Positions 1 to 32,902 of a stretch of DNA of 32,902 nt are shown here, piece by piece (positions within the stretch are counted from its first letter, which is position 1; every line of letters starts with the position of its first letter). The translations under genes and the position numbers were made by a program. Under the pieces are notes generated by a model. The model ran no database searches, had not been told where the DNA came from, and saw nothing but the letters and a program-made list of their open reading frames with translations. Origin of the DNA: Candidatus Altimarinota bacterium (GTDB lineage Bacteria > Patescibacteriota > Gracilibacteria > BD1-5 > UBA2023); contig SSGK01000009.1 of the NCBI GenBank assembly GCA_008015855.1, positions 1 to 32,902 of the forward strand, given 5' to 3'.

Positions 1-1352
1 AATTCACAATGTGCATGTTTTATCGCTGTTTCTATAACATCTTCTGAGATAGCCCCATCCTGAAATCCGTAGAGAAGATTTTCTCAGATTGTTCCATCAA
101 ATAAAGATGGATCTTGAGTGAGATATCCAATATGGGCATAATATGATTTCAAGGAAGTTTCTCCTATATTTTGATTATCAATCAATATGCTTCATTGTGA
201 TGGCGCAAGAAATCCAGTAATAAGCTTTATGAGAGTTGTTTTTCCTGATCCACTCGGTCAAACAATAGCGGTTACTTGTCCGCCATGAAAAGAGAGAGAA
301 AAATTATTGAAAATACGCTCATTTTCTCCATACATAAAATGCACTCCTTCCAATCGAATATCTCATTTTTTATACAGGAATGTATTTCCATCATGGAGAT
401 TCTTTATGTTTTTTCACTGATCAAATAAATTCCAGAATTTCTCAACATCACCGAAACTATGCATAAAGTTCTTGAAAAACACGATAGATCCTTGCATATT
501 TTCGCGAAGCAGTGAAAGGACCAAAAAGAGAGAAATTGCCGAAGAAATCTGAACCACCCCCATCTCGAGTCAGACAAATAATGCAATCGTTACGAAAAAT
601 AGAAGAATATTTGGGATGCTATACATAAGAAAAAGTGGGAAATTCATAGCAATATTGTACTCATTCCCTTTTTGTGCATGCGCACTCAATATATCAACCT
701 CATTCTGAATTTTATTATTCTGAAGTATCTCAAACTTCGTCATAATCATTCGAATAATCTGCCTGTCATATTCAATCATTGCATCCCGTTTTAGGTTTCT
801 CCATTTCATTGCCCGGACATTGAGCTTCCAAACTAAAATATGACTCAAAAAGAAAAGGAGGAAGAAAACAACAAGGTAAGAAAGACCTATCTCATACAGT
901 ATAACAAATGCACTTGCAAGCGAGATAATGAGTTTTACAGGGGTTTGAAGGGATTCAATAATGAGAGAACTCCATGTATGGATTCAGCGAGATAGGATAG
1001 ATATTGCCTTCCCTGTTCCAATATTCTCAACATAGGTATTATCCAGATTATGGAATACTGGCATATACTGTTCATGAATAGCTCGTACATGGGGAAAATA
1101 CGTAGCAGCATATCCCCAATTTCTCATAAAGAAAATAAGGATCAGATATACGATACATCCACCAGCATATATACCCACCGTTTGCTCCACCAAATCAGTC
1201 CTTCCCATCTCGAGCGCTTCAATAATATATTTTATCGAAAAAATATTAAACACCGTAATTCCAGAATACATTATCTGAATAATAATTGTCTGAATTCAGA
1301 GGGCTGGCAGACGAAGGATGGGTTGAAAAAAATGTCGAGCTTTTTGAAACAT
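1..1352 (-). CDS. ABC exporter, fused transmembrane + ATP-binding protein; C-terminal end runs off the window
   Basis: Table-25 reading joins track fragments 984..1271 and 570..848 with the sequence below 570 in one frame. An N-terminal hydrophobic TM region is followed by Walker A read as GGQVTAIV-G(TGA 258-260)-PSGSGKTT and LTQDPSLFDGTI near 85-120. ATG at 1350-1352 is preceded by in-frame TAA 1362-1364. Confidence 0.85.
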
Positions 1353-1458
1353 GAGGTAAATTAATTGGGTTTATTATAGATGTTTTTCTCGACTTGCAAA
1401 TTAAGAATCCTACCTAAAATAAGTCTATAGTTATGATATATCCTTTAAATTTCACCTC

Positions 1459-1956
1459 TTGAGAATATACATTACCGGACCTGCTGGATCAGGAAAATCA
1501 ACCATTGCAAAACAACTCTGAGAGTATTATTCCCTTCCTGTTACACACCTCGATACCCTTCTCTGGAAAGAAAATTGGATTGAAAATCCCGACTATAAAG
1601 AACTCCAAGGGGAAGTTCTTAAAAAAGAGTCTTGGATTATTGAATGACCCAGTTGTTCCATTATTAAGTCGATGGATATGGTTGATGCTATAATAATTCT
1701 CAATACAGGGTACATCGGAAATATGGGACGAATTCTAAAACGCACACTATTACACCGTTTTTGAAAAGAGAAACGAATAGGAATTAAAATTACGGAAAGA
1801 TGGAATATGTCTCTTTTTCTCAAGACTCTTACATGGAGAAAAAGGCAACTTCCCAGAATTCTCAAAAACATAGAATTACACGGGTTACAGGAAAAAACTT
1901 GTATTATCCATACGTCTAAAAATATGTTTCAAGAAGTACAAAGGTTTCTCGGATAA
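1459..1956 (+). CDS. P-loop NTPase/kinase, adenylate-kinase-like 'topology modulation protein' (FlaR) family
   Basis: Translation is (TTG)RIYITGPAGSGKSTIAKQLGEYYSLPVTHLDTLLWKENW...ESWIIE-G(TGA)-P..., the P-loop plus HLD..W..W..WIIDG pattern typical of FlaR-like kinases. There is no in-frame ATG between TAA 1420-1422 and the P-loop, so I call a TTG start at 1459. TAA stop at 1954-1956; 165 aa with three in-frame TGA. Confidence 0.75.
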
Positions 1957-1974
1957 AAAATCCAATAGATAACA

Positions 1975-2355
1975 CTAATCAATTCAGGCAATGTTGGAAT
2001 CACTCAATTCTAATCGTAAGATAGGGGTAACTTCATCTTCCTCTCAGCCTGAAAGATGGAAAGTGATAGACGGTACAAGGTCTGATTTTCATGACCAATA
2101 GCTCTCTTCAAATTTCTGAATTTCATGCATATAAAATATTGGATAGTCTCCAGAGAGAGTTTCTCGAAGAAAAATATTATCTGGAATATATCAAATCATT
2201 AATAATGTCTCAATTGCCTTTGAATGTTTGAGGAGTAATTCACATGTGTATTTCCAAATCTCTGATTGAACATATTCATCTCGGACTATTCCATATCTTT
2301 CTATACCAACAATATGAAGAATATTCTCAAGAAATTGATTATATATGAGTGACAT
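1975..2355 (-). CDS. hypothetical protein, 126 aa, no recognised domain
   Basis: ATG at 2353-2355 is the first start after in-frame TAA far upstream; TAG stop at 1975-1977; four in-frame TGA read as Gly. Product MSLIYNQFLENILHIVGIERYGIVRDEYVQSEIWKYTCELLL...YPIFYMHEIQKFEESYWSG... Absent from the standard-code track because TGA fragments it. Confidence 0.55.
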
Positions 2356-2373
2356 ATGCTGTGTATTAAAAAT

Positions 2374-2392
2374 ATATTGTGATATACAATAT
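2374..2392. repeat. perfect 7-bp inverted repeat (operator-like) upstream of the 126-aa ORF
   Basis: ATATTGT-gatat-ACAATAT, 19-37 nt upstream of ATG 2355. Confidence 0.3.
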
Positions 2393-2411
2393 GTACTTAA
2401 GAAGAAAAATC

Positions 2412-2442
2412 AAAATCCCCCCAGATATTTTGGGGAGATTTT
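2412..2442 (-). terminator. hairpin with flanking A/T runs directly after giant gene B
   Basis: Plus strand reads aaaatcCCCC-cagatatttt-GGGGagatttttt. On the minus strand the stem follows TAA 2444-2446 and is followed by a T-rich tract. Confidence 0.5.
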
Positions 2443-2443
2443 T

Positions 2444-5272
2444 TTATGCAATATGAGAGAGTCATACCTTGGAATAGAGTTCTTTTCGCATTTCAGGGGA
2501 AACGATTTTTTCATACTGTGCGAGGTATTTTTTCATGTATGATTCAGCCTTTCATGTATAATTGATTGTTCCATCAAATCCGAGATCTTTGAGGGCTGTT
2601 TTCCATTCTTCAATTCATCGAACATCTAAGAGTGATTCCCTTCCTGTATCATCTCGAGTAACATCTACTAATGCTGTCACTTTGCTTCCATCAAATGAAA
2701 TATCTCATGCATAACTTCCACTCGTGCGACCTGGTCAAAGAAGCATCTCAGAGAGCATCTTAATCACTTTCTCTTTTGACTCACTCGGAAGCGATGCAAT
2801 TTTCTCTTTTGCTTTTGCAGTATTAATTCCACCATCCGCTTGAACAATTCCCTCTCCTTTTAATTCATTAAAAATCTTCTCATCTTCTTGTAACTTATAC
2901 ACTCAGAATCCTATCGCGAGTGCTGTGGCAAAAGATGCTCCGAATCGAACATTCTGAGAAAGTGCGGCCCGACCAACATTGAGTGTACCAATTTCTGCCA
3001 TTCCTCAAATATTCCGTGCCCCAATATACGCATGACGAGCAAATCGAATTGTATCGAGTCAGAATTTTCCAGCATCAATCACGGGTTTAGCTATCCATTC
3101 AGCAAAAGCCACTGCCTTATTCGGTGCTCGCAACACCTTTGATAATTCATAGATACCAATAGCCCCTACCGCTCAACCTGCAACAATATATCCGGGATGT
3201 TTTGGGATATATCCATGCTCAACATCCATTCATTCATAAATAAGAATACTTGCACCATATAATGGATTCATCATGGCAATATCCTTTGCAAGTGTTGTGA
3301 GTTTATTATTTTTTGTTGATGCTACATCCGCAATAACAATAGTAAATCAAAGATTTCTAAATAAACCCTCAAAAGCACTTGGAGTTTCTCGTGTTATTCG
3401 TTGAATAATCTCCTTTGCATCATCTCAATCTTTTGCTAAGATAGTAATATTTGCTTTTTCAAATTCTGGAATAATCTTTGATTGTTTAAATCCCAATGCA
3501 ACATTCCTCAAATGCTTTGCAAGAGTCCAATTTTCCTTGATTATACCTCATAAGGAAGTACGAATTGATCTTGCCTCTTCTGCTACATTACGAAACATGA
3601 GATCTGTATCATCCATTCATTTAAATGCTCATTTCAATGTTTTTCCAACTCTATCACCCCATCACATGGAAGCAGAAGAAGAGTCTGCATTCTCAATAAT
3701 ACGAACCATTCATTCCTTCCACTTCATTCCACCTGATTTCTCCATCTCTACAAGAGCCGATTTAATAATTCAAGATTCAAAAGTACTTCCAGAATATTGT
3801 GTTTGTAAAGAAGTTAATCCTTTTTTAATCGTATCGAAAGAATCATCTGGAGAATTTTTAATAACATCGACAATACGCATTTTTACCTCGATTTCTCATA
3901 CCACTTTTCTTAAATCATCCGCAAATCACTTCGTTTGAGCACTTCATTCTGGTATTTCTTTCATATAATCGAGCAATATATTTGCTGACTTATTAAATTG
4001 TCAGGTTGCTCAAAAATATTGAGATTGTACTCATGGAACAAGAGTTCATTTTTCCCAGTATAAGGGTGCGAGAGCAATTGTAGAAAGTAATTTTGATGCC
4101 TTCCCTGCAAGAAACAGAGGAATTGCCATATGATGATATACTATCGGGAAAAATGTTGCTTTCAATTCTCCATTTTCCATAAGCTCTTCAAATCAGTATT
4201 CACCAATAAGATTTATAGCCTCTTTTGGTCATTTGGTAACCAATGTAAGAGCTGAACGGAGACCAAATTCTATCATTAATTTTGATCACTCTTTGATCTT
4301 TGCAGTAATAGCCTCCGGGGGTATTACTCACTCCTTAATAAGATCTTTTAAGAAAAGGATTCAATCTGTTCATGAAGCAAGTAAAACTTCCATAACATTC
4401 CATTCTTTCTTATCTGAGACATTCGATAATACTTTCCCCATTCATTCTTCAATTTTACCTCCATAATTTTTCCAAACTTTATTAAAAGCTGCAAGTTGTA
4501 TTACGGGATCCTTGATAAAACCTGATTTTACTAAATTATCCCAAGTACCTTTTTGAAGTTTCTGAACCTCATCTGACACCCTCTCTTTCAACTGTTCCGC
4601 TTTTTTTGCGGCTGTTTCAACTGGATTGGTAGAAGCAGTTTTGCATTGCTTTCCATCCTTTTTAAGAAACTTTGAAACATCAAAGAATTTATCGAGACCC
4701 AGCGCTGCAAAGAGTGCACCTATCATCTCGAGGAATCATTTCCAGAATTTCCCAAGTCCCCATTCATCTAATTTCTCCCCCACTTTTCCTGCATGTTCTT
4801 GAACATCGATTGCAACTGCCTGAACAACGGTTCCTGCTTTTTTCGCAAGTTTTCCAGCATCAACCGTTCCATCTGGAATTCAAAGCTTCTCAGCAATTTG
4901 CTCTCCTGCTTGAAGAATTTCCTTTCCCCCTGGAACATTCGTCTTTACGCTATCAAGTGCTTTCTCTGCTTGAGCGGCTATATCCGATGATTTCAGCTTC
5001 CCAAGAATACTTGATTGCAAAGAAGAATCAGCGCCATTCAAAACCTTCGGAAGTTCCGCATAGAGTGATTTCATATCCTTAAAAACATCCAGTTTTGCAG
5101 AGGTTCGAGAGGTAATGTATTCTCGAGTACGTTGATAGAGAACTTCAAATTCCTCGGGAGATAATTTTGGTGCCACTTCTTCACGAAGCATTTTCTCAAG
5201 GTCCGAAGTAACTCCCGAGAAAGTTTCTGGAGTTTTGTAGTAAGGAGATGGGAGGAAAGAATTCTTATTCAT
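2444..5272 (-). CDS. giant hypothetical protein B, 942 aa, Gly/Ala-rich hydrophobic segments, no recognised domain
   Basis: Track fragments 4880..5272 and 4442..4726 and about 2 kb with no listed minus-strand ORF fuse into one frame under table 25; every TGA coordinate is congruent mod 3. I walked all codons 2444-5272 and met no TAA or TAG. ATG at 5270-5272 is preceded by in-frame TAA 5282-5284; TAA stop at 2444-2446 is followed directly by a hairpin. About 34 in-frame TGA by hand count. Confidence 0.8.
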
Positions 5273-5281
5273 ACAAATTAA

Positions 5282-8200
5282 TTATTTTTTACTGTTATAG
5301 TGGTTTGTAAGGTATGCATCAACTTTTCCAGCATATTTTCAGAAAAATCAAGAAATATCCGCTTCAGTGATAGCCTTTGCTGGAACATCCGTCATTCGTT
5401 CCATAGTGTCCATCTGATCAAGAAAGAATCACTTGAATGGCCCAAAAAGGGTACAAATAATGAGATTTTGTACAGGATCTGAGAAGTCCATCTGATCTGG
5501 ATTTCTATAGAATGCTTCCATTCCCGTCATACCAGCTGCCATAGCTCCACGACGATTCCAAACGATATCCTTTGCCATACCACGTAATAATGCTCCGGTT
5601 GTTTGTGAAAAGCCATGACTGTGCTTCCATGCAGATATCGTTGCCTGTCAAAAATCCTGAATCGTCATTCATGCTACAAAATTTCAAAGCTTATTCTTAT
5701 AGTATCTCTCACCTGTTATCCCCATTGCTTCAAGTGTTTTCATTCCTTTTATTTTTTCAAATGCTGTATTGAAAACATTCGTTCATTTTCATTCCTTTGG
5801 CGCTGGCGTGGTTTCATGTGATTTCGTTGGGGTAACCTTCTCAGCCAATTCAACTTCTCCATTCTTTCATTTCTGAATAACGGTTTCAGGAGCTGCTTCT
5901 GGAGTTGTTTGTTTTGAAGTTTTTGAAGTTCCTACTTTACGCATAGCAGCATTTAAAAGAGCAAGAACGAATCATTGAAAAATTTGCTCACTCGTCCATT
6001 CTCCTCCACCCAAAGTAACCTGAAGACCTCCACCCACTATTCCAAATGCGGCTGTATCTAATACAATTCTTGTTGGTTCTTTGAGAAGCAGCTTTTGAGC
6101 AAGATTCCCCTCTGCGCTTCAGAACTTACTATAGATTCCATTCAACCCCTTAAAGGCAGCAGCAAATGCCATAGATTCGAGCCATCATTGCATACTGTAC
6201 CCTTCTGTCCAATTTCCATATTCAATTTGTGATTTTGCAGCACCGTATCCAGCATAGAAAGCGGTTCCCTCGATTGCTGTGGCACCAACAAAACCAGCTC
6301 ATTTTCCTGCAACCGATGCAATACGAGCCGTTCGAGATACCTGTCATACCATTTCGGTTCAACGTCCAAGGAGAGAAGTGAGCTTACCGATGCGTGATGC
6401 ACGAGCAGCATTTACTGCCCAAAATCCAGCAGAACCAGTGAATGCACCGGCAGCAATCGCAACAACCTCCATCGCTACCATTTCACATCAAAATTTCCAC
6501 CAATCAGCATTTTTATCAGCCACATGATTCCATCCAATTCCTTCGATATCCTTAAATAATTCTAGTTCCTTTGATTCTGGAATTTTATTTTTCTTTACCT
6601 CATCATATACATACTCATATTTCAAAGCAAGCAGGTTCGATTTCTCGATGAAACTCTTTTTCATTTGCTCAACAATAGTATCTCTTGATCGTTTATCTCC
6701 TGATTGAATTAAAGTGTCGGCTGTTGTTTGAAATTGGGTTGTATACGTAGTTACGGATAATTTTGCAACCTCTTCTCTCTTCTCCTTAAGACGCTCTTTT
6801 GCCTTGCTTGAAAGAATCTCATCTGATATCTTTGATTCATCCCATGCACTGCTCTTCCATGTGTGGAAGGTATCTTGAATCTTTCCATGCATTTTATTTC
6901 CACCAATAAATCCATCAATGAGCCGGTCGGAAATAAGAGCATATCCCTCTAGTTCGTTTTTTATATAGAGGTAGAGTTCTTGTTTATTTCTTGCTTCAAT
7001 ATATTCAATCAGTTTTGGCGCATCCTTGCTTCCAGTTTCTTTAATGAGTGATTGAAGAGCTGGAATCATTTCCTCTTGTTTTAATTTGCCTGATTCAATC
7101 GATTGAATAAATGCATCGAGTTTTTTATTCCAATCTTCTGACATATCCTTGGAGGCAAATGCCTGAAGGAGAAGAAGGTAATCATTTGATTTCTCTGAAA
7201 TATTTTTATAGCGCTCAATTGCCTTCTGAACACTCGAAGGAAAATCTTTGTATTCAATTGGAAGTGGTTTTCCATGAGAGCCAATAATATAATAACGACC
7301 ATCTCGGAAAGATGCGACCGTATGAACCGATTGCTGCTCTGTTTCTTGTTTTCCTGTTAACTCATTCCATTTTCTTTCTGCTGTCGCAATCCCTGATCCA
7401 ATAGCGGCTGTTACAGGAGCGGCTGCATCCTTGGCAGATTGAACTGCTGAATCGATTTTACCTGGTTCCTTTTTTTCACTCTTTTCCATCGGTATTTCTT
7501 TTGGTGCCTCATACTTCATGCCAAGAACTTCATCGAGATTTTTTGCTGTTTTTTTCACCTCTAAGAGCAATCTGAGGAGATACTCAACATTTTCTTTTCC
7601 ATACTTTTCAAGAAATTCATTTCATGATACTTTTTTACCATCTTCTGTAACAAGAAAATCACCCCCAAAGAGAGAAGAGAGGGTAAGTTCATCTTTTCCA
7701 TCAAGTGCTTTTTGTATATCTTCCACTCAAAATCTTCGAAAATTTTCTGATCGAATAAGGTGAGAATATATTTGAGAGAGCTGTTCTCCATCTTTCTTAT
7801 CAGATTCAACTTTCGCTCTATGCGTCGCAATAAAACCATCCGTAAATCACTTCACATTTTCTGGAATACTCTTTGGATCGAGGAGATGTAAAAATGCCTG
7901 TTTGGTTTCATTTTCGTTGGATTCTTGAGATGTTCATCCCTTGGATTCATTAAAACGTTTCATAAAATTCTTTCCGAATTCAGTATTCTTCAGTCAGAGA
8001 TATCCAAGTCCCGCTGCGAGTGTAATTCAAAATCCTTTCCAACCACCAAATACAACACCAAGAACGAGTGCTGCAAGAAAGACAAGGAACTCCCCTCATG
8101 CAAATGAATTTCCTGATTCAGGAGGGCGCATGTGAAATGTCTTTGCTAACTCAATTTGTTTATTCAAAGGAAAAATACCATCTACCACAGCTTGTGCCTG

Positions 8201-9256
8201 TTTTATATCTTGATTGTATCCCTTTACAAAATCCTTTACATCCGCCATATTCTTATAGGCACCATTTAGGTAAGCCCAAAGAAGCATTTGATCCGAGAGA
8301 AGGATATTAGAAGATGGAGCTGTTAAACGATCTCGAAGCGTATCTTTTGTGAGATTATATTTTTTAAAAAGGACGGTTTCCACATATTGAGCCACGTTTG
8401 CATCACCTACTAATTCTCATTTTTCATTTAATTGGGATGCAAGAAAAGTATCTCGCTCAGAAGAGTTTAGAAGAAGTGCTTTTTTGATATGCGTGAGAGA
8501 AATATCTTCTATCGCAAATTTCGCACGGAAATACTCATGAAGAGAGGAGACAGAGTCTTTTTGTTGTTCAGTATCGCCTTTCCCCTTATATTGAATCGTA
8601 AAATCATTTTCTCATGAAAACATGAAAAAATACCCCTGACTCGAAAGAATATTGAGAAATGAGTTTACCGTTAATTGCTTAAATGATTCACTCTTATCTC
8701 GACTAAATTCGAGAGCATCATCAAACTCCATTTTCCAATGAGCAATAGAAAAATTTCCATCGGAAAGTCGCTTTGTTTTTTCAGCCAGTTGAGAAGCAAA
8801 AGCATTTACCTGCTCTTTTACGATTGGCTTCTTTTCTTCGGATACAACTCATTGGGATGGTGCTACTTCAGATGATGGTTTTACGTCAACCTTTTGAGAT
8901 GGTGGAGTAATTTGAGATTTTAATTCTGCTCGCTTGAGTTGAGATTTAGCAACAGAATTCATAATATCATTTTGATGCTGTGCCTGCATCAAAGCATACT
9001 TGGATACCATTTCTTCCCAACGGGTAAAAAGTGGCTCAAGTGCACCAGTATAATCTGGACGCTGACGTTCTTGTCGTATCCATTCAGCATCTGCATCAAT
9101 ACGAGCCTTAATTGATTCAATAGGCGTATCGGTCGTAAATTTGTTTGACCAATCACGGTTTGTCTCATCTGGTTTTTCAATCTTTAAAATATTCACCGCA
9201 AGAGTATCTGCCGTGGTTTCTACTGTTCATTTATTAGCACCGCTCAAAAGTGACAT
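5282..9256 (-). CDS. giant hypothetical protein A, 1324 aa, internal hydrophobic hairpin clusters, no recognised domain
   Basis: Track fragments 8849..9196, 8096..8395 and 6488..7570 share one frame. I checked the connecting stretches 7571-8095, 8396-8848 and 5285-6487 codon by codon and they contain only TGA, no TAA or TAG. ATG at 9254-9256 is preceded by in-frame TAG 9293-9295; TAA stop at 5282-5284, 9 nt before the next start. About 27 in-frame TGA. Confidence 0.8.
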
Positions 9257-9355
9257 AAGGAAAAAATAAAGAATATCAGTTTCTCCTCTATGCTATCACA
9301 AGTTCTAGAAATCTACAAATTTTCGAAGATATATAGCATAAATTTTGCATCCATT

Positions 9356-9383
9356 ATATGGAATAGGTTGCAAATGCAAATTA
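9356..9383 (-). promoter_or_regulatory. candidate promoter for the giant-gene pair
   Basis: Minus strand TATAAT (9361-9356) with TTGCAT/TTTGCA 15-16 nt upstream (9383-9377). It lies downstream of terminator 9423..9450 and about 100 nt upstream of ATG 9256. Confidence 0.3.
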
Positions 9384-9422
9384 TTCGATATAAAAATAAT
9401 ATGGCAAGTCTCCATTCTCTAT

Positions 9423-9450
9423 AAAAAAAAGACCCTTTTTAAAAGAGTCT
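9423..9450 (-). terminator. rho-independent terminator of the exonuclease gene
   Basis: Minus strand AGACTCTTTTAAAAAGGGTCT followed by TTTTTTTT. The stop codon lies inside the stem-loop. Confidence 0.6.
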
Positions 9451-10041
9451 CATAGTATTCGTGGATTCAAGAACAATAACATTTCGTTTTACTAATTCTA
9501 CAAAGGATCGCATGGTTGCTTCTACATCGACCATAGCATTATGTGCTCATTCAAACCATTCCTCAAAAAGAAACTTGTGCAGCTCGGAAAGTTTCGGTGG
9601 TTTATAGGAGAGTCATCGTCATTGAAGCTTACAGTATTCGGTAGAACTTCTCATAGTACAGATAGATTTCATAGGAGTATACTCCCCTACGCGTTTCATA
9701 CGCGCAAGTTCATAAGCTAAAACGGTTTCATCGTATTCTATATTATGACCCGCCACCACATCAGCGCTATTAAGTACTTTTAGTATCTTATCAATAGAAT
9801 CTTCAATATATGGCTTATCCACTAAATCACGATCATAGAGACCATGTACTTGAGAAGCTGCAAATGGAATCGAAATCTTTGGTCGAATGAGAATATCATG
9901 GCGTTCTATCTCGCTATAATCACCCTGTTCTGAAATCTCTCAAATAATCGCTGCAAATTGAATAATATGTGGTTGTTGATCGAGGGTTCATTCACGTACT
10001 GGAAAACCAGTGGTTTCCGTATCCCATACACATACACGCAT
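9439..10041 (-). CDS. DEDDh 3'-5' exonuclease, DnaQ / Pol III epsilon-like, stand-alone (200 aa)
   Basis: MRVCVWDTETTGFP (ExoI), ADVVAGHNIEYDETVL (ExoII), G(TGA)AHNAMVDVEAT (ExoIII with His). Extends track ORF 9619..9822 in the same frame through several TGA. ATG at 10039-10041; TAA at 9439-9441 lies inside a terminator hairpin. Confidence 0.85.
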
Positions 10042-10112
10042 AGAAAACAATCAATAATAAAATAATGACGAGAGTATATAAAAAAAGAGGGAAAAGTCAC
10101 ACTCAATCACTC

Positions 10113-10139
10113 AAAAAAAATCCCTTACGGGATTTTTTT
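10113..10139 (-). terminator. rho-independent terminator after secY (symmetrical A-run/T-run)
   Basis: aaaaaaaaTCCCttacGGGAttttttt immediately after the secY TAA. Confidence 0.7.
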
Positions 10140-11454
10140 AGTAGAAACGCTTATAATCAAAACTCTTAAGGTCGGAATCTATTCTACGAAGAATATCAAG
10201 AATCACTCCAACTACGATGATAAGTCCAGATCCTGAGATAAGAAAATCAATATTTCCATTTCCTGCAACGGGTATATTCAACATTAGCGCAAGCTTTGTT
10301 ACAACATATGGGAATACCGCAATGAGGGCAAGAAAGCTACCACCAAAGAGATTGAGATGATCTGAAGTCTTTTGAAGATACTCTGCTGTCTCTTTTCCTG
10401 GACGAATACCAGGAATATATCCACCACGCTTTTGAATTGTTTCAGAAACCTCATCAGTATTGAAGGTAATCGATACATAGAAGTATGAAAATCCAAGAAC
10501 CAAAAGGAAGTACACTGTTATATAAATCCAACCTGGATTATTCATAGAAAGATTTGCAGCGAGCCATGCACCAATTTCAGCACTTGAACCTGTTCCCTTC
10601 TTTTCAAGAATTTGACCAATAAGAGATGGGAATGTAACGATAGATACAGCAAAGATGATAGGAACCATTCCAGCCTGATTAATACGAATCGGAAAATGAG
10701 AGCGTTCTTCACGGCCAGTACGAGTATAAATAAGAGGAACTTTTCTGTATCCTTCGGTAAATTTAATAATTACATAAATAACACCGAGAGTAAGAAGTGT
10801 CAAAGCTACAAGAAGTCCAATACTATCAGTAGAGAGGTATCCAAGAATATGTTGTGGAACTCCAGCAAGTACTCCAGCAAAGATAATAATAGAAGTTCCG
10901 TTTCCTATACCACTTTCGTTAATAATATCACCAAGCCAAAGGAGAGCCATAGTACCAGCAGTGATAGTAATCATAGCAGGAAGAACTACTCCTGTAAAAT
11001 CAGTTGTATCGATAATACTCGTTCCTGATGTGCCAATAAGGGTATTCAAGAGAAGAATCATTCCATAGCTTTGTGCAAGAGCAAGAGGAACAGTGAGCCA
11101 ACGAGTATAATTATTGAGCTTTTTTTGACCTTGTTCTCCTTCCTTTTTGAGAGCCTCAAGTGATGGAACGATTACAGCAAGAAGCTGGATAATAATTGTT
11201 GCATTGATATAAGGAGCAAGACCCATGAGAACAATAGAAAAATTCTCAAGTCATCCACCCATAAGCGCACCGAAAAACGCAAGTTGTTGGTTCGCTTGAA
11301 GCTGAGTTGTAAATGCATCAAGTAACCCTACTTTAACACCTGGAACAGGAATAGCAGAAAAAAGCTTGTAAATTACGATAATACCAAGAGTTACAAGTAT
11401 CTTCTTTCGAATGTGTTCTGTTGTCCAGATCTTCTCAAGATGCTTAATAATCAT
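10138..11454 (-). CDS. secY: preprotein translocase subunit SecY
   Basis: Track ORFs 10138..11226 and 11251..11496 are in frame and joined by TGA 11251-11253, giving ...FFGALMGG-G-LENFSIVLMGLAPYINATIIIQLL..., the conserved SecY core. I prefer ATG 11452-11454 (MIIKHLEKIWTTEHIRKKILVTLGIIVIYKLFSAIPVPGV) over the upstream TTG used by the track. Confidence 0.93.
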
Positions 11455-11524
11455 ATAATAAAAGTTAGCAAAAATAATAAAGGTTTTTGTTGTCAAACAT
11501 CATATGGAAAACGCTTTAAAACGC

Positions 11525-11547
11525 AAAAAAATCCTTCTTTCGAAGGA
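11525..11547 (-). terminator. terminator-like hairpin between rplO and secY
   Basis: Minus strand TCCTTC-gaaa-GAAGGA followed by TTTTTTT, starting 6 nt after the rplO stop. Confidence 0.55.
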
Positions 11548-11552
11548 CTTTA

Positions 11553-12005
11553 TTATGCGATGTTAACGGTTCCTCCTGCTTTTTCAATTTTTTGTTTCGC
11601 GCTTTCTGATACAGCATCAGCAAGAATAGTAACAGATTCTGTTAAAACACCATTTCCAAGAACCTTCAAGAGCTTTCCTTTTTCACGAATAATACGCTTT
11701 TCATAAAGAACAGCATAATCAATGTCAGTTACTCCGCTTTTTGCAAGCTTCTCAAGAGAATCAAGATTAACAATAACAAATTCCTTTGGAGCAAATGCAG
11801 TAAAGCCACGCTTCTTTGGAGTACGACGGAAGAGAGGAGTTTGTCCACCTTCAAAGGTAGGATAACGCTTTCGTCCAGTTCGTGAATTTTGTCCATTCAT
11901 ACCAACACCACAGCGTCCTCCTGATCCGGAGTTAACACCACGACCAAGACGTACGCGAGCTTTTTTTGAACCTGGAGTAGGAGCAAGAGTTGTAAGACTT
12001 ACCAT
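11553..12005 (-). CDS. rplO: 50S ribosomal protein L15
   Basis: MVSLTTLAPTPGSKKARVRLGRGVNSGSGGRCGVGMNGQNSRTG... is the Gly/Arg-rich L15 N-terminus. Position between rpsE and secY. Confidence 0.95.
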   Translation of the reverse strand: MVSLTTLAPTPGSKKARVRLGRGVNSGSGGRCGVGMNGQNSRTGRKRYPTFEGGQTPLFRRTPKKRGFTAFAPKEFVIVNLDSLEKLAKSGVTDIDYAVLYEKRIIREKGKLLKVLGNGVLTESVTILADAVSESAKQKIEKAGGTVNIA

Positions 12006-12036
12006 ACAAGAGAATTAATGGGAAAATAAACAATGA

Positions 12037-12750
12037 TTATTCAGCAGACTTTTTTGGAGCACGTGCTTTTGGAGCTGCCTTCTTTGCAGGAGCTTCAGAA
12101 GCTACAACTGTTTCAGTTTGAGTTGATTTCTTATCAAATCGTGGAGTAAGATGAAGTGGCTTAATAGCTGAAAGTGCCTTCATAGCTACACGAGCATTTG
12201 TAATGCGATTTGGAGCACCATGTTGCTTTGCAATAACATCTTTCAAACCAGAAACCGCAAAAATTTTACGAATTGATCCACCAGCGATAATACCAGTACC
12301 TGGAGAAGCTGGATGAAGAAATACTGAAGAAGACTTGAAGCTTACAAAAACATCATGAGCAATTGTACCGTTGACAATTGGGAATGTAATAAGATTCTTC
12401 TTAGCATCACGAACTGCCTTTTCAATAGCAACCTGAACTTCACCTGCCTTACCAATACCGAGACCAATACGTCCCTTACCATCACCAATAACTACAGATG
12501 CTCGAAAGCGAAGTTGACGTCCACCAGCTGTTACACGAGTTACACGATCAATTGCAAGAAGTTCCTCACGGAATTCCTTTTCTTCTTGACGCATACCACG
12601 GTTTTCACGACGATCACCACGAGGGCGACGTTCACCGCGAGGAGCAGCTTCAGATGATTCAGTAGCCTGAGTAGTTACCTCCTCTGTTCCTTCTTGAACT
12701 TCTACTGGAGTTTCAATTTCAGCTTGAGTATTTTGTACGTTTTCTGACAT
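12037..12750 (-). CDS. rpsE: 30S ribosomal protein S5 with long N- and C-terminal extensions
   Basis: Core ...LLAIDRVTRVTAGGRQLRFRASVVIGDGKGRIGLGIGKAGEVQVAIEKA...GTGIIAGGSIRKIF... is S5. It is flanked by about 55 aa of acidic then Arg-rich N-terminal sequence and a Lys/Ala-rich C-terminal tail. Confidence 0.93.
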   Translation of the reverse strand: MSENVQNTQAEIETPVEVQEGTEEVTTQATESSEAAPRGERRPRGDRRENRGMRQEEKEFREELLAIDRVTRVTAGGRQLRFRASVVIGDGKGRIGLGIGKAGEVQVAIEKAVRDAKKNLITFPIVNGTIAHDVFVSFKSSSVFLHPASPGTGIIAGGSIRKIFAVSGLKDVIAKQHGAPNRITNARVAMKALSAIKPLHLTPRFDKKSTQTETVVASEAPAKKAAPKARAPKKSAE

Positions 12751-12777
12751 AAAAGATGAGTAAAAAGCGAATAAAAA

Positions 12778-13116
12778 TTAGAGTGCAAGTCCTGCTTCAC
12801 GAGCTGCATCAGCAAGTGCCTTAACACGTCCGTGAAAAAGACATCCTCCTCGATCAAATACACATTCCTTTACTCCAAGCTCAAGTGCCTTCTTGGCAAT
12901 TTCTTGACCAACAAGAGTAGCACGTTCAGACTTTGTTCCCTTTGCATCGATATCGTTTGCAGAGCAGAGAGTCTTACCTGAAAGATCATCAATAAGTTGT
13001 ACACTTATATGAAGATTAGAACGAAATACACTGAGGCGAGGCTTTGTAGCTGTACCTTCGATGCGTGCACGAACACGAATTGCACGACGATTTCTTTTAG
13101 CGAATTTTTCCAACAT
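12778..13116 (-). CDS. rplR: 50S ribosomal protein L18
   Basis: ...[35 protein letters not shown]...[25 protein letters not shown]. Operon position. Confidence 0.95.
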
Positions 13117-13149
13117 ACGGGAGAAAGTGAGAATAAAATTAAGAAGAGA

Positions 13150-13701
13150 TTATTTTCCAGCGGTCTTACCTGCCTTGCGACGTACATGTTCACCTACATA
13201 GCGAATACCCTTTCCTTTGTATGGCTCAGGCTTCTTAAGAGAGCGAATATATGCAGCAAAATATCCAATAAGTTGTTTATCATGAGATGATACATGAATC
13301 TTATTCTTATCATCCTTATCTGCTTCAATTGTAATTCCAGCAGGAGCATCAACATTAACCTTGTGTGAAAAACCAAGAGAAAGCTCAAGTTTTGTAGGAC
13401 TCTTAATATCAAACTTATAACCTACACCAATAATTTCAAGAGACTTTTTGTATCCTTCAGATACCCCCTTAACATTGTTAGCGAGACAAGCTCGTGTAAG
13501 ACCCCAAAAAGCCTTTTGTTGCTTATCATCTTGATTTGCAATAGATACTTTAAGAGTATTACCTTCTTCAATTACCGTCACTCCTTCATAAATAGGAAAT
13601 GAAAGGGATCCTTTTGGACCATTAACAATCACCTCAGTTTGAGTGATTTGCGCGGTTACACCTGACGGGAGAGTAACGGGGAGTTTTCCGATTCGAGACA
13701 T
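13150..13701 (-). CDS. rplF: 50S ribosomal protein L6
   Basis: MSRIGKLPVTLPSGVTAQI...GPKGSLSF... plus C-terminal KPEPYKGKGIRYVGEHVRRKAGK. Operon position. Confidence 0.95.
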   Translation of the reverse strand: MSRIGKLPVTLPSGVTAQITQTEVIVNGPKGSLSFPIYEGVTVIEEGNTLKVSIANQDDKQQKAFWGLTRACLANNVKGVSEGYKKSLEIIGVGYKFDIKSPTKLELSLGFSHKVNVDAPAGITIEADKDDKNKIHVSSHDKQLIGYFAAYIRSLKKPEPYKGKGIRYVGEHVRRKAGKTAGK

Positions 13702-13725
13702 AGTAGTATAAACGAAAAATTAATG

Positions 13726-14112
13726 CTAGTAAACTTCACACAAGAGTTCACCTCCAACACCGAGGGTATGAGCTTCATAACCTGTAACTACACCCTTAGG
13801 AGTAGAAAGGATATAAATACCAAAACCGTTACGAGATTTTTTAATCTCAGTAGCTTTTATATACATGCGCTGACCTGGTCGGCTAATACGACGGAACGAT
13901 GGAACGTACTTAGTCTTGCGAACATCTTGAAGAGTAATCACGAAAGAACGCTTATCCTCACTTACAGTGTAATCGATGATATACTGATTCTTCTTGAGAA
14001 TGCGGAGAATTTGTTCTTTAAGACGAGAAAATGGAGCTTCAACAGTTTGAAGACGAGCAAGATATCCATTACGAATCCGAGTAAGAAGATCTGCGATTGG
14101 ATCGATTATCAT
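13726..14112 (-). CDS. rpsH: 30S ribosomal protein S8
   Basis: MIIDPIADLLTRIRNGYLA...GFGIYILSTPKGVVTGYEAHTLGVGGELLCEVY. Confidence 0.95.
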   Translation of the reverse strand: MIIDPIADLLTRIRNGYLARLQTVEAPFSRLKEQILRILKKNQYIIDYTVSEDKRSFVITLQDVRKTKYVPSFRRISRPGQRMYIKATEIKKSRNGFGIYILSTPKGVVTGYEAHTLGVGGELLCEVY

Positions 14113-14140
14113 AATCTATAATGAAAAACAGAAGTAAAAA

Positions 14141-14365
14141 TTACCAGCTAGATTTACGTACACCCATGAGTTCACCGGCATTTGCCTTCTCACGAACACA
14201 TATACGACAGAGATCAAATTTTCCCATATAACCCTGAGGACGTCCACAAAGTGAACAACGATGATAGAGTCGAGTAGAAAACTGTATCTTCTTTCCGAGA
14301 GCATGGTCACGCGCTGCTTTTTCGAGCGCATTCTGACATTTATTAACAATGGATTTACGTGCCAT
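14141..14365 (-). CDS. rpsN: 30S ribosomal protein S14 (zinc-ribbon type, 74 aa)
   Basis: MARKSIVNK...[24 protein letters not shown]...SSW shows the CxxC...CxxC pair and terminal W typical of S14/S14Z. Sits between rplE and rpsH. Confidence 0.9.
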
Positions 14366-14377
14366 AAAATGAAAAAA

Positions 14378-14917
14378 TTAACGAGAGAAAGGAAAACCGA
14401 GCTTATCAAGGAGAGCCTTAGAATGATCTTTACTCTGAGTCTTGAATTTGATTGTGATTTGAAGTCCATGTGGCTTAACTACGTCGAGCTGAGGTACTTC
14501 TGGGAAAATTGTATGTTCCTTAATACCAAAGTTGAAGTTTCCAGCATCATCGAATGAGCGAGAAGATATTCCACGGAAGTCACGAACACGAGGAAGAATG
14601 ATTGCAATAAGCTTCTCAAGGAAGTGAAACATTCTGTCTCCACGAAGTGTAACCATCATACCAACTGGCATATCCTTACGGAGCTTAAAGTTAGAGATAG
14701 CTTTACGTGAGAGAGCAACTCGTGGAAGTTGTCCAGAAATAAGTGCGAGATCATTTTTGAGACTTGAAAAGTCTTTATTTCCAGCAGCAACATAGGTACC
14801 GATACCCATATTGAGAACAATTTTCTCAATACGTGGAAGCTCCATTGGATTTTCAATTCCGAGCTCTTTCTGAATTTCCGGAAGGATTTTCTTTATGTAA
14901 TTTTCTTTGAATGACAT
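14378..14917 (-). CDS. rplE: 50S ribosomal protein L5
   Basis: ...NPMELPRIEKIVLNMGIG...MVTLRGDRMFHFLEKLI...RDFRG...FDDAGNFNFGIKEHTIFPE. Confidence 0.95.
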   Translation of the reverse strand: MSFKENYIKKILPEIQKELGIENPMELPRIEKIVLNMGIGTYVAAGNKDFSSLKNDLALISGQLPRVALSRKAISNFKLRKDMPVGMMVTLRGDRMFHFLEKLIAIILPRVRDFRGISSRSFDDAGNFNFGIKEHTIFPEVPQLDVVKPHGLQITIKFKTQSKDHSKALLDKLGFPFSR

Positions 14918-14941
14918 AATCTCTTGGTGAGAATAAATAAA

Positions 14942-15244
14942 TTAGAGAACTGAACCTGACTTCTTTGCAAAACGAACTTTCTTTCCGTTTTCAATCTTGT
15001 ATCCAACACGAGTTGGTTCACCAGTCTTTGGATCAGCAAGCATAACATTTGAAACATCAATAGGTTTTTCAAATTTTACGATTTGACCAGGAGTAGCACC
15101 TTGCTTTTTAACGTGTTTTGTAACAATATTAACACCTTCAACAATCACCTTGTTCTCAGAAGGAAAAGCACGGAGCACTTTTGCTTTCTTTCCCTTATCC
15201 TTTCCGGCAATAATTACAACGGTATCTTCAGTGTGAATTTTCAT
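14942..15244 (-). CDS. rplX: 50S ribosomal protein L24
   Basis: [27 protein letters not shown] (KOW motif)...[12 protein letters not shown]. Confidence 0.93.
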
Positions 15245-15265
15245 AAAATAGAGAAGATAATAAAA

Positions 15266-15634
15266 CTAAACAACTTCTGGAGCAAGGGAGATAATCTTTT
15301 GATATCCACGACCCTTGAGCTCACGGAATACAGGTCCAAAAATACGAGTTCCCTTTGGTTCCTTCTTGTCGTCAATAATAACACAAGCGTTATCATCAGA
15401 ACGAACGTAAGTTCCATCATCACGTCGAATAGCATTAGCAGTACGAACGATCACTGCTTTACATACTGACTTCTTCTTGATGTTTCCGTTTGGAAGAGCC
15501 TTCTTAACAGAAACTACGATGATGTCACCAACTGAAGCGTAACGACGCTTAGATCCTCAAAGAACTTTAATACAGAGTACTTCTTTCGCTCCTGTATTGT
15601 CCACGACTACGAGTCTGCTTTCTGTTTGAATCAT
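15266..15634 (-). CDS. rplN: 50S ribosomal protein L14
   Basis: Track ORF 15266..15454 is only the C-terminal half. Reading TGA 15557-15559 as Gly gives [46 protein letters not shown]..., 122 aa. The TGA falls on the invariant VLGGS glycine. Confidence 0.95.
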
Positions 15635-15651
15635 ATACGAGTATAAGAAAA

Positions 15652-15903
15652 TTAGTTACTAGAAGTGTTTGAAACAATTGAATCTTCGATGAGTATCCAA
15701 CGCTTTAACTTTGAAAGTGGACGAGTCTCACGAATTGTTACGGTATCACCAAGTTTTGCAGCACCATTTTCATCGTGAGCATAAAACTTAACAGAATACT
15801 GATATCGTTTCTTGTACTTCGGATGAGTCTTGTAAGTATGAACAGTGACAGTAATAGTTTTTTGCATTTTAGTACTTGTCACGATCCCAGTCTTTGTACG
15901 CAT
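15652..15903 (-). CDS. rpsQ: 30S ribosomal protein S17
   Basis: [45 protein letters not shown]...[17 protein letters not shown]. Confidence 0.93.
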
Positions 15904-15926
15904 AGAAATAAAACGAATAGAAAATA

Positions 15927-16145
15927 TTATTTAGAAGAAAGAAAAGTAGATGCTTGTGCAATATACTTTCGATACTTTCGAAGAAGGTGTGGTTGCTTGA
16001 GCTCACCCATAGTATGCTTCATTCGGAGAACGAAGAATTCTTTGCGAGCACCTTCGATCTCCTTTCGGATTTCTCCAGCTTCAAGACTCTCGAGCACTTC
16101 AAGATCTTTAAATTCTTGGGATGTTGTTTTCTTAGTTCGTGGCAT
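15927..16145 (-). CDS. rpmC: 50S ribosomal protein L29
   Basis: 72 aa ...[40 protein letters not shown]. Sits between rplP and rpsQ. Confidence 0.88.
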
Positions 16146-16175
16146 AACGAGAAAAATAGAGAAAATTAATGAGTT

Positions 16176-16592
16176 TTAGAAATCAGTTTTTGAAAGAAGA
16201 ATCTTCGTTTTAACTGGGAGCTTGTAAGAAGCAAGCGTAAAAGCTTCCCTTGCAACTTCTGGGGTAACATCTTTGAGTTCAAAAATGATACGTCCAGGTT
16301 TTACAGGAGCTCGGTACATTTCAACACTTCCCTTTCCTCATCCCATTGGAACTTCAAGAGGTTTCTTCGTAAAAGGTTTGTCTGGGAAAATACGAATCCA
16401 CATCTGACCTCCCTTTTTAAGGAAACGGACGATCGCTTTACGTGCTGATTCAATCTGACGAGAAGTAATATAACCTGCTTCAGTCGTCTTGATAGCGTAA
16501 TCACCGAAGTTGATTTCAGAACCGCGAGTAGCAATTCCCTTGATCACACCACGATGCGCCTTGCGATATTTCGTCTTATTTGGTTGTAACAT
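16176..16592 (-). CDS. rplP: 50S ribosomal protein L16
   Basis: [19 protein letters not shown]...PLEVPMG-G(TGA 16338-16340)[21 protein letters not shown]...; 138 aa; TAA at 16176-16178. The track shows only the N-terminal 84 aa. Confidence 0.94.
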
Positions 16593-16639
16593 GGAAAAAT
16601 GTGTTAAGAATTATAGAGATAATTTGAAAAAATCAAATT

Positions 16640-17278
16640 TTATTTTTTAAATACATCACCTTTGTATACCCAAACCTTGATACCAACTGTACCAGCGACT
16701 GTTTCAGCGCGTTCTGTAGCGTAATCAATGTCAGCACGAATAGTTTGAGCAGGAATAGCACCATCCTTGTAAGTCTCACGACGAGCAATTTCAGCACCAT
16801 TAAGACGTCCACCAAGTTTTACCTTGATACCAAGACCACCCTTTTCAAGAGTTTTTCCCATTGCATTCTTAATAACACGACGGTAAGGCATCTTTTTTTC
16901 AATTTGGCGAGCAATAGAATCTGCAACGATTGAAGCAGAGAGTTCAGGTTTGCGAACCTCCTTAATTTCAATAGTGAAAACATATCCAGGAAAACGCTTT
17001 CCAAGGTTATCCTTGAGAAGATTTACGTTTTCATCATTCGTTCCAAGAGCAAGTGCTGTTCGTGAAGTATACACAACAATATTAACAGCATTTCCGCTTG
17101 AATGATTAATGAAGAGGTTTCCAACAGGAACTCCCTTAAAGTGTTTAGTAACAAATTTACGTATCTGAAGATCATCAGCTACATAAGATGCATATTGCTT
17201 CTTATCAAAATATCAGCTTGTTCTCCAAGTTTTGATATATCCGATACGGAATGCAAGAGGACTTACTTTGTGTCACAT
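16640..17278 (-). CDS. rpsC: 30S ribosomal protein S3
   Basis: Starts M-G(TGA 17273-17275)-HKVSPLAFRIGYIKTWRTS-G(TGA)-YF..., matching the universal MGQKV.P...R start of S3. Continues into track ORF 16640..17074; 212 aa. Confidence 0.94.
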
Positions 17279-17308
17279 AATCGTATGAAAGGAAAAATTA
17301 AAAAAGAA

Positions 17309-17635
17309 TTATTTTACACCAAGAGCAACATTCACATTTGAAGTTCTCTTAAGGATACGATGTGCTCGTCCTCGAGAAATTGGATTGTGACGACGATATA
17401 CAACACCCTGTGTAACAACAACAGAACCGATACGAAGATTTTCAAGTTCTTGACCATCATTATGAGTTGCATTAGCAACTGCACTGGCAATAACCTTGTA
17501 GAGAATGTCTGCACCCTTCTTCGGCATAAAGCGAAGTGTATCAAGTGCTTGTTTTGCATCCATTTCACGCACGATGTAAGCGATTACATTGAGCTTCTTA
17601 GGTGAGATGCGTACGTTACTAACGATTGCTTTCAT
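17309..17635 (-). CDS. rplV: 50S ribosomal protein L22
   Basis: MKAIVSNVRISPKKLNVIAYIVREMDAKQALDTLRFMPKKGA...RRHNPISRGRAHRILKRTSNV. Confidence 0.94.
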   Translation of the reverse strand: MKAIVSNVRISPKKLNVIAYIVREMDAKQALDTLRFMPKKGADILYKVIASAVANATHNDGQELENLRIGSVVVTQGVVYRRHNPISRGRAHRILKRTSNVNVALGVK

Positions 17636-17662
17636 AAAAATCGAGAAATAGAGAAATGAAAA

Positions 17663-17926
17663 TTATTTATTACCTGAGTGACCAGTGAAACGACGAGTGA
17701 AAGAGAATTCACCGAGTTTGTGACCAACCATATCTTCTGTTACAAAAACTGGAACATGTTGTTTTCCGTTATGAACACCAAATGTGTGACCAACGAATTC
17801 AGGTGCAACAGTACAATCGCGAGCCCATGTTTTAAGAACGGTTTTCTTACCACTCTCATTGAGAGTTTGAACCTTCTTCATGAGACGAACATCTATATAT
17901 GGTCATTTCTTGAGACTACGAGTCAT
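17663..17926 (-). CDS. rpsS: 30S ribosomal protein S19
   Basis: MTRSLKK-G(TGA 17903-17905)[11 protein letters not shown]...[32 protein letters not shown]. The TGA is on the invariant SLKKGP glycine; 87 aa. Confidence 0.95.
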
Positions 17927-17962
17927 AGTGTGAGAAGTTAGAAGTGTAGAATTAAAGGAGAA

Positions 17963-18808
17963 TTATCACATGAGTTTTCCAGAACGAGTTCTGAGAATCC
18001 AACGATCTGTATACTTTCTGTTACGAGTCTTGATTCCACGTGCAAGTTTTCCTTGTGGTGTCTTAGGACCCTTACGTTGTCCAAGTGATTGATGTCCTTC
18101 ACCTCATCCATGTGGATGGTCTACTGGGTTCATAGATGAACCAAGAACTGTTGGTCGGATACCCATCCAACGAGAACGTCCAGCCTTACCAATTGTGATT
18201 TGATTCCAGTCAATATTAGAAACAGTTCCAACGGTAGCATAACATTTCTTGTGTACAAGACGAATTTCACCAGAAGGCATCTTAAGTTGAGTGTATTCTC
18301 CTTCTTGAGAGATTACTGTTGCAGATGAACCAGCTGAACGGATAGCAGTAGCTCCTTGTCCAACAATCATTTCAACATTGTAAACTACGATACCAGTTGG
18401 GATATTTCCGATTTCCATACGATTTCCAGCAATTGGCTTCGCAGTTGCTGCTGTAATAATAGTATCACCAACTTGCATGTCCTTGTGAGCAAGAACGTAA
18501 CGACGTTCTCCATCTACATAACATACGAGAGCAATGAAACCTGAACGATATGGATCGTATTCAATAGTTTCAACACGAGCTGGGATATCAAGTTTATCAG
18601 TAAACTTAAAATCAATGATACGATAGAGCTTCTTATGACCAGCACCCTTATGACGTACACTTACGCGTCCAGCACTATTACGTCCAGCTGTTGCCTTAAA
18701 GTAAGTAGTAAGTGGCTTATATGGTTCTGTAGCAGTAATCTCATCAAATGAGAGCCCTGTCATGAAACGTCGTGATGGGGTGGTAGGCTTATATTTCTTG
18801 ATTGCCAT
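17963..18808 (-). CDS. rplB: 50S ribosomal protein L2
   Basis: Track ORF 18104..18808 ends ...NPVDHPHG. TGA 18104-18106 read as Gly restores HPHG-G-GEGHQSLG...RKYTDRWILRTRSGKLM-G(TGA)-TAA. True stop TAA at 17963-17965; 281 aa. Confidence 0.95.
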
Positions 18809-18844
18809 AATAAAATGAGTTAAGATTGAGTAAGATAATGAGGA

Positions 18845-19138
18845 TTATTGAACTTTTTGAAAATCAACAATTCGATCATTTCCTGCAAGCGTTACCATAG
18901 CCTTTGTCATAGGACTACGCTTCATAGCAACACCTTTTCGAGTATTATGAAATTTTTCACGTGTTTTAATGATGTTTACTTTCTCTACTTTTACCCCGTA
19001 AAGAGTTTCGAAAGTTTTTTTCACGTCAATTTTTGTAGCACGTGGATCAATTACACAAGTGTAAACTCCGCGAAGTTCAGCGTTGGTACTCTTGTTTGTT
19101 ACCACGATTTTCTGAATGACATTAAAGATTGATTCCAT
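18845..19138 (-). CDS. rplW: 50S ribosomal protein L23
   Basis: 97 aa ...VIDPRATKIDVKKTFETLYGVKVEKVNIIKT...KAMVTL. Sits between rplD and rplB. Confidence 0.9.
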   Translation of the reverse strand: MESIFNVIQKIVVTNKSTNAELRGVYTCVIDPRATKIDVKKTFETLYGVKVEKVNIIKTREKFHNTRKGVAMKRSPMTKAMVTLAGNDRIVDFQKVQ

Positions 19139-19170
19139 ATCGGAGAGAGTAAAAAATGTATGAAATTAAA

Positions 19171-19863
19171 TTATTCTTGAGTAGCTTCTTCTTTCTTCTT
19201 GCGAGTTGTCTTCTTAGGAGCCTTAATTACTTCTTTTGCTTCAACATGGAAGTGGCTATAAAGATGTTCAAGTGACTGCTTTGTAAATACAAGGTCAGTA
19301 TACTTAAGAAGATCATGTGGATTAAGGTATTCAACATTGATAACCTTAATGTTTGCAAGATTTTGAGCACCTTGTACGCGAGCAGCTTCTTCGCGAGTAA
19401 CAGCAATTACTCCCTTTGCAACATTCATCGCAGAAACAACTGATGCCATATTCTTTGTACGTCCACACTCAAGTGTAAATTCTTCGATTACCTTTACAGT
19501 GCTATCAGCAGCCTTTGTTGAAAGGAGAGAAAGAAGTGCGAGACGACGTTCTTTCTTATTCATAGTAACTGTAAAATTGCGATCGTTGCGAGGACCAAAT
19601 GTTACACCTCCACCACGACGCATTGGAGAACGGCGATCACCCACACGAGCGTTAGCAGTTCCCTTTTGCTTGAAGAGCTTTCGAGTTGAACCGTTTACTT
19701 CACCACGAACCTTTGTATGTGCAATAGCAATACGTCCGTTTGCTTGTTGAAGAACGAGAAGACGATGAAGGAGTCCAGTATTTACTGCAACAGCAAAGTG
19801 AGTTGCTTGAAGTTCAATACTACCGTTTTCCTTTCCTTTTGTATCAAAAAATGGAGCTTTCAT
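19171..19863 (-). CDS. rplD: 50S ribosomal protein L4 (Lys-rich C-terminal tail)
   Basis: MKAPFFDTKGKENGSIELQ...RKLFKQKGTANARVGDRRSPMRRGGGVTFGPR... I use ATG 19861-19863 rather than the TTG three codons upstream used by the track. Confidence 0.92.
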   Translation of the reverse strand: MKAPFFDTKGKENGSIELQATHFAVAVNTGLLHRLLVLQQANGRIAIAHTKVRGEVNGSTRKLFKQKGTANARVGDRRSPMRRGGGVTFGPRNDRNFTVTMNKKERRLALLSLLSTKAADSTVKVIEEFTLECGRTKNMASVVSAMNVAKGVIAVTREEAARVQGAQNLANIKVINVEYLNPHDLLKYTDLVFTKQSLEHLYSHFHVEAKEVIKAPKKTTRKKKEEATQE

Positions 19864-19883
19864 AGGATTCAAGTATTACCAAA

Positions 19884-20438
19884 TTAGAATGTAAGAACAA
19901 TGAGTGAGTTACGCGCTCCTGGAACTGGTCCCTTGAGTCCAATAACATTAAGGTTCTTATTTACAAGAACGAGTGGAACATGTTTAAGTGTGATAGTATC
20001 ACAACCCATATGTCCGTGCATCTTTTTACCGAGTTTTGTACGACGTGGCTTACGGTTACCAATAGAACCGAGCGCACGGTGGAATTTAGATCCATGAGAA
20101 GCAGGACCTCCAGAGAAGTTCCAACGCTTCATAGCACCTTGAAAACCTTTACCCTTTGATGTACCAACAAGTTGAACTTGTGCAACATCTTCAAGAACAT
20201 CGAGAGTAATAACATCACCCTTCGATACTGCTTCGAACTTTCCTGTAGCAGGAACTTCACGAAGTGTTTCTTTTTTTCCATCAGTCATACGAAGTACAAC
20301 TGCAGAGTACCCATCATTTTCTACTGTCTTAACTTGTGCAACAGTAATTTCTGGGATTTTTACAAGTGTAACTGGAGTGAATGCACCGTTGTGAATCACT
20401 CGAGTCATTTCCAATTTTTTTCCGAGTATTCCAGCCAT
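19884..20438 (-). CDS. rplC: 50S ribosomal protein L3
   Basis: MAGILGKKLEMTRVIHNGAFTPVTLV...SKGKGFQGAMKRWNFSGGPASHGSKFHRALGSIGNRK... The real start is ATG 20436-20438. The 46-codon upstream extension in the track begins at a TTG that is part of the promoter -35 box. Confidence 0.92.
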   Translation of the reverse strand: MAGILGKKLEMTRVIHNGAFTPVTLVKIPEITVAQVKTVENDGYSAVVLRMTDGKKETLREVPATGKFEAVSKGDVITLDVLEDVAQVQLVGTSKGKGFQGAMKRWNFSGGPASHGSKFHRALGSIGNRKPRRTKLGKKMHGHMGCDTITLKHVPLVLVNKNLNVIGLKGPVPGARNSLIVLTF

Positions 20439-20542
20439 GGTAATGGATTTATAAATATTAAATGAGAGGTTGTTGGTGCTCTCGGGGAACCGAAAGTTTA
20501 CCTGCAACATCACTTTTTCAAACGCGAGAGTTTTATAAAAGT
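20439..20542 (-). promoter_or_regulatory. about 100-nt 5' leader of rplC with complementary segments (possible autoregulatory structure)
   Basis: Minus-strand ACUUUU...AAAAGU (20542-20537 with 20516-20511) encloses CUCUCG (20530-20525). That segment can pair with CGAGAG further downstream (20484-20479), a pseudoknot-like arrangement. Confidence 0.3.
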
Positions 20543-20548
20543 GACGGC

Positions 20549-20576
20549 AGTATATGAAAAGTTCGTTACTTGTCAA
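20549..20576 (-). promoter_or_regulatory. sigma70-type promoter of the ribosomal protein operon
   Basis: Minus strand TTGACA (20576-20571), 16 nt spacer, TATACT (20554-20549), about 105 nt upstream of the rplC ATG. Confidence 0.55.
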
Positions 20577-20641
20577 AACAAAAATATATTATTTGTATTT
20601 TTACTCCATAAATCTAGATGCCATGAAAGTCACCATGTATA

Positions 20642-21562
20642 CTATTTTTGTTCGTTTGATCAAATATCGTCAGAAATGAATGGTTTCGGTCGAGCAAGAT
20701 AGAATCCTTGAAAATAATCAACTCAGAGACCCTTTAATACATTCAACTCATCCTTTGTCTCCACTCATTCAGCAATCACTTCCATATGATTCTTTCTTGC
20801 TCCATAAATAGCAATCTCAAGAAATGTTCGCTTTGCATCACTCTCATCATCATCTCAATCAATTCATTTTACGTATTCTCCCGCTACTTTGAGATAATGG
20901 AATCCTTTTCCGGTTAATCGATGTATGCCTGATTCTCCCGTTCAAAAATCATCCACTGCAATCTTATTTCCAAATTCCCTAAGTTGTTTGAGGGTTTGAA
21001 CTGCCTGAGGGTGTGTAATATTGCGAATTCTCTCTAAAATCTCAAAAATAAATTGATCTGGATGGAGTGAAAAACGAAAACAAACCCCTTTTATAAACTC
21101 AACAAACGTCTCATCGATAAGATCCTGTTGTGTAATATTGAAAGAAAGTTCATGAAATGTTCCACTCACAGCAGCAGCTCCTCTGGTTATCATCTCTCTC
21201 GTAAGCCTCCTTTGGAGTCAGAGCGATTCAACGGCTCATAAAAAATATCATGGATAGAGTGTTTCGTGTGTGTCCGGATGAACAATGCGTGCCAGTACTT
21301 CAAATTTTCTTGGAAAACTACTCAAGAGAGTACTTCGAAATATTTCCTGAAATTCAGGAAATACTAGATTTCTCTCAAATGCCTTCTCTACAATTTTTTG
21401 TGTTTCAAGATTCACGCGATATTCATCCGTCTTTTTTTCATGTCGTAATCTTTGAATACCATCGTAGGCACGAATAATGGTTTCATTCGCGTCTGAGACA
21501 TGTTCTGTAATAGATGTAGAAAAAGTCAGTGGAATCTTTTCATCGGAAAGATGAAACTCCAT
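20642..21562 (-). CDS. C-terminal GGDEF remnant + EAL-domain c-di-GMP phosphodiesterase segment (downstream part of a frame-disrupted PAS-GGDEF-EAL gene)
   Basis: Track ORFs 21248..21562 and 20942..21193 are in frame under table 25. EAL-family landmarks: FEVLARIVHPD, YP-G-YFLGAVESLGL, LSFNITQQDL, IFEILERI, KIAVDDF-G(TGA 20942-20944)-TGESG, FHYLKVAGEYV, VIAEGVETKDELNVLKGLGVDYFQGFYLARP. TAG stop at 20642-20644. ATG 21560-21562 is provisional because the frame stays open upstream to 21638. Confidence 0.7.
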
Positions 21563-21576
21563 TTTTTCAATTCACC

Positions 21577-22512
21577 CTATAATATCACGCTTTCAGGAAT
21601 ATGCGGAAAAACAATTCAAAAATCAACTCAGTCCAATTTATATACCGTTCCATCTAATGCCGACACAATTTGTGGTAACCGTGAAGAAATTTGCTTTAGG
21701 ATATCATCTCCTCCGATACTTCCATGCTGAGAATCGGTATGAAATTTTGACATTCCATCCGCATGAACCAATACAAACAATTGATGTTCTTTTTTCTTCA
21801 AATCCTCAAGAAGGGCGGTCTTTCCAGGAAGTCCTGTGATAGGATCCAATCGTCGCTCTCTATATGCCTCTTCCCGTTCTTTCAATGCCCTTTCTTCTGT
21901 AATGTTCTGCCGAATTACCAAGTACTGAAAAATATGACCACTCATATCATAAATTGGCTGCACAATAGTATGAAGCCAGAAATGTTCTCCATTTTTTCGT
22001 TTATTACAGATATCCCCTATCCATATTTCTCACGACTGTATCGTAGCATAAAAATTTTTCCAAAAATCCTCGGTATGAACTCAGGAATTAAATAATCGTG
22101 TATGAACTCCTTGTAATTCAGAAAGAGAGTATCCTGATAATTCTGCCATTTTCTCATTGGCATCCAAAATATATCCATGAGGCGAAACATGGATCATAAC
22201 TGTATTCTTTCGTATTGCATTCACCAGAGTAGAGAGCCCTTGTATTATTTGATCTTTTCGGAGACTTCCAATAATAGCTTCTGATATATTTTCAATTAAA
22301 TCCGATATACATCATGGAATATCCTTATCATGACCATCAATTATTTTCCCTTCAGTGAGCATAATAAGTCGCGAAAGCGTACGAAAAATAGCTGAATCAA
22401 CGGGAATTGATGATTGTTCTATCTTCCCCTGTAATGAATTACCTATTTGATTTTGCATTCTATAAAGAGAAACTATCCATAAAGTGAATACTGTATACAG
22501 GGAAACCCACAT
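21577..22512 (-). CDS. membrane-anchored PAS + N-terminal part of a degenerate GGDEF domain (upstream part of the frame-disrupted gene)
   Basis: ATG at 22510-22512. N-terminal hydrophobic WVSLYTVFTLWIVSLY, then PAS-like VMIHVSPHGYILDANEKMAELSGYSLSELQG...KRKNGEHFWLHTIVQPIYDMSGHIFQYLVIRQNITEERALKE, then LDPITGLPGK...HADGMSKFHTDSQHGSIGGDDILKQISSRL...VYKLD-G-VDF-G-IVFP (DGVDF replaces GGDEF). It ends at TAG 21577-21579 in a different frame from the EAL part. Confidence 0.7.
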
Positions 22513-22537
22513 AATGTCAAATTTATTTTATAAATTA

Positions 22538-22567
22538 TTGACAATACAAAAAAGGAAATAATATACA
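22538..22567 (+). promoter_or_regulatory. candidate promoter for tlyA
   Basis: TTGACA at 22538-22543, 18 nt spacer, TATACA at 22562-22567. It ends 4 nt before ATG 22572, so the mRNA would be leaderless or nearly so. Confidence 0.35.
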
Positions 22568-22571
22568 CTGT

Positions 22572-23291
22572 ATGCGCCTTGATATATTTCTCAGTACAAA
22601 AAATTCCATTTCCCGAAACAGAGCACAGTTTATTATCCAAGAATGACTCGTGTCTGTAAATAATACCATTATTACAAAGTCTTCATTTCCCATAAACGAA
22701 TGAGATACTATTGTTGTGCGGGAAGATAAAAAAGCACTCTGGGTTTCCCGAAGTGCGGTAAAGCTCGCTGACTATCTTGAAACATATCCTATTCCTATTC
22801 ATGGAAAGAAATGCCTCGATATTGGAGCATCCACCGGAGGATTCACCCAGGTGCTCCTCAGTCATCAGGCCGATTCGATCGTTGCCATTGATGTGGGAAG
22901 TTCACAACTCCATCCAACACTCAAGAATATACCAAATATTATATCACTCGAAAATACAGACATACGATCCTATCAATCAGATACCTCTTTTGATATCATT
23001 GTCACGGACGTATCATTCATTTCTCTCAAACAAATTATCCCAAGCATTTATCAACTCTCAACTCCTTCCACCCAAATCATCCTTCTCTTTAAGCCTCAAT
23101 TTGAAGTAGGAAAGAATAATCTAAAGAAAACGGGGGTTCCAAAAAATGAAGCCGTCATCCAATCATGCCTTCTCGATTTTCAAAGATGGATCCAAGGAGA
23201 GTGATTGAGTATTCTACAAACAGTTCCTTCCACTCTCAAATGAGAAGCCTGAAACCAAGAATACATTATTCACTGCACAAAAAACATCTAG
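22572..23291 (+). CDS. tlyA: TlyA-family rRNA 2'-O-methyltransferase (S4 domain + FtsJ-like methyltransferase)
   Basis: MRLDIFLSTKNSISRNRAQFIIQE-G-LVSVNNTIITKSS (S4-like), CLDIGASTGGFTQVLL (SAM site), DVSFISL, and C-terminal PSTLK-G-EA-G-NQEYIIH after reading three TGA as Gly. TAG stop at 23289-23291; 239 aa. The track shows only 22716..23204. Confidence 0.9.
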
Positions 23292-23351
23292 TTGCAAAAT
23301 AGATGGATTCTATATAATTCACCCATTCTCTATATTATAAGGTATATTTCT

Positions 23352-24125
23352 ATGGGACGATGACCGGTTGTAGCTGGAAAAAAAGAAGCCTCTGCTCAAG
23401 CAAGAGCGAAAGTATTTACGATTCACGCAAAACTCATAAGCCTCGCTGCTGCAGGAGGAGTTGATCCAAGTCTGAATTCGACACTCGCAGATGCGATTGC
23501 AAATGCTCGAAAAGAAAGTGTTCCAAACGATATTATTGATCGTGCCATCAAGCGTTGAGGTGGTCTCGATAAGGATTCAAAGCAAGTGGAAGAAATCTAC
23601 TATGAATGATATGCTCCTGGATGAGTAGGAGTTATTATTCGTGCCCTTACTGACAATAAGAACCGAACCGCTCCGAATATTCGTCATATTTTTTCAGCAT
23701 ACGGATGAAGCATGGGAGAAACTGGATCGGTTTCAAACTTTCTCTTTGATTATCGAGGAATTATCCTCTTGAATATTGCCGATAAATCCGTTGATACACT
23801 CGAAGAACATATCATGGAAACATCAGCAATTGATTACAGTATTCTCGACTCTCAGGTAGAAATTATTACTGATAAAGCTCATTTTCTGGAAACCAAGAAA
23901 ACACTCGAATGATTCGGATATGAAATTATATCAGCTGGGCTCGGATATAAAGCAAAAAATTATATCGAGGTATCCGATTTTGACAAAGCATTGAAAATAT
24001 ATAAAATGCTTGAAGACTTCGGAAATGATGAAGATGTAGAATGAGTATGGAATAATGCAGATATTAATAATACTCTTTGGCAAGAAGTTGCAGAACACAT
24101 CGAATCACATCGATTCCGTACATAA
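23352..24125 (+). CDS. yebC: YebC/PmpR-family transcriptional regulator
   Basis: ...AKVFTIHAKLISLAAAGGVDPSLNSTLADAIANARKESVPNDIIDRAIKR-G-GG...[51 protein letters not shown]. Strong family match once TGA = Gly. ATG at 23352, TAA at 24123-24125. Confidence 0.9.
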
Positions 24126-24151
24126 TACCCTTTTTTCTTAAATTTGCCCCT

Positions 24152-24574
24152 ATGGCAGAAGAACAAACAATCCAAGATGGTTCATCATCTGGACAATCAC
24201 AAAAAATAGACAACACCTTGATTCTTGAGAGAGTTCATATTCATCCCCTCACCTCTTTTGATGAGGCAAACTTTATTGACCTTCTCGAACATTCCCTCTC
24301 ACTTTCAACTTTTGAAAAAAAACGCGTTATTGATGCGGTGCCAAATCTTTCACAATTTCAGATTGATGAACTCATTAAGGTATTTGAAGATGAACGAATT
24401 GAATTTAGAAAACTTATGCCAACAGAAGGAGAAACTATTAAAGGACTCGTTATGAAGGCGCGAAATGAATGGGAACAACTCAAAGTAATCTATATAGAAG
24501 AGACGAAACAACAATCAACTCAAAGCGAGGAGCAGAAGAAAATTGATGAAATGAGAAAAAATCTCTGAATTTAA
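24152..24574 (+). CDS. hypothetical protein, 140 aa
   Basis: ATG 24152-24154 gives MAEEQTIQDGSSSGQSQK... The TTG at 24077 used by the track overlaps yebC. The last TGA (24566-24568) is read through to TAA 24572-24574. No motif recognised. Confidence 0.6.
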
Positions 24575-24611
24575 TACTAAAACAAAAACCATACCAAGTT
24601 TTTTCATTCCT

Positions 24612-25466
24612 ATGTATATCCACGTTATCCCCCTTGAACATTCTCTGGATACAGATATCCTCACATACCTTTGTCCAAAGGTATTTTATGAATTTATACA
24701 CCAATGATCTCTGGTCGAGATTCCAATCGGAAATCATCTTTGTCACTGAATAGTGGCAAATCTGGAAGTGGGAATCCCAGAAAATATAAATCCTGAAAAT
24801 ATCCGATCGATTGTTCAGGTGATATCCAGTATCCCTCTTCTCTCCCCTTACCAGATTGCTACTATCCCGGCTATTGCGAAGCATTTCTTGATCCCTATTC
24901 ACAAGATTGCTAATCTTTTTCTTCCCAAGAGTCATATATCTTCCCTCGAGAAAAAAAATTTTCTCCCCCTCAAAAACATAGAACCATCAGACACTCAAAA
25001 ATGAGCCAAAGGAAAACTCTATTTTTCATCGAAAAGCATTATTACAGCTCCCCTTCTTGAAAAAATACTCACTCCGTCATTCGCTCTCATATTTCCAGAT
25101 GATATATTTCTTGATGCATTTCTCAAAGAAACAACCATAAAAGCAGACGATTCTATTATTGTACGATGAAATTCTACACCAACAAAAAAAACAAAGGCTT
25201 GGATCGATGCCTATAACGGAGAAAAGAAAATTATTCTTTGAACAAGAAAAATTCTTTATTATAATCTCGCCGCATTTGATACGCTTTACTATATAGAAGA
25301 TGCCTTCTATAAAACTACATTTCAATACCCAAACACCCTATGACATCTTGATATTTTAGACATACTCCTCTCTCAAGGAAATAAAAATATCTCAATAGTC
25401 TCAAGTGTTCCAAGTTCTCATGCATTTTCCCTTATAAAAAAGGATTTTGCACTTATCAATATCTAA
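24612..25466 (+). CDS. hypothetical protein with PriA (primosomal protein N') N-terminal-like region, no helicase motifs (284 aa)
   Basis: MYIHVIPLEHSLDTDILTYLCPKVFYEFIHQ-G-SLVEIPIGNHLCH-G-IVANLE... resembles the PriA 3'-DNA-binding N-terminus (v.V.p....l.Y.vP......G..V.VPfg.....G.V). No GxGKT Walker A or DExH follows. ATG at 24612, TAA at 25464-25466, several in-frame TGA. Confidence 0.5.
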
Positions 25467-25475
25467 GATTCCATC

Positions 25476-27782
25476 ATGAACTTTCTCGAAAAACTCTTCT
25501 ACCAACTCGAAAGACACTATTCGCACCTCAATCGAATTACGGTTATTTGGTATTTTGCCATCTGACTCGAGATTCTTCTTGTTGGAACCACATTTTGATA
25601 TACTATCCACGATCATACCTATTATAAAGAACTCGCTGATAAACAACAAACCATGACAATACGAAATCCCGTATCTCGTGGTTCTATCTATTCGATTGAA
25701 ACAAATGGGACGCCAAAGTGAGTTTTTGCAGTAAGTACGGATCTCTGAGATCTTGCCATCTGACCAAAGGAGATTGGTTCAAAAACAAAATTAGAAGATT
25801 TCTTAACGGATATTCTTTTTTCAGAATTCTGTAATGAAGGAGGTTCACGATGTCTCGAACGTGTGGGAAAGTATATTCGAGAGGATTTAATAGAACGAGA
25901 GCAGATGACGGTAACGGAAATTCGTGAGAAACTAAAAACCTACTTGCATGATAAAATCAATAAACCCTACATTGATTTCGTACTCGTTGCCGAACATGTT
26001 ACCATAGAAGCAACCCGAGAAATTCAAGCATGGAAAGAACCCAGTCTCTCATTCATTCTTGATAATCTCTATGTCGATCCAACGATTGTACTCAATCCTG
26101 ATGCACTGGCAGCAAAGTTATCAGAAAAGCTTGGTATTACACTCGAAGCAGCACAGTGAAAACTCGAAAAACGAGCACCACAATACCTGAAGGTCCTCCA
26201 AAAGATGAGTATTAATACGCGAGATCGCATTAATGAACGTATTGCCAATGAAAAACTCGCGATAAAAAAATGAGAACTTACACCAGAAGAAAGTATCTAT
26301 CAATTTTTTATTCTCGAATCACACCCAACTCGATTCTACCCAGAACGAACTATCGGAGGTCAGATTATGGGATTTATGGATAATAATAACATTGGGCGTT
26401 ATGGAGTAGAAGGATACTTCGATGAAGAATTACAATGAAAAAACTTTGTACAAAAGGTAAAAAAGGATAATTCATGACGAACGATTGATTCCGAAAATCT
26501 GACCGAGTTTGAGACGAAAAATGGAATCGATATCGTTCTCACTATCGATAGAAATATTCAAAAAGAGCTCTCTGCAAAACTTGCAAAATCCGTAAAGGAT
26601 CACAGAGCGAATAAAGGAAGCATCATCGTTATGAATCCAAAAACGGGTGCAATTGAGGCAATGGTAAACTATCCAGATTACGATCCAAATGAATTCGCAT
26701 GAGTATATGATATGGAAAAACTTTCCTATGCTCGATATGCAAATCCTGGATTTGATCTCCTATGAGTTCCATTATTTGTGGAAGATACGAAAAGTGGAAC
26801 CCTCGATACGGTAATCGATGGAAAAAATATCCAACTCCGCAAGGCAACCGAATTCGAAATAAATACACGAGCCATTCCAAAGTATAAGTATAAAAATCTT
26901 TTTGGTCCTGGTGTGTATGTAAATGATATCGTTGGCTCACTCTATGAACCAGGGTCGGTATTTAAGGCTATCACCACTGCCATTGGATTAGATACTGGAG
27001 AAATTAATCCAACCGATGTTTACTATGATAAATGATACGTTGAAATTGATCGCTTTAAGATTAAAAACGTAGCAAGCCAATGTACTGGAAGACACTCTTA
27101 TATTCACGCCCTCAATTGGTCGTGTAATACAGGAATGATTGATATCGTTCAAAAAATCGGAAAATCCCTCTTCCATAAATATATTCATGACTTCTGATTT
27201 GGATCAAAGTCAAATATTACGCTTGAATGAGAAGTTTTCGCAAAAATTGACCCGTATGAAAAATGGTCACGCACCCAGTTCTTTACGATGTCATTTTGAC
27301 ACGGTATCAATGTAACTCAGCTTCAGATGGCGGCAGCATACGCTGTACTCGCGAATGGGGGTATATATATGCAACCATACATCGTTGATAAAATAACCTA
27401 TCCGGATGGTCGTGTTGTTGAGACAAATCCGCTCCCCCTCCGTCGAGTTATTAAAGAAGAGACTTCCAAGAAAATTACAGCTATGCTTGTTGACTGAGTG
27501 CGGCATGGTTTTGCAAAGGCAGGATGAGTTCCTGGATACGACGTTGCCGGAAAAACTGGTACCTCACAAATAGCAAGCAAGGGATGATATGAAATTGGTG
27601 CAGCCGGACACACGATTACTTCCTATGGTTGATTTGGGCCGGCAAGCAATCCTCGTTTCGTACTTATTGTTCGTCTCGAACGTCCAAGAAGTGCTATGTA
27701 TGCCGAAACAACCACTTCGGCACTCTTCTGAGAAACAGCAGAATACCTCCTTAATTATTATAAGATACCAAAAAACCAATAA
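25476..27782 (+). CDS. class B penicillin-binding protein (FtsI/PBP2-type peptidoglycan D,D-transpeptidase), 768 aa
   Basis: N-terminal TM ITVIWYFAIGLEILLVG; transpeptidase motifs EPGSVFK (SxxK), NWSCN (SxN), AGKTGTSQ (KTG). Track fragments 25863..26159 and 26778..27035 are in frame and joined through many TGA. TAA stop at 27780-27782. Confidence 0.9.
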
Positions 27783-27862
27783 GTAAAGGTGAGATTATTG
27801 CAAAAGAAAAAAGTCTCTGGTACCATGTATAAGCAAATAAAAATATATCTCAAAAATAGCTT

Positions 27863-28999
27863 ATGCATAACCAATCAGATTCTCTTTTTGACCCTCTCGC
27901 TCAACTTGATGAACTCCTTTCCGAAACAAATACAAATATCGAAGCTGCTTCTCAGTCTTTTATTGCAAAACTTTCAGAAGGAAAAGAAATTTCATACAGC
28001 ACCCCCCTCAATATTCAAGAAGAGATTCCCCAAGCTCCTATAAAAACTCACGAGGAAACATGCAATGATTCATTCATTATACAGGATACTCTTGAATCCA
28101 ATGATGAGGAAACAAACGATACTCCTGAGTTCATTTCTTTTGAAGAAACGATAGAAAAACCTACTCCAAAAAAGCAATCATCACAATTTCTTGGTGTGAT
28201 TCGATTCGGTTTTACTTACCTTCTTACAACCGGAGCGGTATTCTGAGTACTCATTTTTACACTCAACTTTAGTGCATACTCAACGATTATTCATTCATAC
28301 TTCAATCCTGAGTTTGCCAAGGAGTCAGCAGATCAAATTAAAACCATTATTGATTCTTCAAAAATTGCAGTGTATGCGAATGAGATAGAAGATTCTGGAA
28401 AAAAAGAAGAGGAACTCGCAAATGTAAAAAATAGCCTGGTTGAAACAACCGGTGAGCTTCCAAAGGAATCAGTATATGATCCTGAGGTACTTCTTCGAGG
28501 AACCGAAACTTCTCCACAGGTTCGTTTTGATATCATTCCTTATGAAAATCGCATCGTTATACCAAAGATTGGAAAAAATATTCCGCTCGTAGACGTAGCG
28601 GTTGATCAAGAATTTGACTTTGATCACATGGAGAATATCTTTATGAAGGAACTTGAAAAATGAGTGGTTCGATATCCAGGGACGGCACGTCCTGGAGAAC
28701 TCGGAAATGCTTTCATTTTTGGGCACAGCTCCAATTATCCTTGGATTAAATGAGAATACAATGATGTATTTGCACTCCTTGATAATCTCGACTATGGGGA
28801 TGAAATCATCGTATATTACAATCAAAAGAAGTTCGTATATACGGTAAATGAAAAACAAGTAGTTCGTCCTGGAAATGTAAAAGTACTCGAACGTGATGAA
28901 ACAAAAAAGGAACTCTCCCTTATGACATGTTGGCCAGTAGGAACCACTCTCAATCGTATGATTGTGTTTGCAGAACTCACAGAAACCAGTAATCAATAA
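27863..28999 (+). CDS. sortase-family transpeptidase with long acidic N-terminal region and TM anchor (378 aa)
   Basis: Track ORFs 27863..28246 and 28370..28663 are in frame. TM FLGVIRFGFTYLLTTGAVF-G-VLIFTL; catalytic-domain landmarks GNAFIFGHSSN (His) and ELSLMTCWPVGT (TLxTC-type Cys), then a downstream Arg (LNRMIV). TAA stop at 28997-28999. Confidence 0.85.
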
Positions 29000-29010
29000 T
29001 ACTCTCTCGT

Positions 29011-29289
29011 ATGAATACAGATATCGTTTTCCTCTATAACATCAATAACCTGCAAGCATATTCGTTTGGAGGGAGCCCTATCGAGTATGCAGGACTTGTT
29101 TCCTGTATCATATTCATCTATGTGGTATATATTCTCATACCCTATCTCGAAGGATACTTTCGAACAGAAAAAGAACGTACGGAACAACTTCAAAAAAGAG
29201 CTACGATTCAAGAATTGATTATGATGAAGGATATACAAGCAGAACTCGAACAAGAAATGCAAGATGGTATGCTCAAAAGATCAACATAA
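29011..29289 (+). CDS. small membrane protein, 92 aa, hypothetical
   Basis: Intact ORF under either code. One hydrophobic helix (AGLVSCIIFIYVVYILIPYL) and a charged helical tail. A strong terminator follows directly. Confidence 0.6.
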   Translation: MNTDIVFLYNINNLQAYSFGGSPIEYAGLVSCIIFIYVVYILIPYLEGYFRTEKERTEQLQKRATIQELIMMKDIQAELEQEMQDGMLKRST

Positions 29290-29290
29290 T

Positions 29291-29324
29291 AAAAAATCCC
29301 CTCGGATATCCGAGGGGATTTTTT
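29291..29324. terminator. bidirectional rho-independent terminator between convergent genes
   Basis: aaaaaATCCCCTCGGatatCCGAGGGGATtttttt: a perfect 10-bp GC-rich stem flanked by A6 and T6, between stops 29287-29289 (+) and 29345-29347 (-). Confidence 0.85.
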
Positions 29325-29344
29325 ATGTTCTAATCTTACGTTCA

Positions 29345-31405
29345 TTATTTTGCTTGAGCTGTGTATGCACCATCCCAATTATCTGGAGGGATTCATTCAT
29401 AGGTCTCAATTCTATCCAAGAAAATATGTGCTACAGAATCTCAACATTCTTTTACCTGAAGAAATTGTTCTTTTGCCCTTTGGAAATCTCCATCAATATA
29501 ATAAGCAAGGGCGGTCTCAAACAAATTAATCCTTTCCTTCTCTTGGTGTGATATATCCGGCTTTCGTCCTACTAATTCGTAAAGAAATGTGGTTTGTAAT
29601 TTTCACTTTACCCGTACCTTATCCAGCTTACGAAAGATAAAATCTGAATCTTGTAAGCTGAGTGCAATTTGTTCACTGACACATATTTTCGTTCCATACA
29701 CCTTATTAATTCATTCAAGTCGAGATGCGGTATTTACTGTATCACCAATAGCGGTATACTCTATCTTTTTTCATGCTCTTCCAATATTTCAGACAATAGC
29801 ATCTCCTGTATGAATTCCCATACGAACAGAGATTTCGAATCAAAATAATTTTTTAATTTCCGGATTCAAATTTCGAATACTCTCTTGTTGTCTTAATGCA
29901 GATTCACATGCATTTTCATACTGTTTTTCATCTGGTAATAGCGCTCCCCAGAGAGCCATGATGGCGTCTCATTCATACTTATTAATAAATCCGTTGGTAT
30001 CAAGGATACAATCCGAGGTTTTCTCGAGATACATTCAAAGGAATTGCATCAGTTCACTCGCAGGAAGCGATTCTGAAAGAGTCGTAAATCATTCGATATC
30101 GGAGAAAAACACAGTAATATTTTTACGAGCTCATCAGAGTTCCAATGCTTCATAATTCTCAAGTACGCTCGTTACAAGTTCTTCTGCGAGATATTGTGAG
30201 AGAGCTCCTTTGAGGATTCTTTTCCCCTTTTCCTCGATAAGGTATTTGTAAAGTGAGGTGAGAATCCCTGTCAGGATAATAGAAAAGAATACTTCTATGA
30301 AATAATTGAATGTCAGGTGGAAATATGTAAATATCGCAACAACGGATACATACGTCATGAAGAATGCTGCAAAAATAAATCCCGCTTCTGCAATTCGATT
30401 ACGAAGAAAAAAACTAACGAATGAGAGAAGGAATATAAATGCTACGAGAAATATCCATTCAATACGAGGATCAATCACTCGTATCATACTTTTATCCAGT
30501 ATGGTCTGGATAAAATTCGCATGAACATACACTCAGGGCATAACTCAAACCGGAGTGAGTCGTTCGTCAAACGTAGTTGCTGAAAAACCAAGGAGTACTA
30601 TCTTTCCGTCTACTGCCCCTTTTGGAATGATGCCATTATAAACATCCAAGAAAGAGAGTGTTGTAAAATCAGAGTATCGAGAAATAAATTGAGAAAGAAT
30701 CACATTGGAATCGGTATACGCCAATGGAAGAATAGAATATATATCCTTATGAAAACGGTAATACCCTGTTCCATACCTTCCAGAAAATGGAGTATCGGTA
30801 TTTATCTTGTTATCAAGGTATTTTCGGGTTACTGCCAGAGAAAACGATTCATACGTTTTCCCGCTCATTGTTTCCTGTGGAATGAAGCCAACATTTGCCG
30901 ATGTATAATAATCTTCGTAAGGATGAACACTTCCGATTCATACTGATCCAAGAGTCAAAGATGAAAGTGGCAATGCTTCTCGGGTGTATCCGAGAATAAC
31001 ATTCTGTGCTCAGGATATACTCTTTGCAAGAATGATATCATCTTGTCCATTATCTCGAAGAGAAGGTTCCGAAAAGAGTAAGTCAATCCCTACTACGCTC
31101 GCCCCATTCTTTTTTAAGATATCGATTACCTGAGCATAGTATGATCGTCGAAAATCCTGCCATCTTCCGAGTCATCCACTTGCATTCAATGTCTTTTCAT
31201 CAATAGCCACAATAACAATATCATCTCGCGGAGCATCTTCCGAAAATCCAGCAACGAGCATCATCGTAACACTGTGATTTGCCCAGGAAAGAAAATGAGA
31301 AATATGAAACAATGGCGTTACACGGAGTAACACCATTGTCATGGTAATAACAATACTAATAGCGATTGCTGCGAAAATATGATTATCAAGAAGTTTCTGT
31401 TTCAT
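29345..31405 (-). CDS. CHASE2 sensor domain / class III adenylate-guanylate cyclase (686 aa)
   Basis: Track ORFs 31172..31405, 30545..30868 and 30134..30532 and the fragment-free 29345-30133 share one frame under table 25. N-terminal TM plus periplasmic CHASE2-like region (IVIVAIDEKTL...VVGIDLLF...), three or four TM helices, then cyclase core ITVFFSDIE-G-FTTLSE, KYE-G-DAIMALWG, VRMGIHTGDAIV, YTAIGDTVNTASRLE-G. TAA stop at 29345-29347. Confidence 0.88.
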
Positions 31406-31413
31406 GACAATAA

Positions 31414-32661
31414 TTATTTATTATATTTTTCTGCCGTATTCCAGAGAGTTTCTAACATATTCTGTGTTCATTTGTTTGCATCTTCGATAAATCCACCAAC
31501 CGCATCAATTGTTTTCGTTGGATCATTCATTATATCTTCTATGGTTTTGAGGCTCTTCTTATAATCAAATGAGGAAAATTGATTCTTAAGTTCTTCTATT
31601 GCCTTCGTTGGATGAAAGGTTTCGATTGATTTCTCAAGAGCTCATTTGAGTTCAGGATGCATATAAGAATCATAGAGAGCACCTCGTGCAAGGGCATCAG
31701 AAAACTTATACTGTTCCTTTTCTGGAATCATCTGAAACAATGCAGCACGTACTTTTATCTTCATTTCTACGACCTCTCTGGTATTTCCAAGTACGGATAA
31801 ATCCTGATAGAACCGAAGGAGTGCCTCCTCACTCATCGATTCGAGTGATTGTACTGAATCTTTTCCATATGATTCTGCATAAGAAATAGTTATACGGAAG
31901 GAATCAAAGAATGAAAGTATCCAGAGTGAAATCCTATCAATAAAGTTCTTTGGTGCGAGTTTTACCATGTAATCATCCAATTTCTTCTTTAACTGAACCC
32001 TGTAAATTTCATCAAATTTTGTATTGAGATAAATCCATGTTGGATCAAGAATATCAGATTTCAAGCGTTCAAAAATATTTGACACTCGCGCCACTTCTCC
32101 GGAAATAAGCGTTGTGGTTTGTTTTGCATCATTCTCGAGCGTGACAGCATGATCCACAGAATGGATATAATCATTCTCAAGATCAATTTCATAAATGGTT
32201 CCTCGAACGGCAGCAGTCACTCTCTGACTTGGAATACGCGTAACAAAGTATGAATTTCCAAAAAGCGTACGAACCACATTGGTCCAGATTTTTCCCTGTT
32301 CAATACGATTCGCAATACGGATTTCTGTTAAGTCACGATTTACCATCACTTCTTCGATTACGAGTCGTGTATTTTCCGCCATACGAACCACACTTCCATC
32401 TGGATACACAATCGAGGCAATTCATTCGTATGTTACGAGTGTATCATTCTTTTCAAGAGAGTACTGTTCATCCTGTGAGACGGTAATCTTGAGATCACCG
32501 CGAAGCACGATGGTCTCCCCTGAAAGGGTATATACATACGGATCCGTTAGGCCATCCGCATGTAAGAGTATAGAATATTTATAAACACTCCAACCTATAA
32601 GTGAAACAATGAGAAGGAGGAGGGAGAGGATAATTCCAAACATGAGAGATCGAGAGTTCAT
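31414..32661 (-). CDS. FecR-domain protein with N-terminal membrane anchor (415 aa)
   Basis: Track ORFs 32422..32661 and 31642..32409 are in frame via TGA 32422-32424. TM FGIILSLLLLIVSLIGW; FecR-like beta segment IASIVYPDGSVVRMAENTRLVIEEV...AAVRGTIYEI. Read through TGA 31642-31644 and 31468-31470 to TAA 31414-31416, 8 nt before the cyclase start. Confidence 0.75.
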
Positions 32662-32729
32662 ATAAAAAAGTGGAAAAAATAGAGATTATGCATATTCTAC
32701 ACCAAATCGTTTATAATTGGAAATTTTCA

Positions 32730-32902
32730 TGCAATCTCGCTACCGTAGCATACTCATTGGAATCATTCTGGTAATTATCTATATAATTTACCTTATTATT
32801 ATTGATACCTATCGAAATTTTCAGAAAGATACCTATATTGAATACCTCACTGAAAAAAATACAACAGTCCAGGATACCATTGATAATAAGCGTGCTTATA
32901 AT
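32730..32902 (+). CDS. hypothetical membrane protein, N-terminal fragment (runs off window)
   Basis: ATG 32730-32732 gives MQSRYRSILIGIILVIIYIIYLIIIDTYRNFQKDTYIEYL..., open to the window edge and divergent from the FecR gene. Confidence 0.4.

What the first reader, a model, noticed from the sequence alone, without database searches (positions are those of the whole stretch)
1975..9256. Self-contained two-gene unit of giant orphan proteins hidden from standard-code ORF calling
The standard-code track shows only scattered fragments and antisense ORFs across this region. Under table 25 it resolves into a 1324-codon gene and a 942-codon gene 9 nt apart on the minus strand. Upstream the preceding exonuclease gene ends in a hairpin terminator (9423..9450), and a TATAAT-containing AT-rich gap follows. 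Downstream a hairpin sits directly after the second stop (2412..2442), then comes a 126-codon orphan ORF. I recognise no catalytic motif, nucleotide-binding loop, repeat family or Sec/lipoprotein signal in either giant product. Both are long, charged proteins interrupted by Gly/Ala-rich hydrophobic stretches of membrane-spanning length. Large proteins with no Sec signal but internal hydrophobic hairpins resemble translocator/pore-forming or tape-measure-like proteins. In an episymbiotic or predatory CPR lineage, a host-membrane attachment or penetration role is a reasonable hypothesis. That hypothesis is inference only.
Basis: inference. Interest (0 to 1): 0.85.

Follow-up and report, generated by a model that had tools for sequence, protein, structure and literature searches.

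The report
Conserved giant envelope-protein gene pair
Two very large genes, readable only when TGA is decoded as glycine, are real, co-transcribed and conserved as a neighbouring pair in Gracilibacteria, Absconditabacteria and related Patescibacteria; they match no described protein family and most likely build a membrane and cell-wall-associated complex whose function is unknown.

Summary
Conserved motifs show that the window uses TGA as glycine (code 25). On the minus strand this gives gene A (9256..5282, 1324 aa) and gene B (5272..2444, 942 aa), 9 nt apart and bracketed by terminator-like hairpins. Both are under purifying selection (dN/dS 0.08 and 0.10 against a 98%-identical strain).

"Orphan" is wrong. 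A full HMMER scan of 1.84 billion representative proteins found a small A family of 1000-1500 aa "hypothetical proteins". A B-family gene lies directly downstream of the A homologue in five other loci (B vs L017 partner, E 3e-35).

Pfam, NCBIfam, PHROGs, PADLOC, PDB, phage and plasmid searches and Foldseek all failed to assign either conserved core.

Loop charges alternate across 11 A-family members. This fits a five-helix Gly/Ala-rich membrane domain with the N-terminus outside and the C-terminus inside. Extra domains in single members agree: SH3b N-terminal and FliG_C C-terminal (a PG_binding_1 match is borderline).

Neighbouring genes are often cell-wall or division genes: divergent ftsX in five lineages, plus YkuD, 3D/PG_binding and LysM. 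I favour a lineage-specific envelope and cell-wall complex. The tape-measure reading finds no support, and the host-attack reading is untested and not excluded.

The parts
5282..9256 (-). Gene A. 1324 codons plus TAA, with 27 in-frame TGA (Gly). Founding member here of the 'A family' of 1000-1500 aa Patescibacteria proteins.
   Evidence: frame, start, stop. (dN/dS 0.077 against L001, no internal stops). (18 hits at E<=1e-3 in 1.84 billion representatives; best distant hit P0020, E 2e-48). (blastp to G-corrected homologues, 1e-59 to 1e-18).
7982..8110 (-). A residues 383-425. Strongly hydrophobic helix, then a short basic turn (GGWKGFG), then a Gly-rich helix. This N-terminal membrane hairpin is present in about half of the family.
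   Evidence: KD 2.3-2.5. Equivalent segments occur in L007_A, L009_A, L010_A, L012_A, L013_A and P0034. They are absent in L008_A, L011_A, L015_A, L016_A and L017_A.
6527..7309 (-). A residues 650-910. Conserved module starting with the GRYYIIGxDGxPxLIEYxxLSPE beta motif, followed by a helical bundle. It is the only part modelled with confidence.
   Evidence: alignment A3. (AF2 pLDDT 70-90 for model residues about 20-270). (no Foldseek match: best E 1.1 in PDB, 0.064 in BFVD).
5933..6496 (-). A residues 921-1108. Conserved core of five Gly/Ala-rich hydrophobic helices, with motifs LFKDIEGIGW, AxExxAxxAGxxTAxAGxxAVNA, AxEGxxFYxGY and ExGEWTxE. Inferred five transmembrane segments, N-terminus outside and C-terminus inside.
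   Evidence: Summed net charge (K+R minus D+E) over 11 members, from the segment before H1 to the segment after H5: -19, +46, -18, +28, -12, +25. H1 reaches KD 1.6-2.1 in all members. AF2 is unconfident here (pLDDT below 50).
5285..5932 (-). A residues 1109-1324. Variable C-terminal region ending in a further Gly-rich hydrophobic patch. Inferred cytoplasmic.
   Evidence: basic flank after H5. (FliG_C domain at the equivalent place in P0031, E 1.9e-12). Blastp of A to L007_A extends to residue 1282.
2444..5272 (-). Gene B. 942 codons plus TAA, with 34 in-frame TGA (Gly). Member of the 'B family' that sits directly downstream of A homologues.
   Evidence: (dN/dS 0.104). (L017_B vs B: E 2.9e-35, 23% identity over nearly the full length). 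(hhalign to the L010/L011/L015/L016 partner profile: probability 96.7%, E 4.6e-10; hmmsearch 28.6 bits against 4.7 for the best of 200 shuffles).
2750..3448 (-). B residues 609-841. The best-conserved part of the B family, with motifs PExxxGxFxxxPIxAxAG, xPxVG, KPxxDI and a hydrophobic helix at 774-795. Weakly hydrophobic helices that may be membrane-embedded.
9429..9451 (-). Terminator-like hairpin plus T-run at the end of the upstream DEDDh exonuclease gene. Marks the 5' boundary of the A-B unit.
9353..9380 (-). Promoter-like TTTGCA-16-TATAAT, about 100 nt upstream of the A start codon.
   Evidence: This is a consensus match only; such matches are not enriched over shuffles.
2412..2442 (-). 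Terminator-like hairpin (12 pairs) plus T-run, 2 nt after the B stop codon. Marks the 3' boundary of the A-B unit.

Best explanation
A and B are the two co-transcribed subunits of a lineage-specific cell-envelope complex found in TGA=Gly Patescibacteria (Gracilibacteria, Absconditabacteria and relatives).

Shown:
- Both are real protein-coding genes under purifying selection.
- They form one transcription-unit-like block.
- Each belongs to a small family with no described relatives.
- The two families are neighbours in at least six loci (the window plus five more distant ones).

Inferred:
- A is anchored in the cell's own membrane by a conserved bundle of five Gly/Ala-zipper helices, with the N-terminus outside and the C-terminus inside.
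- In this organism an additional N-terminal hydrophobic hairpin also anchors A.
- A projects a long, mostly helical N-terminal part towards the cell wall and a variable tail into the cytoplasm.
- B, which has weaker hydrophobic helices in its C-terminal third, docks onto A.
- The complex has no recognisable catalytic site. It most likely acts as a structural or regulatory scaffold connected with peptidoglycan handling and cell division, working with or alongside FtsX. It is less likely to be an enzyme or a weapon.
For: Real genes and an operon:
- Code 25 is established.
- The open frames are far beyond chance.
- dN/dS is 0.077 and 0.104, with no stops in four other strains.
- The spacer is 9 nt, and terminator-like hairpins lie on both sides.

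Families and synteny:
- The A family comes from the full HMMER scan and was confirmed on G-corrected translations.
- A B-family gene lies 20-790 nt downstream of the A homologue in L010, L011, L015, L016 and L017.
- Named sources are Ca. Absconditabacteria, Ca. Gracilibacteria and the Patescibacteria group.

Membrane topology of A:
- H1 has KD 1.6-2.1 in all members.
- Loop charges alternate strictly over 11 members: -19, +46, -18, +28, -12, +25.

Domains added in single members, consistent with N-out and C-in:
- SH3_3 at the N-terminus of L011_A, 27.3 bits against a cut-off of 27.
- PG_binding_1 at the N-terminus of P0035, 22.6 bits against a cut-off of 23, so borderline.
- FliG_C after the core in P0031, E 1.9e-12.

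Cell-wall and division neighbourhood:
- Division-type FtsX lies divergently upstream in L009, L011, L013/14, L015 and L016. These FtsX proteins are only 49-74% identical to each other.
- A 3D + PG_binding_1 protein lies directly upstream in L007.
- YkuD lies upstream in L008.
- LysM proteins lie downstream in L009.

Not mobile or viral: flanks are ribosomal, secY, tRNA-modification and chaperone genes, and there are no phage or plasmid matches.
Against: - No signal peptide or N-terminal anchor exists to export an N-terminal part of 470-900 residues. Hairpin-less members have none at all, so the N-out topology needs an unknown export route or is wrong.
- Helices H2-H5 of A, and all helices of B, are only weakly hydrophobic. 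AF2 gave pLDDT below 50 for the A core and 39 overall for B.
- ftsX is not adjacent in the window itself, nor in L007, L008, L010 or L017. The FtsX link could be inherited gene order within one subclade.
- Two of the three added domains are at or below threshold, and each occurs in a single member.
- In L007 and L009 the large downstream gene is not detectably a B homologue.
- No expression or localisation data exist.
Confidence: 0.4

Rival explanations
1. Host- or prey-directed apparatus. A and B are exported without a Sec signal. They mediate attachment to the host cell, or insert their Gly-zipper helices into the host membrane as a translocator or pore.
For: - Neither family has a signal peptide, although wall-binding modules occur in the N-terminal parts of single members.
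- Glycine-zipper-like helices of modest hydrophobicity are typical of proteins that insert after secretion.
- The family is restricted to lineages reported as episymbiotic or predatory. Large surface proteins have been proposed to serve attachment in Vampirococcus (PMC8080830).
- A strain-level mosaic allele of B in L005 could reflect diversifying exchange.
Against: - There is no similarity to any translocator, toxin or adhesin family.
- Purifying selection is strong, with no diversifying signal in four strains.
- The alternating loop charges fit co-translational insertion under the positive-inside rule.
- A FliG_C domain in one member points to a cytoplasmic tail.
- Neighbours are the cell's own wall and division genes. 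No secretion-system genes are adjacent; T4SS_pilin genes occur only several kb away in two loci.
Confidence: 0.2
2. Cytoplasm-facing membrane scaffold. All large soluble parts lie in the cytoplasm. The hydrophobic hairpin and core helices are re-entrant or paired anchors, as in an EzrA-, dynamin- or flotillin-like organiser.
For: - This removes the export problem, since there is no signal peptide.
- The proteins are long, charged and almost wholly helical.
- FliG_C is a cytoplasmic domain.
- The basic flank after the N-terminal hairpin of A suggests that the region after it is inside.
Against: - Five helices with strictly alternating loop charge put the two ends on opposite sides.
- SH3b and PG_binding_1 modules are normally extracytoplasmic.
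- There is no nucleotide-binding or known scaffold domain.
Confidence: 0.2
3. Remnant of a mobile element: a phage tape-measure protein with a partner, or conjugation VirB6/TraG-like proteins.
For: - Size, helical content, Gly-rich hydrophobic segments, lack of a signal peptide and occasional wall-binding modules all recall tape-measure proteins.
- A few tape-measure proteins appear among the non-significant Foldseek hits.
Against: - Pfam and PHROGs give nothing.
- tblastn finds no match in 50,697 phage records (A core and B) or 72,556 plasmid records (A core only).
- The IMG/VR scan is negative.
- Foldseek best E is 0.064 with TM about 0.1.
- There are no phage or conjugation neighbours in any of the eleven loci.
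- The chromosomal context is conserved and selection is purifying.
Confidence: 0.03

Closest known systems
EsaA / YueB / YhgE-Pip type envelope proteins of Gram-positive bacteria (established knowledge)
   Same: Proteins of about 1000 residues with a long, mostly helical extracellular part, a cluster of about five C-terminal transmembrane helices and an extra N-terminal membrane segment. They are chromosomal and act as structural envelope components.
   Different: No sequence match to the Pfam or NCBIfam models of these families at E<=1. No type VII secretion context. Half of the A family lacks any N-terminal anchor. A has a large cytoplasmic tail and an obligate large partner, B.
Coiled-coil partners of FtsEX that control wall hydrolases: EnvC, PcsB, CwlO, RipC (established knowledge)
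   Same: Genomic association with division-type ftsX in five lineages. A long helical part predicted to face the wall. SH3b or PG_binding modules in some members. A 3D/PG_binding_1 protein, YkuD and LysM proteins as neighbours.
   Different: No LytM, CHAP, NlpC/P60 or amidase domain. Polytopic membrane anchoring instead of secretion. Three to four times larger. ftsX is not adjacent in the window or in four other loci. Binding to FtsX is untested.
Phage tail tape-measure proteins
   Same: Long helical proteins without a signal peptide, interrupted by Gly-rich hydrophobic segments, sometimes carrying wall-binding or lytic modules.
   Different: No sequence or fold similarity, no phage neighbours, and a conserved housekeeping context.
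Secreted membrane-inserting proteins with a bilobed hydrophobic hairpin: chlamydial Inc proteins and type III translocators (established knowledge)
   Same: A residues 383-425 form a hydrophobic hairpin of about 40 residues flanked by large hydrophilic parts. There is no Sec signal.
   Different: No similarity (the IncA chain appears only at E 0.78). No type III or type IV secretion genes are adjacent. The hairpin is strongly hydrophobic (KD 2.5), which fits insertion into the producer's own membrane. It is dispensable in half of the family.

Membership tests
Code-25 (TGA=Gly) protein-coding genes of Gracilibacteria/Absconditabacteria | In-frame TGA at positions where relatives have glycine, not tryptophan | tested here: met
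   Housekeeping motifs. At A's TGA columns relatives have Gly (GGN or TGA) 63 times and Trp once. At B's TGA columns they have Gly 39 times and Trp never.
Code-25 (TGA=Gly) protein-coding genes of Gracilibacteria/Absconditabacteria | Purifying selection on the long frame | tested here: met
   dN/dS is 0.077 for A and 0.104 for B against L001. No internal TAA/TAG in L001-L004.
Phage tail tape-measure protein | Sequence or profile similarity to tape-measure families | tested here: not met
   Pfam and PHROGs give no hit. tblastn against phages finds no match. The IMG/VR scan is negative.
Phage tail tape-measure protein | Location in a tail-gene module with chaperone, distal tail and capsid genes | tested here: not met
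   Flanks are secY, an exonuclease, an ABC exporter, ribosomal genes, ftsX and similar in all loci.
Phage tail tape-measure protein | Fold similarity | tested here: inconclusive
   Foldseek against BFVD gives best E 0.064 with TM about 0.1. Only the 650-910 module of the model is confident.
Conjugation / type IV secretion VirB6-TrbL or TraG | Match to PF04610, PF07916 or related models, with VirB4/VirD4 neighbours | tested here: not met
   No Pfam or NCBIfam hit at E<=1. No plasmid match for the A core. No VirB4/VirD4 genes in any locus. T4SS_pilin genes lie only at a distance in L010 and L011.
EsaA / YhgE-Pip envelope proteins | Match to the family models (NCBIfam pip_yhgE and esaA, Pfam equivalents) | tested here: not met
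   No hits.
EsaA / YhgE-Pip envelope proteins | Topology of one N-terminal transmembrane segment, a large ectodomain and about five C-terminal transmembrane segments | tested here: inconclusive
   The five-helix core with alternating loop charge is met. The N-terminal segment is a hairpin, and it is absent in half of the family.
FtsEX-coupled wall-hydrolase regulators (EnvC/PcsB/CwlO/RipC-like) | Genomic or physical association with FtsX | tested here: inconclusive
   ftsX lies divergently adjacent in 5 of about 10 lineages, but not in the window. Physical binding cannot be tested here.
FtsEX-coupled wall-hydrolase regulators (EnvC/PcsB/CwlO/RipC-like) | Hydrolase or degenerate hydrolase domain (LytM, CHAP, NlpC/P60) | tested here: not met
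   No such Pfam domain in A, B or eleven relatives.
Anti-phage defence systems | Match to PADLOC models | tested here: not met
   No hit for A, B or ORF C.

The most novel reading that the evidence does not exclude
A and B form a previously undescribed envelope machine of the Gracilibacteria-Absconditabacteria clade. Its ectodomains of 500-900 residues would reach the cell surface without any Sec signal, which implies a new export or insertion route. The machine would couple the cytoplasm, through a FliG-like tail in one lineage, to the wall, the FtsX division apparatus or the host contact site. If so, it is a key piece of how these episymbionts divide on, or attach to, their hosts.
Probability: 0.2. 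Interest if true: 0.8.

Novelty: categorically new. Interest (0 to 1): 0.55.

Why it matters
- Gracilibacteria and Absconditabacteria are uncultivated or barely cultivated episymbionts or predators, and their envelope biology is almost unknown.
- Here are two large proteins, together about 7 kb of a reduced genome. They are conserved as a pair across lineages whose orthologues share only 20-30% identity, they are under purifying selection, and no existing family library covers them.
- Public annotation hides or distorts them. Code-11 calls break them into fragments, and table-4 calls put Trp where Gly belongs.
- The analysis gives concrete, testable handles: a five-helix Gly/Ala-zipper membrane core with a predicted orientation, a confidently modelled ectodomain module, an obligate partner, and a recurrent link to ftsX and wall-binding modules.
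- If the N-out topology is right, it also raises the question of how such large N-terminal parts cross the membrane without a signal.
- If instead the pair turns out to be one more lineage-specific membrane scaffold, the value is mainly better annotation of code-25 genomes.

Tried and rejected
1. The word-indexed homologue search found nothing for A, only near-identical copies for B, and nothing new with the A-core profile. Its candidate filter missed every relative that the full HMMER scan later found.

2. Peptide-pattern scans were negative. Both scans of GTDB representative genomes found no relative. The JGI metagenome scan returned only a chance match in an arginyl-tRNA synthetase (L006). 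These negatives are weak, because the patterns contained Trp or Gly residues that are encoded by TGA.

I therefore used table-4 versions, with Trp at TGA sites, from P0003 and P0001. This may have lowered model confidence.

4. AF2 of B gave mean pLDDT 39 and was not used for fold search. AF2 of the A core was confident only for residues 650-910 of A.

5. Foldseek against PDB and BFVD, and sequence and profile searches against PDB, gave nothing. The designed helical repeat hits for B reflect composition only.

6. A and B are not paralogues of each other.

7. The weak COMMD1_N and lethal-factor hits for B were rejected as below threshold.

8. ORF C was rejected as part of the conserved unit. It has no homologues, all differences between strains are nonsynonymous (4 distinct nonsynonymous sites, 0 synonymous), it lies beyond the terminator, and it is absent from other loci.

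9. The ABC ATPase upstream of the A homologue in L010 is DrrA-like, not FtsE.

10. Two papers on Vampirococcus and on groundwater Gracilibacteria mention large surface proteins in general but nothing identifiable as this pair.

Full report
**1. What the window is**

The window has 37.6% G+C. Under the standard code it yields only short ORFs. With TGA read as sense it resolves into a dense bacterial gene map. That map includes:
- a ribosomal-protein operon ending in secY;
- a DEDDh (RNase_T) exonuclease;
- a PBP2-type transpeptidase, a CHASE2 cyclase, EAL and PAS/GGDEF proteins, TlyA, YebC and an ABC exporter.

TGA sits at invariant glycines: L2 HPHGxGEG, Walker A IVxPSGSGKT and cyclase FSDIExFT. 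The code is therefore table 25, the code of Gracilibacteria and Absconditabacteria. With only TAA and TAG as stops, many long antisense ORFs also open. Their translations are low-complexity junk.

**2. Check of the observation**

Gene A runs 9256..5282 on the minus strand: ATG to TAA, 1324 codons, 27 TGA. Gene B runs 5272..2444: ATG to TAA, 942 codons, 34 TGA. The spacer is 9 nt. Frames this long free of TAA/TAG have probabilities of about 4e-30 and 1e-21 at this base composition.

A terminator-like hairpin with a T-run overlaps the exonuclease stop (9451..9429). A 12-pair hairpin with a T-run follows the B stop (2442..2412). A TTTGCA-16-TATAAT match lies at 9380..9353. The 126-codon ORF C lies at 2355..1975.

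Neither giant product has an N-terminal hydrophobic signal. Neither matches any model in Pfam, NCBIfam, PHROGs or PADLOC, or any PDB sequence at a meaningful level. The only adjustments are a few bases in the hairpin coordinates and the weaker hydrophobicity of B.

**3. They are real genes**

Near-identical copies (97.8-99.0% DNA identity) occur on contigs from four other assemblies (L001-L004). There the same three genes were called with table 4. Against L001, gene A has 76.5 synonymous and 22.5 nonsynonymous differences (dN/dS 0.077). Gene B has 24 and 9 (dN/dS 0.104). Neither has an internal stop.

At A's TGA columns the relatives carry Gly in 63 cells and Trp in one. At A's TGG columns Trp is common. 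TGA is therefore glycine in these very genes.

**4. They are not orphans**

The word-indexed search failed. The full HMMER scan of 1.84 billion cluster representatives did not. I queried it with residues 125-1324 of the L001 copy of A. The tool accepted only the table-4 translation. It returned 18 hits at E<=1e-3. Thirteen are distinct distant relatives; most are 1000-1523 aa and three are shorter (341-447 aa). The best is P0020 at E 2e-48.

Where sources give a name, it is "hypothetical protein" from Ca. Gracilibacteria, Ca. Absconditabacteria or the "Patescibacteria group". I fetched their contigs and retranslated them with TGA as Gly. All but one (L008, 57% G+C, code 11) use TGA as sense.

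The shared part covers A residues about 640-1110 (alignment A3). It consists of:
- a beta motif, GRYYIIGxDGxPxLIEYxxLSPE, followed by a helical bundle;
- the motif LFKDIEGIGW;
- five Gly/Ala-rich hydrophobic helices carrying the motifs AGxxTAxAGxxAVNA, AxEGxxFYxGY and ExGEWTxE.

About half of the members, including A, also have an N-terminal extension. It ends in a hydrophobic hairpin with a short basic turn.

**5. The pair is conserved**

In L010 (Absconditabacteria), L011, L015 and L016, the A homologue is followed by a second large gene of 908-1088 codons, or at least 763 where the contig ends. These partners are homologous to one another (blastp 4e-6 to 3e-97).

B joins this family. Profile-profile comparison gives probability 96.7% and E 4.6e-10 over B 609-841. 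An HMM of the four partners scores B at 28.6 bits, against 4.7 bits for the best of 200 shuffles.

The clearest link came from L017 (GCA_049315825.1). NCBI called that genome with code 11, which left fragments of 183, 237, 67 and 544 aa. Read with TGA as sense, the locus holds a 1280-codon A homologue. A 970-codon B homologue follows 90 nt downstream. It aligns with B over nearly its full length at E 2.9e-35 and also hits the other partners.

A-B synteny is thus seen in six loci whose A proteins share only 22-33% identity with the window's A. In L007 and L009 the A homologue is followed by a different or unrecognisably diverged large protein with C-terminal transmembrane helices. In L008, L012 and L013/14 the contig ends, or the downstream flank is uninformative. 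ORF C has no counterpart anywhere.

**6. What the proteins look like**

AF2 on the A core, with 13 sequences, gave pLDDT 70-90 for A residues 650-910. That part forms a three-stranded sheet plus a helical bundle. The hydrophobic region scored below 50. Foldseek found nothing in PDB (best E 1.1) or in BFVD (best E 0.064, TM about 0.1). AF2 on B failed, with mean pLDDT 39.

Topology had to be inferred from sequence. Helix H1 of the core reaches KD 1.6-2.1 in every member. Summed over 11 members, the net charge (K+R minus D+E) of the six flanking segments alternates, in order from before H1 to after H5: -19, +46, -18, +28, -12, +25. By the positive-inside rule (established knowledge), this is the signature of five membrane spans with the N-terminal side outside and the C-terminal side inside.

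Three independently added domains agree with that orientation:
- SH3_3 in the N-terminal part of L011_A (27.3 bits; cut-off 27);
- a borderline PG_binding_1 in the N-terminal part of P0035 (22.6 bits; cut-off 23);
- a clear FliG_C domain (E 1.9e-12) after the core in P0031.

The unsolved problem is export. No member has a signal peptide, and members without the hairpin have no membrane segment ahead of an N-terminal part of 470-640 residues.

**7. Context**

All loci are ordinary chromosome, with ribosomal proteins, EF-Tu, GroEL, tRNA-modification enzymes and secY. None contains phage or conjugation genes.

What recurs next to the A homologue is cell-wall and division machinery:
- A full-length division-type FtsX on the opposite strand directly upstream in L009, L011, L013/14, L015 and L016. 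NCBIfam FtsX_Gpos gives E 1e-25 to 1e-28 for the two tested, and the FtsX proteins are 49-74% identical to each other.
- A 3D + PG_binding_1 protein directly upstream in L007.
- A YkuD L,D-transpeptidase upstream in L008.
- LysM proteins downstream in L009.

In the window itself the neighbours are the exonuclease and secY on one side, and ORF C, a P-loop kinase and an ABC exporter on the other. The ftsX link is therefore frequent but not universal.

**8. Interpretation**

Shown:
- two real genes under selection, forming an operon-like unit;
- two undescribed families;
- conserved adjacency of the two families;
- restriction, as far as sampled, to Patescibacteria lineages, nearly all with TGA as Gly.

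Inferred with moderate support:
- A is a polytopic membrane protein with a five-helix Gly/Ala-zipper core, N-out and C-in;
- B is its partner.

Inferred with weaker support:
- the complex belongs to the cell's own envelope;
- it is functionally tied to peptidoglycan and division, possibly through FtsX;
- it acts as a scaffold or regulator, since no catalytic domain is detectable.

It would explain the missing signal peptide. It gains nothing from the tests I ran, and it is opposed by the charge pattern, the FliG_C tail, the neighbourhood and the strong purifying selection.

The tape-measure and conjugation readings are effectively excluded. A cytoplasm-facing scaffold is the main structural alternative.

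**9. Comparison with known systems**

In architecture, the nearest analogues are the EsaA/YueB/YhgE-Pip envelope proteins. In context, the nearest are the FtsEX-coupled coiled-coil regulators EnvC, PcsB, CwlO and RipC. Membership in each was tested and not met: there are no model matches and no hydrolase-type domain. I therefore file the pair as new at the family level, with function undetermined.

**10. Limits**

- Structure predictions had to use translations with Trp at TGA sites and shallow alignments.
- The negative scans of GTDB and JGI contigs used peptide patterns compromised by TGA-encoded residues.
- The family census rests on one HMMER scan of 50%-identity representatives, in which many code-25 proteins are fragmented or mistranslated. 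The true distribution is probably wider than the 13 relatives found.

Noticed in passing
window 2444..4420 compared with L005:1-3562: A contig from another sample (Logan SRR14932528) carries a mosaic allele of gene B. Its DNA is 97-100% identical to the window from about 3060 down to about 900. Upstream of about 3060 it is only 45-80% identical. At protein level it is 56% identical over B 286-730 and identical over the last ~215 residues but one (V766I). This is either a recombinant allele or an assembly chimera.
   Followed up: partly
window 5282..9256; L017:8360-15200: Public annotation of these genes is broken. The window's own NCBI record and GCA_049315825.1 were gene-called with code 11, so A and B exist there only as fragments: P0004 of 356 aa, and L017 pieces of 183, 237, 67 and 544 aa. 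Logan and ENA calls use table 4, which places Trp at every TGA-encoded Gly.
   Followed up: yes
window 1975..2355 (-): ORF C (126 codons) has no homologue outside this species. It lies beyond the terminator-like hairpin of B. All differences between strains are nonsynonymous (4 distinct nonsynonymous sites, none synonymous). No counterpart follows B in other loci. Whether it is a gene is doubtful.
   Followed up: partly
L009:1852-2745, L011:8946-9824, L013:2-187, L015:199-1101, L016:342-1241: A division-type ftsX gene, without an adjacent ftsE, lies on the opposite strand directly upstream of the A homologue in five lineages. The FtsX proteins are only 49-74% identical to each other.
   Followed up: partly
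L015:1332-4721 (P0031 residues 818-900): One A-family member carries a clear FliG_C domain (E 1.9e-12) after the membrane core. This is unexpected in a lineage not known for flagella.
   Followed up: no
L010:4137-8708; L009:2886-7049: Some A-family members contain internal tandem repeats. L010_A has two copies of about 190 residues C-terminal of the core. L009_A has three copies of ASLGSKTPKNPAGTAGT ahead of the beta motif.
   Followed up: no
window 9439..11454 (-): secY (11454..10138) is followed by a DEDDh RNase_T-type exonuclease (10041..9439; Pfam E 9e-19), not by the usual adk/map genes. A small P-loop kinase-like ORF lies on the other strand at 1423..1953.
   Followed up: no
window 12775..18820 (+) and elsewhere: With TGA read as sense, long antisense ORFs of up to 502 codons open opposite the ribosomal-protein genes. 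Their translations are low-complexity and they are artefacts of having only two stop codons.
   Followed up: partly
window 29348..32685 (-); L011:1064-4464: A CHASE2-adenylate/guanylate cyclase followed by a protein of about 410-420 aa with no Pfam family hit recorded for the L011 copy is present both in the window and in L011. This suggests a second conserved gene pair in these lineages.
   Followed up: no

Follow-up and report, generated by a model that had tools for sequence, protein, structure and literature searches.

An undescribed family of large, predicted helical proteins and its conserved partner gene: a candidate lineage-specific complex in Gracilibacteria-like bacteria

The window analysed here is a stretch of 32,902 nucleotides from Candidatus Altimarinota bacterium (Gracilibacteria; assembly GCA_008015855.1, contig SSGK01000009.1, positions 1 to 32,902 of the forward strand). 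It contains two large adjacent genes, here called A and B, on the minus strand, with housekeeping genes (secY, ribosomal protein genes and dnaQ) as neighbours. Gene B (2444..5272) encodes a 942-aa protein and ends in a TAA stop codon, with glycine read at each of its 34 in-frame TGA codons. Its upstream operon partner, gene A (5282..9256), is an ORF of 1324 aa with 27 in-frame TGA codons and a dN/dS of 0.08. The unit opens where a terminator-like hairpin (9451-9429) ends the dnaQ-like gene; the promoter-like sites just downstream are two overlapping sigma-70-like matches upstream of A (9353..9407, minus strand), which are consensus matches only, at 10/12 each. A, a 9-nt gap and B follow in that order, and the unit closes with an intrinsic-terminator-like hairpin on the same strand (2412..2442), in which a 12-bp stem is followed by a T-run and which starts 2 nt past the stop codon of B. 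With this arrangement, A and B appear to be co-transcribed.

Under translation table 11, the region 2444-5272 is split into short ORFs. With TGA as a sense codon, it becomes a single 942-codon frame (minus strand, 5272..2447, with the TAA at 2446-2444), in which all of the peptides quoted from B in a preliminary description of this DNA are present. Alongside its TGA codons, the frame contains 57 GGN and 11 TGG codons. TGA is glycine in B, on the support of an allele comparison and of an alignment to standard-code homologues, and the earlier choice of glycine over tryptophan is borne out by both. Between the gene in the window and a divergent allele (locus L005) there are eight exchanges of TGA with GGN and none of TGA with TGG, and where the TGA positions are aligned to two standard-code homologues, glycine occupies 28% of the aligned cells and tryptophan 1%. 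The GGN codons of B give the same result as the TGA positions, with glycine in 29% of cells. The copies of B in the databases carry tryptophan at all 34 TGA codons, or are fragmented.

Measured against four contigs of 98-99% identity, B has a dN/dS of 0.10, and by this estimate it is under purifying selection. Because of this ratio, and because nine full-length collinear homologues exist, B is judged to be a genuine gene, more than a chance open frame. The L005 contig, which is from the same species, is nearly identical to window B at the nucleotide level on the 3' side of an approximate in-frame breakpoint (B codons about 716-741; 3050..3125, minus strand), and 5' of the breakpoint the L005 gene has just 43-80% nucleotide identity to window B. 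When the two loci are compared, B has the look of an intraspecies mosaic allele.

An exhaustive HMMER search of 1.84 billion representatives detected 30 relatives of B at E <= 1e-3. Nine of them align collinearly with B over their full length (926-977 aa), at 15-25% identity and with hmmsearch E values of 1e-64 to 1e-4. The preliminary description had introduced B as a giant orphan; these relatives contradict the second term, and at 942 aa the protein is large rather than giant. B is similar, collinearly and from end to end, to proteins of about 930-980 aa and shares with them the motif set of the family (F-x3-W, G-[VI]-I-P-x-E-A, P631/F638, N-P670 and E680). The hosts are Gracilibacteria-like CPR genomes with recoded as well as standard genetic codes, and a local HMM finds one B-like copy per locus. 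As judged from these searches, the family to which B belongs has not been described before and is confined to Gracilibacteria-like CPR bacteria. The family surfaced solely in the exhaustive search: a word-indexed protein search with B and with the family alignment returned same-species copies only. Low-complexity words probably crowded the candidate list of that search. Pattern-based scans of GTDB contigs and JGI metagenome contigs, in which degenerate back-translation cannot encode TGA as glycine and for which the B family offers few conserved stretches, returned nothing beyond a Gracilibacteria MAG that was known already.

Pfam, NCBIfam, PHROGs and the anti-phage defence models of PADLOC gave nothing above threshold for either B or A, and Pfam searches across 13 members of the B family gave scattered single-member chance matches only, with no match of the HlyE/HBL type. 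Against the PDB, searched by sequence and by family profile, the best result (E 0.0076) was a sub-threshold match to COMMD1. The COMMD1 N-terminal domain (PF17221) scored 20.5 bits, below the Pfam cut-off of 23.4, matched just one of the 13 family members, and was set aside as a chance match. Foldseek searches with models of the homologue P0005 against the PDB (twice) and BFVD likewise gave no significant match. A clear match to a characterised family had been named beforehand as grounds for giving up the initial reading of B, and none of these resources provided one. B may be called categorically new in the sense that no test tied it to a described family or fold; a new mechanism is not claimed.

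Four regions can be distinguished in B, all encoded on the minus strand. Residues 1-250 (4523..5272) form a variable, Lys/Glu/Ala-rich helical N-terminal region in family alignment A3, and the AF2 pLDDT over the equivalent part of P0005 is below 50. The N-terminus (MNKNSFLPSPYYKTPETF) is polar and has no hydrophobic h-region, in agreement with the lack of a signal peptide recorded in the preliminary description; no signal peptide or lipobox was found in 10 aligned family members including B, whose N-termini, read from sequence, are all polar. Within this region, residues 176-197 (FWKGFLEMIGALFAALGLDKFF; 4682..4747) form a weakly hydrophobic or amphipathic helix that is not TM-grade and whose position is kept family-wide (A3 columns about 270-300). 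The short amphipathic or hydrophobic element that had been placed near 4690-4740 (FLEMIGALFAALGLDKFF) was recovered here, at aa 180-197 (nt 4682-4735).

The second region, at residues of about 255-625 (3398..4510), is a conserved central all-helical domain recognised by invariant or near-invariant alignment columns. It contains the motifs F263-x3-W267, L311, G-[VI]-I-P318-x-E-A, H380, W406 and E460, and is the best-predicted part of the AF2 model (pLDDT 70-85 in blocks). Alignment and hydropathy place 5-7 Gly/Ala-rich, weakly hydrophobic helices at residues of about 630-795 (2888..3385), with P631, F638, N669-P670, E680 and P730 conserved, GxxxG- and AxxxA-type spacings (for example G699-x3-G703 and A782-x3-A786-x3-G790), and pLDDT values of 76-82 for the first four helices. 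The Gly/Ala-rich cluster previously reported at about 2900-3200 (HPGYIVAGGAVGAIGIYEL ... FGASFATALAIGFGVYKL) is present as aa 692-795 (nt 2888-3199). Finally, residues of about 800-942 (2447..2875) form a C-terminal domain conserved in the family alignment, with the motif L-K-x-x-G-[IF]-[IVF]-x-x-D-G ... LP-x-E-x-K. Its pLDDT is low (50-72), its predicted structure is alpha/beta with one short beta-hairpin, and this hairpin is missing from the second model. A separate small beta-rich domain had been proposed for this end of the protein; a separate domain is plausible and conserved family-wide, and its beta-rich character is not upheld by the low-confidence, mixed alpha/beta prediction.

The AF2 models, which were made for P0005 and not for B, are almost wholly helical, with mean pLDDT values of 55 and 59. 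The B family is therefore described here as predicted to be almost all-helical, from models whose low confidence does not establish a fold. Its invariant positions are Phe, Leu, Pro and Trp residues and two Glu residues. No conserved catalytic-type residues are visible in the family alignment, and B is therefore thought to be a structural protein and not an enzyme.

The hydrophobicity of B is modest. Its Kyte-Doolittle maximum in 19-aa windows is 1.47, below 1.6, and no 19-aa window is <= 5 on the Hessa-scale sum, a simple unweighted scale and not a trained topology predictor. The control membrane proteins encoded in the same window (SecY, an ABC transporter, a CHASE2 cyclase and PBP2) all pass both tests, with many windows <= 1-3 and values reaching -3.5 to 2. 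The Gly/Ala-rich helices of B are far less hydrophobic than true TM helices from this organism, which makes it unlikely that B is a polytopic membrane protein of the classical kind, and no TM-grade segment of ~19 aa at a conserved position was found in it. The suggestion that A and B are parts of one membrane assembly is not borne out: B has no segment comparable to those of the controls. The loop between helices 5 and 8 of B has a net charge of +3.8, which would fit a position in the cytoplasm.

The sole TM-grade segment of the A-B pair was located by hydropathy in A, at residues 385-426 (FAGGEFLVFLAALVLGVVF; 7979..8104, minus strand), where it is followed by a second, weaker hydrophobic stretch. 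Its Kyte-Doolittle value is 2.31, its Hessa-scale sum of 0.5 falls among the values of TM helices from SecY and the ABC transporter, and these residues may form a membrane hairpin. Other A-like proteins do not share this strong TM segment, and so the proposed anchor may be species-specific.

The A-like family is defined by a Gly/Ala-rich domain of about 260 aa, the A-core (A residues of about 871-1136; 5849..6646, minus strand), which was detected by local jackhmmer and hmmsearch and recovered in L006 (two genes), L007, L010, L014, L015, L017 and L018 with E values of 1e-20 to 1e-102. As single sequences, L007_up1 and L013_1555 gave no significant hhalign result against the A-core, and L013_1555 is joined to the family only via the L018 A-like protein (BLAST 3e-11). 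An A-core protein is encoded within 10 kb of the B-like gene in nine of ten independent loci, and directly upstream of it in five. The loci with such a pair are from genomes of 35-65% GC and include both genetic codes. In L008, no A-core protein was detected, and in two loci the A-like gene is outside the gene string that contains the B-like gene. The neighbourhood evidence, namely these nine loci and the unit with its 9-nt gap, supports the earlier view of A and B as partners, and co-occurrence in related genomes, whose absence was to have counted against that view, was found.

The surroundings of the B-like genes vary. At loci other than the window, dnaJ, recA and recG are found as neighbours, and at some loci the neighbours include a lipoprotein-type trypsin-like protease and LysM or PG_binding_1 proteins. 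Neighbouring partner proteins repeatedly bear similar Gly-rich hydrophobic segments. Peptidoglycan-binding motifs were suspected in two A-like proteins and were unconfirmed by Pfam. A convergent gene downstream of the B-like gene is conserved in four loci and absent from the window; as a candidate immunity protein its product was rejected, given that it has no obvious hydrophobic stretch and looks cytoplasmic.

The leading explanation, which is held tentatively, is that B and A belong to a membrane-proximal complex, in which B is a structural subunit without enzymatic activity. Here we infer a physical interaction between A and B, a subcellular location and a structural role. B would consist of a variable helical N-terminus, a central all-helical domain, a block of Gly/Ala-rich helices and a small C-terminal alpha/beta domain, and would be one of the subunits of a complex that also contains A-like proteins, most likely at the cytoplasmic face of the cell membrane, with A (aa 385-426) supplying the sole real membrane anchor. 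The Gly/Ala-rich helices of the two proteins would not be classical membrane-spanning segments, and would instead be used for helix-helix packing via small-xxx-small contacts, or for shallow membrane association. The protease, LysM and PG_binding_1 neighbours at some loci point to an extracytoplasmic process, against a site at the cytoplasmic face. The lack of an A-core protein in L008 and the separate gene strings in two loci run against an A-B complex.

A functional analogy is available in the attachment organelle of Mycoplasma, a reduced host-attached bacterium. The cytoskeletal proteins HMW1, HMW2 and HMW3 of this organelle are large and non-enzymatic, evolve fast, are restricted to their lineage, have no signal peptide and are thought to be membrane-proximal scaffolds. 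The HMW proteins are Pro-rich or coiled-coil whereas B is Gly/Ala-rich, and no sequence relationship is expected.

An unlikely alternative in which the helices have a more active part is that the A-like protein and B are the two components of an alpha-helical pore or translocon that inserts into membranes conditionally, and that an episymbiotic or predatory CPR bacterium would direct at the membrane of its host or prey. The components would be soluble when made, and their Gly/Ala-rich helices would insert on contact, as in the XaxAB/YaxAB toxins or in tape-measure segments. The adjacency of the genes, the helical character of both proteins, their lack of signal peptides, and their marginally hydrophobic, Gly-zipper-like helices in place of true TM segments all suit such a device, as do the fast-evolving B family (15-25% identity), the mosaic allele, and the secreted-protease and peptidoglycan-binding neighbours at some loci. 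Predators or epibionts with large surface proteins are known among the relatives of this lineage (PMC8080830), which fits the same picture.

The bi- and tripartite alpha-pore-forming toxins of the ClyA family (XaxAB, YaxAB, AhlABC, SmhABC and Hbl/Nhe) resemble A and B in being all-helical products of adjacent genes that act jointly. XaxAB, YaxAB and ClyA also have no signal peptide, and the marginally TM-like hydrophobic helices that B shares with this family are, in the toxins, hidden in a soluble bundle. XaxA, AhlB, SmhB and YaxA are the top Foldseek matches of the P0005 model in the PDB, and tape-measure proteins are the top matches in BFVD. However, these matches are non-significant and come from a low-confidence model: in the PDB, E is at least 0.33 and the TM-score at most 0.2 (at most 0.17 for the ClyA family), in BFVD, E is at least 0.01 and the TM-score about 0.1, and any long helical model draws such matches. 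No significant structural or HlyE/HBL match was found for B, which is two to three times longer than ClyA-family subunits and has no Pfam toxin domain, no evident export route and no sign of a target. Its short-term dN/dS is low, and A and B are not visibly alike in structure, unlike the partners in the ClyA-family comparison. The colicin-type pore-forming domain (PF01024) and the membrane-disrupting glycine-zipper effectors are like B in that a long helical protein with no signal peptide carries, towards its C-terminus, a hydrophobic Gly/Ala-rich helical hairpin flanked by amphipathic helices, but B has no such Pfam match at E <= 1 and no immunity-like small membrane protein downstream.

It is also doubtful, and should be regarded as speculation, that the A-like/B-like pair is a new two-component alpha-helical membrane-inserting apparatus of Gracilibacteria-type episymbionts or predators, which would attach to or perforate the host membrane after export without a signal peptide, by insertion of its Gly/Ala-rich helices. 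If so, the divergent within-species allele of B would represent host-driven diversification.

B could, with rather low probability, be a soluble cytoplasmic scaffold in which the Gly/Ala-rich helices are the buried core of a bundle and adjacency to A reflects a shared process away from the membrane. The lack of TM-grade segments and of a signal peptide in B is compatible with this, the hydrophobic helices average 1.5 to 3 charged residues each, and AF2 packs residues 641-721 of P0005 as a helix bundle with the best local confidence. However, the hydrophobic block is found at the same position, with the same character, in genomes of 35-65% GC, a real TM segment is present in the partner A, and similar Gly-rich hydrophobic segments recur in the neighbouring partner proteins.

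It is improbable that B is constitutively an integral, polytopic membrane protein that crosses the membrane 4-6 times in residues 370-795 and forms an intramembrane assembly with A, which would be the literal form of the single membrane assembly suggested earlier. Family-averaged Kyte-Doolittle values do peak at 1.1-1.4 at the conserved positions 382-406, 632-654, 660-679 and 695-715, individual members have a further peak near 775-795, individual homologues reach 1.5-1.9, and the non-significant Foldseek matches of the C-terminal model are channel TM domains. However, B itself fails both of the tests that the control membrane proteins pass, the stronger windows of the homologues are few and at non-equivalent positions, and the positive loop between helices 5 and 8 conflicts with an N-in four-span topology.

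The preliminary description had further raised the possibility that A and B are distant paralogues, and the HMM-HMM comparison does not support this. In hhalign, the A-core against the B-family profile gave a probability of just 9.8% (score 33.4, P = 0.0033) over 73 columns confined to a low-complexity, Gly/Ala-rich stretch. Controls with reversed sequences already reach about two thirds of this score within that stretch (23.3 and 21.9), and most of the signal is therefore composition. That A and B are very distant paralogues sharing an ancestral Gly/Ala-rich helical module is accordingly a poor prospect, even though the forward score is ~10 above the reversed controls and ~20 above column-shuffled ones, and the best BLASTP match between the two (E 0.065) involves B 728-806, which overlaps the hhalign region of B, with residues 354-440 of A, which surround its TM segment and are outside the A-core that hhalign aligned. 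The A-core HMM matches no member of the B family (E 0.2-2; B itself E 0.21, 2 bits), so that B falls outside the A-like family, and the B-family profile misses full-length A, any other A-like protein and all other neighbour families (probability <= 1.4%). The architectures of A and B are otherwise unrelated, and internal repeats are absent from B and the A-core.

Phage tail tape-measure proteins are, like B, long and nearly purely helical, with no signal peptide and with Gly/Ala-rich, weakly hydrophobic segments. Nevertheless, a mobile-element remnant such as a prophage tape-measure-like protein is effectively refuted, despite the similar composition and the tape-measure matches in BFVD (non-significant, TM-score about 0.1), by the absence of any PHROGs match, tape-measure profiles included, and of a tail-module position, by negative searches of 50,697 phage records and 72,556 plasmids (tblastn) and of IMG/VR contigs (pattern-based scan), and by the single-copy chromosomal position of B-like genes beside housekeeping genes.

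Gracilibacteria and their relatives are uncultured and have reduced genomes, and they are believed to live on other bacteria or to prey on them. Their large lineage-specific proteins are mostly unannotated, and many are mistranslated in databases. Through this analysis, an apparent orphan becomes a defined family with a conserved partner gene. Its practical value is a testable gene pair and a set of conserved residues, and the biological pay-off is uncertain. The pair is retained in genomes of 35-65% GC and under both genetic codes, and A and B may for this reason be considered a concrete candidate for a complex that is specific to the lineage and would act in the envelope or in host interaction.

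The window, a 32.9 kb chromosomal contig from a bacterium of low GC content (35-41%), uses TGA as a sense codon: under translation table 11 the region of gene B contains short ORFs alone, and long genes emerge once TGA is read through. The genes obtained by readthrough include the ribosomal-protein/secY operon, an ABC transporter, a PBP2-like protein and a CHASE2 adenylate cyclase; an RNase T/DnaQ-like exonuclease is also present (Pfam, 9e-19). Gene B itself (5272..2447, minus strand, TAA stop 2446-2444) comprises 942 codons, 34 of them TGA, confirming that it encodes one long minus-strand protein. Gene A (5282-9256, minus strand; 1324 aa) ends 9 nt upstream of the B ATG. Ahead of A, on the same strand, come a terminator-like hairpin (9451-9429) and then a pair of promoter-like sites (9407-9353). 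Immediately 3' of B, at 2442-2412 (minus strand), is a hairpin whose 12-bp stem is followed by a T-run. Given these flanking elements and the 9-nt spacing, A and B look like a two-gene transcription unit, as judged from consensus scans.

Downstream of the B terminator is a 126-aa ORF (1975-2355, minus strand) that has no family match and is called at the equivalent position in five of five related contigs (L001-L005). Convergent with it is a 177-aa P-loop protein (1423-1953, plus strand; GPAGSGKS) with only weak, sub-threshold AAA_18 and cytidylate-kinase-like matches. Because TGA is not a stop, antisense frames of 370-500 codons (12775-15643 and 16532-17938, plus strand) are open opposite the ribosomal-protein operon. 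Their low-complexity translations look non-coding, and a length-based ORF picker prefers them over the true genes.

Comparison of aligned codons shows TGA to behave as a Gly codon, and not as a Trp codon. The window differs from a divergent allele of B on contig L005, from the same species, by eight TGA<->GGN exchanges and by none of the TGA<->TGG type. When B is aligned with two standard-code homologues, its TGA positions correspond to Gly in 28% of aligned cells and to Trp in 1%, its GGN codons likewise correspond to Gly in 29% of cells, and its TGG positions pair with aromatic residues. Given these homologues and a dN/dS of 0.10 (0.08 for A) against four same-species contigs with 98-99% nt identity, B is a real gene. 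Public databases store it with Trp at every TGA (P0001) or as table-11 fragments (e.g. P0003, P0007), which partly explains its apparent orphan status.

The L005 allele, which comes from another sample (Logan SRR14932528, L005:20-1975), was compared with window positions 3050-4400 (B codons ~290-740). From the last ~200 B codons through 2 kb downstream, the two are mostly 95-100% identical at the nucleotide level, with dips to ~90% in a few stretches of 100 nt. An abrupt in-frame breakpoint separates this part from the upstream part of B, where nucleotide identity is 43-80% and the proteins differ at 35-65% of residues. Either one species harbours a recombinant or dimorphic allele of B, or the contig is an assembly chimera.

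The designation of B as an orphan was not borne out. An exhaustive HMMER search, run on 1.84 billion cluster representatives, returned 30 matches at E <=1e-3, 14 at <=1e-10 and 5 at <=1e-30, and nine of the 30 are full-length relatives (926-977 aa) that can be aligned with B over their whole length (15-25% identity); a word-indexed protein search returned same-species copies only. Where a source is named, it is "Candidatus Gracilibacteria bacterium", "Patescibacteria group bacterium" or "uncultured bacterium (gcode 4)"; each locus has one B-like gene. Some homologues come from recoded low-GC genomes and others from genomes of 55-65% GC, where the A-like and B-like genes lack TGA (L012, GC 0.55; L013, GC 0.65). 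In another high-GC locus (L018, GCA_049301335.1, GC 0.60), the A-like gene (2442-6062) and the B-like gene (6137-8239) each have one in-frame TGA, inside continuous homology, at which gene callers split them; the TGA of the B-like gene falls at a glycine conserved across the family (B G390). This points to a high-GC lineage that either uses TGA sparsely as Gly or has recently pseudogenised these genes.

Across the family, F263, W267, F307, L311, V312, I317, P318, A321, K371, W406, E460, P631, F638, P670, E680 and P730 are invariant or nearly so, and no catalytic-site-type constellation of residues is conserved among the aligned members. B, and its family where tested, has no significant match in Pfam, NCBIfam, PHROGs, PADLOC or PDB sequences, nor did Foldseek find one in PDB or BFVD; the family lies outside every described family testable here. 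Among the structural neighbours of B, none of them significant, ClyA-family alpha-pore-forming toxins and phage tape-measure proteins rank best (TM-score <=0.2); this is a generic long-helix likeness, taken as a lead for mode of action and not as evidence of membership.

As the preliminary description had stated, B lacks a signal peptide, and no N-terminal hydrophobic signal is seen in any aligned family member. A variable, Lys/Glu/Ala-rich region (residues 1-250), including a weakly hydrophobic helix of conserved position (176-197), is followed by a conserved helical core (~255-625), the Gly/Ala-rich helices flagged earlier (~630-795) and a conserved C-terminal domain (~800-942). An AF2 model of the correctly translated homologue P0005 (13-sequence MSA) is nearly all helical, its C-terminal domain containing a short beta-hairpin, at low confidence (mean pLDDT 55, pTM 0.38; 70-85 solely in parts of the central domain). 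When the last 318 residues were modelled separately (pLDDT 58.6), the first four hydrophobic helices reached 76-82 and the hairpin was gone. The C-terminal domain originally described is present and conserved; on these low-confidence models it is not beta-rich.

The A-core, a Gly/Ala-rich domain at A residues ~871-1136, is a real domain that recurs in large proteins of related genomes (E 1e-20 to 1e-102). Ten independent loci have sequence upstream of the B-like gene, and nine carry an A-core gene within 10 kb: directly upstream on the same strand in five (the window, L010, L015, L017 and L018), upstream with one or two genes between in two (L006 and L014), and elsewhere in two (L007 and L013, the latter counted via a link to the L018 A-like protein, BLAST 3e-11). 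None was detected in L008. Gene neighbourhood supports the proposal that A and B are partners. Each gene immediately upstream of a B-like gene is large and Pfam-less and lacks a signal peptide, and several have Gly-rich hydrophobic segments.

Some genomes have at least two large A-core paralogues within 20 kb, flanking or near the single B-like gene (L006:5819-8944, L007:19910-22934, L014:2489-6418). Between the A-like and B-like genes of two loci (L006:2134-2865, L007:9290-9985) is a 231-243-aa protein with a signal/lipoprotein-like N-terminus and trypsin-type motifs (TA[KN]HC ... GG[MS]SG[GS]AV), whose Pfam Trypsin and Trypsin_2 matches are sub-threshold (E 0.004-0.006). In four loci, a conserved opposite-strand gene of 235-282 aa without a Pfam match (motifs CNSLSM ... 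DSDIDLF ... LGVRRHG) converges on the B-like gene and slightly overlaps its 3' end (L008:12850-13557, L010:12843-13574, L012:3068-3916, L014:12862-13710); no such gene lies downstream of B in the window.

A single membrane assembly of A and B, as first envisaged, is unproven: B has no TM-grade window, whereas controls from the same contig pass. Its Kyte-Doolittle maximum is 1.47 per 19-aa window, with none >=1.6 and family-averaged peaks of 1.1-1.4. On a simple, unweighted Hessa-type biological hydrophobicity scale summed over 19 residues, no window of B is at or below 5, and SecY, the ABC transporter, the CHASE2 cyclase and the PBP2 anchor have many between -3.5 and 2. Homologues have zero to a handful of weak hydrophobic windows, at non-equivalent positions. 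On average, each hydrophobic helix contains 1.5 to 3 charged residues, and helices 5 and 8 are separated by a 58-residue stretch of net charge +3.8. On these values the Gly/Ala-rich helices, with their small-xxx-small spacings, are predicted to be marginally hydrophobic and not classical transmembrane segments. A has one TM-grade segment (residues 385-403, Hessa sum 0.5), which is not conserved in the other A-like proteins examined. Across A residues 385-426 (window 7979-8104), a strong hydrophobic segment, a weaker one and a Lys/Arg-rich stretch follow one another and could be a membrane hairpin.

We tentatively favor placing B in a membrane-proximal complex on the cytoplasmic side, since A and B both lack a signal peptide, a TM-grade segment is present in A, perhaps as a hairpin followed by positive charge, and the basic loop of B suits a site in the cytoplasm. 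The main rival, judged unlikely, is a pore or translocon that would insert conditionally and act against the host. It is favored by the marginal hydrophobicity, the rapid evolution, the B allele that diverges within the species and, in some loci, neighbours of secreted-protease and peptidoglycan-binding type, but there is no sign of export. A purely soluble scaffold is a somewhat weaker candidate again, and a true polytopic membrane protein is doubtful.

Distant paralogy of A and B, also suggested initially, now appears quite improbable. BLASTP between them gave a best E of 0.065, and the A-core HMM did not match B-family members (E 0.2-2). Alignment of the A-core with the B-family profile by hhalign gave a probability of 9.8% and a score of 33.4 over 73 columns (A 932-1011, B 720-796). 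Reversed sequences scored 23.3 and 21.9 in the same stretch, and column shuffles 10-16; by these controls the signal is mostly local composition, with only a marginal excess left. The B-family profile scored a probability of <=1.4% with full-length A and with every other neighbour family. That B is a mobile-element remnant is scarcely credible, and it has no significant match in phage records, plasmids or IMG/VR contigs.

The preliminary reading of the A-B relation and its membrane role is partly supported. Many large unannotated membrane or surface proteins are reported for Gracilibacteria and Vampirococcus, the B family not among them (PMC6851277, PMC8080830). The best-supported conclusions are that B, probably not an enzyme, represents an undescribed family confined to its lineage and that it is coupled genetically with A-like proteins.

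Follow-up and report, generated by a model that had tools for sequence, protein, structure and literature searches.

The 32,902-nucleotide stretch analysed here (hereinafter, the window), contig SSGK01000009.1 of a Candidatus Altimarinota bacterium, is a piece of a Gracilibacteria (BD1-5) chromosome that uses genetic code 25, in which TGA encodes glycine. Universally conserved glycine positions are encoded by TGA in the window's L2 (HPHGgGEG), L14, L16 (MGgGKG) and S3 genes, and the SecY of the window is 54–87% identical to 80 records titled as Gracilibacteria, Peribacteria, Patescibacteria group or simply 'bacterium'. On the minus strand of the window, two large genes, A and B, follow one another, with 9 nt between the TAA of A and the ATG of B, and form a self-contained bicistronic unit that is bounded by promoter-like and terminator-like sites (Table 1). 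The two promoter-like sites upstream of A have 10 of 12 matches each, but such sites are no more numerous in the region than in shuffled sequences, so that only their position is suggestive. The neighbors of the unit are ribosomal, secY, exonuclease and ABC-transporter genes; the window, which adjoins a ribosomal/secY cluster, also encodes a PBP2-type transpeptidase.

Table 1 Features of the A-B unit and its boundaries in the window
Feature	Position (nt)	Strand	Remarks
RNase_T-type exonuclease gene	9439..10110		Upstream of A; Pfam RNase_T, E 1.3e-18
Terminator-like hairpin with T-run	9429..9451	-	10-pair stem; straddles the stop of the upstream exonuclease gene; delimits the A-B unit on its upstream side
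Two overlapping sigma-70-like promoter matches	9353..9407	-	TTGCCA-16-AATAAT and TTTGCA-16-TATAAT; 97–150 nt 5' of the ATG of A
Gene A	5282..9256	-	1,324 codons + TAA; 27 in-frame TGA = Gly (code 25)
A residues 1–384, N-module	8105..9256	-	No hydrophobic segment
A residues 385–422, hydrophobic helical hairpin	7991..8104	-	Arm 1 FAGGEFLVFLAALVLGVVF, loop GGWKGFG, arm 2 ITLAAGLGYLGL
A residues 563–922, TGA-free stretch	6491..7570	-	Lys 13.3%, Glu 10.6%
A residues 640–1126, conserved core of the A-like family	5879..7339	-	~490 aa; profile and blastp
A residues 921–1110, Gly/Ala-rich hydrophobic domain	5927..6496	-	~190 aa; 5–6 helices predicted in homologue models
A residues 1108–1160, Thr/Pro/Lys/Glu-rich linker	5777..5935	-	Varies in length and sequence across the family
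A residues 1161–1324, C-terminal tail	5285..5776	-	Peak hydrophobicity 1.19 (PVQNLIICTLFGPFKGFFL)
Gene B	2444..5272	-	942 codons; 34 TGA = Gly
Terminator-like hairpin	2412..2442	-	12-pair stem and T-run, 2 nt past the B stop; delimits the A-B unit on its downstream side

Gene A is a bona fide coding gene. Read from 9256 to 5282 with TGA read through, the frame consists of 1,324 sense codons with a lone, terminal TAA; under translation table 11, the same region breaks into short ORFs. At the local base composition, TAA and TAG are expected to make up ~5% of random codons, so that a frame of this length is not attributable to chance (0.95^1324 ~ 1e-30). The 27 internal stops that the standard code places in A would fit a degenerate pseudogene or a frame open by chance, but all of them are TGA, that is, glycine in this genome, and the one at residue 1024 aligns with glycine in four homologues. 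Furthermore, the frame is intact in a strain variant from public assemblies (P0032), which is full-length, 98.6% identical to A and of the same length, and homologues with a conserved domain order are present in at least 9 other loci. We therefore reject the pseudogene or chance-frame reading, the probability of which is negligible. Thus, the single giant protein proposed in the initial annotation is real, and every segment quoted there was found at the given coordinates.

Domain architecture of protein A

Protein A is a mosaic that consists of an N-module followed by a hairpin, a conserved core, a variable linker and a tail of its own. There is no hydrophobic segment before residue 385 and hence no signal peptide, as originally noted. 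Part of the N-module, residues 187–324 (nt 8285–8698), shows a weak collinear match (E 1e-4, profile positions 169–290) to the N-module of separate ORFs in the loci L001, L024 and L012. By eye, similar short hairpins are seen at the same place in these ORFs, the only ones to share the N-module and hairpin with A.

The hairpin itself (GGEFLVFL...GYLGL, residues 387–422, nt 7991–8098) is the one that the initial annotation had singled out. Its first arm is strong, with residues 385–403 being the sole strongly hydrophobic segment of A (Kyte-Doolittle 19-residue mean of 2.31) and a classical transmembrane helix; the second arm is short, with about 14 apolar residues only. The basic flank KNTEFGKNFMKRF comes after the hairpin. 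The long middle part of A is probably helical, as anticipated: AlphaFold models made for two homologues standing in for A, P0026 (mean pLDDT 63) and P0019 (mean pLDDT 53), are all-helical there, at low confidence.

The conserved core encompasses the F[KR]DGxYY motif (FRDGRYYIIGSHGKP, nt 7265–7309), which is modeled as strands in P0019 (pLDDT ~60), some 250 helical residues, and the hydrophobic Gly/Ala domain that ends with a conserved (E/D)WT.EQ motif. Within the Gly/Ala cluster (residues 923–1107), Gly and Ala account for 16.2% and 16.8% of the residues (33% together), compared to 8.2% and 8.8% in the whole of A. In the homologue models, this domain is poorly defined (pLDDT 27–85), with helices predicted at 23–30 aa each; conserved acidic residues are located within these apolar helices (AMEvvAIAAG, AIEGTAFYaG, vLDTAAFG). 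That the cluster is a true conserved domain and not an accident of composition is indicated by its matches to L027 (phmmer, E 1.7e-11), to P0026/A86 (blastp, E 3e-29) and to L084/L085 (blastp, E ~1e-19).

Two other descriptions of this cluster are less well supported. It had been called multi-span, but its segments in A peak at 1.0–1.55 on the Kyte-Doolittle scale, which is marginal for membrane spans. Helix 1 is transmembrane-like in most homologues (1.4–1.9 vs 1.55 in A), whereas the remaining helices are of marginal hydrophobicity and bear conserved Glu/Asp. Because the segments of A outside 385–403 are marginal and charged, the Gly/Ala domain could be a soluble bundle of closely packed helices. 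The segments had also been likened to glycine zippers, and glycine-zipper proteins indeed share small-residue-rich apolar helices with A; the helices of A, however, are longer and contain conserved Glu/Asp and Thr, and no glycine-zipper family of Pfam matches A at E <= 1. As for the tail, which was thought to be a possible effector or anchor, we found no evidence of either function; it has no significant similarity to the tails of other family members, barring the strain variant, and no match to a housekeeping family emerged from the searches with full-length A.

A rare family of paired genes and its mosaic evolution

An A-like gene directly followed by a B-like gene was identified in 10 loci (the window, L027, L055, L081, L083, L084, L085, L086, L088 and L089), with one pair per locus and a G+C content of 24–59%. 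The pair is embedded among housekeeping genes whose identity changes between loci; wherever the neighbors could be identified, they proved unrelated. All sequences in which the pair was met read TGA as a sense codon (Gracilibacteria-type). For one of them, L086, we considered a standard-code genome with the system split into six genes and rejected it, given that the pieces share one reading frame and connect through TGA codons at conserved Gly columns.

The core of A is matched in A86, L084, L085, L083 and L027, with blastp E values of 1e-33 for A86 and ~1e-19 for L084/L085. The A3 profile aligns end to end with residues 640–1126 of A (E 5e-174), a match that informs on the boundaries only because A itself is a row of A3. 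B is a divergent member of a family of 880–950-aa B-like proteins, each of which is encoded immediately after an A-like gene in the 9 remaining loci. It is similar to B86 over residues 87–848 (blastp, E 2.5e-38), and the B-like profile matches it at 133–252 and 656–717. The B-like proteins contain 1–5 segments with hydrophobicity of 1.4–2.0. Paralogy between A and B, which had been raised as a question, is not detectable (profile-profile probability of 0.4%).

The family is sparsely represented: a profile of part of the Gly/Ala domain retrieved 24 proteins among 1.84 billion representatives, a scan of JGI metagenomes yielded one short locus, and a comparison of the surroundings of secY in 80 species representatives recovered the module in three related loci only, L027, L055 and L038. 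Searches with full-length A returned no Pfam family at E <= 1, the glycine-zipper families included, and no match among PDB sequences, NCBIfam, PHROGs (E <= 0.01) or the PADLOC defense protein models; A86 matches only RT_UG4 in PADLOC (E 0.029). In a collection of 5.8 billion proteins, A had no match among the 8,000 candidates with the highest number of shared words, the only ones scored, and an alignment of 5 core sequences retrieved only the window's own fragment. Profiles built from the A-core and B-like alignments produced no hits against PDB sequences, and pattern scanning of 2.9 million viral contigs from IMG/VR revealed no relative. Foldseek comparison of the homologue models to the PDB gave chance-level matches only, with none at E <= 0.001; the quality of these models does not permit a fair test of the fold.

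In public protein collections, the family is present mostly as fragments or with Trp in place of Gly, and we met one correctly translated full-length member, P0019. Such storage stems from TGA encoding Gly and accounts for the empty results of standard searches with the correct protein. We found no description of A-like or B-like proteins in the literature. A and B belong to an undescribed, rare and fast-evolving family pair, novelty being claimed at the level of the protein family. Orphan families are common in Gracilibacteria-type genomes, which limits the surprise.

Divergence within the family is fast and modular. The Gly/Ala domain of A is only 28% identical to that of L027, although the SecY proteins are 74% identical, and L001, the closest relative by SecY (87%), carries, in the syntenic position, a large ORF that differs from A. 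The L055 gene combines an N-terminus of the L081 type (by eye) with an L027-type tail and a different centre. The tails are unrelated between subgroups, those of L027, L055 and L084 being related to one another at E 1e-19, so that there is no conserved C-terminal tail across the family. Even between A and P0032, 11 of the 19 substitutions fall within residues 392–452.

Among the variable regions of the homologues, Pfam detected peptidoglycan-binding domains, namely PG_binding_1 in P0009 (E 6.5e-6, 26.7 bits against a cut-off of 23) and PG_binding_3 at the N-terminus of L084 (25.9 against 24.6), together with a weak SH3_3 match in L088 and nothing else. The C-terminus of L087 looked glycosyltransferase-like, but Pfam gave no confirmation. 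The peptidoglycan-binding modules, which A itself lacks, lie N-terminal to the core in proteins without a signal peptide, which weighs against a role at the wall.

Possible roles of the A-B pair

The reading that we tentatively favor, at slightly below an even chance, is that A and B constitute a lineage-specific, membrane-associated complex of the cell envelope. The conserved adjacency of the two genes suggests physical interaction of their products, which would assemble in the envelope. The hairpin would tether A to the cytoplasmic membrane, with both of its flanks probably cytoplasmic, given the Lys/Arg-rich downstream flank and the lack of a signal peptide. The Gly/Ala domain would either embed in the membrane or pack against the hydrophobic segments of B, and the exchangeable end modules, peptidoglycan-binding ones in homologues, could join the complex with the wall or a partner cell. 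The rapid modular divergence suggests that such a complex would act where the cell meets other organisms, be it host, prey or phage, rather than in core physiology; this evidence weighs little because many CPR proteins diverge fast.

Among the giant membrane or surface proteins of episymbiotic CPR bacteria, those of Vampirococcus lugosii resemble A in being large, lineage-specific proteins of the Absconditabacteria/Gracilibacteria group, predicted to be membrane-associated, functionally unannotated and presumed to act at the surface, but the ten longest Vampirococcus proteins (1,392–4,163 aa) contain WD40, PKD, integrin and fibronectin domains (PMC8080830), whereas A has no Pfam domain, and A also differs in belonging to a conserved two-gene module.

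A bolder version of the envelope complex, which we regard as quite unlikely, is a new envelope machine that engages another cell. B would be a membrane platform dedicated to exporting or presenting A, which has no signal peptide; the wall-binding modules and acid-bearing Gly/Ala helices of the A-like proteins would insert in the envelope of the partner as a junction or pore, and the mosaic ends would set partner specificity.

Alternatively, A might be exported as a contact-dependent, membrane-inserting pore former or translocator that acts on the envelope of the host or prey, with B as the resident partner in the producer membrane responsible for export, docking or self-protection. Colicin and diphtheria toxin T domain insertion hairpins carry acidic residues in apolar helices, a pattern similar to the conserved Glu/Asp of the Gly/Ala domain. 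More generally, the colicin pore domain, the diphtheria T domain and the type III translocators have, like A, clusters of Ala/Gly-rich apolar helices with acidic residues set within a larger helical protein; the translocators are, moreover, hydrophobic partners encoded by two adjacent genes, an arrangement that the A-B pair resembles. The combination of peptidoglycan-binding modules with the lack of a signal peptide in homologues resembles proteins exported independently of Sec, and the mosaic end modules and fast divergence also fit this possibility, as does the lifestyle of relatives of the Gracilibacteria lineage, which are episymbionts or predators (PMC8080830).

Weighed against these likenesses, the search results make an exported pore former unlikely. 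Pfam and PDB sequence searches with A or the core profile detected no pore or T domain, and no toxin, translocator or secretion family was matched (Diphtheria_T reached only E 0.076, below threshold, in one B-like protein); there is no usable structural match, and the Gly/Ala domain, with its ~190 aa and 5–6 helices, has conserved motifs of its own. No secretion-system genes adjoin the pair in the loci inspected, no secretion ATPase genes flank it in those with listed neighbors, and VirB6/TrbL/TraG-type families matched neither A (Pfam, NCBIfam) nor B (Pfam). In addition, the classical hydrophobic hairpin would hold A in the producer membrane. Polymorphic toxin and other mosaic surface-protein systems share with A a conserved centre, exchangeable N- and C-terminal modules and rapid divergence between close relatives, but no known trafficking, toxin or immunity domain was found, A has no Pfam or NCBIfam domain and the variable C-terminal regions of its homologues no Pfam domain, and the downstream B, large (942 aa) and conserved, is unlike a typical immunity protein.

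The membrane anchor and long helical region of A, the peptidoglycan-binding modules of homologues, the occurrence of one pair per locus across the sampled range of G+C content, and the transpeptidase gene of the window and its location by the ribosomal/secY cluster could also be features of a housekeeping scaffold, specific to the lineage, that serves wall growth or division and resembles membrane-anchored coiled-coil organizers such as EzrA but is too diverged to be recognized. We consider such a scaffold rather improbable: A has no N-terminal anchor of the EzrA type, the EzrA profile reached E 0.085 in one B-like protein only and no other family matched, division and wall genes are not consistently found near the pair, the neighbors of which are unrelated between loci, L001 has a different gene at the syntenic site, and the swapping of modules is unusual for core machinery.

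A phage or mobile-element origin is very improbable. Tape-measure proteins are long and helical, with Gly-rich hydrophobic segments, and A resembles them loosely in its length, mostly helical structure, Gly-rich hydrophobic segments in the C-terminal half and lack of a signal peptide, with some members of the A family likewise carrying peptidoglycan-directed modules. But the negative PHROGs and IMG/VR searches, the lack of phage, integrase or transposase genes beside the pair in the loci inspected and its varying housekeeping surroundings all speak against a remnant of this kind, and A-like genes are always paired with a gene for a membrane protein of ~900 aa that has no tape-measure counterpart.

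Gracilibacteria, almost all of them uncultured, are presumed to live on other bacteria or to prey on them. In practical terms, the A-like and B-like proteins expose a blind spot, the use of TGA for glycine hiding such a family in public protein collections. As a two-gene membrane module that is conserved yet diversifies rapidly and has been seen in this lineage only, the A-B pair is a concrete candidate for the interface through which Gracilibacteria would attach to partner cells, feed on them or defend themselves against them.

Reading frame of A and the genetic code

Under the standard bacterial code, the minus strand of window positions 5282..9256 breaks up into a series of short ORFs. All 27 internal stops of the A frame are TGA, and the terminal stop is TAA. 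In the window, TGA occupies universally conserved glycines in ribosomal proteins L2 (HPHGgGEG), L14, L16 and S3, so that the genome is assigned to code 25 and 5282..9256 becomes one 1,324-codon gene. Within A itself, the TGA at residue 1024 faces Gly in four homologues. A is thus a genuine code-25 gene, and the chance that it is an artefact is negligible. TGA comprises 25–37% of the Gly codons in A, in B (the next gene), in the PBP2-type gene and in the CHASE2-cyclase gene, and only 0–10% in secY and the ribosomal protein genes of the window; residues 563–922 of A use it for none of their 18 Gly (P about 0.006 under uniform use).

The A-B pair and its relatives

The S10/spc ribosomal protein cluster lies in the window together with secY, whose product is 54–87% identical to those of 80 species representatives titled Gracilibacteria, Peribacteria, Patescibacteria group or simply bacterium. 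Given that the promoter and terminator consensus scans yielded no overall enrichment, only the positions of the sites flanking A and B are suggestive; these fit a discrete A-B transcription unit. A 216-codon code-25 ORF (1975–2625, minus strand) extends over both the 3' end of B and the second terminator-like hairpin (2412–2442), and its upstream part is probably non-coding.

Features of A, B and their surroundings (order on the minus strand: secY, exonuclease, hairpin, promoter-like sites, A, B, hairpin)
Feature	Window position (nt)	Strand	A residues	Remark
RNase_T-type exonuclease gene		-		after secY; Pfam E 1.3e-18
Terminator-like hairpin	9451-9429	-		over the exonuclease stop, ahead of the promoter-like sites
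Promoter-like sites	9407-9353	-		ahead of A
Gene A	9256-5282	-		
Hydrophobic hairpin of A	7991-8098		387-422	
TGA-free Lys/Glu-rich stretch	6491-7570		563-922	
Gly/Ala cluster			923-1107	33% Gly+Ala
Thr/Pro/Lys linker, then ~165-aa tail				downstream of the Gly/Ala cluster
Gene B	5272-2444	-		ATG 9 nt past the A stop
Terminator-like hairpin, 12-pair	2442-2412	-		after B
ABC-transporter gene	1..1370			beyond B

The first relative was reached through secY synteny: the first 216 residues of an ORF in locus L027 align with A 921–1135 (E 1.7e-11). With a two-sequence profile of this domain, seven short fragments were retrieved from public assemblies, and re-translation of their contigs with code 25 revealed in each a full A-like gene (1,019–1,295 aa). 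The next gene, of about 900 aa, follows directly in all but L084, whose two genes are separated by 1.3 kb containing an ORF. When 1.84 billion representative proteins were searched exhaustively with HMMER, a fragment profile of 289 positions, spanning part of the domain and the C-terminal extension of one fragment, returned only 24 matches at E <= 0.001, mostly fragments; the long ones led to three further loci, one of them in an NCBI Gracilibacteria MAG, where the protein (MDD3145208.1) is annotated as hypothetical only.

The closest relatives of the window proteins, A86 (1,186 aa; E 1e-33 over A 649–1159) and B86 (951 aa; E 2.5e-38 over B 87–848), are encoded within 8201–14714 of locus L086, a Logan SRR22387963 contig of 59% G+C. 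Code-11 calls cut each of them into three pieces. We considered and rejected L086 as a standard-code genome with the system in six genes: each piece continues the frame of the one before it across a TGA at a conserved Gly column (invariant or near-invariant in B86), so that the locus encodes A86 and B86, and this high-G+C relative likewise reads TGA as Gly. As 10 of the 19 code-11 calls on the contig end in TGA, other genes may be truncated as well.

In all, 10 loci of 24–59% G+C have an A-like gene with a B-like gene behind it, and the flanks, wherever identified, are unrelated (ATP synthase, EF-Tu and ribosomal genes, ABC transporters, CTP synthase). A-B is a conserved two-gene module. In public collections (P0001–P0029, P0032), most entries for the family are code-11 fragments of 40–350 aa or full-length proteins with TGA read as Trp (P0009, P0021, P0024, P0032); P0019 is the sole full-length entry seen with the correct translation. 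Partly for this reason, a word-indexed protein search with the correct A sequence found no match.

Full-length A has no match in Pfam at E <= 1, in PDB sequences at E <= 10, or in NCBIfam, PHROGs and PADLOC, and no membership test placed it in a known family. Profiles of the A core (conserved A residues 640–1126) and of the B family match no PDB sequence at E <= 0.1, B-like proteins give only sub-threshold noise in Pfam, and Foldseek with the low-confidence models of P0026 and P0019 produced no meaningful match. The literature searched contains no description of the A/B family pair, which is undescribed and new at the protein-family level. Orphan families are common in these genomes.

Conserved core and mosaic ends

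The peptide segments listed for A in the initial annotation are all present at the places it gave. It also held that A has no signal peptide, and this stands because no hydrophobic segment precedes residue 385. Only residues 385–403 are strongly hydrophobic (Kyte-Doolittle 2.31), the second arm of the hairpin consists of about 14 apolar residues, and the cluster segments are marginal (peak 1.0–1.55); A thus contains at least one classical membrane segment.

Three parts make up the core: an F[KR]DGxYY..G.G motif, which the P0019 model draws as short strands at a pLDDT of about 60; a stretch of some 250 residues with predicted helical structure; and a conserved Gly/Ala-rich helical domain. AlphaFold models of this domain in P0026 and P0019, of low confidence (pLDDT 27–85), contain 5–6 helices of 23–30 residues followed by a beta-hairpin. 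Its alignments show conserved acidic residues within apolar helices (in A, AMEvvAIAAG, AIEGTAFYaG and vLDTAAFG), an invariant Asn past helix 1 and a closing (E/D)WT.EQ..Q motif; helix 1 has a hydrophobicity of 1.4–1.9 across the family, the remaining helices being marginal. In B-like proteins, the N-terminal third is soluble and rich in Ala, Lys and Glu, and there are several hydrophobic segments, the steadiest near residue 790 (Kyte-Doolittle up to 2.0). The suggested paralogy between the hydrophobic regions of A and B is not detectable, given the profile-profile probability of 0.4% between the A core and B-like proteins.

Outside the core, the A family is mosaic. The N-terminal regions vary between subgroups, with PG_binding_1 in P0009 and PG_binding_3 in L084 above the Pfam cut-offs, a weak SH3_3 in L088, and a 630-aa N-module bearing the hairpin in A. 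Residues 187–324 of A weakly but collinearly match separate ORFs of L001, L024 and L012 (E 1e-4), so that A may have arisen when such an N-module gene was joined to an A-like core gene; by eye, these ORFs have a similar short hairpin in the same relative place. They are the first in runs of 1–4 consecutive ORFs of 600–830 aa (L001:12081-14573, L012:6464-15066, L024:1075-7747); the L001 and L012 runs directly follow the exonuclease gene that also precedes A in the window, and the later ORFs of the three runs match neither the A core nor B. Tails are related within subgroups only, and that of A matches none. A mosaic gene upstream of a B-like gene (L055:1743-4718) combines an L081-type N-terminus (by eye), a different Gly-rich centre that the core profile does not match, and an L027-type tail (60% identical over 270 aa, 91% over the last 152).

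Between L027 and the window, SecY is 74% identical and the A domain only 28%; L001 SecY is 87% identical to that of the window, and the large ORF that follows the exonuclease gene in L001 has at most the N-module in common with A. The strain variant P0032 (98.6% identical to A, with Trp stored at each TGA) has 19 differences, 11 of them within the 61 residues 392–452 (window 7901–8083), that is, the hairpin and the polar loop behind it, a local hotspot of change.

Possible roles of the A-B module

We tentatively prefer, at somewhat below an even chance, a reading in which A and B would assemble into a membrane-embedded envelope complex acting at the interface with other organisms. The hairpin would tether A with both flanks in the cytoplasm, given the basic flank KNTEFGKNFMKRF and the lack of a signal peptide; the Gly/Ala domain would lie within the membrane or against B, and the exchangeable modules would connect the complex to the wall or a partner cell. 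The main conflict for this envelope reading is topological: the peptidoglycan-binding modules of homologues are N-terminal to the core, without a signal peptide. That A leaves the cell as a pore or translocator for which B is the platform seems rather unlikely, and that the pair is a diverged housekeeping scaffold for the wall or division is unlikely, a little more so. A phage remnant is highly improbable; a pattern search across 2.9 million viral contigs turned up no relative.

Several other genes were noted in the window and in relatives. By eye, from sequence motifs, window regions 20642–22512 and 29345–32661 encode a probable PAS/GGDEF protein, an EAL protein and, behind a 415-aa ORF, an adenylate/guanylate cyclase of the CHASE2 type; in L088, precomputed Pfam matches place CHASE2-cyclase and GGDEF genes <=8 kb from the A-B pair. 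A few kb from secY in L008 (14597–15770) and L038 (17247–18394), small ORFs resemble, by eye, PrgI-type and VirB4-N-terminal-type components of Gram-positive-style type IV secretion systems.

The novelty of A-B lies at the protein-family level. The module offers a specific candidate, open to testing, for the host-interface machinery of a lineage without cultures, and its family is a clear case of genetic-code mistranslation hiding proteins from standard searches.
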